Source: Perkinsus olseni (Eukaryota). From it: DNA of 54,827 nt. The notes below the pieces were generated by a model. That model saw nothing but the letters and a program-made list of their open reading frames with translations. It ran no database searches and was not told the origin of the DNA. The stretch lies in assembly GCA_013115125.1 (NCBI GenBank), contig JABANN010000193.1, positions 1-54,827 of the forward strand, given 5' to 3'. Below are positions 1-54,827 of the stretch, one piece after another. Both the position numbers and the translations under genes were made by a program. Position 1 is the first letter of the stretch, and each line of letters begins with the position of its first letter.

Positions 1-389
1 TCCCCATATGTTCCCTCCTAATCGCGATCGCGCGCGCCTCGCTTTAAACTCGCCCAATAAATTGACCGGTCAACCAACCATCACGGCCGGGGCGAGCGCT
101 GAACTGAGGGAAGTCGCGCGCGCCCAAAATAATACTTGAGGCATAATCCAGTTAATTTCTGGCAATGATGTCCCGGCTAGCCCGTGGGCGTGGATCTTCC
201 AAGCTGACTTGAAAGAGCCGTGGCAACTTCATGTCGAGATCGTCCTAGTCGCGCTAACGATGTAAATCAGGAGGTCAATCCATGATACCTGGGCTCTCGA
301 TTGTGAAAGCGTTGCTGGTTTCCTCCAGAGCTCACAGGGGCCTTGTAATTTAAGATGTGCTCTTCAAGACATACCTTCTAGGAAGCGGT

Positions 390-478
390 AAGCTTACGCT
401 TCTTACTCGATGAACTTACGTCCTTTCCTAAGGGACTTACGGATCGTTCTCAAGGAACTTACGGTCCTTCCATAAGGA
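390..478. repeat. Degenerate ~21-22 bp tandem repeat, 4 units with CTTACG core
   Basis: CTTACG at 393, 415, 436 and 458 (spacing 22/21/22); units resemble (g/a)ACTTACG..TCCTT...AAGG. Confidence 0.55.
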
Positions 479-626
479 GTGGCTTCTCAGTTTTGGGGCC
501 ATGGAACCGGCTGACACATACACGCGAGATGCGGCTCCGGAATAATCTCTGCTTGGAGAATTACTTTAACCATCGCCCCTCAGTTACCGTTCCCCTCTTC
601 AATTTGTGCCCACTCGTCGACTGAAT

Positions 627-2006
627 ATGACGGCCGTTGTTCCAAAGTCTTCCAGAGCCCCTTTACCGCGGCACAGCAAGCGATACTATCAAGTATCGGC
701 CCTAACTTGGACGTTCCTGACCTATGTATGTCTGCATGCTGTTAGAAAGGCTTTCTCTAACGCCACCCCAAACATGAAGGAATACTACGGATACTCTACT
801 ACCTTCTTCGGTATTATGAATACCCTCTTCATGCTCTTCTATGCTATTGGTATGTTCTTTACGGGTCCGCTAGGCGACATCTATCATGCTGTGAGGGTGT
901 ATTTCCTGATGGCTGCGCTCTGTTGTGTGACCCAGTTTGTATTCGGCGGGCTAGTCGATTCAGCAACGCAAGGCGGTTGGTATTACCTTTACTACATCTT
1001 GTGGGCCGTAAACGCTATCTTCCAGTCCGGTTGCTGGCCAGCCTCCGTTGTCATCGTCGGTCAGTACTTCCTTCCCAAGTACTACGGCACGGTGTTCGGT
1101 ATATGGTCCAATAATGCCAACGTTGGTAACATCCTCGGAGCCGCTATGTGCACGCTGATGATCGAGATATTTGGTAACAGAGCGTCAGTACCATGGCAGT
1201 TCTTCGGCCCGGCAGTAGTCCTTCTCGTGGTGTCTGCCTTGATGCTGTACTTCCTCCCTCGGGACCCGCAATCAGTCGGGCTCGTTATACATCCTGAGGA
1301 CGCTTTAGAGGAGCCTCTGAACCCCAACAGGGGAGAACCAAGCCAAAGCAGGCTAGACGTCGTTGAAGACGAGGGCTTGAACTTCCTCGCCGCTTGGAAG
1401 GCTCCAGGGGTCCTGATGTACTCCTTCTGCTACGCTTGCATCGCAGGCGTCAATTATGCTATGTTCTTCTGGTTGCCACTCTATCTCACTGAGCACGTCG
1501 GGAGGACGTCCGCCGAGGCCAATGGTTATGATATGCTTTTTAATCTGGGTGTTATTTTTGGTACTCTTGTATTGGGAGTTATTTCGGATTATTGCACAGC
1601 CAAGTGCGGTGACTCCTGTCGTGCTCCTCCGATGTTCGCATTTCTCGTCTTGGCCATCATACCGATTGCCATGCTTCGCGCAACCCATCCGTCGTCTCTT
1701 TACCTCACCCTGACGGTTTTTGCCTGCGGTTTTTTAGTAGGATCTGTGGGAAATGTTCTATCGAGCGTCGTTTGTGCTGACCTAGGCCAAAAGATGCCTA
1801 AAAAAGCGGTGGCGCAGGTGTCGGGTATCATTGATGGTATGGGGGCGGTTGGTGCTGCCCTCATGCAACTACTGGTGACGGTCATCGCGCAGTACTCCAG
1901 TTGGGGATATGTTTTTGTTGTATTACCAATCGCTTTAGCACTCAGTGCTATCATCCTGGTTAGGGTGACCGTTGAGGAGACAAGAGAGCTGGTAAAACGC
2001 TCGTGA
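627..2006 (+). CDS. MFS sugar-phosphate/glycerol-3-phosphate transporter (SLC37/GlpT-like), copy 1, intronless
   Basis: Uninterrupted ORF (first ATG 627), about 12 hydrophobic segments; HAVRKAFS, FQSGCWP, WSN.NVGN, YAMFFWLP and VSGIIDGMG motifs typical of the OPA/SLC37 family. Confidence 0.9.
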   Translation: MTAVVPKSSRAPLPRHSKRYYQVSALTWTFLTYVCLHAVRKAFSNATPNMKEYYGYSTTFFGIMNTLFMLFYAIGMFFTGPLGDIYHAVRVYFLMAALCCVTQFVFGGLVDSATQGGWYYLYYILWAVNAIFQSGCWPASVVIVGQYFLPKYYGTVFGIWSNNANVGNILGAAMCTLMIEIFGNRASVPWQFFGPAVVLLVVSALMLYFLPRDPQSVGLVIHPEDALEEPLNPNRGEPSQSRLDVVEDEGLNFLAAWKAPGVLMYSFCYACIAGVNYAMFFWLPLYLTEHVGRTSAEANGYDMLFNLGVIFGTLVLGVISDYCTAKCGDSCRAPPMFAFLVLAIIPIAMLRATHPSSLYLTLTVFACGFLVGSVGNVLSSVVCADLGQKMPKKAVAQVSGIIDGMGAVGAALMQLLVTVIAQYSSWGYVFVVLPIALALSAIILVRVTVEETRELVKRS

Positions 2007-2478
2007 TTTCAATCGGTTTTCCTTTCACTGACCTCAGCATCTCTCTGATTACCTACTATAATTCAAATTTAATAGTATATTGTAAGTTGGGAAATATGTT
2101 TCATGCCCGAGCGTGGGATAGAGTTGCAACGGGAGCGGGTATTTAGTCGTACAACGGAACCAGCCAGTTAGTTACGGTTATCAGCTCGTGGTGGCATTCG
2201 GCCTTCGATTTCGTGGAATGATTGGCGGCCGGTGAGGATAGGGTCGATGACACGATTTTGAAAGGATGGCTAGCGTCACAAGGACGGCAGAAATGGCGCA
2301 ACACGTCGATGGGCTCGGTAGGAATAGCAGAACCTGCATGATGTGAACTTGCGGGTGTCATCTACTCGTCGTGAAGTTGTTTAGGTATCTGATGGTTCAG
2401 GGAGAATCCTCAAATAGGGAAGTTGTGGTCTGACGCAGACTGCTTCACGCAGTGGTGATTTCAGTGTTATTTTAGCAC

Positions 2479-3861
2479 ATGGCCCAGCAGGAATCGAAGG
2501 CGGTGCGAAACGCGGCGGCACCGCGGCATAGCAAGAGGTACTATCAAGTGTCGGCCTTCCTTTGGACGTTCCTGACCTATGTATGTCTGCATGCTGTGAG
2601 GAAGGCTTTCTCTAACGCCACCCCAAACATGAAGGAATACTACGGATACTCAACTACCTTCTTTGGTATCATGAATACCCTTTTCATGCTCTTCTATGCT
2701 ATTGGTATGTTCTTTACGGGCCCGCTAGGCGACATCTATCATCCAGTCAGGGTGTTCTTCGTCATGACTGCGCTCTGTAGTGTCACGCAGTTTGTATTTG
2801 GCGGAATGGTTACTTCTGTTACACAAGGTGGGTGGTATTACTTCTACTATCCCCTCTGGGTTGTCAACGCTATCTTCCAGTCCGGTTGCTGGCCTGCTGG
2901 GATCCTCATCGTCGGTCAGTACTTCCTTCCCAAGTACTACGGCACGGTGTTCGGTATATGGTCCAATGACTCAAACGTCGGTAACATCCTCGGAGCTGCT
3001 ATGTGTACCTTGATGATTGAAATATTTGGTAACAGAGCATCAGTACCGTGGCAGTTCTTCGGCCCGGCAGTAGTACTTCTAGTGGTGTCTGCCTTGATGC
3101 TGTACTTCCTCCCTCGGGACCCGCAATCAGTCGGGCTCGTCATACATCCCGAGGATGCTCTAGAGGAGCCTCTGAACCCCGAAAGCGGCGAATCGGAGAC
3201 TGCCGCCAGCGAGACCGCCGATAGTGAACGATTGGACTTCTTTGCGGCTTGGCGGGCTCCCGGGGTGCTCAGGTACTCTTTCTCATACGCTTGCATAAAG
3301 GGCGTCAATTACGCCATGTTCTTCTGGTTGCCACTTTATCTCACTGAGCACGTCGGCAGGACTTCAGCCGAGGCCAACGGTTATGATATGCTTTTTAATC
3401 TGGGCGTTATTTTTGGTACTCTTGTATTGGGAGTTATTTCGGATTATTGCACGGCCAAGTGCGGTGACTCTTGTCGTGCCCCTCCGATGTTCGCCTTCCT
3501 CGTCTTGGCCATCATACCAATTGCCATGCTTCGCGTCAACCATCCCTCTGTCTTGTACTTGTCTGTGACGGTATTCGCTTGTGGATTCCTAGTTGGATCC
3601 GTGTCGAATGTCCTCTCCAGCGCCGTATGCGCCGACCTCGGCCATAAGATGCCCAAGAAGGCGGTGGGTCAGGTATCAGGAATCATCGATGGTATGGGGG
3701 CAGCAGGAGCGGCTCTGATGCAGCTGCTAGTGACAGCGTTGGCACAGCTCTGTGGTTGGGGTGCGGTGTTCGTCCTCCTGCCGGTAGCACTCGGTATCAG
3801 TGCTGTCATGCTAGCTGGAATGGCCTACACGGAAACTAAAGAGCTTGCGCGTAATATATGA
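2479..3861 (+). CDS. MFS sugar-phosphate/glycerol-3-phosphate transporter (SLC37/GlpT-like), copy 2, intronless
   Basis: 460-aa ORF, tandem paralogue of 627-2006 with long near-identical stretches and the same motifs. Confidence 0.9.
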   Translation: MAQQESKAVRNAAAPRHSKRYYQVSAFLWTFLTYVCLHAVRKAFSNATPNMKEYYGYSTTFFGIMNTLFMLFYAIGMFFTGPLGDIYHPVRVFFVMTALCSVTQFVFGGMVTSVTQGGWYYFYYPLWVVNAIFQSGCWPAGILIVGQYFLPKYYGTVFGIWSNDSNVGNILGAAMCTLMIEIFGNRASVPWQFFGPAVVLLVVSALMLYFLPRDPQSVGLVIHPEDALEEPLNPESGESETAASETADSERLDFFAAWRAPGVLRYSFSYACIKGVNYAMFFWLPLYLTEHVGRTSAEANGYDMLFNLGVIFGTLVLGVISDYCTAKCGDSCRAPPMFAFLVLAIIPIAMLRVNHPSVLYLSVTVFACGFLVGSVSNVLSSAVCADLGHKMPKKAVGQVSGIIDGMGAAGAALMQLLVTALAQLCGWGAVFVLLPVALGISAVMLAGMAYTETKELARNI

Positions 3862-5747
3862 CGATCTTCGTTCGGCGTAGCGTGAGTCGCCGTGGGCGCT
3901 GTCCTATTGGTCACTGAGCAGAGAGACTGAACTACCATTGCCAAGGTCTGGTTTGAGCGCATCGTAATGTTTTGATTTCCAATTTGAGGCGTATAGTCGG
4001 GTGACAGTAGCTAACTTGACTTACGTCCGTGGCATATTTTTTCGGTATCTCGGATTTGGGTCGCGTTGATGGATGAGGATGGGGCGGAAGTGGAGGGTCA
4101 GCCACTATCGACGAGCTTACGCAGCGAAGCCACGCTTCAGCTCTGCAACAAAGGCTATTTATGATGCAGTGTCATGCGTTCTCAGCCAACGATATGCCTT
4201 CACTTCGCATTATGTTAGTTTGACTGTCCCCATGTCCTGCAGCACCCCAAATAAGCCTGCGGAGTTCACTTATGTAATAGGGGTGTCGTCATCACAATCT
4301 CTCGATCGTGATCGATGGATTTAGCGTACTGGTGCTGTACGGGTTGTTCACCACGAGGGAAAATGCGCACCTGAGTGTCGGACCGGGTCTTCCGGCTGGG
4401 CGTCGGTAGACGGTCCGTGACTGCGGCAATGTGGGCTGTTATCGCGACTGTTACGGTTCCCGAAGGTGCCTAGCGTTTTAACCGTCGGACGTCTTCGATG
4501 TCTAACCGACGCCGTGCGCTCAATAGTGGACTGCGTTTGCTCTTCCGGTCATTGCGTGGATTTGCGTAATATGAGCTCCTCTCTGTGTTACCGCAACTTT
4601 CTGGAAATGGCCGCTCACCTTCACGCATAGCATCGAAGCGAGTAGGACGGATTTTCACGCTGGGCCGTTGCTCTGGTGACCAGAAAGGACCAGAGTCTGG
4701 TCCTGATTCAGGACCCAGTACGCTTCAGGACTCCTGAAGCGTACTGGGTCATGACCGGCTTCTAGTGTGGTGGGGAGGGGCGAATCCTTGACTTGCCTTA
4801 AGTCGTGGGTATGTAATCCGTCTTGTAAGGGTGTCCGGTCGTGCACCCTGACCAAGCTCCAATTACTTCCTGGAGCCTGCTCTCACTGTACTCGGTCACA
4901 CAGAGAGGACAGGAAAAAGCACTTTCCAGCGTAACTCAACTTGTGGTCCACAAGTTCCACGGCGGACAAACCTGCAGTCAAGCAGGATGCGGAGGGTCTG
5001 CTGAAGGCATTTTCCTCGGTATTGATTCAATGCCATTGAACAAGTCTATCAAGGAGGCGGATTCCGAGGAGCTGCCCGAGGATGAAATTGTCAACAGGAT
5101 AGCGGTCTGTGCTCGGAGAAGGGCCAAAGAGTCCTCGCCAGGACCAGTATTACACTGTCATAGACATGACCGACGCCTACCACGCAGCCAGTATCACGGA
5201 AACTCCGTGACGGAACCTTGTCAGAAAAGTTCTGCAGTGAATGCTTTGACTAGTGCCTTTACCAGTACAGAGTCAGCCCACAAGGGTTCACGTTCTCTGC
5301 CATATTCTTCAACGTACACCTTGGGAACTGCTATCAACCGCTTATTCACGAGTGGTAGAGCAGGCCAAGTATCTCCGGTCTGAAATTATAGACGACATCT
5401 TCATCGGTGGCGCAGACATACCTCAATGACGTAACGTCAATGATGTAACATTGAGAAGTCCGCATTGGGATTACTGCACAGAAGCATTCTGAGGTTTTGC
5501 AGAAGCTAACAAACACTCAGTGAGTAGTGAATGGAGGCCAGAATCTAGCTGCCAGATACGATGAATCACAGAGTTGTTTCCATCAGTCCCTCGGCATTTG
5601 CTTTGATTTGGGTTGGCGAGCAGCACGAATATCCGATCAGTCTGATCAGACTGAACCACAGAGCCTGTGAAACATCCCTCCGGTCTATGAGCATCCAAGC
5701 CCAAGCTCGCGGGCTACGAGGGGTTTGCCCAAACTGTTCTTACGTAG

Positions 5748-7251
5748 GTGCTCATACCTGCAGACAGCAACGAGCCTATCCAAGAGCTGAAGAGCCCTCA
5801 AGTAGAGCTCGAAGATGACACATTTGTGAAGAAGCTGAAAGTGTACTTCGCATCAAAGAGTGACGAGAGCAGTCTCGATAAGTGAGGTTTTTACGACTGA
5901 GCTGAGTTTCTCTGCTCGGTTGCTCGAGCGTCTTCTTAATCTTTCAGGCAGCAGTTCTTAGCTCAGCTTTCGGCCCATGCTAAGCAGGACGTTAGCAAAT
6001 CCGTTAATCCAGAGATGCTCGAGAAGGTACTACTCATTCAACTCCGGGACTTGAGTGAAGGAAGGATAGTTTGCATGCTGCTTCAGCTCATGTCAATGAC
6101 CACCGTGGACATTCTCACATTGGCCCTTCCGGTGCCGAAGACTAGCTATACTGGTGTCAGCATGTACGTCGATGATAAGGGAGTTGCCAAGAACCTCCCC
6201 ATGAATGTGTGAGTATTCACAGCCAGTCCAGTCGGTGAAAGGGACAAACATGACAGAGGCTCTCACCAATGGTTAAATTTTCACGTGCTTCATCTGTCCT
6301 TAGCCGAGCACAAGGCTTGACTTCGGCCTGTGGTCTCGTTGGTAACCAGATTCGAGGAGATGCATTCGTCGGCAGGATGTACGATGACGGAAAGGATGAG
6401 TGGTTCAGGTAATGGACGGGGATAATGGGGATCTACCATTGTCTGAGTACCTCTGCTCGAGGCTAGTCACGGCAACTCCTGTTCAGAACTGACTTCAAGG
6501 AGTCGGATCTCAACTCCGGTCTGGAGTGGATAGCCACAGCGAAATCAATCAACATGAGGCAGGGCGGCGGTACCACTCTGAGTGCACTTACCAGTCAGTA
6601 CGGAATGGGTAAGCTATGCGGTTCATGGCTTCAAGTTGTGTCTATCACTCCCATACATGCTCGTATCAACTTATCAAGACTGTCTCTCAGGCTCGAACTC
6701 GGAGGTGGCAGCACCCACGTCCGTTGCGAATATGCCCAACAGGGAAGAGCCGGTCAAGCGTGATGGCTATACTTACCGGCAGACTAGAGACGAGGTAAGG
6801 GCACTGATTGTCGGTATAATGCCGGTATTCACCGTGCAGGTTGAAATTGATATTCCGCTGGCCAGTGGTGTTTCCAAGAAGGATATCAAGGTGACGATAA
6901 AACCTAAGTTCATATCGGTCCATATTAACAACATGCCTGTGGCTATCGAAGGTAACACGGCTTGCGTGTACCCCGTTCGGTTATAGCAGCTTCCATCGGA
7001 GTCGCTGGCGATGTCGTGAGTTTTGTTCTCATGTTTCGGCCTCGCATGTGGGGTATTCGCGCGTTACTTTGGGGCTCTGACTGGCTTGTGCTGTACTGCG
7101 ATTCCCATCTGTAGGCTCCCTCTGGGGTCACGTTGACACTGACGGCAGCGGTTGGATGATAGATGACGGTACTCTCATCATCACTATGGAGAAGGATAAG
7201 GAGTATCAGTGGTGGGATGATCTTATCGACACTAAGAATGATACTGAGTAA
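5748..7251 (+). CDS. Multi-exon protein with C-terminal NudC-like CS (p23) domain and an N-terminal DUF3846-like region; 5' end unresolved
   Basis: Eight exons joined over GT-AG introns give VLIPADSNEPIQEL...MYVDDKGVAKNLPMNVRA...IRGDAFVGR...YTYRQTRDEVEIDIPL...GSLWGHVDTDGSGWMIDDGTLIITMEK...WWDDLI; stop TAA 7249-7251. First recognised exon starts at acceptor 5748; the start codon is probably upstream. Confidence 0.7.
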
Positions 7252-7410
7252 AGTACCAATAACAGACACTTGAGTTTACCAGCTATTTCCCGTAGCGTTG
7301 CGTTTACAGTATATGCAATGGGTTGCTCCCTTGCAACCGGGCATCGCGAAGGCCCCTTAAATGAGTTGAAAGGGACGATCTTGAGTGATTCAGAGGGTCT
7401 TCGGTACACT

Positions 7411-10024
7411 ATGGCAGGGACGTCACCGGCTAGGGCAGTAAAGGTTCTATTGAGCGGAGATGTGCGAGGCAATCTCGAGCGACTAGTGTCCACTACAGAG
7501 AAGCAGATAGCGAAGGTCTGTACGCGTTCCACTTCGTGCCTGAGTTTACTGACCTCCATAGGTTGGAATGTTCGACCTTGCTTTGTGCGTTGGTGACTTC
7601 TTGCCTGAGGCTGGCGCGGAAGGGCTGAAACCCTTCACAGAAGGATCGCGGAAGATACCGCTACCGGTACTGTTGTTGGTGGTCTACATGCCGGCTTGTC
7701 CGTGCGATGGGCGACATCCCGAGTCCTCCACCGAAGTGTTGATGCTCAATCCCTTGTAGATGCGCTACCTAGCCCCATCATCATCTGCCCCTGAGGTCCC
7801 GCCGGTGGACAACTTGCAGAGCATCCAAGGAGGGGCCATCGTCCAGGTTGTCGGTCTAACCGTCGCGGCGATGAGTGAGGATAGCGACGCAGCCGGCCTC
7901 GAGAAAAAGTAATACTCGGTAAAAGACTGAGCTGCGGTCATCGTTCGGAACCCAGTTTCGCGTCGCTGAGCACCACTGTCGACGTACTTCTTACTAACGA
8001 TTGGCCGGAGGGATATGGCGTCGGTCTGGACGTCTCCTCGGTGCCTCCTGAAGTCACCCATGTTACCACCAGCAAGGAAGTAAGCTTCGAGCCGGTGGTC
8101 TTAGACAAGGAAAAATGGTATCTTGGCAGGTTTCTAGGATCGCTGTGCTGCTGAAGCCGCGTTACATCGTTTGTGGACGTGCTGACCTGTACTACGAACG
8201 CTACGGGGATTGGGTCCCCCCCCCGACGGCTCTCCTGCCTAGGTACTACCTCCGCCAGCCTTTCAAGTGGCCCAACTCCGACATTGTTTGTCGTATGATA
8301 TGTGTGGGGAAAGTTGGCAGTACTGGGAAGGAGAGGAGGTAAGTCCTAGCGTTGTCCCGTCTTTGTCGCTCTAGAAGAATCAGGGTGCCTCCTTCCTGGT
8401 GTATTGTCGAGCTTCGTCACAGGTCTTCTTTAGGTGGCTTCACGCCCTCAACATCTCTCTGGGAAACGAGAACCGCTCTCCCGATAATCTCACGCGTTGT
8501 CCCTTCGCTGATGGACCTGGTGAGTCTTGCGAATCTTCCAGCATTCCTTAATCACTGTACATTGTGCATCTCTCAGATCCACAGAAACACTCCCACAAGC
8601 GGTCACATCCCGAGGGACATCAGCACGACGCCAAGCGCCATGCTCCGGAGACTCCGTCCGCCGAGCTCTTCATACCCAACCTCCCTCGACAGGAGAACAG
8701 GTCCAACGAGGAGGCGATATGGACGAGCCTCACGAAGGTCTTCGAGGGCATGCCTGGATTCCGAAGAGTCAACGTCGACTCCATCAGAGGTGGGAACGGC
8801 TCGGCTTCTACCATAACTGATTGAGTTTTTGCTGTGGTGATGAATTTAGGTTTTGCCTGGGCCCGTTTCTCGACCGTAAAGGACGCCACAGTGGCCCGCG
8901 AGAAGAGTCAGGAGCTGGACATGGGTGGTCGAAGGCTCATTGTACGGTTCAGTCGACCGAAGGAGGGGGCCGACGTCCGAGGGATCGACGTCAAACAACT
9001 GGACAGCTCCCCACACCAAGATTGTTGGTTCTGCCTGGCTAATCCCAATCTGGAACGACATATGATTTTTGCGGCTAACTTGGAAGCTTACTTGTCAACG
9101 GCGAAGGTGAACCTTCGATTCTCGCCTCTTGTTCCTCGAGGCTCTGCCGTTACGGCAGAGCCGTATTTTGCGGTGACGCAAGTGTCATTCTCTTCCTAGG
9201 GCCCTGTCAACGACCTACACATCATCTTGTGCCCGGTGACTCATTTCGCTTGTAGTACCCACTGCTCTGACCAGGTCTTTACCGCAATAAACAAGTAGGC
9301 AGTCGGGGGCATCCCCGATGGTGAAACCTCGTAAGTGCAGGTACATTGATGAAGTAACTTACGTATTGGACTCTCAGTATAACAGCGATGTAGTGGTGTT
9401 TGAGCGATGGGCACAAATGCGCAGCTCGGCGGCGATGCACATGCAGGTGGGTGTATTGAGTAGATCGTTGAATAAGACAGCAAGGGCTCTAGCGAACATG
9501 CTGGGGTGGTAGGTGCACTTAATTGGAGTTCCTCGTGAAGGAGGGAAGGCAGCCGACTCCGAGAGGTGGCTGAAGGAGGTGACCACCATGGCTGATGATC
9601 ATGAACTGAAGCTACACAAGATGGGGAGATATTCCAGGGACGAAATCGCGGGTAGCCAAGACTCACCGCCTGGCCCTTGCGGAGCTTCTGTTCTCAGGTA
9701 TTGCCAAGACCACTTCAGAGTATGGCACGCCGCCGTACATCTACATGCAGCTACCGGGGTCGAACAAGATTCGACTGCTCCTCACGCCCACCAGGACGTC
9801 TAGTGTACCGATGAATTTCGGCCGAGAAGTTGTGGTAGGCTCAGTTGCGCTCTGACGCCTTCATCATTTACAATGGTGATTCAACCGGGATTCTGTCTTA
9901 GGTAAAGTGTATGGGCCTGCCGACTGACCGGCTCGAGTGGCGAAGCTGCCAGCAGAGCACCGAAGAAGAGACGGAGCTCGCGAAGAAACTGAAAGCCTCG
10001 TTTGAAGCCGCTAAAAAGCATTGA
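7411..10024 (+). CDS. CWF19L1: CWF19-like protein 1 (Drn1-like; pseudo-metallophosphoesterase + RRM + CwfJ C-terminal domain), multi-exon
   Basis: N-terminal VLLSGDVRG...FDLALCVGDF; CwfJ signature DCWFCLANPNLERHMI...AKGP...H; HMHMQ; NFGREV...EWRSC; stop TGA 10022-10024. Confidence 0.85.
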
Positions 10025-10106
10025 TTGTTGAGACGATGTTTCACTAGTGCCCGTTGTGCTGATTTAGTCAATTCAGCGGAAAACCGCAGTTGGTGCTTGG
10101 AGGTTC

Positions 10107-10783
10107 ATGACCTCCACGGCGTCGGTTCGACTGAATGTTGGGGGCACCTTCTTCGAGGTCGCGGAGTCCACTTTGATGCGTCAGGAGGGGACTATGTTGG
10201 CCGTCATGGCTCGGGATGTTTGGAGGCCTCAACACGGAAACGCTATCTTCATCGATCGAGATCCCGATGTGTTCCGTCTCATATTGCGATGGCTCCGAGA
10301 TCCTAGCGATTCCATACTCGTACCGCGATCGATACCACTGGCTGACGTCGAGAGAGACGCCCGGTGGGAAACACACACACAGCCTTAGGTGTTCGGCCAG
10401 CCCCTGTGCTCAGGTTCTACGGCCTGCCTGACACCGTTAGTATTACTCGTGAGCGAGCGGGCCCCTCCCTCGTTGAAGTCGACGGAGTGATAACGAAGAT
10501 CCGTCAATGGTCCCATGGGCTTCGCGTTACGCCCATGCTCGTCGATAAGGCGAAAGAGATGCTCGAGTTCTGTCTCTTGGATATGTGCGCTCGAGAGTCG
10601 AACGTCGGCAGCACTCGCGCTCTGCTGTGTGTCGATCGTGACAGCGAGTACTTAGACAAGTACAGCGTCCAGTCGACTGCTGAACATATTTGTCATACGT
10701 GCGGCCTCCCGGGCGCTACTGTGCTGTATACTTTGGTACAGGGATCACCATATGGTTACTTCGTCCTGGAAGTGCCACGGTGA
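10107..10783 (+). CDS. KCTD-type BTB/POZ domain protein (2 exons)
   Basis: VRLNVGGTFF...IFIDRDPDVFRLILRWLRD...ERDAR|FYGL after removing a short GT-AG intron at about 10364-10412. Confidence 0.85.
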
Positions 10784-11107
10784 CTATTAGTCGGCCAATT
10801 CTTGTGCTATTGCCGAGATTTCGGTTCAGCATGAAGATGTTGGGTTAGCGCAGTTATCAACCACAAATGGTTAAGAGGCGTGACGATCTCTAACTCCTGC
10901 GGCGGATCGTTACTGGACACGAGATAAGAAACCGATGAGGTACGGGTCTTGCTGCTGATCGGTCAATTCACGATGGAGGATAGCCTGTCATTGACCGGTT
11001 TGACGTCCTGTGACGGCCCATTTCAAGAGTCGTTCATCATGACCCTCATACCGAGGGTTTACCAGCACTTCCTTTGACGCAACTCTATACACGTTGAAGA
11101 GAAACAA

Positions 11108-12223
11108 TCAGGAAACGACATCGTCCAAGATCTCAGCCTTGCGGTATCTCAGCAGTTTATCAGCGAACTCATCATGAATTCCCATGCTGTTCAACAGTCG
11201 ACAAATTTCTTGCAGCTCATCCGTACCTGAAGCCGCAGGTCCACCGTATCCATTCTCGCCAAAGATGTTCAAGCACATAGGATGGTGATCACGAGTGAAG
11301 GACAATAGCTTACTGCAGCTCATAGTTGGCAATGCTTTCCGTAAGCCTGCTACGAGCCTTTTATGTATGAATCCGCACTTGATGAGGGCCCCTAGTATGC
11401 GGGCACAGTTTCTGCCCTTTATAGAGTGAACCTGCGAGGAACCGCTGGAGCACCATCCTAGTAAGGATATCGGACTGACGTTATTGTAAAGTTTGGGCGC
11501 TGCCACCTCGAAAAGCTTTTTGTGTTTCACGTTGGCCTCCGCGTACGCGACCCAAAGATTCTCCCATGCATACCTAAAGCGCATACGCGCGGTCGAGCAG
11601 AACAGCGGTGCAACGGTACACCTCACCAGTCGTTGGTAGCGTGGACGTTGCCAACACTACTCGCCAGCTTCCTTCTGTCACAGGACAAGTCGTCCGCGCA
11701 CGCCATGAGGAATCCTTCGTCGTTGCGGTGAGCTACGTGGACATAGCCGCTGATCAAGTGGGACAGGTCTACTGGTGTGAAGCGCGGTAGCCGCGGGGGA
11801 ACGAATGACTCGAGAAACGGGTAGCTGAGAAGGAGCTGATAGTGGCACCGTCCGAGCTGCCAACTCCTACACGTCGCTGTGGCCAAAGTTCATCTTGTTG
11901 AAGCCTCGCACGACTGCAGCGAATTGGTGCCCACTGAGAACATCGCCCATGGCCATCGACCTCGCAGCTACGCCGTTCCACATAGATGCGTCCATCACTT
12001 TCCGGGATACGGATCGCCTCACGAACGCTACCAATGCTTCGGGGTCTGACGGGAGCCCGGCTAGACCTATCGACCGTGTTATCCGAAGAGTTGGGGATAC
12101 CGTCATGGACAGTCGGGGCGGTGCTCTCAGAAAACTGTTGCCGACCAAGGAGAAAGGATACCCAGTGCCTCCCCTTCCGACTCGGCGATGTTCAGTCGAC
12201 GACACTAGACGCAAGGCACGCAT
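11108..12223 (-). CDS. Putative organelle-targeted helical-repeat RNA-binding protein (HPR/RAP/FASTK-like), multi-exon
   Basis: Basic, Arg/Ser-rich N-terminus (MRALRLVSS...), then repeats such as LPRFTPVDLSHLISGY, LWVAYAEANVKHKKLFE and CARILGALIKCGFIHKRLV; family call is by pattern only. Confidence 0.55.
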
Positions 12224-12357
12224 TGCGGCATAAGATCAATTGAAACCGTTCAATCCAGTCACAAAAGAAAAGGGGGGACGCTTATTAACGTTGTAGAGAC
12301 CACCTCTACCGGGGATGATCCGGCAAAGGCATAATTGAGAAACTGTCTCAGTCTTAT

Positions 12358-15300
12358 TTAGTTTTCCAGCATGGAGAAGAGCCCACTCCAGAATTCGTCC
12401 ATGGTGACGTCGGATTCGCGAGCATGCTCTACTGCGGTAGCGTTGCTGCGAATCGACTCCATCAATTGTGACAGTGAGCGTCCGATCTGAAGAGACGAGG
12501 GCTACAGCGAGGACTTGAGAGCGTCGACACTTACTGCGCTGAGTCTCTTCTCCACTCGCATACGTTCGAGGGTGTCGGCCCGGGACGCATCGGTGCTTCC
12601 TCCAGCACACGAGTAGAAGACAGAAGTCAGAAGCGACGAGCACGCCGAGGACACTCGCGCTTTAACGTCGTCGAAGCGAGTGATGAGGAAGTTCCATGCC
12701 ATGTCGCCCCCCTCAGAGGAGGAGGCCCGGACCGATCCCATGACTGTGTAGTAGTCCGAGGGTCGGACGATAGGGTTGAGGCTCCACTCGAGGGTGCGCT
12801 GCTTCAGCCGATTGTCCTTCACGTATCCCAGAGAAGCGTAGATGTCCACAACTTCCGTCTTAGTGACATCGTAGCGTTCCGCCCGCTCCTTGAGGGCAGT
12901 CCAGAAGTCTCCGCCGCCAGCCAGAGCCAGCTTGAGGACAGAGCGTCGGATATCAGCGGGAAGGGAGGAGGGGTCCTCGAGGTAGGCCTGAGCGCGCTGG
13001 CAGGCATTCTCGACCATCTCCTTGTTGGTGTGACAGTATTTACTGGCCAGATTGACGAGGGTGCTGCGGAGCTGTCTCGTCTTGGACTCGTCCGTAGGCT
13101 TGGAATCCCACCCGATGCGAGCTAGCGGGCCTTCAATCAACTCGGTAACCAACTTGTTCATCTCACTACCCCGACCGACCCCCTCGCAGATGATATCCAG
13201 AGCAGAGACGGTGATGGCGATCGCGTCCCAGACATCAGCGTCGCCTTCACTTTTGTAGAAGGTGAGCAGCTGGAGAGCCTCACACACAGTCAGGCGTTTT
13301 GCCTTAGCCAACGCTCGAGTAGTAGCAAGAAGCTGGATTTTGTCAGTTACCGGAAGGCTGCGGTGTGCTACCGCCTTAGCGAGAGCGCCCCTCATTTCCG
13401 GGCTAGCGTAGTGGACCCTGTAGGGCACCCAAGATCCGTAGTTCAAAGCAACCCACCTGGCGTTGCCGACATTAACGGTCTCAGACTTCTCACGCATCAT
13501 AGTTAGTCTGCCCATCTCGCCAGCCGGTGTTCTCTCATCACCAATGAGGATCGGCACCACCCACTTCTTCTCCTCGTCCCCCTCCTTCACCGAGCCATCG
13601 GATAGGAACCAACTTTGTGTGACTTTACAGTTACCATTGGAGTCACGAGGGCCGACCTCCAATACAGGATAACCCATCTGGTCCGTCCAGGAATCCATCA
13701 TCTCCTTCACGGGTTGACCGGACGCCTGAAGGCAGAAACAGCATACTATATGATGCGCCCTCTCGACAACCTCGTTGAAGCTACCTCCTCGAAGGCCTTC
13801 CACAAATCAGAAGTCTGCGTGTTTTTGTACTGATGACGGTCCATGTAGATTTGCACGCCTTTTTGGAATGCATCAGGTCCCAGGACCGCCCACAGAGTCC
13901 TCACGATAGCGCAGCCCTTCTCATAGGAAATAGCGTCAAAAACCTGTGGCCATGAGCGACTCCGCAGAGTACAGGAAAAGGGCACCGCCTACCTCATCAA
14001 CATCCTCAGCAGCGCTGATAGGGACCTTGATGGGGTGGCTCGACCTCATGCCGTCCAAGTGGAAGGCACTCTCCAAGTCAGAACTCACGTACCTGAGGAC
14101 AGCCTCTGTAGGCATCTTCGAAGCTCGTTACAGGCTGTTACATATTCCAGAGGCCCAGCTCGGGGAAGAGAGCATCGGCCGAGAGGTTCTCCATGAAGGT
14201 AGCGAAGCCTTCGTTAAGCCAGAGGTCATCCCACCACTCCATAGTGACGAGGTTGCCGAACCACTGATGGGCCAACTCGTGGCTGACTACTGTAGCGACA
14301 CGCTTACGTGTGCCGACCGAGACCTAAGTAAACACGCAATGCCCCTTGAGAGAGACCACGGATATCAGACGGGGAGGCGCCACGACCTACCTTGGCGGGA
14401 TCACAGAGGAGATCTACTTCTCGGAAAGTGACCAACCCCCAATTCTCCATGGCACCGCAGGCGAAGTCAGGGATGGCGACTAGGTCCAGCTTCGGCAAGG
14501 GGTAGGGGAGACCGAAGAACTTCTCGTACCTAGGCAGAAATAATGAGGAGGGCAGTGGCGCTCAACGGGGACGTACCACTCCAAAACGCGAGTGGCGACG
14601 TCCAGCGCGAAGTGGCACTGGTCCTTGCTGCCGGGAGTGGCCAGAACGCGGACCTGAGACTGGAAGGTCAGCGAGAGATCGGTCCAATTTTAACTTACGA
14701 GTGTACCACGCTTGGTGGCAGACTGCAGAAACTCGAACTCTCCAACAACGAGAGCCATCAGGTAAGGGCTCATCAAGGGGGACGGCATGAAAGTGACCTT
14801 TTGCATCAGTGAGCCGCTGTGCTCCGCAGGGAGGAGGGCTCTGGAGGCGTCGGGCATATTCGAGATCACCTGCATGGGTTGACGATATTCTTATCAATAT
14901 ACACCCATGAAGACCCAGAGAAGTCGCTCAGATAGGGAAGTGCGCTGTCGGTGATAACAGCGAAGACCTGGGAGCCATGGCCGCCTACCTGTCGGTGTGC
15001 CTCAGTGGTGACTGTTATACGGAATACAGCCTTGGCACCGGGTTCATCGATACAGGGGAAGGCTCTCCGTGCATCGATGGCTTCCATTTGAGTGCAAAGA
15101 AGATGCTTGGGCTTCCCGTATTGATCCACGTACCTGTGCGGAGCTCTCAGTGCGAAGATAAATGGAAGTTTCATCGGCCGTTCTCCACTCCGACCGACAC
15201 CCTCAGGCTCATTACGCTGAACGATAGAGGCCAGCCATCTGGTCGTTGAGGGTGCCAACATAATCGACGTTGAGAACTGCTGGGCCCGTCGGCAGCTCCG

Positions 15301-15638
15301 CTGTGAAGCAGAAAGTGCAAGTAGTGTTCTTCTCACTAACCGCGACAGAATCTGTATGGTAAGTCTTCCCGCTAGATGGACACTCGAGAGACACCTGATG
15401 ATCGCAAACCACTGCTCGCGACCACAACCACCCACAGGCAACACCCACTCACCCCAGCGCTGATGGCCAGCTCTTTGGCATGCAGTTTGATAACCTTAGT
15501 GGGTTCGGTGACATCCAGCGCTATCCTTGATGAGCCCTCGAAACGGAAGGTGTCGAAGTTGGGCTGCAGATGGATATCATATTCTCTGACGTGGACGTGA
15601 CTGTCGAGGAGGTTGCTGCTGCTGTTGTCGTCTGTCAT
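12358..15638 (-). CDS. M1 family (puromycin-sensitive-like) aminopeptidase, copy A, multi-exon
   Basis: [57 protein letters not shown]1-like C-terminal domain; ATG 15638; last exon IGRSLSQ...SMLEN, stop at 12358. Confidence 0.9.
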
Positions 15639-15754
15639 TCTATATTGAAAGGTGGAGTTCAGTAGGAGCTTACTGCGAGCTCGATAGAGGAGCGCCTGAA
15701 AGTAACCCGACGCCATTCGAATCAGAAACTAGGATTTAAGAATTGTGGAATGAC

Positions 15755-18700
15755 TCATAGCTCGGTCGCCAGCTGCTGCCAGTAGGAGTCCGTACCAAGT
15801 GGCGAGGCGGACGCCCTCTGGACAAGTCCTGCGTTGGATCGGATAGTCTCCGCTATCTGGGATACTGACCGGGATATCTGACAAGGAGGCCGAAATGGCA
15901 GTGCAACCGTTATCCTATATCAGGCCTCTCGAGGGTCATGCCAACGATTATTGGAGATTTTTTCCATGTTCGGACCGATTGTTCACTAATGTGAAGAAAA
16001 TGCAGTCTCAGTCGGATACAGCGTCTTCCAAGCCGAAATGAGAGCTTTCGATTACTGCCCGAGAGCAATCGCAACTCGCTCGCAACAAGAAATTACGGAA
16101 GGCGGGCCCTTCTCAAGTGGGCACCCTGTGTAATCTGCCCCATCATCAACGTCGCGCAGGAGTGCTCACGCTGACCTCGTGACCCATGGTACTACTTCTT
16201 TCAGGTTGTAATCAGCCGCCAGTTTCTCAACGCGCTCTGCCATCTCCTCCGTACAAGCATTCCTAGAGCAGCTCCCGATGACGGAGGCGAGGAGCGTGGA
16301 GCTCGCCGTGGCCACTCTTCCGTGGACAGCAGAAAAGTTGGTCTCTAGCCAGCTCCAGGCAAGGTCAGCGCCCCCTGTGGAGGAGATTCTGACGCTTGCC
16401 ATCGGGAAGAAGAAGTCTTGTGTCTTGACCGAGGGCGTCAAGCACCACTCCAACACTTTCCGCTTCAGAGGTACACTGGGGACGAACCTGTGAGGATATC
16501 AGTACGCTAGAAAGTGAAGAGATTCTATTCTCTCACCCAATGGCATGGTAGATATCTACACGCTCGGTCTGCGGTGTAGTCGGGTTTTCGGCTTTCTTCA
16601 GAAGCTGCCTCCAGAGCTCCTCACCCCTGGATGCATCCCCACCGGCTAACGCCAACTTGAATACGGATGGGCGAACGTCGTCAGCGACGCTCGCGTGATC
16701 ATCGAGGTAGTCCAAGGTCATCTCCACACAGGAGGCAGCAAGCTGTGAATCAGCCTGGCAGTAGACAGCGGCCAGAGAGGTGACAGCAGCTCTTAGTTGG
16801 CGATCCTTGGCCGTATCGCTGTCCTTGGTCCGCCATCCGCACTCAGCAAGCAGTGGACTGATGATACGACTGACAAGTCGCTTGAATGGCTCCTCCTTGC
16901 CGATGCCGGCGCAGACTAGGTGTAGAGCTGCTATAACCCTAACGAGGGCATCCCATACATCCGGGTCGGTCTCCTTCTTGTAGGCGACCAGAACCTTGGG
17001 CACTTCCTCGGGCTGCACTCGACCAGCCTTGCACAACGCCAGCGTATCGAAGGCAAAGTGAATTCTATTCGCGACGGGAATTTCCTTGGCACTGATCGCT
17101 CTCAGAATGGCCTCAACGTCATCATGACAAGTGTAGTGCACTCTGTAGGGGACCCAGGCTCCCCAGTTGAACAAGTGCCACTTGGAGTCACGTAGGTTGA
17201 TGGTAGCCTCGCGGTCCCTCAGAAGGGTTAGGCTTCCCAAAGATTCCGTCGGTGTGGAGTCATCACAAATGAGGATCGGCACCACCCACTTCTTCTCCTT
17301 GTCCCCCTCCTTTACCGAGCCATCGGATAGGAACCAACTTTGTGTGACTTTACAGTTACCATTGGAGTCACGAGGGCCGACCTTCAATACAGGATAACCC
17401 ATCTGGTCCGTCCAGGAATCCATCATCTCCTTCACGGGCTGACCGGATACCTAAGGCGCACATCCTCGAGCGTGCCCCGCTGGGGAGTGGCCTCCTACAT
17501 CTTCTACGGCTTCCCACAGGTCCTCCGTCGTCGCGTTGCCATACTGATGCTTCCTCATGTACAGCTGCAGGGCCTCCCGGAACTTCTTGCCGCCAACGAA
17601 GCTCCATAGAAGCCTCACAACCGCTGAGCCTTTCCGGTAGGATATGTAATCGAGAACCTCAGAAATGTAGCAAGCCTCAAGTGCGATGCGGGCGAAAGTT
17701 CTATTGCTGATGCCAAGTCACCCAGTCCCGCAGCAACCTATACTACCTGTTCAGCTTCGTCAGCGCTGTCTAGGTGGACAACGATAGGATGGCTCGATCT
17801 CAGACCGTCAACACTGAGAGCTCCCTCCAAGGTATCGGAAATATACCTGCTCGAAGTGTCCAGCTCCTCCCTCAAGAAGCCTCTTCCTAGGGCTCACATA
17901 TTCCACACTCCCAGCTCAGGCCGCAAGGCATCCGTACAGAGGTACTGCATGAAGGTAGCGAACCCCTCATTGAGCCAGAGCTCGTCCCACCAATGCATCG
18001 TAACTAGGTTGCCGAACCATTGGTGAGCCAACTCGTGCGCTACTACGGTAGCGACCCGGGTCATTCGAGCCACCGAAGCCTGAGACACACCAATTTCGCA
18101 AGGCGAGGGTACGGTACTACTTTTTCAGGATCGCAGAGCAGGTCGGTCTCCCTGTATGTGACCAGACCCCAGTTTTCCATAGCTCCCATGGCGAAGTCAG
18201 GGACGGCAATCATGTCCGTCTTAGGAAGGGCATAGCGTAGGCCGAAGAAATCCTCGTACCTGATGGCCGCGTAAAGACACTCTGGAGCCACCGAAATCTA
18301 CTACCATTCTATTGACTGGACACCGCAGTCAAGAGCGTAGTGCAGCAAGTCCTTCTTGCCCGGTGTGCATATGGCTCGAACCTAACACTTGGTGCTGATC
18401 ACAAGCGGATCGGAGACCATCTGGTTTACTAAGGTGCCGTTCTTCGTGGTAGCCTGCAGATACTCGAACTGGCCAATGCAGAAGGCAACCAAATAAGTAC
18501 TCATTCTGGGAGTGGGCATGAATTCGACTCTCTGGTATGGGATAGGGGCATCGGGGTTCCCCCCGTTGTAGAGGGTCCTGGACGCCTCTGGCATATTGGA
18601 AATGGCCTGAGCCAAGAGAAGGTCAGAGAGATGCCACAGTGAGCAGCTCGGTACCTGTAGGCGGGCATCGCAGGAGATGGTTATCCGAAACACAGCCTTG

Positions 18701-19354
18701 GCCTCAGGCTCATCGATGCAAGGGAAGGCCCGGCGAGCATGGATGAGAGCGAAAAACGTCGTTCCCATGTAGCGCTGCTTTCTAGCAAGGTCAGTGTAAC
18801 TGAGCACTGGATACTCGAGAGGTCGGGAAGCTGACCGCTAGGCGTGGTGCACCCTCTCACCTTGACCTGTAGAAACCTGCCATTTGGTCATTGATAGTTC
18901 CCACATAATCAACACTTAAAATGCCGAAGCCAGTGGGCAGCGCCTCAGCAAACTCGAAGTTCGCTACACTGGACTCCGGAAGTATCCGCACCGACATCGC
19001 TTCGATAGGCCCGGAACCGGAAGGAGTGAAAACAACCTGGCACCACGAACAGCGTCTTCCCAGCGGCTACAGTATGCGCACTGCTTCCGAGAATGATCTA
19101 TTTGACTTCACATTACGGTGTGGTCGTCACGAATAGACAAAATGCTCGGCCCACGCCCATACAGGACTGTCCAGTACTACCTTGGGCTCAAAAGCCAACT
19201 CTTTTGCGTGCAACTCTATAGTCTTCATAGGTTCCGAGACGGCTAGACAAATCTTCGATGAGCCCTCGAACTGGAACGTGTCCATGTTGGGCTTAATATG
19301 AATGTCGTATTCTTTCACGGCGATGTTCTTAGACAGAACGTCTGAGCCTGGCAT
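15755..19354 (-). CDS. M1 family aminopeptidase, copy B (divergent substrate pocket), multi-exon
   Basis: MPGSDVLSK start 19354; [26 protein letters not shown]; last exon [15 protein letters not shown]...LATEL, stop at 15755. Confidence 0.88.
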
Positions 19355-19677
19355 TGTAAAACAAAAAAATGATGAAAACTGATGACTGTGATGACGAAAA
19401 TCAAAATCTTGGGGAATCATAATTACGAGGATCTACATTAACCTCTTTTGACGGTGCAGTGTAGTTTCATTGCGTGCTGCTACTCATCACTCCGACCCCT
19501 CTGCGCAGATTAACTGAGAAGTAGTCAGGGTTTACAACCGAGCTCAGGATACACAATGACAGGCACTCTCTCGGTAACGCAATTCCTTACATGCCCGATG
19601 AAACCACACTATCGAACTCCTCACATGCGGAGCGGAAAATCACTACCAAGCCCCTCGTCGATCGGGGCCTGTGGGCT

Positions 19678-22600
19678 TCACAGGCCCTTCCAGAATTCGG
19701 GAGAAGCTATGGCGCTGGACTTGGCACGGACGACAAGAGCAGCGTTTGAGCGTATGTTCTCGACTATCTGCGATATGATGCGGGATATCTGAAAAATGCC
19801 ATGACGTCATGAATCTCGTAAAACCGAGACAGTGCTTACCGAAGTGAGCTCCTTCTCCTCGGCGAGTTTCTCCACATTATCGGCCATTTCGTAGGTGACC
19901 GAGCCTCTAGCGCAGCTCGAGACGACAGCCGCGAGCAGCGACGGGCTGGCTGTGGCGACACGACCCCTACAGGCGTCGAAGTTGGACAGAAGCCACTGCC
20001 AGGTCAATGGTCCGGCCTCTGCTGTGGAGCTTCGGACGCCTCCCATCGGATAGAAGAAATCTTGGGGCTTGATGAAGTTGGTAAGGCACATGTCTAGGGT
20101 GCGCTTCTTGAGGGCGGGGCTGGCGATATACCCGAGGCTGAGGTAAATGTCCATCCTGCAGCCTTGAGAGGTCTCGTATCTCTCAGCGGTTTTGATGAGC
20201 TCCTTCCACAACTCCTCTCCGACTGCGGGATCACTACCGGCCAAAGCCAACCGGAAGGCCGGAACTCTGACATCCTCGGCGAGGGAGTCGGGGTTCTCGA
20301 GGAAGCCGCGGGTCATCTCGGCGCATTTGGCGGCGAGAGATTTGTCAGATGAGCAGTGCTGCGACGCCAAACTGGCCAAGCAGGTTCGGAGTTGACGATC
20401 CTTCGGAGTCTCCCCGGCCCTCCTTTCCCAGCCGACCTTCTCTAACAAGGGAGTTATCATACCCGACACCAACTTGTCGAGTCCAGCAGTGCGGCCGAGG
20501 CCGGTGCAAATAGTGGACAGACCAGCGATGAGGTTGGAGAGGGCGTCCCAGACATCAGCGTCGGTCTCGTTCCTGTACGCCTTCAACACTCGAGGAGCAT
20601 CTTCGGGGCTGACGCGTCCGGCTTTAGTCAGGGCGAAGATATCACCCAAAAGGTTAACCCTGTTGGGGACGGGGACGGTCTTGTCGGTCACGCCGGCCAG
20701 AATCTTCGCATACTCCTCAGCGGAGGTGTAATGGACCCTGTAGGGCACCCACGCGCCGTAGTTGAGGAGAGCCCACCTGCCGTTGCCGACATTAATGGTC
20801 TCAGACTTCTCACGCATCATAGTTAGTCTGCCCATCTCACCAGCCGGTGTCTTCTCATCACCGACAAGGATCGGCACCACCCACTTCTTCTCCTCGTCCC
20901 CCTCCTTTACCGAGCCATCGGATAGGAACCAACTTTGTGTGACTTTACAGTTACCATTGGAGTCACGAGGGCCGACCTCCAAAACAGGATAACCCATCTG
21001 GTCCGTCCAGGAATCCATCATCTCCTTCACGGGCTGACCGGATGCCTGACCGTCCGCAAATATGGAGCCAAAGTATCCTGCGAAGCGCGTAACACTACCT
21101 TCTCCAGAGCCCTCCAGAGATCATCCGTAACAGAATTGCCGTACTGATGAGTCTTCATGTACTGGCGGACACCTTCGGTGAACTTGTCAGCTCCGACCAC
21201 CGCCCACAGCTGCCTCACAGCCGCGGAGCCCTTCATGTAAGAGATGGCATCGAAGACCTAGAAGGACTACCATCGAACGCCCCTACGTCGAAAACCATCA
21301 ACCTAACCTGCTCAACTTCCTCAGCCTTGTGGATCGGCACCACAATTGGGTGACTAGAGCGTAGACCGTCAAGGGCCAAGGCACGCTCAAAGGACTCGTG
21401 AATGTACCTGAGAGGAGGGACGATCATCCCAGCCAGAGTGCGTCGCTCCGCCCTACGAGTTCCACACACCCCAATCGGGGAAGAGAGCATCGGCGGAGGC
21501 GTACTGCATGAAGGTGGCAAAACCCTCATTGAGCCAGATACCATCCCACCACTCCATCGTAACGAGATTACCAAACCACTGGTGGGCCAACTCATGGGTC
21601 ACGACGGTCGCCAAGCGAGAGCGACGGTTGACGGAGACCTGTGAGCCCGACGATACGGCACAGAGAGAACAGCTAACGTGTAAGACGAAAAACCTCTGCA
21701 GTCGCTACTACCTTGTCAGCATCACAGAGGAGATCGATCTCTCTGTATGTGACCAGACCCCAGTTTTCCATGGCCCCCATGGCAAAGTCAGGGACGGCAA
21801 TCATGTCCAGCTTAGGCAGCGGGTAGTGAATTCCGAAAAAATCTTCGTACCTGAGTGACGGTATTGACGCCTAATGATGAAGGCGACCCACAGAGTCATT
21901 AGTCGTACCATTGGAGGCAGCGGATGCCCACGTCCAGAGCGAAGGTACACTGAGCTTGCTTTCCCGGAGTACAAAGGACGCGAACCTGAGGACGAGTGGT
22001 CGGGTATCAGTTAGGATGATAGATCGAATCACACCAGCGTTCCATTCTTAGTGGTGCCTTGGACGAACTCGAACTCGCCCACGCAGAACGCGACCAGGTA
22101 GGAGCTCATCTTAGGCGAAGGCATGAAGGAGACCGTCTGGTAGGCCACGGCCTTGTCAGCGCTGTTTTTGGTAAAAATGGTCCTGGACGACTCAGGCATA
22201 TTCGAGATGACCTGCCGAGACCTCCCCGATAGCGACCGTCGAGGATCCAGGTTCCCCAGCACCCACCTGCAGGTCAGCTTCGGTAGTGATAGTGACCTTA
22301 TAGACAGCTTTGCGTTCAGGCTCATCGACACAGGGGAATGCCCTCCTAGCATCGATGGCTTCCATCTGCGTGCTCAGCATGTACTTCTTCTTACCGAACT
22401 GGTCGATGTACCTGAGGTTGCCGCTACACTGTTGAAAGAGGAGAATGGATGAGGCCTACCCAGATCTGTAGAAGCCAGCCATCTGGTCGTTGAGAGTCCC
22501 GACATATTCAATGGCCAACTCTCCCTCGCCAGGCTGAAGCTCCTCCGGGAACTCGAATGTGCATTCCGTGGCGGCCTTCGAGACGCTCACTGAGGAGGCG

Positions 22601-23266
22601 GTGACGGATGAACCGCCAGAGGGAGTATAGGTAACCTGCGGAGCCGCCATGCAAGCACCCTGGTCAAGTAGACCCGTTGAGCGCTATGCCGCACCTTGGG
22701 GTCAATAGCAAGCTCCTTGGCGTGTAGTTTGATAACCTTGGACGGCTTGGTGACAGCCAAAGATATCTTAGATTCGCCTTGGAAGCGAAAAGTGTCGAAG
22801 CTCGGCTTCAAGTGGATGTCGTATTGACGAACATCGATGTTGTCCGGCAGCACATAGCGAGATGGAGTAGACATGGATGAACGACAAGCTGCCGATACCT
22901 ACAAGCCACACCACTCAACTGAGGCCTAGCCGGGCGGACCATTGAGAGAACTGCCAAGAAGAGCCACTCCAGATCACGGCCGCCGGTCAATTCCGAACAG
23001 ACTATGTATTGTGCGGCGGAATTTGGAGCACTCTCTTCGCAACACCGTCCCTTAATAACGCCAACCACATCACAAACATGCCGTACTGCATCGGATGTGC
23101 TGCTACAGAAGCCTCTCGGTTGCTGGCTCCAAGCCGCCTCCAAGAAGAACGATGTCGGTAGCTGTCTTCGGCTGGTCTGTGCAGCACCGGCGAGCGTCGC
23201 TAAGCTCTTGCTGATCGATGGGTGACACAGTAGGCCTCCTATTCGTCGGCTGGCCAATACCGACAT
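19678..23266 (-). CDS. M1 family aminopeptidase, copy C, with probable upstream transit-peptide exon (core starts at ATG 22874)
   Basis: [38 protein letters not shown]; last exon ends EFWKGL, stop at 19678; acceptor at ~22899 puts VSAACRSS in frame ahead of [10 protein letters not shown]. Confidence 0.88.
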
Positions 23267-23473
23267 TCGTAAAGAGGATGCTGCCAAGAGATTCTCCCAA
23301 CCTCCATTGAAGCGACTAACTCGACCCATGCTCGTCATACACTTGAGAAACTCGGTAGCACAAGGTGTTTACCGGCGCACACTACAGTGTGGCCGAAGGT
23401 TGGTGATTCAATCTGGGTAGTAGCAACAAGCCGACAACTCACTACGTCCTCGTAAAGGGACGAGTGATGGCGT

Positions 23474-26400
23474 TTACAAATTCTCCCAGTACTCTGCAGT
23501 AGCGACTGCGCTGCTCTTGGCTCGCTCGACCATGGCCGCATTGGAGCGGATGTTCTCGGCAATCTGGGAGATGGTTCGGGAGATCTGAGAACAACGCATG
23601 CCAACGAGCCTCTTCGAAAAGATACTCCGCACGGGCAAAAAAAAACCTAGCCAACTTACGGAAGTGAGGTCGTTTTCCCTGCCTAGTCTCTCAACGCTGT
23701 CCGCCATCTCGTAGGTGAAGCCCTTCCTAGTGCAGTTGAGTATGACTCCAGCCAGTAGGGAAGAGCTTGCGGTGGCGACACGGGCTTGGCAGGCCTTGAT
23801 GTTGTTCAACAACCACTTCCAGGTCATCTCAGCGGCGTCCTGAGTTGATATGCGGACGCCTCCCATCGGGTAGAAGTAGTCCTGGGGCTTGATGAAGTTG
23901 GTGAGGCACATATCTAGGGTGCGCTTCTTGAGGGCGGGGCTGGCGATGAAACCAAGGCTGACGTAAATGTCCATCCTGCAGCCTTGAGGGGTCTCGTATT
24001 TCTCAGCGGTTTTGATGAGCTCCTTCCACAACTCCTCTCCGACTGCTGCATCACTACCGGCCAAAGCCAACCGGAAGACCGGAACTCTGACATCCTCGGC
24101 GAGGGAGTCGGGGTTCTCGAGGAAGCCACGGGTCATCTCGGCGCATTTGGCGGCGAGAGATTTGTCAGATGAGCAGTGCTGCGACGCCAAACTGGCCAAG
24201 CAGGCTCGGAGTTGACGATCCTTCGGAGTCTCCCCGGTCTTCCTTTCCCAGCCGACCTTCTCTAACAAGGGAGTTATCATACCCGACACCAACTTGTCGA
24301 GTTCAGCAGTGCGGCCGAGGCCGGTGCAAATAGTGGACAGACCAGCGATGAGGTTGGAGAGGGCGTCCCAGACATCAGCGTCGGTCTCGTTCCTGTACGC
24401 CTTCAACACTCGAGGAGCATCTTCGGGGCTGACGCGTCCGGCTTTAGTCAGGGCGAAGATATCACCCAAAAGGTTAACCCTGTTGGGGACGGGGACGGTC
24501 TTGTCGGTCACGCCGGCCAGGATCTTCGCATTCTCCTCAGCGGAAGTGTAATGGACCCTGTAGGGCACCCACGCGCCGTAGTTGAGGAGAGCCCACTTGC
24601 CGTTGCCGACATCAATGGTCTCAGACTTCTCACGCATCATAGTCAGTCTGCCCATCTCACCAGCCGGTGTCTTCTCATCCCCGACGAGGATCGGCACCAC
24701 CCACTTCTTCTCCTCGTCCCCCTCCTTTACCGAGCCATCGGATAGGAACCAACTTTGTGTGACTTTACAGTTACCATTGGAGTCACGAGGGCCGACCTCC
24801 AATACAGGATAACCCATCTGGTCTGTCCAGGAATCCATCATCTCACGAACTGGTTGACCAGACACCTACACAAAGGAGCGATATACGAGGGCAGCATCAC
24901 AACCCACAGTCTCAGGCAACACAACACTAGACAACTCCTAATAAGCACCGATCCCAATGCGTCAAGTACCTTCTCCAAAGCGTCCCACAAGTCCTCCGTC
25001 ACGGAGTTGCCATACTCGTGAGCATGCATGTACCGACGAACGCCCTCTTGGAACTTCTCAGCACCAAGTACGGCCCACAACTGCCGCACGACTGCAGAGC
25101 CCTTCTCGTAAGATATGTGGTCGAACACCTGAAGAACTCCATACCGATAGAGTCCCCATGAAACCCATGCTTACCTGATCGACCTCCTCAGCATGATAGA
25201 TGGGCACAACAATAGGATGACTCGAACGCAGTCCATCGAGCTCAAGACCACCTTCGAAAAATTGATGAACGTATCTGTCAACATCGGTCCGGTGCATGGA
25301 GAGCATCAGCCGCCCGTGCTACGTATTCCACATGCCCAGCTCAGGGTAAAGGGCATCGGCACTGAGGTTCTCCATGAAGGAGGCGAAGCTCTCATTCAGC
25401 CAGATACCATCCCACCAGTCCATCGTGACGAGATTGCCGAACCACTGGTGAGCCAGCTCGTGAGTAACGGTGGAAGTGATGCGAGCCCGACGCTTCGTTG
25501 ACAACTGCACACGGGATAAAGTAGTGACGTCGAATGAGAGGCGACGGATGGGCTACCTTATCGGGGTTACACAGGAGATCGATCTCCCTGTAGGTGACGA
25601 GGCCCCAGTTTTCCATGGCCCCCATGGCAAAGTCAGGGACAGCTATGAGGTCAAGCTTAGGTAAAGGGTAAGGAATACCGAAGAACTCCTCGTACCTGCA
25701 CGAACACTACTGCTCTGAGTCTCATTACAGCTCGCGCAGTACCAAGCTAAGACTCTCGTGGCGACCTCGAGGGCGTATCCACACTGTGCCTGCTTCCCTG
25801 GTGTGCACAATACGCGGACCTAGACAGAAGCACATGACCACCTTGCCACTACTGTCCCCATGGCAGCCCTCCGTCTCAGCGCCTCGATTGACCATAAAAC
25901 GGGGGGACATATTCTCATACGACGCGCTACAACATCGGCTGGTGTAACCGTCAGATACCTACCAGGGTTCCCTTCTTCGTAGTATCCTGGACAAACTCGA
26001 ACTGTCCGACACAGAATGCCACAAGATAGGAGCTCATCTTGGGAGATGGCATGAACTCCACCGTCTGGTAGGATCGATAGAAAGCTCCTTCGCGTTAAGC
26101 TTGATCGTCTTGGTCGGTTTCGTCACCGCCAGAGAGACTTTCGAGGTTCCTTGGAAACGGAAGTTGTCGAAATTAGGCTTGAGATGAATATCATACTCGC
26201 TGATGACGATGTTGTCAGGAAGCACATAGCGTGCAGACTGCTCACCAGGACTGGACATAACCGATGAACGTGCTAATGAGACCTGCAACAAGCACCCTTT
26301 CTACACTCCTGGCGACTTTTCGAGAGATTCAATACAGCCCTTGGCGTGCATCCTTCCACCCACGAGCGCTCATTCTCTCCTTCAAGTTCGATTCGACCGA

Positions 26401-26591
26401 TCCACAACTACTTGCGATTCTGAAGCGAAATCTGCCCGTTGAGGTTGTATTCGACTCGGGGCAGCAGCGCTGTGGAAGAGGGGGCTAGAAGAGGCCCTCG
26501 TGGTCAGAAATGCCCGAGAGAGCATAGCTGCGCTGCTCTTTAGTGCACATCGCTTCGCTATCGAAGACGACAATACACCAAGTGCGGCCAT
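23474..26591 (-). pseudogene. M1 family aminopeptidase, copy D, frameshifted by an internal ~550 bp deletion
   Basis: KELSIDP is fused directly to the (Y)[14 protein letters not shown] segment at 26069-26072, skipping exons present in copies A-C; the frame then stops at 26034. Downstream GAMEN/HELAH and C-terminal exons look intact. Confidence 0.8.
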
Positions 26592-27637
26592 TGGAAAGGA
26601 GATGGTCACACCACTATACCCAGGAGAATCACTTTGGACCGGTTCCAGGCTGCGCCGGGGCTCGACAGAACAGGTCTAAGCCCGAGAGGATCACACAAAG
26701 ACTGTCTCCTCTTTGTGGAGGATAGTCTCCGCAACGTGAAGTTCTTGTCCCATTTGAAGAGCTTTCAGTGGGCCTGAGTGTGAACCGATTCGGGAGACGC
26801 CCGGATGTCAGCGCGCCCATAGCGCGGTATTGTCAACTGGCACTTGCCATAATGACAAGTGTCAGAACTTGAGTAGAGTCACGAAGCTTGAGGATGCCCT
26901 CGAGTATGCCTCTTCTGTTATGTTGTCCATCATCAGTTATGGAAAGGACGAGACCCTCTGCCGTTGCTGCGGATTCCGAAGTGCGGAAGGAATTAACACA
27001 GTGTGTGCGCACGCGTGCACTGCACGCATGTGAGCATCACGAGTCGCGGTTCACGACGTAAACGGTAGAGTCATTTCCAACACCAACAAATACTCAACAA
27101 GAGCGTTCATAATCAACCGGAGTCCCGACATCCGGCCGATAATGGCATACGAGACGTTCGGTGAACCCACTTAATCAAGATAACGGTAGAATACGGATTC
27201 TGCCGTTCGAGAACGTAACACGGATAGACAACAGGGAGATCTGAAGCTTTGATATTATCAAGCTAGGATGACATAGCTCCTAACGGGATCCAGTCAGTCG
27301 AGCTCGGCGGAGTCAACTGGAGGTTCAAGAAACAAGGTGGTGAGCGCCCGGGTGGGGCTGGGAGAATGCGAGGCGACCACGCCTAGAGTCACTGACATTG
27401 CCGGATTCGCCCTGGGTAATACCGCATCTTATCAGAGGGAACCGCAACACAACATAGCTATTTCACTGTGGAGGAACATCCACGTATGAAAATGCGGTGG
27501 TACTGAAAAGTGCGTGGTACGATGAAAGTGGCGGACGTCATACAAGCATGAACGGTTCATAAATGCCGAATCATACACATCGTACGGAGAACAAGCACTT
27601 GACCATACTCAAGGGAGGCAGGGCACCAGCCGACCAC

Positions 27638-29299
27638 TCATTCAGACTGAGCATCTTCGACATCCTTGTCCACCGGAGAGTTCCACTTCTCGAGTAACCA
27701 TCTGAAGGGAGAGTCGGTGGTAGCCGACGCGCGCTGAGCATCCGGGAGTATAGCCTCGTTCATGCGCACGTTAGGGAGTAGCCAGAGAAACCCCAACGGG
27801 ACCAGCTGGACTCCGATGCAAACCAAAGAGACTTTCCAGAGGTTATCAAACTGACTGGACTCGTCGACGCCAGGAAGACCTCGAGGATCCACTCCCAGGC
27901 TTTTGCTGATGAAACCCGTTATCGAGCCAGTGCTCATGAACGCAAAGTTGAACGAACCAGCGAGGAGGGCAAACATCAACCCCTCGACATTCTGCGGGCA
28001 CATGTAAGACAGCATCAGAAAGCCCGGCATGTAGATGAGTATCTGACCAACCTGTACGAGAGCGGTACTGCCGATAACGAAGACCTTGTCCGGTATACCC
28101 AGGCTAAGGTTGAGGCGAGAGTAGATGATAGGGTCTCCTAGCTGTAGAATAAATATGACAATTATGATAACAACATAAACTCGACGATAAGTCCACGTAG
28201 CCATGAAGCGAGTGACGATAATCACACTCACTACACCGGCGAGAATACCGACCGTATTGACGACAGAGCCATAGAAAAAAGCAGAGAAATTGGGGCCTCC
28301 AGGAAACTGAACTGCATCGTCGGTGAAAAAGTATTGCGCTGGTCCTGAGGGTTGAAGTCGTGTGGCACCAGTTATGCACTTGAAAAGCACCAGCCTCCCT
28401 ATCACAGGCTTCAGCAGCATCGAGGATGCAGTTAGCATGAGAACCAATAGAAGGCACAGCATCACAAAGTTTACTGTGAAGGAGCCAACGACAACTGATA
28501 CCACAGAGTAAACCACGACTATTGCGCCGACGAGTAGCGACAGACAAACGAGTTCAGGTTGCTCCTTCCACAACTTCTTCCGTTCAGCACGCGCCCAAAC
28601 TGCGCTACGCTTCTCCTCGCCGAAGTAGTTCAGCAAGACCGGGACGACGAGAGCAGCTGAGGGGAGGAGGGTTGTGCCCAGCGCCCATTGAGAGCCCGTA
28701 TGACCTCCGATGTTAGGCGCGTATTGGACGATAACTCCTGAGAGAAAACCCGCAAGAAGTCCAACTATCTTCTGACCAGCCGTGACGTAACCGACTAGAG
28801 CCGGGCCATCGACTGGGTTGTCCGATACCTTCCGAGAATAAACAGCTTCAGAGAGGAGATCAGCGCAGGTGATCCAATAGAAGATCATCATGAACAGCCC
28901 AATGATGCCGTACGAGACCACCGTGGGGGAGGGCACGATGAGAACTGCCAGAAGGGTTCCAGCTATACCGATTGCCCCCGCACCAACAAGGTAAGGCATT
29001 CTTCTGTAGCCAAAGAGAGGGAAGCAGTCCGAGAGGAGACCGACCCATGGCTTCAGTGCAAACGGCATGAACACGATGCTCATGTAGCGGTCCATCAACG
29101 GCCCGGGTACGTTCATATCCTGGAGATAGAATCTGACGACACTGTTGACCATCAGGTAGCAGTATCCCTTGGGCCAGTGTATTGTGAAGTGCAGGACAAC
29201 CAGGAGTCTCCATCCGAAGGCATCAGAAAGTCTTCGGAAGAAGCCCGATAACGGTATTGACGAAGCAACCTTAGAAAAGCTCGTCGGAGACGCAGCCAT
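27638..29299 (-). CDS. Folate/biopterin transporter (BT1 family, MFS), intronless
   Basis: Uninterrupted ORF from ATG 29299; MPFALKPWVGLLSDCFPLFGYRRMPY, DLLSEAVYS, CPQNVEGLMFALLAG and FDNLW motifs. Confidence 0.92.
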   Translation of the reverse strand: MAASPTSFSKVASSIPLSGFFRRLSDAFGWRLLVVLHFTIHWPKGYCYLMVNSVVRFYLQDMNVPGPLMDRYMSIVFMPFALKPWVGLLSDCFPLFGYRRMPYLVGAGAIGIAGTLLAVLIVPSPTVVSYGIIGLFMMIFYWITCADLLSEAVYSRKVSDNPVDGPALVGYVTAGQKIVGLLAGFLSGVIVQYAPNIGGHTGSQWALGTTLLPSAALVVPVLLNYFGEEKRSAVWARAERKKLWKEQPELVCLSLLVGAIVVVYSVVSVVVGSFTVNFVMLCLLLVLMLTASSMLLKPVIGRLVLFKCITGATRLQPSGPAQYFFTDDAVQFPGGPNFSAFFYGSVVNTVGILAGVVSVIIVTRFMATWTYRRVYVVIIIVIFILQLGDPIIYSRLNLSLGIPDKVFVIGSTALVQVGQILIYMPGFLMLSYMCPQNVEGLMFALLAGSFNFAFMSTGSITGFISKSLGVDPRGLPGVDESSQFDNLWKVSLVCIGVQLVPLGFLWLLPNVRMNEAILPDAQRASATTDSPFRWLLEKWNSPVDKDVEDAQSE

Positions 29300-29399
29300 C
29301 AATGTATTGAAGAAAGGCCTGAATTCATGAATTCGAAACAGAATCCATGACCAGTACGTTCGCGATCGACATTCTCACGCAAGCACGAGAAGTCTTTGT

Positions 29400-31450
29400 A
29401 TTCAACTCCCTGATAGAGCCTCGACCGGGCTCACAACCGAAAGCCGCCTCGCAGCGCACCTACGTCGCCCTTAGATTCCTTGCCGCGAAACCAGGATCTT
29501 CACACCGATGGCCCCACTGAATTTGTCACTCCAAGAAAAACAGAGACTGGCCAAAGGGTCGAAGACGACGGACAATGACATCAAAAACATGCAAGAAGCA
29601 GGATCAAACACTGGCCTAAAGGCATGGCCCCTACGGCATCACAGGGACCACCACTCCTTCGAATGCATCCATGGACCCTGACAATAGCAAACGCTCCCTC
29701 CGCTCTACGACAATCCGAGATAGTGGGACGAAGTCTCCGACAGCACGACCTACGGCTTAGATGCTCTGGTATGTCACTTGAGGAGCTCAGGTCCAGCCTA
29801 GTGAAGCGGATATCATCGACGCTGGTCATCGGCCCTTCGGGTAATATAACGTGCCGCGATTTGAACCTGGGTCATGCCAGGGCGAGTCCGGTCGAACAGA
29901 AGAGATCTCTAAGCTAGAGAGACGTTTCACGGTGAAACCCATGGCTCTGGAAGCTCACAGTCTAGGCTGCTGCTCTTTTTCTCTTGCGAGTGCTCTAGCT
30001 TGAATGAGATCTCCATGAAAGCTCCATGAATGCCACGAGGCCTTTCTCCGCCGAATCCCGACCTCACCGTTGCAAGGCCTTGGCTACTGACTTCACGCAG
30101 CTTTCGTCAATCTTAGAGTAATTCGTCGAGCTCTTCCGGCATCTACTTAGCCACTTGAGCAACAGATCGTCGCTGGGCATATGTACTGGGCAGGGAGGTC
30201 TAGCTGGAGGAGGTCGGACATCCTGCGGAAAGAACAAGGAGACGGTCGTCATCTCAGTTCCGTTGGAGGTCCGGAGAGGTGTCCTCACATCCCCAGTGCC
30301 GGCCTTCGTTTTGTCGGTAGCTGCCGCCACGGAATGAGTCGCCAACCGGTCCTGCCGCCAGCTCTCCACCTTCTTCCAGTACCTGCACTCACGATTACTC
30401 AAGTTCGTGATCACGACACAAGTTTCCGTGAATCGTCGTTGAGCGGACAGCCAGCGATCAAATGTTGCGTATACGTGAGAATTGTTCCAGTGCCAAACGC
30501 GCAGAAAGCTTTTAATTCGGGATGGAGGAAAGGCCTGTAAAATGGCGCTCTTACTTATCCATAGCGTCGTGCCATGCATAGATGTGCGGCAGGAGAGCGA
30601 AACGCCGGAACCTCAGCTCGTTCTCAACGAATTGCCGCCTGAGGAAATCCGAGAGGATGAGCAGTCACCCATTACTATGGGGACTATGGGACAGTTCACG
30701 CAACCCAATAGGGAACCAAGCCGAACCGTGCGGTGGCATTCTGCTGCAGAGCTTCGACAGTCCGCTCGAGGGAAGTGGCAGAAGGCTACCTGACTTGCTC
30801 CGGCAAAAGTGCCACCTTCACCCTCTCTTGAAGGGTGAGCTGGATCTCCCCCACACCTTTCGTCGAAACCCGTCGGGTTTTGGACTGCTTCACAGAAGCC
30901 CGTCGGCTCGTTGCAGCACCGCCAGACGCTGAAGATGAATCAACAGACATGCGAAGCCAAGTAAGATCGCGGTGCTGTTCACCTGCAGCGGGTGAGGGAT
31001 GTGCGGCACTGAGCTCCTTCGAAAGCACCTGTGTTAGACACCTATCCATCTGCAAATACCAATCCAGCGCCCCTCGGTCGACGGCCGAGCTTCCCCTGCC
31101 GTCTAGCTTACTTGGCGCTCGAATCTCATCCACCGGTCGCAGCACAGCTGTGTATTCCTGTCAAACCGTGCCTTGGCAGCTCGCCAGGCTCTCTGTATGC
31201 GACGGCATTGCTCGTGGAACTTCCTCGTCGCCAGCATTATCTTGCCGGCGGTCCTGAACGTGAGGCCCTAGTCCCTTCACCAAGCCTAGCGCGCCCGCAT
31301 AACACAGGCTGTGGCCTAGCTGGTTAAGATTGATACTGCTTGCGGCGGCCTCTCGCCTCTGCTACCGTAATACACGAGAAGTTACAATCACGGGCAGAGA
31401 GCTCACCTCCACGATTTTAGGCAGCCCATTACCACCATTGCAGCTCTCCT
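29400..31450 (-). mobile_element. Possible heavily decayed retroelement (DIRS/tyrosine-recombinase-type order suspected)
   Basis: No recognisable spliced gene; stop- and frameshift-ridden minus-strand frames give weak echoes of an RT thumb (SLASCQGTV..AVLRP; ALDWY), an RNase H start (LRMSVDSSSASGGA) and a YR-like region (GRAVGDF; CFLHVF..SLFF). No YxDD found. Confidence 0.25.
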
Positions 31451-34400
31451 TCGGCGACTGACACAAAAACCTTGACTTCGAGTACGCCTCTTCAAGGCGC
31501 CGACCGTATATTCAGTCGTAAAGCGAAGTATGCCTGCAGGAATGGGACGAGCTTTTGGACCTCTTCGCTGGCCATTAGTCGCTCCAGCTCTTGCTGCTGA
31601 GCCAGTACAGCCTCGTACCTTCACAGTAGCCGGATAGAAAAAGTCGCAACTGTCCGAGCCCGCAACTAAATATATGCCTACTGCATTCTAGCAAGGGTCG
31701 TTCGGGGCGCGCCCTGCCTCGAGCTGCCGGCTGCTCCTAGGTTACCTGCGATGGACACAGGAGAGGAAGCTCCAAGGAATTAGGTGCGAGCGTGGGGCGG
31801 ACGTCAGCCGCGGCGCTACCTCGCTTCATTCTCAGGAGATTCACTTCGTCCATCACGAAGCACATGAAACTGGCGAAAGCAAGAGCGCCCTGAAAAATGG
31901 ATGTAGGACGATTCCCGGCAACCGGTGAACAATATGAACATTCAAATAGTGCAGACAAGGGCAAACTAGGTGGAATCGAACATGGACAGTCGGGGCTCGG
32001 GAATCCGGAAAGCTCGCGACTATTTAGTGTCTCTCGACGTCCAAGTTCTCACTGTAAATCACGAAGGAGACAACGGCAACAGTTGCCGTGGTGAATTGCC
32101 GGGCAACTCACCAGCCAGTTGCCTTGAGTTCTTTTCCTCTGCTCTTCGGCCTTCCCATGACGCTTCCACTTCTCGATCTCCTCCATCTACAGAAGACCGC
32201 CGGCTCTCGGTTCGCGGCCACCTTTTGAGAGCTCACCCGCCTCGCCTTCAGAAGCAAAGCCGCTTCAACGCGAGCCTCTCTAGATGCTTCGCTGGCGACC
32301 AATCGCTGCAGCTGACCACCGAACAAGGACAGTCCGGATGAACTAGAAAAGTAGTGTTCAACTCACAGCGAGATCCCGTCGACATTCCCAGTCGTACGCC
32401 TGCTGTTTACGGTGCATTAAAACAGCCTCGGGAGCATACATCGAGTTTATGTATCTACAGCGCGCAGAACACGATGATGGCGAGGAGTGGTAGGTGCAGC
32501 TTACTCCGAGGAGGAATTCCGCAGGAGAATATCTGACGTCTCGGAATGTCCAGAGTAGAGCGATCTCGAATCATCAGAGCCCATCGTGGAACCTACACAT
32601 CCAAAGCTAGGAGCACACTCGCAGCCTTCGCGTCCATCGAGGTGAGGCAGGTGTCAATACCAAGACAGATGGCCACTGATCGTTCGGCGAAGGATCTCCA
32701 GTGAACTCGGACAAGGCTTGGGCCAAGGATGGTTAACTGTCGCTCAGTATTAGTCAACGCTCCGTCGAGTCAGCCACACGCGAGACGTCAACGTCGCCAT
32801 TCACTAGAGCCCTCACGGTAATAAACATCATCTTAGACCTCATCACCTTTGATGACACTCTCCAGGAGCCCAATTCGGACGGAGTGAGTACCGTCATCAG
32901 CTCGCCTCTGATAACGGTAACTGACAAAGCTAGCGGCTGCTTCGGGTTTAACACCATGCGATTGTCGCGTGGCAAGAGAAGTTCCATAAAGACCGTTGAA
33001 GTTTGGCCCACAGACGGCGGTCGAACAGGAGGCCACGTGCCGAATGAGGTGGAGACTATGGAACATTCATACTCTATTCAGATTAGAAGCAGCCCAAATC
33101 ATCCCAAATCTACATCTTGATTCGCTCGAGCTGTGCTTGGCGTCTCATAGCCATTTCACACTCGAAATCAGTCATCGTGTCCGCAGGCCGCAGTCGCTTC
33201 TTCTTCTTAGGCTCGGGTGTAACTGCATGGGATCAACCACAACATAAACTACGCGAACAGGTGGTGAGGCAGTTCCACGAGACACTCCCTTCGCCAGTCG
33301 GGGACAATGCTACTCGTGCGTACAAACGGTGGTGTGATCGATGGACTCAGGGACTCAGACCCGCACAGAGAAAGCTGTGGCGTACCAATCTTGATCTTGT
33401 ATCCGCCAACAGAGGGTTCGAAGCCTGCGTGTCTTCGTATCAGCTGCGTGATCGACTGTTGCACATCAAGAGCACCTGAAACCAGTCCAGAGCTTAGCAT
33501 CACCCCGGTCTTGGCGGAGCGATGCAATTTGTTAGAGAGCCTTCAGCGGAATACAACACCCTTCTTCGCATGCTAACACAGGGAGGACTTATGCCGCCGG
33601 AAGGGTCTATGTACACGTCCTCGCATTGGTTCAGCATTGAGAGTACGGGTGAGCCGCTAACGTGGGATCGCCCGGAAACACATAGATAACGAAGACCAAA
33701 CCGAACTCGACAGAGAGGTCACGTCAGTTCTGAGGCGTACAGAATGATCGGAGCACGACAGAACCTCTCCAGTATGAGCTGTGCAACAGAAGGCTCTCTA
33801 AGCATTCCGGATAATGCCCCACTCCCAACTACGACGTGTCAGCAGGAAAAAGCGCTTACTCTTCTCGAAGCTCCCCAGGGCCTTGGCGTGCTCCTGCCGT
33901 TCTCTCCGTGCGTCAGCCCTAAAGAAAACACTCCGAGCGAACTGGCCCATCCTTCGCCCCGATAGCGTAGTAATTTCGACCCCGACCATCCGCAGTCGCG
34001 TCCAACCTACCCAAAGCCCCGCCGCCTGCTGCCAGCTTTGAGTAGCCGAGCACAAATCATATTTCTCTCCCTCATCGGTTCCGACAGCTCCGGGCCACTG
34101 AAGCGACTCCGCAGGCTCGCCCCACTCAATGACACCTGAGGCGCAGCTCAGAAGGAGCAACCGGCGTCCACATGATGGTTCGTTCTCCCACCTTCAAGGG
34201 GCCACTAGGATGCCCCTCAGGGTCTGAGGATGGCAAACTTTTCCTCGGCGGGCCTCGAGGCGGTGAACCCTGATCAGCGAAACCATCCACGACCACTCAG
34301 CCGAACCGGAGCTTCTCAGAGAGAAGGTCTCACATGTCCGGACGGAGATTCCCGAGTGGAGACGTGACGCTCGTGCCGTGCCATGGTGACGCGAGGATAG

Positions 34401-34636
34401 AACACTGACCCTAACACGTCCTCGACCCTCCATCAGTTCTCCTCAGCCAAACGCTCGTCCAGATATGGAAGCATACTTCATGCGTGACATTTCCAAGGTA
34501 GTCCAGAGTCCCATTGCCCCGCTCTTGCTTATAAAATTGAGTCCAACGCAACGCATTCCACTGAGAGAACATCGGTCGGCGTGGTCATGCAGGCAAACAA
34601 CGGCGGAAACGGCAACTGATGATGGTGGTAGTAGGG

Positions 34637-36910
34637 TCAATCCTTCACTCTGGTGTAGATCCAGCCCGCCATGATGAGAAGCACAACCCCCAGGACGACG
34701 CGGCAGGTCATGGCGCTCTTACTCTCAGTGAGAACGATTCCTCTTACTCTGTCACTGACCGCCTAACAGATGCTCAGAGAATATCGAGCGCATTTCTGAA
34801 GATTCAAAATATAAACAAGAGCGGAGCGAAGCAGACTCCCGACTCGTCATGAACAGGGACATGAACAGTTCTAGAGAACACCGGGTTCCGGTATACCGAT
34901 GTGTATAGCTATTCAGGAGAAGGTCGACTCGACCGTCATACCCCAATTCGAGGGGCTGCGGATACAAAGGCAGGCTCATAGAGAAAGCGGTAACAGTCGG
35001 TCTACTAGGTCCTCCCGACCCAAGGATTCCACACAGCAGCAACACTGGGTGACCCGTGCATAACCACGATTGAAGTAGCGGCAACCCCGTTCGCGGTTCT
35101 CATGACGTGCTCACATACTCGGATGCCTCCGTTGACATCCTCGTTGCGGTCTTTGATCCTCTCGATGAGCTCGGAGTGCCGTTGTCCAGCCTCCCCCATC
35201 TCAACCGCTACCTCCCGCAGACGATCGACCATCACATCAATGTCGTCAATATCTGAGACACTCATCACCAGGCCCTCCCAAAGGAAGTCAATCGTACCCT
35301 TGTCAATATCGTCCATCCTCGCGGTCCACTCCTCCATGGCTCCCTCTTCCTCCGCAGACAGCTCTCCAACGCGGTGAGAGGGCCGAGGCTGCTGCACCGA
35401 CTCCTATCACCCACACCGTCGAGCAGGCAATTCCGAGAGCCGGAGCCATAGATTGTGTGGGGAAAAACTCACCACGTGACCACCTTCTCGAGTATAAGGA
35501 GCCTCCGGATCATCACCGAAGAGCTTCTTCCGAGCAGTGCGCATATCCGTGGTGCATTCCGAAAGCTCAGGCGGGATCTCGGGAACAGGCTGACCGACGG
35601 AACTCATACGACCTGGACTCAACCGAGCTGCTCCAATCACACTGATGGGCACGAGGGACGATACAAGTCAAACGAGTGCATTCGGACAAGTTCCTTCCCA
35701 CGGACAAGTCAAAGTCCCAGAGGACTAGCTTGACTGGAGCAGAATAGCATGCCATTGAACTGCACAACCATTCGCCGGCAGGCGCCTAGAATTCCTTCCA
35801 AATAACAGAATTCCTGTGATAGCAACCTGGGCGCTAGACGACTACACGAGTCTGTGACATCGCCGGGAGTATCTGCGACTCTGCCGAATGAGAGCAGAAA
35901 CGCTTATCGCTCTCGGGACTGAATGAAGCCCCCTCGCCCTCCCTCCCACCTCCGCGGGACTCCTCACACACCTCGAGCAAGCTTCCACGAACTGCTCGAT
36001 TGCCGACAGCTGATCGTATCTACCTCACCCCTGACCGCGATAGAGGTCAGGCCCCTCACCGCCAATCTAGCTCTCGTTGGCTCAGCTTCGACCCGAGACG
36101 AAGTCCCACAGAGTTGGCACGAGCGCACTGCTCCCGAAGTATCTGAAAGAAATGACGGTTCCTGTGAGTTCCCAACGACGATCTTCTTGCCCAGATTGGA
36201 GACACGCACGAATACCGCGGAGGGGATGGTCTGTCATACAAGAATATGGACTGATAGGCATCCTGCCATATTGGGAAGGTGCGTCCTTCTAGAACAGTAT
36301 ACAGAGCAAGGGACAAAATAATTCATCAGCCGGAGAATGACGGCATTACGCGGACCAATCCTCCAAACCTCGATGACAAGAAGCGAGGATAGCCTGTGGA
36401 GCCAACTCAGCCCCGCCACTAGTATTCAATCCACCCTCATGACCTGTCTCAGATTCCCCGACTTCGTCCGGCACTGGTCCATCAGCGTTCGTGTCCATAT
36501 GGACAGCTTCACAAATTCGGAGTTGCTACTGCCCTTCTTCTCTTCCCGGGCAACCTGATGCCCGTCATCAGAACAGCTGCATCGCGGCGGCTGAAGTCGC
36601 TCTAGGCGACTATGGAGGTACAGCATTCGAAATCGACGATCGCAGTTCATTTGTTCAGTCCCTGACCACTGAAAGCCACCTTTCTTCTCTCCTGTACCAG
36701 GTCCTGTAGCAACCGCATGGCTGCCACAAGCTGCTTCTTGAGCGCTACAAACTTATCCTTCTCAACTTCCTGACACCTGGTGAGCAAAGATCACAGAAAC
36801 GAACCCACCGTGGCCCCAGCGTCTTCCTCCGCGCTATCCCTCTGCCTGCATCCATCAACCACACGACTGAGTCTCCTTTCCAAATCAGCTATGCCGGGGA
36901 GGAGAGTCAT
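34637..36910 (-). CDS. SYP7-like (Qc) syntaxin/SNARE, multi-exon
   Basis: Spliced product MTLLPGIADLERRLSRVV...DKFVALKKQLV (helical N-domain), SNARE heptads IDDIDVMVDRLREVAVEMGEAGQRHSELI, C-terminal TM CRVVLGVVLLIMAGWIY, stop at 34637. Confidence 0.75.
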
Positions 36911-37166
36911 TCAAGCAAAGCCGATACAAAACGCCAGAGCCAAGAAACCCCATTCTAAAGCTTCCACCCTGGCGTCAACCACATACCACTACCAACACGC
37001 GAGAACTTCTCTGCAGAAGAAGGAGGAGAGCACTGCGTTCTGAAGACCAGTTCGTTCGACCTACGATTCTGAGACGAAACGGATCATCTATTATCGTCCG
37101 GCGTTAAGAAACACAAGGCGGAGTGGCAGCATCAAACTAGGAATGCGATACGTTACGACTGCTTTA

Positions 37167-39090
37167 TCAGTATGGCTGCGAGTATCCGTATCTTCCGCCG
37201 CTGGAAGCTGCTGCCCCCCCATACGATTGTGCTGAAGACGCCCTTTGCGGGCCACCAGAGTAGACCGGGCTGTAGCGAGTCATACCGCCATGCTGTGGCT
37301 GGAGGGGCTGGTTGGCAATCATAGCACCACCACCGTAACTAGAGTAGGTAGGCCCTCCCTGGGATTGATAGTATACCCTGAGAGCAGATACCGGAAATTC
37401 CCCTCTGTCATGCCGCATAAGGAGTAGTGCTTCACTCCCGTGCGAGTAATAGTCTTAAATTCACCAATTTCCTCATCTCCGGGAAATTCTACGATCAAAG
37501 CGGACGACACTAACGAGTATATTGCTCGGAACTCCGTAGCCCTACTAGATATAATCCCGTCCCTGACCTCAAACGACCCTTCGCCCGCCCGATCGACACA
37601 ATCTATGCTCACCCTGAGTTTCCCGCGGGCCCCAGCTGCTGACCGGGAGGAGGGGGCGGAGGGGGCACAGAAGACTGCGCCGCCGAGTGAGGCTGATTCC
37701 TCGGCTGTGCCTTCTTAACATCGACACGAACTCCGTCAATAACATGATTCTCCGGATTTTCCATTAGACAGTTCCGCGCACCTGAGACGATGAGCCACCG
37801 TGAAACAGAGGACTACTGCAGGTCTCGACGGCGACGCTCCGATCGCTGTCCAGTGCTGGGGCACGAAGTTCGTCCGCATTAGCGACGCAGAAAACAGGAT
37901 ACTCCAAGGAAGTAATCGCCCGTGAACTTTGAAGAAAGCAGAAGCAGCTACGCATGGAACCCGCCAGGCGATTTCACACTAACAATTCGAAGTGGCACAA
38001 CTTTCATAAAGTCCACTTTCACAGGTACAACACCGAATGCTTTTCGAAAGAGGAAACCCTATACAGCCTTCAGTTCATACTCACGACTTTCCCTTCAGAA
38101 TTTCCGAGCAAGAAACCCTATTTTGAATCCAGATTGGAATGAGCTATCACCTGAAGGGTCCGTGAACACCACGAAAAGATAGTTCTTGTTAGGCGGCCCT
38201 TCGATATCTTGGACCGGTCCATACTTCGAGAAGTGAGTCGCGATTGCCTCGTTGCTCACTTGAGGAGGAACTCCACCGACGAACACTCGATCAGCGGTTG
38301 TCTGCAGAGATTGGGGAAAAGAAAATGAAAACGAAGCTTTTCCTTTCCGTTTCCAGTGAAACGTCCAAAACCCATGAAAGAAAACCACAACACCCTCATT
38401 TTACAGGGCTGAGTGCCAGCCATGCTGTCAAGAACGGCCGAGGGAACAGGGAGGGGGATAAAGCATCGGTGACTCATCTCTGTTGTCCCGACGCCCAATG
38501 CGAGTTTCCGCATAGACAGTCCCCGTACTACCTCTCCGATATTAATTTGACGATTGTGCAGGAAAAGCTCCCCCTTCCTCCGCATGGCTCCCATTTTTCC
38601 CTCCGCCGTCTCGAACACGACGAAGCCGAATCCTCGACTCCTTCCTGAAACGAATCGGCCGAGGGAGCTCCAGACAGAGCGAAAATCAGAAATGCCGAGA
38701 AATCGCAATTTTCCGGCAATGACAACGAAAATGCAAAAATTTCTCCCATCAAGGGGAACTCGGAAGGTAGCTGAAGTCCAACTTGTTCCACTTCAACCCG
38801 CTTGTGTTCGCGATTAGTTGTCTCAAGTTCTATTATTCCCTGACCACTATTTACCCTCACGATTAATCATTTTCCCAGGGTTTCCGAGGACGATGAGAAT
38901 AATTCCCGCCCAGCACCCTGAACGCACTACCTGTAACCTTATCCATCTTTATTTCAGCGGACACCACTGGCCCGAATTGTGAGAAGAAATCGGCCACGTC
39001 TTTTTCGGTGGCAGTATAAGGTAAGCCCCCGATGAAAATCTTCGGACCGGTTCGGATGGGCCGCTCAGCCGAAGATCCTGTTGGACTCAT
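37167..39090 (-). CDS. Two-RRM RNA-binding protein (hnRNP A/Musashi/DAZAP1-like) with Gly/Tyr-rich tail
   Basis: RRM1 KIFIGGL...TGRSRGFGFVVF; RRM2 RVFVGGV...YLFVVF...HVIDGVRVDVKKA; Pro-rich linker; tail ends RYGYSQPY*. Confidence 0.85.
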
Positions 39091-40068
39091 ACCAACGGAA
39101 GGCGTGTTGGCTGAGTAACTGAGACGAGGGTTCCAACTAACTCAGCCCCCACTCGATGCCGAGCAGCGTTCCAGAGTGCACCCGACGACAGCATTCGAAA
39201 TATACACCCCCTCCTCCCCATTCAGTCCCGGATGCATTGCAAGGCCGTTTTAGTGCTCGAGGTTTACATCAGGCGATTCGCAGTAAAACCACGGCATCGC
39301 TCGACGTGTCAATTCTGACGGAAACGCATTCATGCCCCTCCTCCCTCTTGCACAACAGTGCCCCTCTACTACTGACCCGGACATATCCCCTGCAGGCGAG
39401 TTCTGACCATCTACGTCTGTGATTCTGTTGGCTTGAGACATTGACAATTGAATACCACACCGGAAGCACGACGAGCCACTGAGGGAACGAGCACACACCC
39501 TATCGCAGCTGCCGAATAGAACCAGCTAAGTTCCCCTCAGCAAACGACCGACTACTAAGCAACTCACAGCCACCGAAAAATCCCGCCGCCTGGACTCTCC
39601 CTTGTCCCTGTGAAAACTCAAGACCAAAACTAAGCTCACATGAGAGCGTCGATTTTTTCTTAACAAACATCTTAGACGATCCTCGGCTTTACGCCTACTA
39701 CGCTTCAAGGACAGTAGCTCTCTTCACCACCAGGCAGTAGAAACACGATGTTGCATATGCAGCAGCATGATCACAACAACAGATGATGGGAAGGCAACTA
39801 TATAAAATTCGCTGGCTCTCGCGATACACTCGTAGAGAGAGTAGCGGCGAGACCGTTGAAGTGCAGGAGAAAACTGAGCAATGCCGAAACACCAACCAAC
39901 GGCAGATCATCCTCCATAAACAGAGCACGAACAGAGCTGAACGAACGGTGCTACCGCGGAACGGTGGTGGACTCCAGCACGACAGGCATATAGAGTAGAC
40001 AATCTTACGAATATTCTTCTTCTGAAACGACACCCAGTCCTGGCAGACTGGGCTGCAGAGGCAGGTTC

Positions 40069-41694
40069 TTAGTCCTTGCGGATCTTCCTGCACTCGTAGT
40101 AAAAACGCTTTTCATCAGCCTCGCCCATGCTGAAGGTCTTCCGGGGCAGCGCACCATCGTGTACAACAGTCTTGAAAAGATCCGACTTGTGCATATCAGG
40201 CAGCACAATTCCAACGTTCGACGTACCAGCAGTGCAGTACCTGGTAAACAGAAAAATAAATCCTGCGCATGCGTGCAACATTCCATACCACTCCTCACCC
40301 AAATCGCGCAGAGCAACTCACCTCTCAATAGCTGTCAAACCATGAACGTAATCAATCTTAGTGCCATTGGCCTCGTTCTCCTTGATGTAGGGATCGACAA
40401 AGTCCATCACTGTGGCGACGTCCAGGACCTTCTTCGGGTTGGCCACAAAGACGCCTCCCTTAACACCATCAACCATATACCCGAAGCTGTGTCCAGAGCC
40501 CTCGCCCTTGACGGCCTTCTTGAAGTCCTCCTCAGTCTCGCTCACAGTAACCGGACCGCAACCCTCCTTCTCGAAAAACTGCGTCATGTCAGTGATGAAC
40601 TTCCGGCTACCCCCATTGGCGTTGAAAATAAGTCTATGAATTGCCTCAAAGGCCAGACCATCGTCATGGATGTTCTCAATCTCGACCAAGGCGAATCTAG
40701 CAGGGTGGGTGGCGATCTCCTCAGGGTCAGTGAGGGTCGCCTTCACCTCCTGCCAGTACGCTCTAGCAGTCGCCAAGGAGTGATTGCCATCGCCAACTGC
40801 GAAGATCAGAGGTTTCTTGTCGGCGGGGGCGTCGTAAATCTTATGGAAGCGTTCAGGCTCAGCAATGACGTTGAGGGCCTTGGCGACCTCGGCACTCTGG
40901 GAGCTCTCGCCGTCAACCCACCAGCCGGAAAGGTGACCGCCATTCTCCATCAGGTCAAAGTCGTAGACCTGCTTCAGCTCATCCCTCTTAGCGAAGAGTG
41001 GCTCCAAAACAGCCTTCTCCGGATCGTCGATGAGGACCATAATATGCGGCAACTCCACCGGGGCGTTACGACGGACGTCTGACAAGGGGAAGTCAGAAAT
41101 TCACAAACACACTAGGGTAGCAACTCACTCAAACGCGGGGGAATCCTCGATTCGATGGTAGCTTCAGTCGGGCGAATCTTGCTCTGGCTTCCCACAGAAT
41201 AATCATACATCTCCAGGTCGACAGCAGTGACCAAACCAGTACGCGTAGCACCGGTCTTCGTGGTTCGTGAGACCAAAACCATCCCAGGCTTCTCTGGCCT
41301 CACAAGGATACCCTCCGCAGTGTACTTGGCCATGTGATCAGAGATGCTCTTCAGTATCTACTCCACAACAACTATAACAAAACTGCACTCACAAGCCCCA
41401 TCACACTCACCTCCTCATCGTGGCCCTTATCGAGATAGACCTCCGGGAACATCAAACGCAAGGTGCTGGGCGCATCGCCAACGAACTGCTCCACACGCTC
41501 CCAATAGTCGGGCTCGCTCGTGTACCTAAAAGCAACACTTACTAGAAGCTAGTGACAGGGAAGACAGGCTCTTACTGGTCACAGGCGATGACGGCCCACT
41601 TCGTCTTGTCGACTTTATCGGCAGGCAAGAGCGTGTAGGGCACTCGAACGCCGACCTTTGCAAAAAGCTCGTCCGCAGTAGAAGAGGAAGACAT
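40069..41694 (-). CDS. DUF1015 family protein (bacterial-type), multi-exon
   Basis: KWAVIACDQYTSEP.YW, DLEMYDY...IRPTEATI..RIPPR, ELPHIMVLIDD, FAVGDGNHSLATA, LPRKTFSMG....KRFYYE; ATG 41694, stop 40069. Confidence 0.85.
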
Positions 41695-42427
41695 AGCTCT
41701 CAGAATAAAAGTAGTATTAACAAACTGATGGTCTCAATGAAATTGCAGCTCGAAAAACCTTTTAGGGCGACTATGACAGACAAACGCTAGAGCCGAGCTG
41801 CGGAAGCGTCGCTAGCAGCACAGCATGATCAGAATCTTCTGCAGCTTAGCCACGACGAGGAGGCGACCATGCAGTCGCGATAAGGCTAGGCCCATCTCTC
41901 CGACAATTAGCTGCGATATACACCACTGGCCACGCTCTTGAAACTAGTTACTCCGATGAGAATGCTTAGAAGCCCCGCGGAGCCGTGAATAGTAGAGCTT
42001 CGAACACCTGCGGTTGTTACACCGACCGGCCGCTACAGACAAAGAGCCTACAAGGGCCGCAGAGAGTGACAACATCGGGATAGAGACGATGATCCTATCA
42101 CACATTAACAGAGGTATCCATCAGAGCACTGCTGTCGGATGAGCGAAACCTCAGTGACGGTGATGCTAAAGATGTGACGCTGCGCACGCCTTTGTGTGCG
42201 TGTCTCCCTCAAAAATCTTCAAACACGGACCGCCGCAGCTCTCTCATGAACGCGAAAGACAATGACAGAGAAACACGTTAATAGCATCACAGATTGCCAT
42301 TATAAGAGTCTACAGTAAATTAAACTTCTTGCCACGGTCATTGCTGCAGCTTCCGTGACATAAAAAAACCAAGAAATTCGCACCAACGTTTCGGCTAGTA
42401 TGTGAACGCCCGAGACTTCTTCGTTGG

Positions 42428-45400
42428 CTACGCCTGAGCAACGCGATCAGCTTGCTCGCCCTTGGTGCCCATGTTCTCCAAGAACCGCATCCACTTGACG
42501 AACTCAGGCTCGCCAAGTTCAGTCCTAACTTGAGCGAAGCACTCGTACCTGAGCAATGCAAAGGTACTCGGCGTGAAGACCGAACAGTCCATCCTACACT
42601 AAACGTCCGACTTCTTCTGTGTTCATGGGGACACCCAACTGAGTGAAGGCCTCTCCCAGCTCATCCAGGGACACAAAACCTGCTAATGACAATCAGCGGA
42701 GAGATCTCTAGGAGCGAACGACCATCTACCGCTATGATCAGCATCAATCTTCCTGAAGAAGGCTTTGAGGTCCTCGGCCTCCTCCTCCTCGCTGGGCTTG
42801 ACCAAAGCAAGGACCATCAGTACCTACGATCTGAATGGCACAACCCATGCCGAAAACTGTACAACACTTTCGACAATTTCGACCTCAACCCTGAACCTTG
42901 CGAAAAGCGCACGCCCAGACGCTCATGAAGACCTTGAACTCTTCCTCATCGAGCTGTCCAGAACCGTCCTTATCAACCATCTTGAGCAAAGCACATGCCG
43001 ACTTGCTAGCTTCCGTGCCTGGAACCACTCCCATCGCTGCCATAACCTGAACCGCTCCTTCACTCAAAGGAACCCAGCAGACTCCAGCCAACTCACCTCT
43101 TCCATCTCCTGGCAGTCCACAGTGCCGCTAAGATCCGCGTCGAAACTCTCAAAGGTGTTTTCAATCTTCAACTTGGCCTCCTCCGACAGCGACTTGAACG
43201 TGGACAACGCAGCCTTATACCTAGCATGGCGCAAGCGAATGCTCAGGCTAACTAGTCACAGCCTAGTCTTACTCCTCGTCTGAGATCGTTTCCTCTCCCT
43301 CGGCTGCCAAGCGTCGGGCCTTCCCCTCTAACTTCACCACAGACAAAACCTTCAACGCCTGCGACAAGCGCTCTCGCTTCACATCGAAAGTAACCTGAAG
43401 CAAAACCGTAGTAGAGGAGGGCGTAGCCAACAGTCTGTCGCCACCTTCTCAATGAGCTCGGGGTCCTTTAGGTACTCGATGCTAGTCACAAGGGTTAGTC
43501 TGCTCATGACGTGGGGTACCTAGGGATCATGAGGGCGAACCCAGAAAGAGGGATGAAACCGACAAGCACAGAGCAGAACAGTATCTTTTCGTTCGGAAGA
43601 AACCAGACCAACTCAATCTACAGTGGTTTCTCCGAAGAGAGCCCTCCGAAGGGAGCAGGGCTTACTAGGTATCTGGCCATCACCGCCCACTCGAGCCACG
43701 ACAAAACATAGAAAGCCCAGGACAAGGCTGACCACTCAGAAGGGCCGCCGATGACAATCAGTACCTACAAAACTGCTGAATGAACCATGAAGGGAGGGAG
43801 CGTATCGGGGATACAACGACGAGGGAGGGAGTCCTGAGCAGACCATTGGCTTACAATGAGAGTAGCAGTGAGGACGGCTTGGAAGAACATCATCATCTCG
43901 AGCATGTGGGCGAAGATATCCAGAGAGTACTCCTCGAACCACATCAGTCGCTCCTGGGCGTTCGGGACCTACCAAAGAGCAGAGAATTGCTGTATTGCTC
44001 AGTCGCTTCTGCGACGCAGCGACACATGCGCCAGCTTCTTTGGCGGCGACTGATCGATCCTTTTACACTGCATCATTTCCATCAAACCACGAATCACATT
44101 CACAAGGGTAAGATCCTTCCAACGGCATTCCCGACCACTTGAGCGAAATAACGAGACCGGACAGAATCGCACAGCTTCGAAGGCTCCAACCGACTGTGGA
44201 CATTCCCCAGCCGTCACCGCCCAAGACCCACCCTGTGTCTGTGCTGGCAGATGAGCTTCATCACGGTACTTCTCTGGTGAACCGGTTTGAAGTAATCCTC
44301 CCGCTGGCGGAACCTCGGCACCCACGAGAACATCCCTGAACACTGCGAGTGACCAGGAGGCCTCGACCGCCACGAGCTCACTTGACTTCGCTTGCAGTAA
44401 CGGCTCCGTGAGATCCTCCTCCTCAGACGACTAAACAGAGAGGGGATTCATCGCAGCGTTACCGAAGGTATGGCACTACGCTGGCGGGTGTGTCACTGTC
44501 TGATGGACGCTTCGCCGAGGGTCGATCAGGAGACCGATAGTGTCGCTGAAAGGCTGCCAACGATGTGCCTGAGATAGCACACAGAGTTGGACGCAAGAGG
44601 AAGGCTTATCATGAGCGAGCCATTAAAGCGATCATATACGCCGCTTATACAGTCGCACCAACTTGTTTGGAAGAGCGGAGAAAGGCCACCAACAACGATC
44701 CCAAGAAACGCCTACCGGAAAGCATCTGCAACAGCACGGCAGCTCTCGAGGGAACCACAGGCGAGAGGGCGATCATGACGTTAGTAATATGGACCTGATG
44801 ATGGACACTGAGGATCATCCCTGGGAGGGCGGATACTCACGTAAAAGGCAAACATGGCCAGGAGGAGGAGCCAAGAGAAGCCACAGATCATAGCAATACG
44901 GATGGCCGTAGAATAGGACAGTATCTGCATCAACGACCCTTGGCGTATCCTAGGGGCGGGTGCCACGGATCGATGAGAGTAAGAGCCGAGAGCCTTACCC
45001 AAGCAATGCAAGGCGTGAAGAGGACAGCCACCACCCAAGTGGCCAAGTCAACCTCTACCAGTTCGACCTGACAAAGGAGGACAGTGCGAGTGCCCTGGAA
45101 CTCATGATTTTTCCATCATTTTCAACGTGCGTAAGTCAAACGCAGGAGCGATTGACTGAACACTACGACTGGCACCGCAGTCCACGAAAAAATCGAGACT
45201 TTCTGGTTGATTCGCCTTACGAATCCTTCTCCCAACTTTTCCGTTAAATATCGCTCGAAGTCAAAGACGATGGGGTCTCGGACTTCCGGGATCTGACAGA
45301 ACCTTCAGCCTGACCGACCAGGCGTGCTGCAGTCCCTACCTGAGAGACCAAGGCTAGCTTCTGACCTCGGCCGTGCGAAGGGAACAGGAACTCATGACGT

Positions 45401-46900
45401 AGCAGCCTCCAGATCACGATATCGCGCAGCTCGTCAGGGACGATGTAGGAGAACTGAGAAGAACAGACGACCGCTGAGCCACCGACAACTGCTCTTTTCT
45501 GTCGATAGGAACGGGTCCGCTCAAGACTTTGCTGTCACCGTTCGTATCACACTCGAGCAGACGAGGCCATACAGTTGGTGGGAGATGCTAAGGAGCACTC
45601 AAGGAAGAATACACGGAAAAGGCGCAGCGAAAAGTGTGAGAAAGCCAGTCGTATAAAAACATGTAAAAGCGAGGAGTTAACGACGCGTACATTACCCAGT
45701 TCTCCGAAAACTTCAGCGGCGACTTCTCGTTGCCTTCCTCATCCAGGAAGCCTCTGTCAACCAGCCTGCGCCTGACGGTTAAACACACTAGAGATCCAAC
45801 CATGAGGGGCTCTGTAGGTGTTAGTACTCGAGCGAGTTATGGCGAGAATCCGCATGCTTCTCCCGGCCTGTCTCCGACATCTGCTCCCAGACGTCCCACC
45901 TCCTAGTGATACGCTCTGCACCCAGCATGAGCGTCACACACTGGAAGATGAATACCACCATTACCTACTCAAAGTCAGGAGTGCAGAGTACCGCCACGTC
46001 GAGCCATGCCTACGCAAAAGATAATCATGTGGATCGACTCAAAGCTCTCGGCGAGAGGATCATCCCCTCCCTCCTTTGCAGCTTCACCAATAACCTATAC
46101 AAATGCAGCTGATGTCGATGGATTCTGAGTAACATAACACGACTTACAGCCTTGCTGATCTCCTTCGCCAACCCAGTCTTGGTGCCTGCATGAGCATGGA
46201 TGGGCAAATTACTACCATGCATCATCAACGTACATATAAAGACGAAGAGGCCGATGAAGCCAAGGATCATAATTTCGCGGAACAGCGTGTCCATCATCCG
46301 GACCAAAGTCGTCTTCCCCTCCTCTTCAAGCTTCTCTCTGATTCTCTCTTGGATCTACCAAAAAACGCCATGACCGTTGTTGAGCATGAACCGTTCGATA
46401 ATTACATATTCAAACAGCAGAGAAAGGACGATGACCACGACGACCTCTGTGACGTACACCCACGAAGAGACTTCTTCCTGCAGTGAAAAACTGCAAAGGC
46501 CATTCTCTCACCACTGTCCTCTCATCACCTCCTCGCCTTCGACCTCCGCATGCAGCGCACCAACCGACCTCGCCGCCATGGACATCGAGGAGGCAGGCGC
46601 GGTGTCACTCGATAGAAAAGCCTGATGCGAGCCCATGGAGCCCTGAAGTGGGGACGCATCTTGCCACTACACAGCGATGACAGCTTTGCCTACCTCCATC
46701 GACGCTGAGGTTAGAGTCGACAGCACCCAAGCCAAACAAGCTACGCAGGCCGCAAAAATCATCAATAATTTGAGCAGCAGTCCTGAGCGCGAACGCGATT
46801 TCCCCACCAGACAGGAAGCCGCCCGAAGTTTGAGTCGCATCGGACTACCTGGCACCGCTCGCTTTCTTCTTTTGGCGACTCGTGTGGCAACCAGAGACAT
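42428..46900 (-). CDS. MLO-like multi-pass membrane protein fused to a C-terminal EF-hand (calmodulin-like) domain, multi-exon
   Basis: Spliced exons give SSWVYV.EVVVVIVLSLLFEY, TLFREIMILGFIGLF, FESIHMIIF, FDFERYLTEKLGEGF..LVEVD..TW and QERLMWF...LEMMMFFQA (MLO motif order), then DADLSGTVDCQE, DKDGSGQLDEEE, DADHSGFVSLDE; stop at 42428. Start 46900 is tentative. Confidence 0.78.
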
Positions 46901-47736
46901 ACGGAGTCAATAAAAAACAATCAAACAATCTGATGAAGACATATTTCAAACCTTCCAGCTATTGGTTGATCACTGAACAAGGGTGCGCGTTGTAAAAAGC
47001 GCTCGCCCGGAGGCCATTACACAACTACAATGTACAATTATTTCGCTTGCGTGGAGGCTGGTGACTGGCGTGGGTAGTCCCGTTCACCCTCTCCGTGCTT
47101 CGCGAGTGCTACATGATAAAGCGTAACGATTTCTCGCACCTCACGTTGATTTCTATAGAGAATTCATGCGTCAGTAATTGCATTTCTAAACTAGAATCCG
47201 GTATGCTTTGGTGATGCGCGTAAACTGCTTTGAACAGTTATGAGCGAAAATATCTACATAAGTGGTTGAAGTTTCCCATCATCAGTCCAGTAGTCGGGTG
47301 TGGCTCCCGCATTACCTCGATTGCCCTTTTCTCTATATCTGGTCTATTCTATCCTAGGACCGCGTACTGTAAGGGGTTAGTGAGGAGAGGGAGCACGTTT
47401 CACTGGTTTCCGATATGCTTGTGAAATGCGACGAGGATCTTTTAGTTTGCGACGCCATTTTTCTTCGGCAATCAACCTATCCCATCAAATCGCCTTTGCA
47501 TCAGCTTGTAATTTGGTACTGCGTTACGGCCGCACTCACAGTCCGCGGTCAGGCCCTCGGTCTACTGAGTATCTATTCTCACGGAGTGGTGGTCGACGCT
47601 AGGGATTTTCTTCAGGGTCAGGTTTGTTCTAGTGACTTCCACGTAGCAAGCAGCCTATCTTTCTAGTTGGAATCAATACCGAGCATTTCGAGCCTACATG
47701 TTGGAGAGCGACCGATCACAAGTGCTAAGAGGTTGA

Positions 47737-50326
47737 ATGAGCATTGTTCGTGCTGTCTTTTTGCCAAAAAGTCTTTGGGTGCCCAGCCAGTTTAATTGCA
47801 CTTCTGTCGTCGGAAATGCCGACTCGGCATCCGCGGACCCGGAGGTCCGGGCTCCATCCATCGGTCTCCCGAGTCGGAAGCTCAGATGGCCTAGCCGTCC
47901 TGGCCAGCGCCGCATTCTAATCTTCTGCTGTCTAGCGATTCGCCACATCAACGGGTTGGGGAGGGTCACATCACCGTGTATCCTTCGATACAGCTTTGTT
48001 TCAAAATGGCAGCACCTCTTCGGTCCTAGGGTAATGCAGCACATCGATGGTCCAAAGCCGAATAGAGCGCGGCCACTCGGTTCTGTGATGCAAGATCTGG
48101 AAGCTGCAGTCCAAACGATCAACTACTACGGATTGGTAGTCCACGCCAGGGAGGATCCTCCCCGCCGGATTGTCATCCTCCTCCTACGACTATTCATTAA
48201 CCGCAGGCTCGCTACACCGCTGCGCAATTGATTGTTACCTGTTTCGATCACGTAACCGCGTGATCTCCTGGCCTTCGTGATCTGCGACACCGAGTGGCTC
48301 TCGAACGCTTACAGTCGGTGGAGGTTCTCTCTAGGCGGATCGAAGCGAAGACGCCTCGAGCTCGGATGAGGAGCTGCTGCGAGATCATCTCCTCGGAGCC
48401 GACAGTATAATGGCAACCACAGAGGGGGCTCTTCTAGAAAGCACCGATGCTGCCTCAATGTACGTTATTATATTTTCTGTGGGGCTCTAGTAGCACGGCA
48501 TTGGCTGCGGAACTGAGAACCATTCCCATCGTCTAAGGTACTTCCAGGCCTTGGAAGCCGTAGCGGATCTGGTCGAGGATTGGTCTGCAGTCTTCAACTC
48601 TCAGCTCCTCCGTCATTCCAGGTGAAGCTCCCGCACTGCGACACGGCTTCACGCATAACCCTTCGTGGGTCCGGCGCCCCGCCTCGATCTCCTGAACCGA
48701 GTTCGGCGGGATCGAAGCGTTCTGACTATCACCTGTTCACCCCGAGTCCTGAGTGTCGATCAGACACGGGCCCGGTTACTACGGTAAACAGGAGTGGGCT
48801 GCACCCCCGGCCAGGCGCGCAAAAGCCCTACTTCTATGGGGTAGGCGTTCCGTGCCAAGCGCTTCTCCGTATCTAGGGCTCGATCGAACTCGTCGCTCCT
48901 CGTATTACTCGCTGTTGAAGTCCATAGACTTCACGGCAGGTGAATCGTCTGCAACTGACGAAGACTTGAGGGACTGTCTCTTAGACGGTGGATGGAAAGT
49001 CGTGGAACATGCAGTCCTCGATTTACGACGTGAAGCAGGTGTCGAGAGACAAGAGAGCCTTCTCTCTTACATTTCACTAGCTCAAGACGCCTCAAAGACG
49101 ATCCCATTGCTCAGACGATGAACCTCTTAGCGCCCGGTCCACTGAGGTTTCCGCCAGAACATCGAGTAGCCTGGCAAGCATTAGGGACCGGTTCACCCTT
49201 GTCACGATGCTGGTGGCCTCCACCGGGTGCCCCCTCAGTGATGAGTTCAACCCTCGAGACTACGACACTGGTAGCAGCATTTGGCGACAGCTCGAATGCA
49301 TAGTGATCTCCTTGCAGTTCCCTGCCTCTCCGTTCCTTTGGGCGTGGAAGCCACCGACCCGACGGCATTATCGGGATACACGAAAGCGGGAAACTTCTAC
49401 CTAGGACTCACCAGGGGCTCGAGGTTCCGCGGCGTCTTGCGATCTTTGACGATTCAGCTTCGCACGGCACTGGAGCATCTCACGGAAGGAGGGACTCTGG
49501 TGAGCTTCGGCAATCTCCTCCTACCATGATGATCACACGGATTATGCAGGTCTTACAATGGCGCGGTGTTGCCCATCATCCGACACTCCTTTTCCTACTC
49601 CGAGGCCTCTCTGGGCACTTTACTAGCGTCAAGCTCAGACTGGATGAAGAGGACACTGAGAATCTCGGTAGCCCTGATGACATAAACCTCGACCCTTGTC
49701 TGCATGAGCGTGCCCTCTCGTCCAGGGATTTATGTGGTCTGCAGCGGGTTCAAGACAACTGGCCGACCGATCGATGCCGAGCTCGAAGAGGATAGTGCGG
49801 AGGGGGCAGACGAGATACCGCGAGCGTCGGGAGAGTTCTCCCTCGTAGACTTCCTGTGAGTTCTCCGGACCCTGCACTCTGTCGAGGTCGGAGTCGTTTC
49901 AGAGACGGTCTGGAGCACACAGACAGTCACGCTGATGATGTGCTGATGTGGACGTTGGACGAGTGGTCTTTGCAGCGCACGTAGGAAGCAACTGCGTCGG
50001 AGATTCTCTCGGGGTATACACCGCTGTAAACGCTGCGAGCTGACTCCTCGCCATGAATGCATGAACGACTGGTTACTGTTGTTGCTGTTCACCGTCGCTC
50101 CTCAGGGTGGACGAATATCGCCGAGACCTTAATTTCGTCTTTTCTTCGCTCGTGCCCCGCCTACGAGAACTCGAAGCTCGAGGTGGAGTGCCAGTAATCG
50201 CTGACCGAGTATGAAGTCCGGCAGCTCTTGCGGGTTAATTTGTCGATTTCAGCTCACCACTCCAGCTCCGTCAGTGAGGTCTCAGGAGGCTCTTTCAGGA
50301 GAGAGCATCGAGACCGCAGAAGGTAA
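47737..50326 (+). CDS. Multi-exon protein with degenerate FtsJ/RrmJ-like (CMTR-type) methyltransferase C-terminal region; ends uncertain
   Basis: Spliced LTIQLRTALEHLTEGGTL|VLQW...LLRGLSGHFTSVKL...NL|GIYVVCSGF matches the FtsJ C-terminal pattern; many GT-AG introns; 5' exons unassigned. Confidence 0.5.
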
Positions 50327-50339
50327 TATCGTCGGTAGT

Positions 50340-51500
50340 CCCAGGCCTCGGGCTCTCCGCGGACACTACATGATCTCGAGACAGGGACTCACCCGGCCCA
50401 ATAACGATTCTCATTTGTTCCGGTGAAGGTACGACCACAGGAGCTGCACATCATACCAGTGGCAAGCACAGTGAGCTGGGCGAGTCAAGCCTTGAAGTTT
50501 CGGCAAGCTACGACTCGTCCCAACTGAGCAGCTCCGTGGTAGGAAGTCTCTGCTGGCTCAACCGGTTCAATGCTGTGTCTGATCCATCAGGATAATGGAG
50601 AGGTTTCGGTAAGGAGGCCCCAGCTGAAAACTAGAAAGCAGAATAAGGACCGCCGCGAAGTGCTGCCGAGGAAGCGAGGTGCGGGTTCATAGGTGGTTCG
50701 TGCATTTCGTGTGCAAATCCAGTAGGTCCGAGACGTCGACAGAATCCCCGGGCAAAAAGGGCACCACAACGACCTGAACGTAGCGTGCAGCTGAACGACT
50801 CACCCTCTCAGCCGAAGCCCCGAACTGTCCCGAGGAGAGAACCACCTGGTGGAATGGCGGCGAAGGTACGGCTGAGCGGTCTTCTGACTCTCTCAGCAAT
50901 ACCTACCCCGTCAGGCTCCGCAGCTGCCACTGCCGGTGATTCCCGCAGCAAAGCGTACTCGAGTAAACCTCGCAGACAAGGTGGGCGTTTGTAACTTCTC
51001 CGCTTTTGCTCCTGTAATTTTACAATGCCCAGACTACTCCGAGCCTCTACAAGCCTCGAGTGTGCAAGCGCCCTCCCTGGGACCCGAGCCCGCTCAGTCA
51101 AGTGAGTCATCGATGTGCACCCTTGCCTCCATCCTCCCTGTGCTTAACTTCAGTTTCACTTTCCATGCAAAACAATATCCATTTCAAACTCGTCCACAAA
51201 ATGAGATCAAATCACATTTTTTGTAATTTCAGAATAACAAATGCGGCTTGCTTAGAGTCGTTCCATACGTATATGAAAATCGACGACAACCTCGCTCGCC
51301 CCGCCAAAATTCTCTCAACCGTCGATTTCAGCATGCTCACAAAAAGGGTCAACATATTATACGTGTATACTGATGATTGATAACAATAATAATCTTTTCT
51401 ATACCATCGTCGACTTGATACTATCTCACTATCGGCTGCCGATCCACTGTGGCTCAGTTGCCGATCGCCCTCTCCTACACTTTCCAAGCCCCCTACCGTC
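50340..51500 (-). CDS. Possible multi-exon hypothetical protein; boundaries unresolved
   Basis: Exon-like minus-strand segments flanked by GT/AG sites and an AT-rich intron-like stretch at ~51020-51400; no recognisable domain. Confidence 0.25.
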
Positions 51501-51925
51501 CTAAAGAGGATACATCAATGGCTGCCAGGAAGGCGTTGGTCGATGCTATTATCGAGCCTACTGGTGCGAGCGCTGAAAGCATTATGGTGAGCTGGGTTCA
51601 TTCTCCAAGCTCCATATGTGGAGGGGAGATTGTCTCGGCATTCAGGCGAGGTATCGTAATCGTGCTTACCGCTGGGCAGTGCAAGGCGATGCAAACACTC
51701 TAAGCTTCGAATCCAGACAGGATCTGGGAGCCTCGCCGCCATAAGCTTCAAATAAGACACGCGGATAATGAGTGAGCGGAGAGTCGCTAAAGCACGACTG
51801 CACCTGGGCTGCACGCATGCACAGACTGAAGTCGATTCCATGTTCCATTCTGTCGTTGAATACTCCGTGATGTTGCGTTACCTAGTACTCTGGTTCAAAC
51901 CTTCTATCTGGGCTAGTACTCTTCC

Positions 51926-53652
51926 ATGTCCTCTCTCCGGCCAACCCCCGGAGTATGCGTAGCCACGCTTATCATGGGTGACACCTCTTACATAGCGGGC
52001 GCGATGGTCATGGCCTATTCGGTTCGGAAACACTGCGCTGGCGGCTCTGTTCCATTTCACACAGTCTGTATAGTAGACCAGAACATGACCGATACCGAGG
52101 CCCTCGATTGCGTGTTCGACCACGTAGTTCGGGTTGAGCCCATATTGGCTGAACCCATGGGGAAGCGCTGGAAGCGCTATGGAGCCCATTATGATTCGTG
52201 GATCGACTCTTGCCTCACCAAACTGCACGTTTTCAATTTGTACAAGCTGGGGTACCAGAAAGTGGTTCTCGTCGATGCTGATGTCTTGGTCGTTGATGAT
52301 CACTTTGCGAGCGTGCTGTCGGCGCCAGCGCCGTCCGGGATTTGCAGCGATGAGCCGAACAAACTTGATGGGAAGCCGAGTCACCTGCGGCCTTTGAAGA
52401 CCGGTGACAAAGTGCCGGCTGCATCACTGAGGAGCGCACTGGCGATATCGTACGGTATGCGAGGATGTCTCATGGTGCTGCCGACTGGTGCTCGCCATTT
52501 CCAACAGAGCCTTCATCGAGTGGCCAAGGAGAAGTCGGAAAAGGAAGGATACGTTGGAAAGTGAGCAAGGGGACAATTTTTGTGTCGGCAGCCATGCCGA
52601 CTTAGCTATAAGCATTGGCTTTAGAGGATCGTCGTTTCATATCCGTGCATCCCCCGAACTCCTTCGTAAACATCATTGATGATACGCATCATCCTTCCCG
52701 GTGTGGTGTGCTCACATTGCCTCATCGGTGTTCTATGAATGCGAAATCGGTGCTTTGCGTAGCCTATCGGCTCATCTCCTCATGGATGTGCATGAGCTGC
52801 CGAACTCACAAATCAAACACATGGCTGTGCACCCTCCTTCCCGGTTTCACATTCTTGTATTACCGGTGTTCTCAAGGTGCTACAAGAAATAGCGCTCACT
52901 TAATGCCGGGTTTCCGTAGGAGACTCCTTCCTGTGCGCGCCGACATCGTCACTGCCAAGTGCCAAAAGCGTATGCTGACGTACACGCGAGTGCATTCAGT
53001 TTGCTGCAGGTGCGGCGATCCGAAATGCAACGCAGGACCTGACGAGTGGCTTCTGAGTGTTCACTTCAAAGGTCAGTGGAGGCACTTGGAGGAAGCGTTC
53101 TGCTGTCGATACTGGCATGCCAAGACTCGAGGTACACCGCGAAGCTGCATCTGTTATCATCATGACAGACGAACGCTCCCATCAGGTGTCACTCCAATAG
53201 CGATACATTTCGTGACTGACAAGCCTTGGAGTCGCACGTCCAAGAAGCACTGGCCTGACTTTGACATCTGGCTGAAGTATGCTCATGCTTGCCTCGGCGA
53301 CGTCCAGAGAGAAGACCAAGCTTCGAGAAGTGGTTACAAGATGTTGGGTGCTGCCATCGAGGTGTGTGAGGAGCGACGACTTCGATCGGCACCGAAGATG
53401 CGCGGTACTCCAGTCGGCCGTCCTGTGAGGGATATGTCGCGAAATAAGAGTGACGGAGTTGACAGCCGATTCGAAAGCAGGAAGAATACTGAAGCACCTC
53501 TTGTGGTCTCTGGCGGATTAACTCGATCGACGGACACCACTGGCCCCGCCAAAGGCAACTCGGCCAAGAAGACATGGAATCGACGTAGGAGACCATTCTA
53601 TCGATCTGCGATTCCCAGGTTAGACGAGGACAAAGAAGGAACTTCGGGGTGA
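51926..53652 (+). CDS. GT8 glycosyltransferase (glycogenin-like), 3 exons
   Basis: ATLIMGDTSYIAGAMVMAYSV, LTKLHVFNL, DxD motif LVDADVLV, GPDEWLL, HFVTDKPW; introns at about 52561-53009 and 53132-53185. Confidence 0.85.
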
Positions 53653-54049
53653 ATTATGCCTTGAGGGTTGGCCTTCTACTTGAGCCCCTCCATCGAGGTT
53701 GACACGTAGGGACAAGCGCGCGATGGGGCACGGGTTGCTTTACGGTTGAAGTATGTACCAGCTACACAATGCTAACGTCATTTGCTGAACCCAGTTGCGT
53801 TGTGTTCTGTAATAAACCATCAGCAAACGAAAGCGGAGTATCCGCGTCTAGAATGCTTGTCGAGGGTTCTCTGAGTGAAACGAAACGCGTTGCAATTGAA
53901 GATTACACTACTTCCAGACCAACTACTGTATTAAGGCCAAAAAAGTGATCGTAAATCTCTAGAGCAATTAGAGGAAACCCGAGACCAAGACAATCCAACC
54001 CACGGCCAAGTTAATTTCATGAGAGATTAATTCAGTTAAGCTTCGCAAA

Positions 54050-54761
54050 AGACGTAAGCGGCTGCAACAGCGGTCTTCTCGCAGATGTGAATGCCTAAGG
54101 CATCTCAGCCTTCAGCAGTCTTTACACTATTCGTGATTCGCATGTAGCTTTCCTCGAGATAGACACTGTCGTCTATTGTGAGTTTCCCTTTCAAGCTCTA
54201 GGTTGGAGTTTTCAGCCAGGTTTAAGCGTCGCACAGACTGCTTTTGGGCCTCACTAATTCTGGGCTGTGCTTCAATTGACCGATCTGGGGCTCTAGTCCG
54301 AAAGTCCGGACCAGGTCTTGACGCGACATACCTCGAACGTGAGAGTATTGAGGATTGATGCGCACTGACTGCCGAGTTCTGCCTTTTATATGTGTGCAGT
54401 GTGTTATGCGCATGACTATGATCACTCCGACGAATCTATCGGCGAGTTGATTGTGGTCACACCCGACTCTCTTGCTCGGGGATTCACCCGAAAGCGAGGT
54501 TGTGTACTTGCGCCGAGTGCATCTATTCTTCCTATTTCTCGCCGCATCATAGCTGTGAGGAGTTATTTTTAGACCGGGATGTTTCGCGACATGAGGATGA
54601 CCGTCGCACGTGCTATGGAATATCACAGTCCGAATGGTAAGGTGCTGAATCCTAAGGCTGGTGATGCTGTATTGATCTATCATCCCGGAACGAAGCTCAG
54701 TCCCGGTTATCGTCTGGGTCACGTGAAGGATGTCATGGACGAGGGACAAAGGTTGCCGTAG
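54050..54761 (+). mobile_element. Degenerate LTR-retrotransposon integrase C-terminal remnant (BEL/Pao DUF5641-like)
   Basis: Broken frames read ESIED*CALTAEFCLLY / ELIVVTPDSLARGF / RSYF*..FRDMR / NPKAGDAVLIYHP...YRLGHVKDV, the order seen after the integrase core; in-frame stops and a frameshift. Confidence 0.55.
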
Positions 54762-54766
54762 CCCTA

Positions 54767-54810
54767 CATCTGTACGTATTTTCATCCGTACGTATTGACA
54801 TCTGTACGTA
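54767..54810. repeat. 16-bp period tandem repeat, 3 copies of CATCYGTACGTA
   Basis: CATCTGTACGTA at 54767, CATCCGTACGTA at 54783, CATCTGTACGTA at 54799. Confidence 0.8.
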
Positions 54811-54827
54811 CAAATCGTCGCGCGCCA

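Follow-up and report, generated by a model that had tools for sequence, protein, structure and literature searches.

A 26-exon Perkinsus gene encoding an MLO-type membrane domain together with its own calmodulin-like EF-hand domain

Gene model and transcript evidence

The window, a stretch of 54,827 nt of Perkinsus olseni DNA, carries on its minus strand (46900..42428) a single expressed gene of 26 exons and 25 GT-AG introns, which encodes a 794-aa protein with an MLO-type seven-helix membrane domain and its own calmodulin-like Ca2+ sensor. The coding sequence (2385 nt) runs from the ATG at 46900 to the stop codon at 42430-42428 without internal stops, and the reading frame is open through every exon joint. 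These ends are exactly those of the original prediction (42428..46900), which had also anticipated many small minus-strand exons not visible as one ORF; indeed, no ORF covers the whole gene, and the stop-to-stop pieces are short. The model was built from exact-match seeds of the public protein P0003 followed by a splice-site search. A GT donor is present in 25/25 introns; the AG acceptors were imposed by the splice-site script and are not a free outcome. The deduced protein shares 97.6% identity with its public P. olseni model (P0003; FOZ62_015621), and the gene is already correctly predicted in public databases. Its features are the following (supporting evidence in brackets):

46930..46931 (-): spliced-leader trans-splice acceptor AG, mRNA body beginning just downstream (X1 and X2 contig ends)
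46901..46929 (-): 5'UTR of about 30 nt without upstream ATG (sequence; contig cover)
46849..46900 (-): exon 1, aa 1-18, ATG at 46900 (gene model)
46694..46782 (-): exon 2, aa 18-47, hydrophobic signal/anchor helix (hydropathy 2.52; modelled helix 18-44)
46529..46642 (-): exon 3, aa 48-85, Ser/Ala/Glu-rich, predicted disordered (pLDDT <50 for residues 44-87; covered by X12 record 5)
46406..46477 (-): exon 4, aa 86-109, TM1 with W..LSLLFEY (gene model, AF2)
46234..46354 (-): exon 5, aa 110-150, TM2 with REIMILGFIGLF, preceded by the first cytosolic loop (contig piece 46233-46354, 4/4 runs)
46148..46185 (-): exon 6, aa 150-162, short outer-loop helix (gene model, AF2)
46014..46094 (-): exon 7, aa 163-189, TM3 start with ESFESIHMIIF (E181, H184 and F188 nearly invariant)
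45828..45964 (-): exon 8, aa 190-235, TM3 and RRWDVWE (gene model; contig pieces)
45696..45771 (-): exon 9, aa 235-260, second cytosolic loop (gene model)
45340..45453 (-): exon 10, aa 261-298, second cytosolic loop with R279 and invariant F282 (contig pieces)
45221..45292 (-): exon 11, aa 299-322, FDFERYL motif (gene model, alignment)
44999..45067 (-): exon 12, aa 323-345, TM4 with VELVEV..TW (gene model; contig joints)
44841..44924 (-): exon 13, aa 346-373, TM5 (gene model, contigs, AF2)
44716..44794 (-): exon 14, aa 374-400, TM5 end and start of third cytosolic loop (gene model, contigs)
44480..44568 (-): exon 15, aa 400-429, part of the third cytosolic loop, modelled with low confidence (gene model, contigs, AF2)
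44382..44430 (-): exon 16, aa 430-446, acidic stretch (gene model, contigs)
44232..44335 (-): exon 17, aa 446-480, third cytosolic loop, basic (gene model, contigs)
43855..43968 (-): exon 18, aa 481-518, TM6 with LMWF..MFFQA (gene model, contigs, AF2)
43666..43764 (-): exon 19, aa 519-551, TM7 (gene model, contigs, AF2)
43445..43519 (-): exon 20, aa 552-576, TM7 end and conserved S-I-E..K....I..V (gene model, contigs, alignment)
43273..43394 (-): exon 21, aa 577-617, conserved linker helix from TM7 to the EF-hands, basic and amphipathic (gene model, contigs, AF2, alignment)
43097..43220 (-): exon 22, aa 617-658, canonical EF-hand 1 (gene model, Pfam, contigs)
42933..43046 (-): exon 23, aa 659-696, canonical EF-hand 2 (gene model, Pfam, contigs)
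42730..42823 (-): exon 24, aa 697-728, N-terminal half of EF-hand 3 (gene model, contigs)
42598..42679 (-): exon 25, aa 728-755, C-terminal half of the canonical EF-hand 3 (gene model, contigs)
42428..42548 (-): exon 26, coding part, aa 755-794 and stop, degenerate EF-hand 4 (gene model, contigs)
42300..42427 (-): 3'UTR, extending below 42300 (X1 record 1 maps to 42300-42545, starting at its position 401)

The transcript evidence consists of assembled contigs, not raw reads, of four runs from four studies, of which one (X12) is on record as RNA and the other three are presumed to be RNA. At least 15 exon joints were seen in these contigs, each in 4/4 runs, and they agree in size and place with the modelled introns 11-25. 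Joints over the MLO/EF boundary (43516>43663, 43392>43443 and 43217>43270) occur in 4/4 runs, so that exons 20, 21 and 22 are joined across two GT-AG introns, 50 and 52 nt long. Furthermore, single contigs extend from exon 4 (TM1) or upstream of it through exon 26 (last EF-hand), namely those of X2 (2517 nt), X3 (2477 nt) and X12 (2034 nt, recorded as RNA). The length of X2 record 6 equals the sum of 92 nt 3'UTR, 2385 nt CDS, 31 nt 5'UTR and 9 loose letters, thus all 25 introns have been spliced out of it.

Since single contigs contain both the TM1 exon and the final EF-hand exon, the EF-hand exons do not form a separate gene, which the original prediction had considered as the outcome that would speak against it. 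That neighbouring MLO-like and calmodulin-like genes were wrongly joined by annotation appears so improbable that it can practically be set aside. Public Perkinsus models are predictions, and it was cautioned in 2016 that predicted fusions may reflect inadequate intron positioning, with transcript data called for (PMC4824068); such transcript proof is now in hand for the Perkinsus locus. The artefact is contradicted by the contigs that cross the MLO/EF boundary in 4/4 runs of four studies, by the single contigs reaching exon 26 with an open frame at every joint, and by complete fused ORFs in the transcriptome assemblies of other protists.

At the 5' end the contigs of X1 and X2 break off at 46931 with loose letters. 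The reverse complement of the X2 loose letters together with the genomic AG reads CTTGGCTCAAG, which is identical to the last 11 nt of the Perkinsus spliced leader PmaSL1 (PMC3101222). The mRNA is capped by a spliced leader at its 5' end. Since X1 record 1 maps only from its own position 401, about 400 more letters of the transcript lie beyond 42300.

The membrane domain and the EF-hand domain

Pfam searches and folding were run on P0003, from which the joined translation of the window differs at approximately 19 of 794 positions. P0003 matched the Pfam Mlo profile (PF03094 / IPR004326) with 49.1 bits (E 3.7e-13) against a cutoff of 24 bits, a threshold that is also exceeded by P0001 (45.5 bits) and P0004 (46.6 bits). 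By this threshold, applied to the 97.6% identical P0003, the predicted N-terminal seven-TM part belongs to the Mlo family, as had been proposed; a missing Mlo match was the other outcome named beforehand as speaking against the prediction, and it did not occur. Single exons of the window gave sub-threshold matches of 12.3 and 11.2 bits in the correct profile order, exon 5 to profile positions 32-72 (E 0.053) and exon 8 to 157-193 (E 0.11). The MLO-type motifs named in the original prediction were all located where it had placed them and in the same order: W..LSLLFE (exon 4), REIMILGFIGLF (exon 5), IHMIIF (exon 7), FDFERYL..F|VELVEV (exons 11/12) and LMWF..MFFQA (exon 18). A language-model search, which provides a lead only, placed residues 86-576 nearest to clusters from oomycetes and green algae with Pfam Mlo (top score 0.96), and 28 of the 30 matches fall within the Mlo family set.

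The Pfam match spans profile positions 5-72 and 142-288 of 483 and leaves TM5-TM7 unmatched, and the TM6-TM7-linker segment alone retrieved 0 Pfam families at E values up to 10. For the C-terminal half, homology to plant MLO is therefore based on helix count, helix order and a motif. Atlas searches returned no usable match for residues 440-612.

The AF2 model of P0003 (pLDDT 80.5, pTM 0.82) predicts seven long TM helices (90-120, 124-152, 175-217, 330-347, 351-383, 491-523 and 530-562), in line with the expected multi-TM topology and with the seven TM assigned by TopCons to the P. marinus orthologues (PMC4824068 supplement). Six of the seven coincide with a hydropathy peak; TM7 (530-562) lies under the hydropathy threshold of 1.5, and its assignment rests on the AF2 helix. 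TM7 is followed by a helix (570-606) and a compact EF domain (614-792). Loops 110-131, 205-328 and 384-490 carry basic residues, which suggests that the C-terminus is cytosolic. No solved MLO structure was found by PDB sequence search and Foldseek.

Two features of plant MLOs were not detected. Of the four conserved extracellular cysteines (C83, C96, C139 and C386 in the numbering of PMC4824068), which are kept at 2/4 positions in P. marinus MLO-like 1 and 0/4 in MLO-like 2 (PMC4824068), none has a counterpart in P0003, where C150 is the only cysteine in or adjoining the predicted outer loops. The plant-type Leu/Trp calmodulin-binding site was not found, residues 562-616 of P0003 being free of Trp, and the corresponding column is blank for both P. 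marinus proteins (PMC4824068 supplement); a Trp occurs in this post-TM7 stretch in 17/67 relatives. Its place is taken in P0003 by a different, conserved amphipathic helix.

This helix lies within a linker of about 80 residues between the end of TM7 and the first EF loop, whose length is 67-128 residues (median 80) in 67/67 aligned relatives, chosen from the best matches to a query containing the linker. The majority residues S563, I564, E565, K568, I573, V576 and K581 are each found in 41-51 of the 67 sequences.

Concerning the C-terminal part, both EF-hand profiles exceeded their cutoffs on P0003 (EF-hand_7 73.3 bits, cutoff 30, E 2.1e-20; EF-hand_1 59.4 bits, cutoff 25.4), and exon 23 of the window alone reached 27.2 bits with EF-hand_1. 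Taking as canonical a 12-residue loop with ligands at positions 1, 3, 5 and 12, every ligand position is present in DADLSGTVDCQE, DKDGSGQLDEEE and DADHSGFVSLDE, and the fourth loop, FAQVRTELGEPE, is degenerate, in agreement with the predicted three canonical loops and one degenerate loop. Among the 67 relatives the canonical form is kept by loop 1 in 60 sequences, by loop 2 in 47 and by loop 3 in 56; the fourth loop, degenerate in Perkinsus, is canonical in 31/67. PDB sequences matched residues 626-775 (centrin 5.3e-19, calmodulin 6.2e-16), Foldseek assigned a probability of 1.00 to troponin C, centrin and calmodulin at approximately 30% identity, and VIA-align gave a Z of 9.6. By sequence and model, the C-terminal part is a four-EF-hand calmodulin/centrin-like domain of two-lobe fold.

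Proposed feedback of the EF-hand domain on the membrane domain

Plant MLOs have been described, in a preprint and abstracts, to bind calmodulin at the proximal C-tail and to mediate Ca2+ influx. Whether they form a pore or recruit other channels is still presented as alternatives in a 2026 preprint abstract, and the biochemical role of MLO proteins and their control by calmodulin are still debated. The self-gated Ca2+ channel of the original prediction is an inference by analogy with plant MLOs. In the reading we favour, with a probability of about 0.6, the spliced-leader-capped gene encodes a 794-aa protein of N-terminal signal/anchor helix, MLO domain, helical linker and cytosolic EF-hand domain, in which the MLO domain, probably oligomeric, would mediate or control Ca2+ entry as reported for plant MLOs, and the fused EF-hand domain would substitute for the free calmodulin of the plant MLO tail. 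Cytosolic Ca2+ at the three intact loops would cause the EF domain to clasp the amphipathic helix after TM7, which may in turn feed back on the membrane domain in cis.

The proposed clasp is based on rmsd values and aligned ranges of the model. The EF domain superposed on compact, peptide-bound calmodulin/GCaMP at 4.9-5.9 A as compared to 11.6-16 A on extended calmodulin or troponin C, and the alignments to CaM-M13 fusion constructs begin within the linker (model residues 582-779, 173 aligned, and 585-776). It seems quite unlikely that the EF domain does not gate its own chain and serves instead as a Ca2+-dependent adaptor for other proteins or a neighbouring subunit, or as a Ca2+-independent structural module. 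Such a role would fit the degenerate fourth loop and the missing Trp-bearing site; however, it is difficult to reconcile with the ligand positions kept throughout three loops, with a conserved linker helix of near-constant length and with the compact, target-bound-like EF domain of a high-confidence model.

Somewhat less doubtful, yet still on the unlikely side, is the same architecture with an MLO domain acting as a non-pore membrane scaffold or regulator, for instance of secretion or of another Ca2+ channel, which the EF domain renders Ca2+-dependent. It is consistent with the structure searches, in which none of the solved channel folds was a prominent match to the TM part (best non-EF rows Z <=8.5, 4-10% identity). 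Nothing stands directly against it, although the charged residues conserved at the TM-helix ends (E136, E181 and H184 in 63-64/67 relatives, E327 in 51/67) would suit an ion path while proving nothing.

Relatives, origin and comparison with known systems

The architecture itself is not new. Kusch, Pesch and Panstruga catalogued in 2016 the P. marinus proteins XP_002778911 (MLO-like 1) and XP_002773408 (MLO-like 2) as putative MLO-EF-hand hybrids with seven TM, named Perkinsus among the alveolates with MLO-like proteins, and termed such fusions Rosetta-stone proteins (PMC4824068). The description of the protein as apparently uncharacterised in its lineage therefore holds for its function and not for the fusion. 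Added here are the transcript proof of the fusion, the spliced-leader 5' end and the conserved linker.

Both P. marinus orthologues (729 aa and 798 aa) share the order of MLO domain and EF-hands and the seven TM. The 798-aa form has a signal peptide, comparable to the N-terminal signal/anchor of the window protein, whereas the 729-aa model lacks the N-terminal exons. XP_002778911 and P0001 are of equal length and identical over the printed part of the sequence, and the window protein shares 88.7% identity with P0001 over 707 columns. In contrast to the P. marinus models, for which PMC4824068 gives no transcript evidence, splicing and the spliced leader are seen for the window gene.

PMC4824068 also lists MLO-EF-hand fusions for oomycetes, green algae and Apusozoa, as well as for further alveolates such as Eimeria. 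Among 152 proteins examined by us, 94 contain an N-terminal MLO part and an EF region, and the 67 aligned relatives match Pfam Mlo in 33 and EF-hand_7 in 64 cases. One fused relative comes from Telonema subtile, and several represent complete ORFs of transcriptome assemblies. They show the same domain order at 20-40% identity to the Perkinsus protein, and by sequence comparison the architecture is common among protists.

Contrary to the multiple independent fusions proposed in 2016 (PMC4824068), the MLO-calmodulin-like fusion may have arisen once, early in eukaryotes, which we regard as a rather doubtful possibility. The linker helix of about 80 residues (S-I-E..K....I..V....K) would then be the built-in target of the sensor, the fused form the ancestral Ca2+-feedback channel, and land-plant MLO with free calmodulin a later split. 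A single origin is favoured by the linker aligning in 67/67 relatives with its majority residues in 41-51/67, and by relatives including Telonema and oomycete-type clusters, and it is weakened by the choice of the 67 relatives with a linker-containing query.

A natural one-chain combination of MLO and sensor is convenient for expression, structure determination and flux assays, and the fixed stoichiometry of the regulator means that a deletion or loop mutation gives a clean test. For the biology of Perkinsus, a parasite of molluscs, the protein is a plant-like candidate for Ca2+ signalling; if the fusion arose only once, it would represent a plant-type Ca2+ entry route without counterpart in the mollusc host.

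In CDPKs a fused calmodulin-like domain binds the junction helix in cis on Ca2+ loading. The Perkinsus protein would follow the same cis-sensor logic, the effector in CDPKs being a kinase and not a membrane domain, and the two share no homology beyond the EF-hands. Structurally, the EF domain also matches the CDPK regulatory apparatus 2aao (Z 7.0 over model residues 613-702).

Land-plant MLO proteins (barley Mlo, Arabidopsis MLO1-15) likewise have the Pfam Mlo domain, seven TM and a calmodulin-type partner at the C-tail. The plant consensus (2016 supplement) and the Perkinsus protein correspond in SIFIEH / SLLFEY, KSELMLLGFISLLL / FREIMILGFIGLFV, LHIFIFVLAV / IHMIIFCVMVV and RRWKAWEK / RRWDVWEQ. 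Compared to plant MLO the Perkinsus protein has a short TM2-TM3 outer loop and an extra N-terminal signal/anchor helix, and whereas land-plant MLO recruits free calmodulin or CML to the proximal C-tail, the sensor is covalently fused in Perkinsus.

Gene structure and transcript evidence

The minus strand between 42000 and 47400 contains no long open reading frame; its stop-to-stop frames are short, as would be expected of a gene made up of many small exons, and the G+C content is even along the window (50-57%). The exon 46354-46235 was translated and used to find longer proteins containing its sequence; of the 21 candidate proteins four matched:

P0001, Perkinsus marinus "calcium binding protein, putative", 729 aa
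P0002, P. olseni, partial, 163 aa
P0003, P. olseni FOZ62_015621, 793 aa
P0004, P. chesapeaki FOL47_011149, 789 aa

Precomputed assignments to the Pfam Mlo and EF-hand families exist for all three full-length proteins (P0001, P0003, P0004). The gene model was built with P0003 as guide from exact-match seeds and a search for donor and acceptor sites in which AG acceptors were required. It comprises 26 exons and 25 introns, all of them with GT donors, the intron lengths in gene order being 66, 51, 51, 51, 48, 53, 49, 56, 242, 47, 153, 74, 46, 147, 49, 46, 263, 90, 146, 50, 52, 50, 109, 50 and 49 nt. The coding sequence of 2385 nt (794 aa) has its ATG at 46900 and its stop codon at 42430-42428 on the minus strand and contains no internal stop, in exact agreement with the original prediction, which had placed an MLO-like membrane protein with an EF-hand module of its own at 42428..46900 on this strand. 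The window translation shares 97.6% identity with P0003 (794 columns), 88.7% with P0001 (707 columns) and 82.1% with P0004 (788 columns); the window therefore derives from P. olseni or a very near relative, from an isolate or haplotype differing from that of P0003. No second copy of the gene was detected in the window by tblastn with P0003, the remaining matches having E-values of at least 0.73.

Two frames among the longest open ones of the region represent no genes in themselves. The plus-strand frame 42738-43283 (181 aa) is antisense to the EF-hand exons, and in the minus-strand frame 43999-44430 (143 aa) the first 16 codons alone correspond to exon 16, the remainder being mostly non-coding (introns 16 and 17 and, read in a different frame, exon 17).

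At least 24 sequencing runs of 15 studies contain a share of 0.18-0.43 of the sampled words, which roughly fits what spliced exons of about 90 nt would leave. The Logan contigs of four runs from four studies, X12, recorded as RNA, and X1, X2 and X3, only guessed to be RNA, were aligned to the locus. The 15 splice joints listed, out of 25, were each found in all four runs and have CT..AC ends on the plus strand, i.e. GT..AG on the strand of the gene. They skip 49, 50, 109, 50, 52, 50, 146, 90, 263, 46, 49, 147, 46, 74 and 153 nt, corresponding to introns 25 to 11, and include all joints between the exons of TM7, of the linker between TM7 and EF-hand 1, and of the EF-hands. None of the four runs has any depth in the bin 44027-44183 within the 263-nt intron. 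According to the original prediction it would be refuted by transcripts assigning the EF-hand exons to a gene of their own; this refutation fails, since contig joints link the TM7, linker and EF-hand exons. The fusion of the MLO and EF-hand parts is now backed by transcripts; contig evidence of this kind can conceal rare isoforms.

The support for introns 1-10 is indirect. Exons 10, 8 and 5 sit at contig positions that fit the intervening exon lengths, and the X2 record 6 of 2517 nt is accounted for by 92 nt (42336-42427), the 2385 nt of the coding sequence, 31 nt (46901-46931) and nine loose letters. By the same kind of contig-length arithmetic the X12 record 4 (2034 nt) extends from exon 26 into exon 4.

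Missed exons in the introns of 263, 153, 147 and 146 nt were ruled out, as the contigs skip exactly these lengths. A missed exon was also considered for the 242-nt intron 9, whose removal rests on contig arithmetic, its joint lying outside the 15 listed. An X1 contig of 308 nt (45418-45725, minus strand) is unspliced across this intron, at a depth of 33 compared to 270 for the spliced contig, and carries a G>T exchange at 45448; it could represent intron retention, pre-mRNA or DNA carry-over. If intron 9 is read through, a stop within it closes the frame (45588-45836). Intron 1 (46783-46848, minus strand) is 66 nt long, in frame and stop-free, and the frame 46667-46906 spans it. Its retention would insert 22 residues ahead of the signal or anchor helix; by the length of the X2 contig it is removed.

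The contigs of X1 and X2 end at 46931 with loose letters. The reverse complement of the nine letters of X2, continued by the genomic AG at 46931-46930 (minus strand), reads CTTGGCTCAAG. This is identical to the final 11 nt of PmaSL1, a Perkinsus spliced leader, in the form given in PMC3101222, and X1 shows the last five of these leader letters followed by an Illumina adapter. The 10-nt leader end has no match in the window DNA, consistent with its addition in trans. The mRNA therefore appears to receive its leader by trans-splicing some 30 nt before the ATG at 46900, which leaves a 5'UTR of about this length. This ATG is the first one in the mRNA, and together with the trans-splice site it speaks for the long N-terminus that includes the hydrophobic helix.

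Furthermore, the neighbourhood was surveyed by a Pfam scan of long open frames, covering 17 of the 51 frames listed:

570-2006, plus strand, MFS_1 transporter (E 6e-44)
2476-3861, plus strand, MFS_1 transporter adjoining the first (E 7e-39)
12502-13806, minus strand, ERAP1_C aminopeptidase-type piece (E 5e-50)
19807-21120, minus strand, ERAP1_C aminopeptidase-type piece (E 5e-51)
23474-24865, minus strand, ERAP1_C aminopeptidase-type piece (E 3e-47)
27638-29374, minus strand, BT1 family transporter (E 2e-56)
40318-41100, minus strand, DUF1015 gene piece, the immediate downstream neighbour of the MLO-like gene (E 4e-31, profile 133-321 of 325)
51917-52564, plus strand, glycosyltransferase-8 piece (Pfam)

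The three ERAP1_C frames look like a tandem array of M1-aminopeptidase-type genes. The two MFS_1 frames and the BT1 frame are unusually long uninterrupted reading frames within an otherwise intron-rich stretch. An X1 contig reaches about 400 nt below 42300, which may reflect a long 3'UTR or an extension towards the DUF1015 neighbour. Among the 17 scanned frames nothing suggested a functional link to the MLO-like gene.

Identity and spread of the MLO and EF-hand parts

Family scans were run on P0003, P0001 and P0004 rather than on the joined translation of the window. Pfam Mlo, whose detection had been proposed as a check of the original prediction, scored 49.1, 45.5 and 46.6 bits on P0003, P0001 and P0004, respectively, above the cutoff of 24, and was matched in two stretches (positions 5-72 and 142-288 of 483). 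Single window exons gave Mlo matches that are below threshold yet collinear. No Pfam family was detected in the segment TM6-TM7-linker at E-values up to 10. The C-terminal motif LMWF..MFFQA presumably resembles a motif of plant MLO proteins.

The language-model neighbours of residues 86-576 are leads only; 28 of the 30 belong to the Mlo family set, the best being a Pfam Mlo cluster of Oomycota (0.96; 226 of 256 features), and a "Mlo family" cluster of Chlorophyta reached 0.86. A homologue search with the same residues retrieved 14 proteins from 8000 scored candidates, all of them EF-hand-bearing and none a plant MLO. In the protein atlas no usable feature match was obtained for residues 440-612, and the structural matches of residues 440-612 and 86-576 did not exceed a TM score of 0.36, the atlas model being poor (pLDDT 0.61).

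EF-hand_7 scored 73.3 bits on P0003, and exon 23 of the window by itself gave 27.2 bits with EF-hand_1. According to the best 60 of 493 matches of a PDB sequence search the EF domain is nearest to centrin (5.3e-19) and calmodulin (6.2e-16) at residues 626-775; these 60 matches all fall on residues 611-786 and include no MLO entry. The ligand positions are kept in three of the EF loops and not in the fourth. The reading as an MLO part followed by an EF-hand part is supported, and what had been observed from the sequence was borne out in every detail, from the many small minus-strand exons and the motifs to the three canonical EF loops and one degenerate one.

With P0003 as query, phmmer matched 5513 of 1.84 billion representatives with E ≤ 0.001, 624 with E ≤ 1e-10 and 70 with E ≤ 1e-30. 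Architectures were counted in 152 proteins, the phmmer matches being limited to the best 150 of the 5513; this list favours fusions, since an EF part raises the score. An N-terminal MLO part and an EF region are present in 94 of the 152, and in 47 of these phmmer detects the C-terminal MLO part as well. A further 26 are fragments in which that C-terminal part is combined with EF, 20 contain EF only and 12 MLO only. The nearest relatives outside Perkinsus among the matches listed are complete transcriptome ORFs, one of them from Telonema subtile.

From the 94 proteins, 67 near-full-length ones were chosen by eye for the alignment A1, the 27 excluded comprising 12 with each of the three parts and 15 in which no C-terminal MLO part was detected. 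Pfam Mlo was found in 33 and EF-hand_7 in 64 of the 67 (E up to 0.001). EF loop 4 (residues 758-769 of P0003) is canonical in 31 of these fused relatives and degenerate in the Perkinsus proteins, and the loss of the fourth Ca2+ site seems to be lineage-specific.

Predicted shape, linker and possible regulation in cis

An AlphaFold2 model built on the 67 relatives (pLDDT 80.5, pTM 0.82) is broadly concordant with hydropathy; TM7 is under the hydropathy threshold and rests on the model. In the numbering of P0003, compared to which the window protein is one residue longer past about residue 430, the predicted features are:

18-44, signal or anchor helix (AlphaFold2 and hydropathy)
44-87, disordered (AlphaFold2)
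90-120, 124-152, 175-217, 330-347, 351-383, 491-523 and 530-562, seven long helices (AlphaFold2)
231-310, cytosolic loop, well modelled (AlphaFold2)
411-470, loop of low confidence (AlphaFold2)
570-606, post-TM7 helix, block pLDDT 79-95 (AlphaFold2)
614-792, EF domain (AlphaFold2)

Basic residues are concentrated in the loops 110-131, 205-328 and 384-490, from which we infer that the EF domain is probably cytosolic, like the C-tail of plant MLO proteins.

In all 67 sequences of A1 the end of TM7 is separated from EF loop 1 by 67-128 residues (median 80). Within this linker S563, I564, E565, K568, I573, V576 and K581 are the majority residue in 41-51 of the 67 sequences, and at least 90% have a hydrophobic residue at each of the positions 589, 591 and 592. 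Such conservation hints at a single old fusion.

The EF domain of the model looks compact, as its Foldseek superposition on peptide-bound calmodulin and GCaMP gave 4.9-5.9 A whereas that on extended calmodulin and troponin C gave 11.6-16 A. VIA-align matched CaM-M13 fusion constructs, namely 6xyr at model residues 582-779 (173 aligned, Z 8.6), 6hr1 at 585-776 and 6u2m at 596-776, and these matches begin within the linker. Since the superpositions are compact and the CaM-M13 alignments start in the linker, the model would put the post-TM7 helix at the place of calmodulin's target peptide. When the EF domain (613-786), three Ca and the linker helix (560-612) were submitted to complex prediction without alignment or controls, the score was 0.02 each time in two runs, the mark being 0.34, which counts neither for nor against this placement.

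The original prediction had proposed a self-gated Ca2+ channel or sensor. In the best-supported reading, to which we assign a probability of roughly 60%, the MLO-type membrane domain would be a Ca2+ entry or control device, regulated in cis by the protein's own calmodulin-like domain, which would clasp the helix that follows TM7. The main rival explanation assumes the same architecture and confines its doubt to the pore. For the membrane part VIA-align returned only generic helical matches (CorA with Z 8.3 and 4% identity; spectrin repeats and designed bundles with Z 7-8.5), all of them lower than the level that VIA-align calls meaningful for helical proteins, and EF-hand proteins alone were among the 50 matches listed by Foldseek against PDB for the whole 793-residue model. 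Plant MLO proteins reportedly possess channel activity, which a 2026 preprint credits to Gao et al. in 2022 and 2023. That preprint (10.64898/2026.04.10.716904) presents plant MLO trimers modelled with a central pore and with calmodulin bound at the proximal C-tail, and does not contain the term "cryo-EM".

Comparison with published MLO proteins

The fusion of MLO and EF-hands is already known, the gene being predicted in public databases and the orthologue of a sister species being published as a hybrid. Kusch, Pesch and Panstruga (2016, PMC4824068) described MLO-like proteins in Perkinsus and C-terminal calmodulin-like EF-hand fusions in Alveolata, Stramenopiles, Chlorophyta and Apusozoa, which are termed Rosetta-stone proteins there; several independent fusions were suggested and transcript or proteome data requested. 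Its supplementary files 8, 10 and 12 give the P. marinus proteins XP_002778911 (729 aa) and XP_002773408 (798 aa) as EF-hand hybrids with seven TM helices, and the printed part of the XP_002778911 sequence equals P0001. The claim that the protein is uncharacterised in this lineage holds only in part: the fusion is in print for P. marinus (PMC4824068), and the literature searched contained no functional work on a protist MLO-EF-hand protein, which is weak evidence of absence. The present analysis adds modestly to what is in print, namely proof of the exon structure from transcripts, a 5' end bearing the spliced leader, the lack of the cysteines and the Trp typical of plant MLO proteins, and the conserved linker.

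Regarding these hallmarks, the Perkinsus protein (P0003) differs from plant MLO proteins in having a single cysteine, C150, in its predicted outer loops and no tryptophan in its linker. For the P. marinus proteins Kusch et al. (PMC4824068) likewise give no calmodulin-binding domain, and two of four and none of four cysteines. The plant clade consensus lines in the supplement of the same paper contain counterparts of motifs of the present protein, namely SIFIEH for SLLFEY, KSELMLLGFISLLL for FREIMILGFIGLFV, LHIFIFVLAV for IHMIIFCVMVV and RRWKAWEK for RRWDVWEQ.
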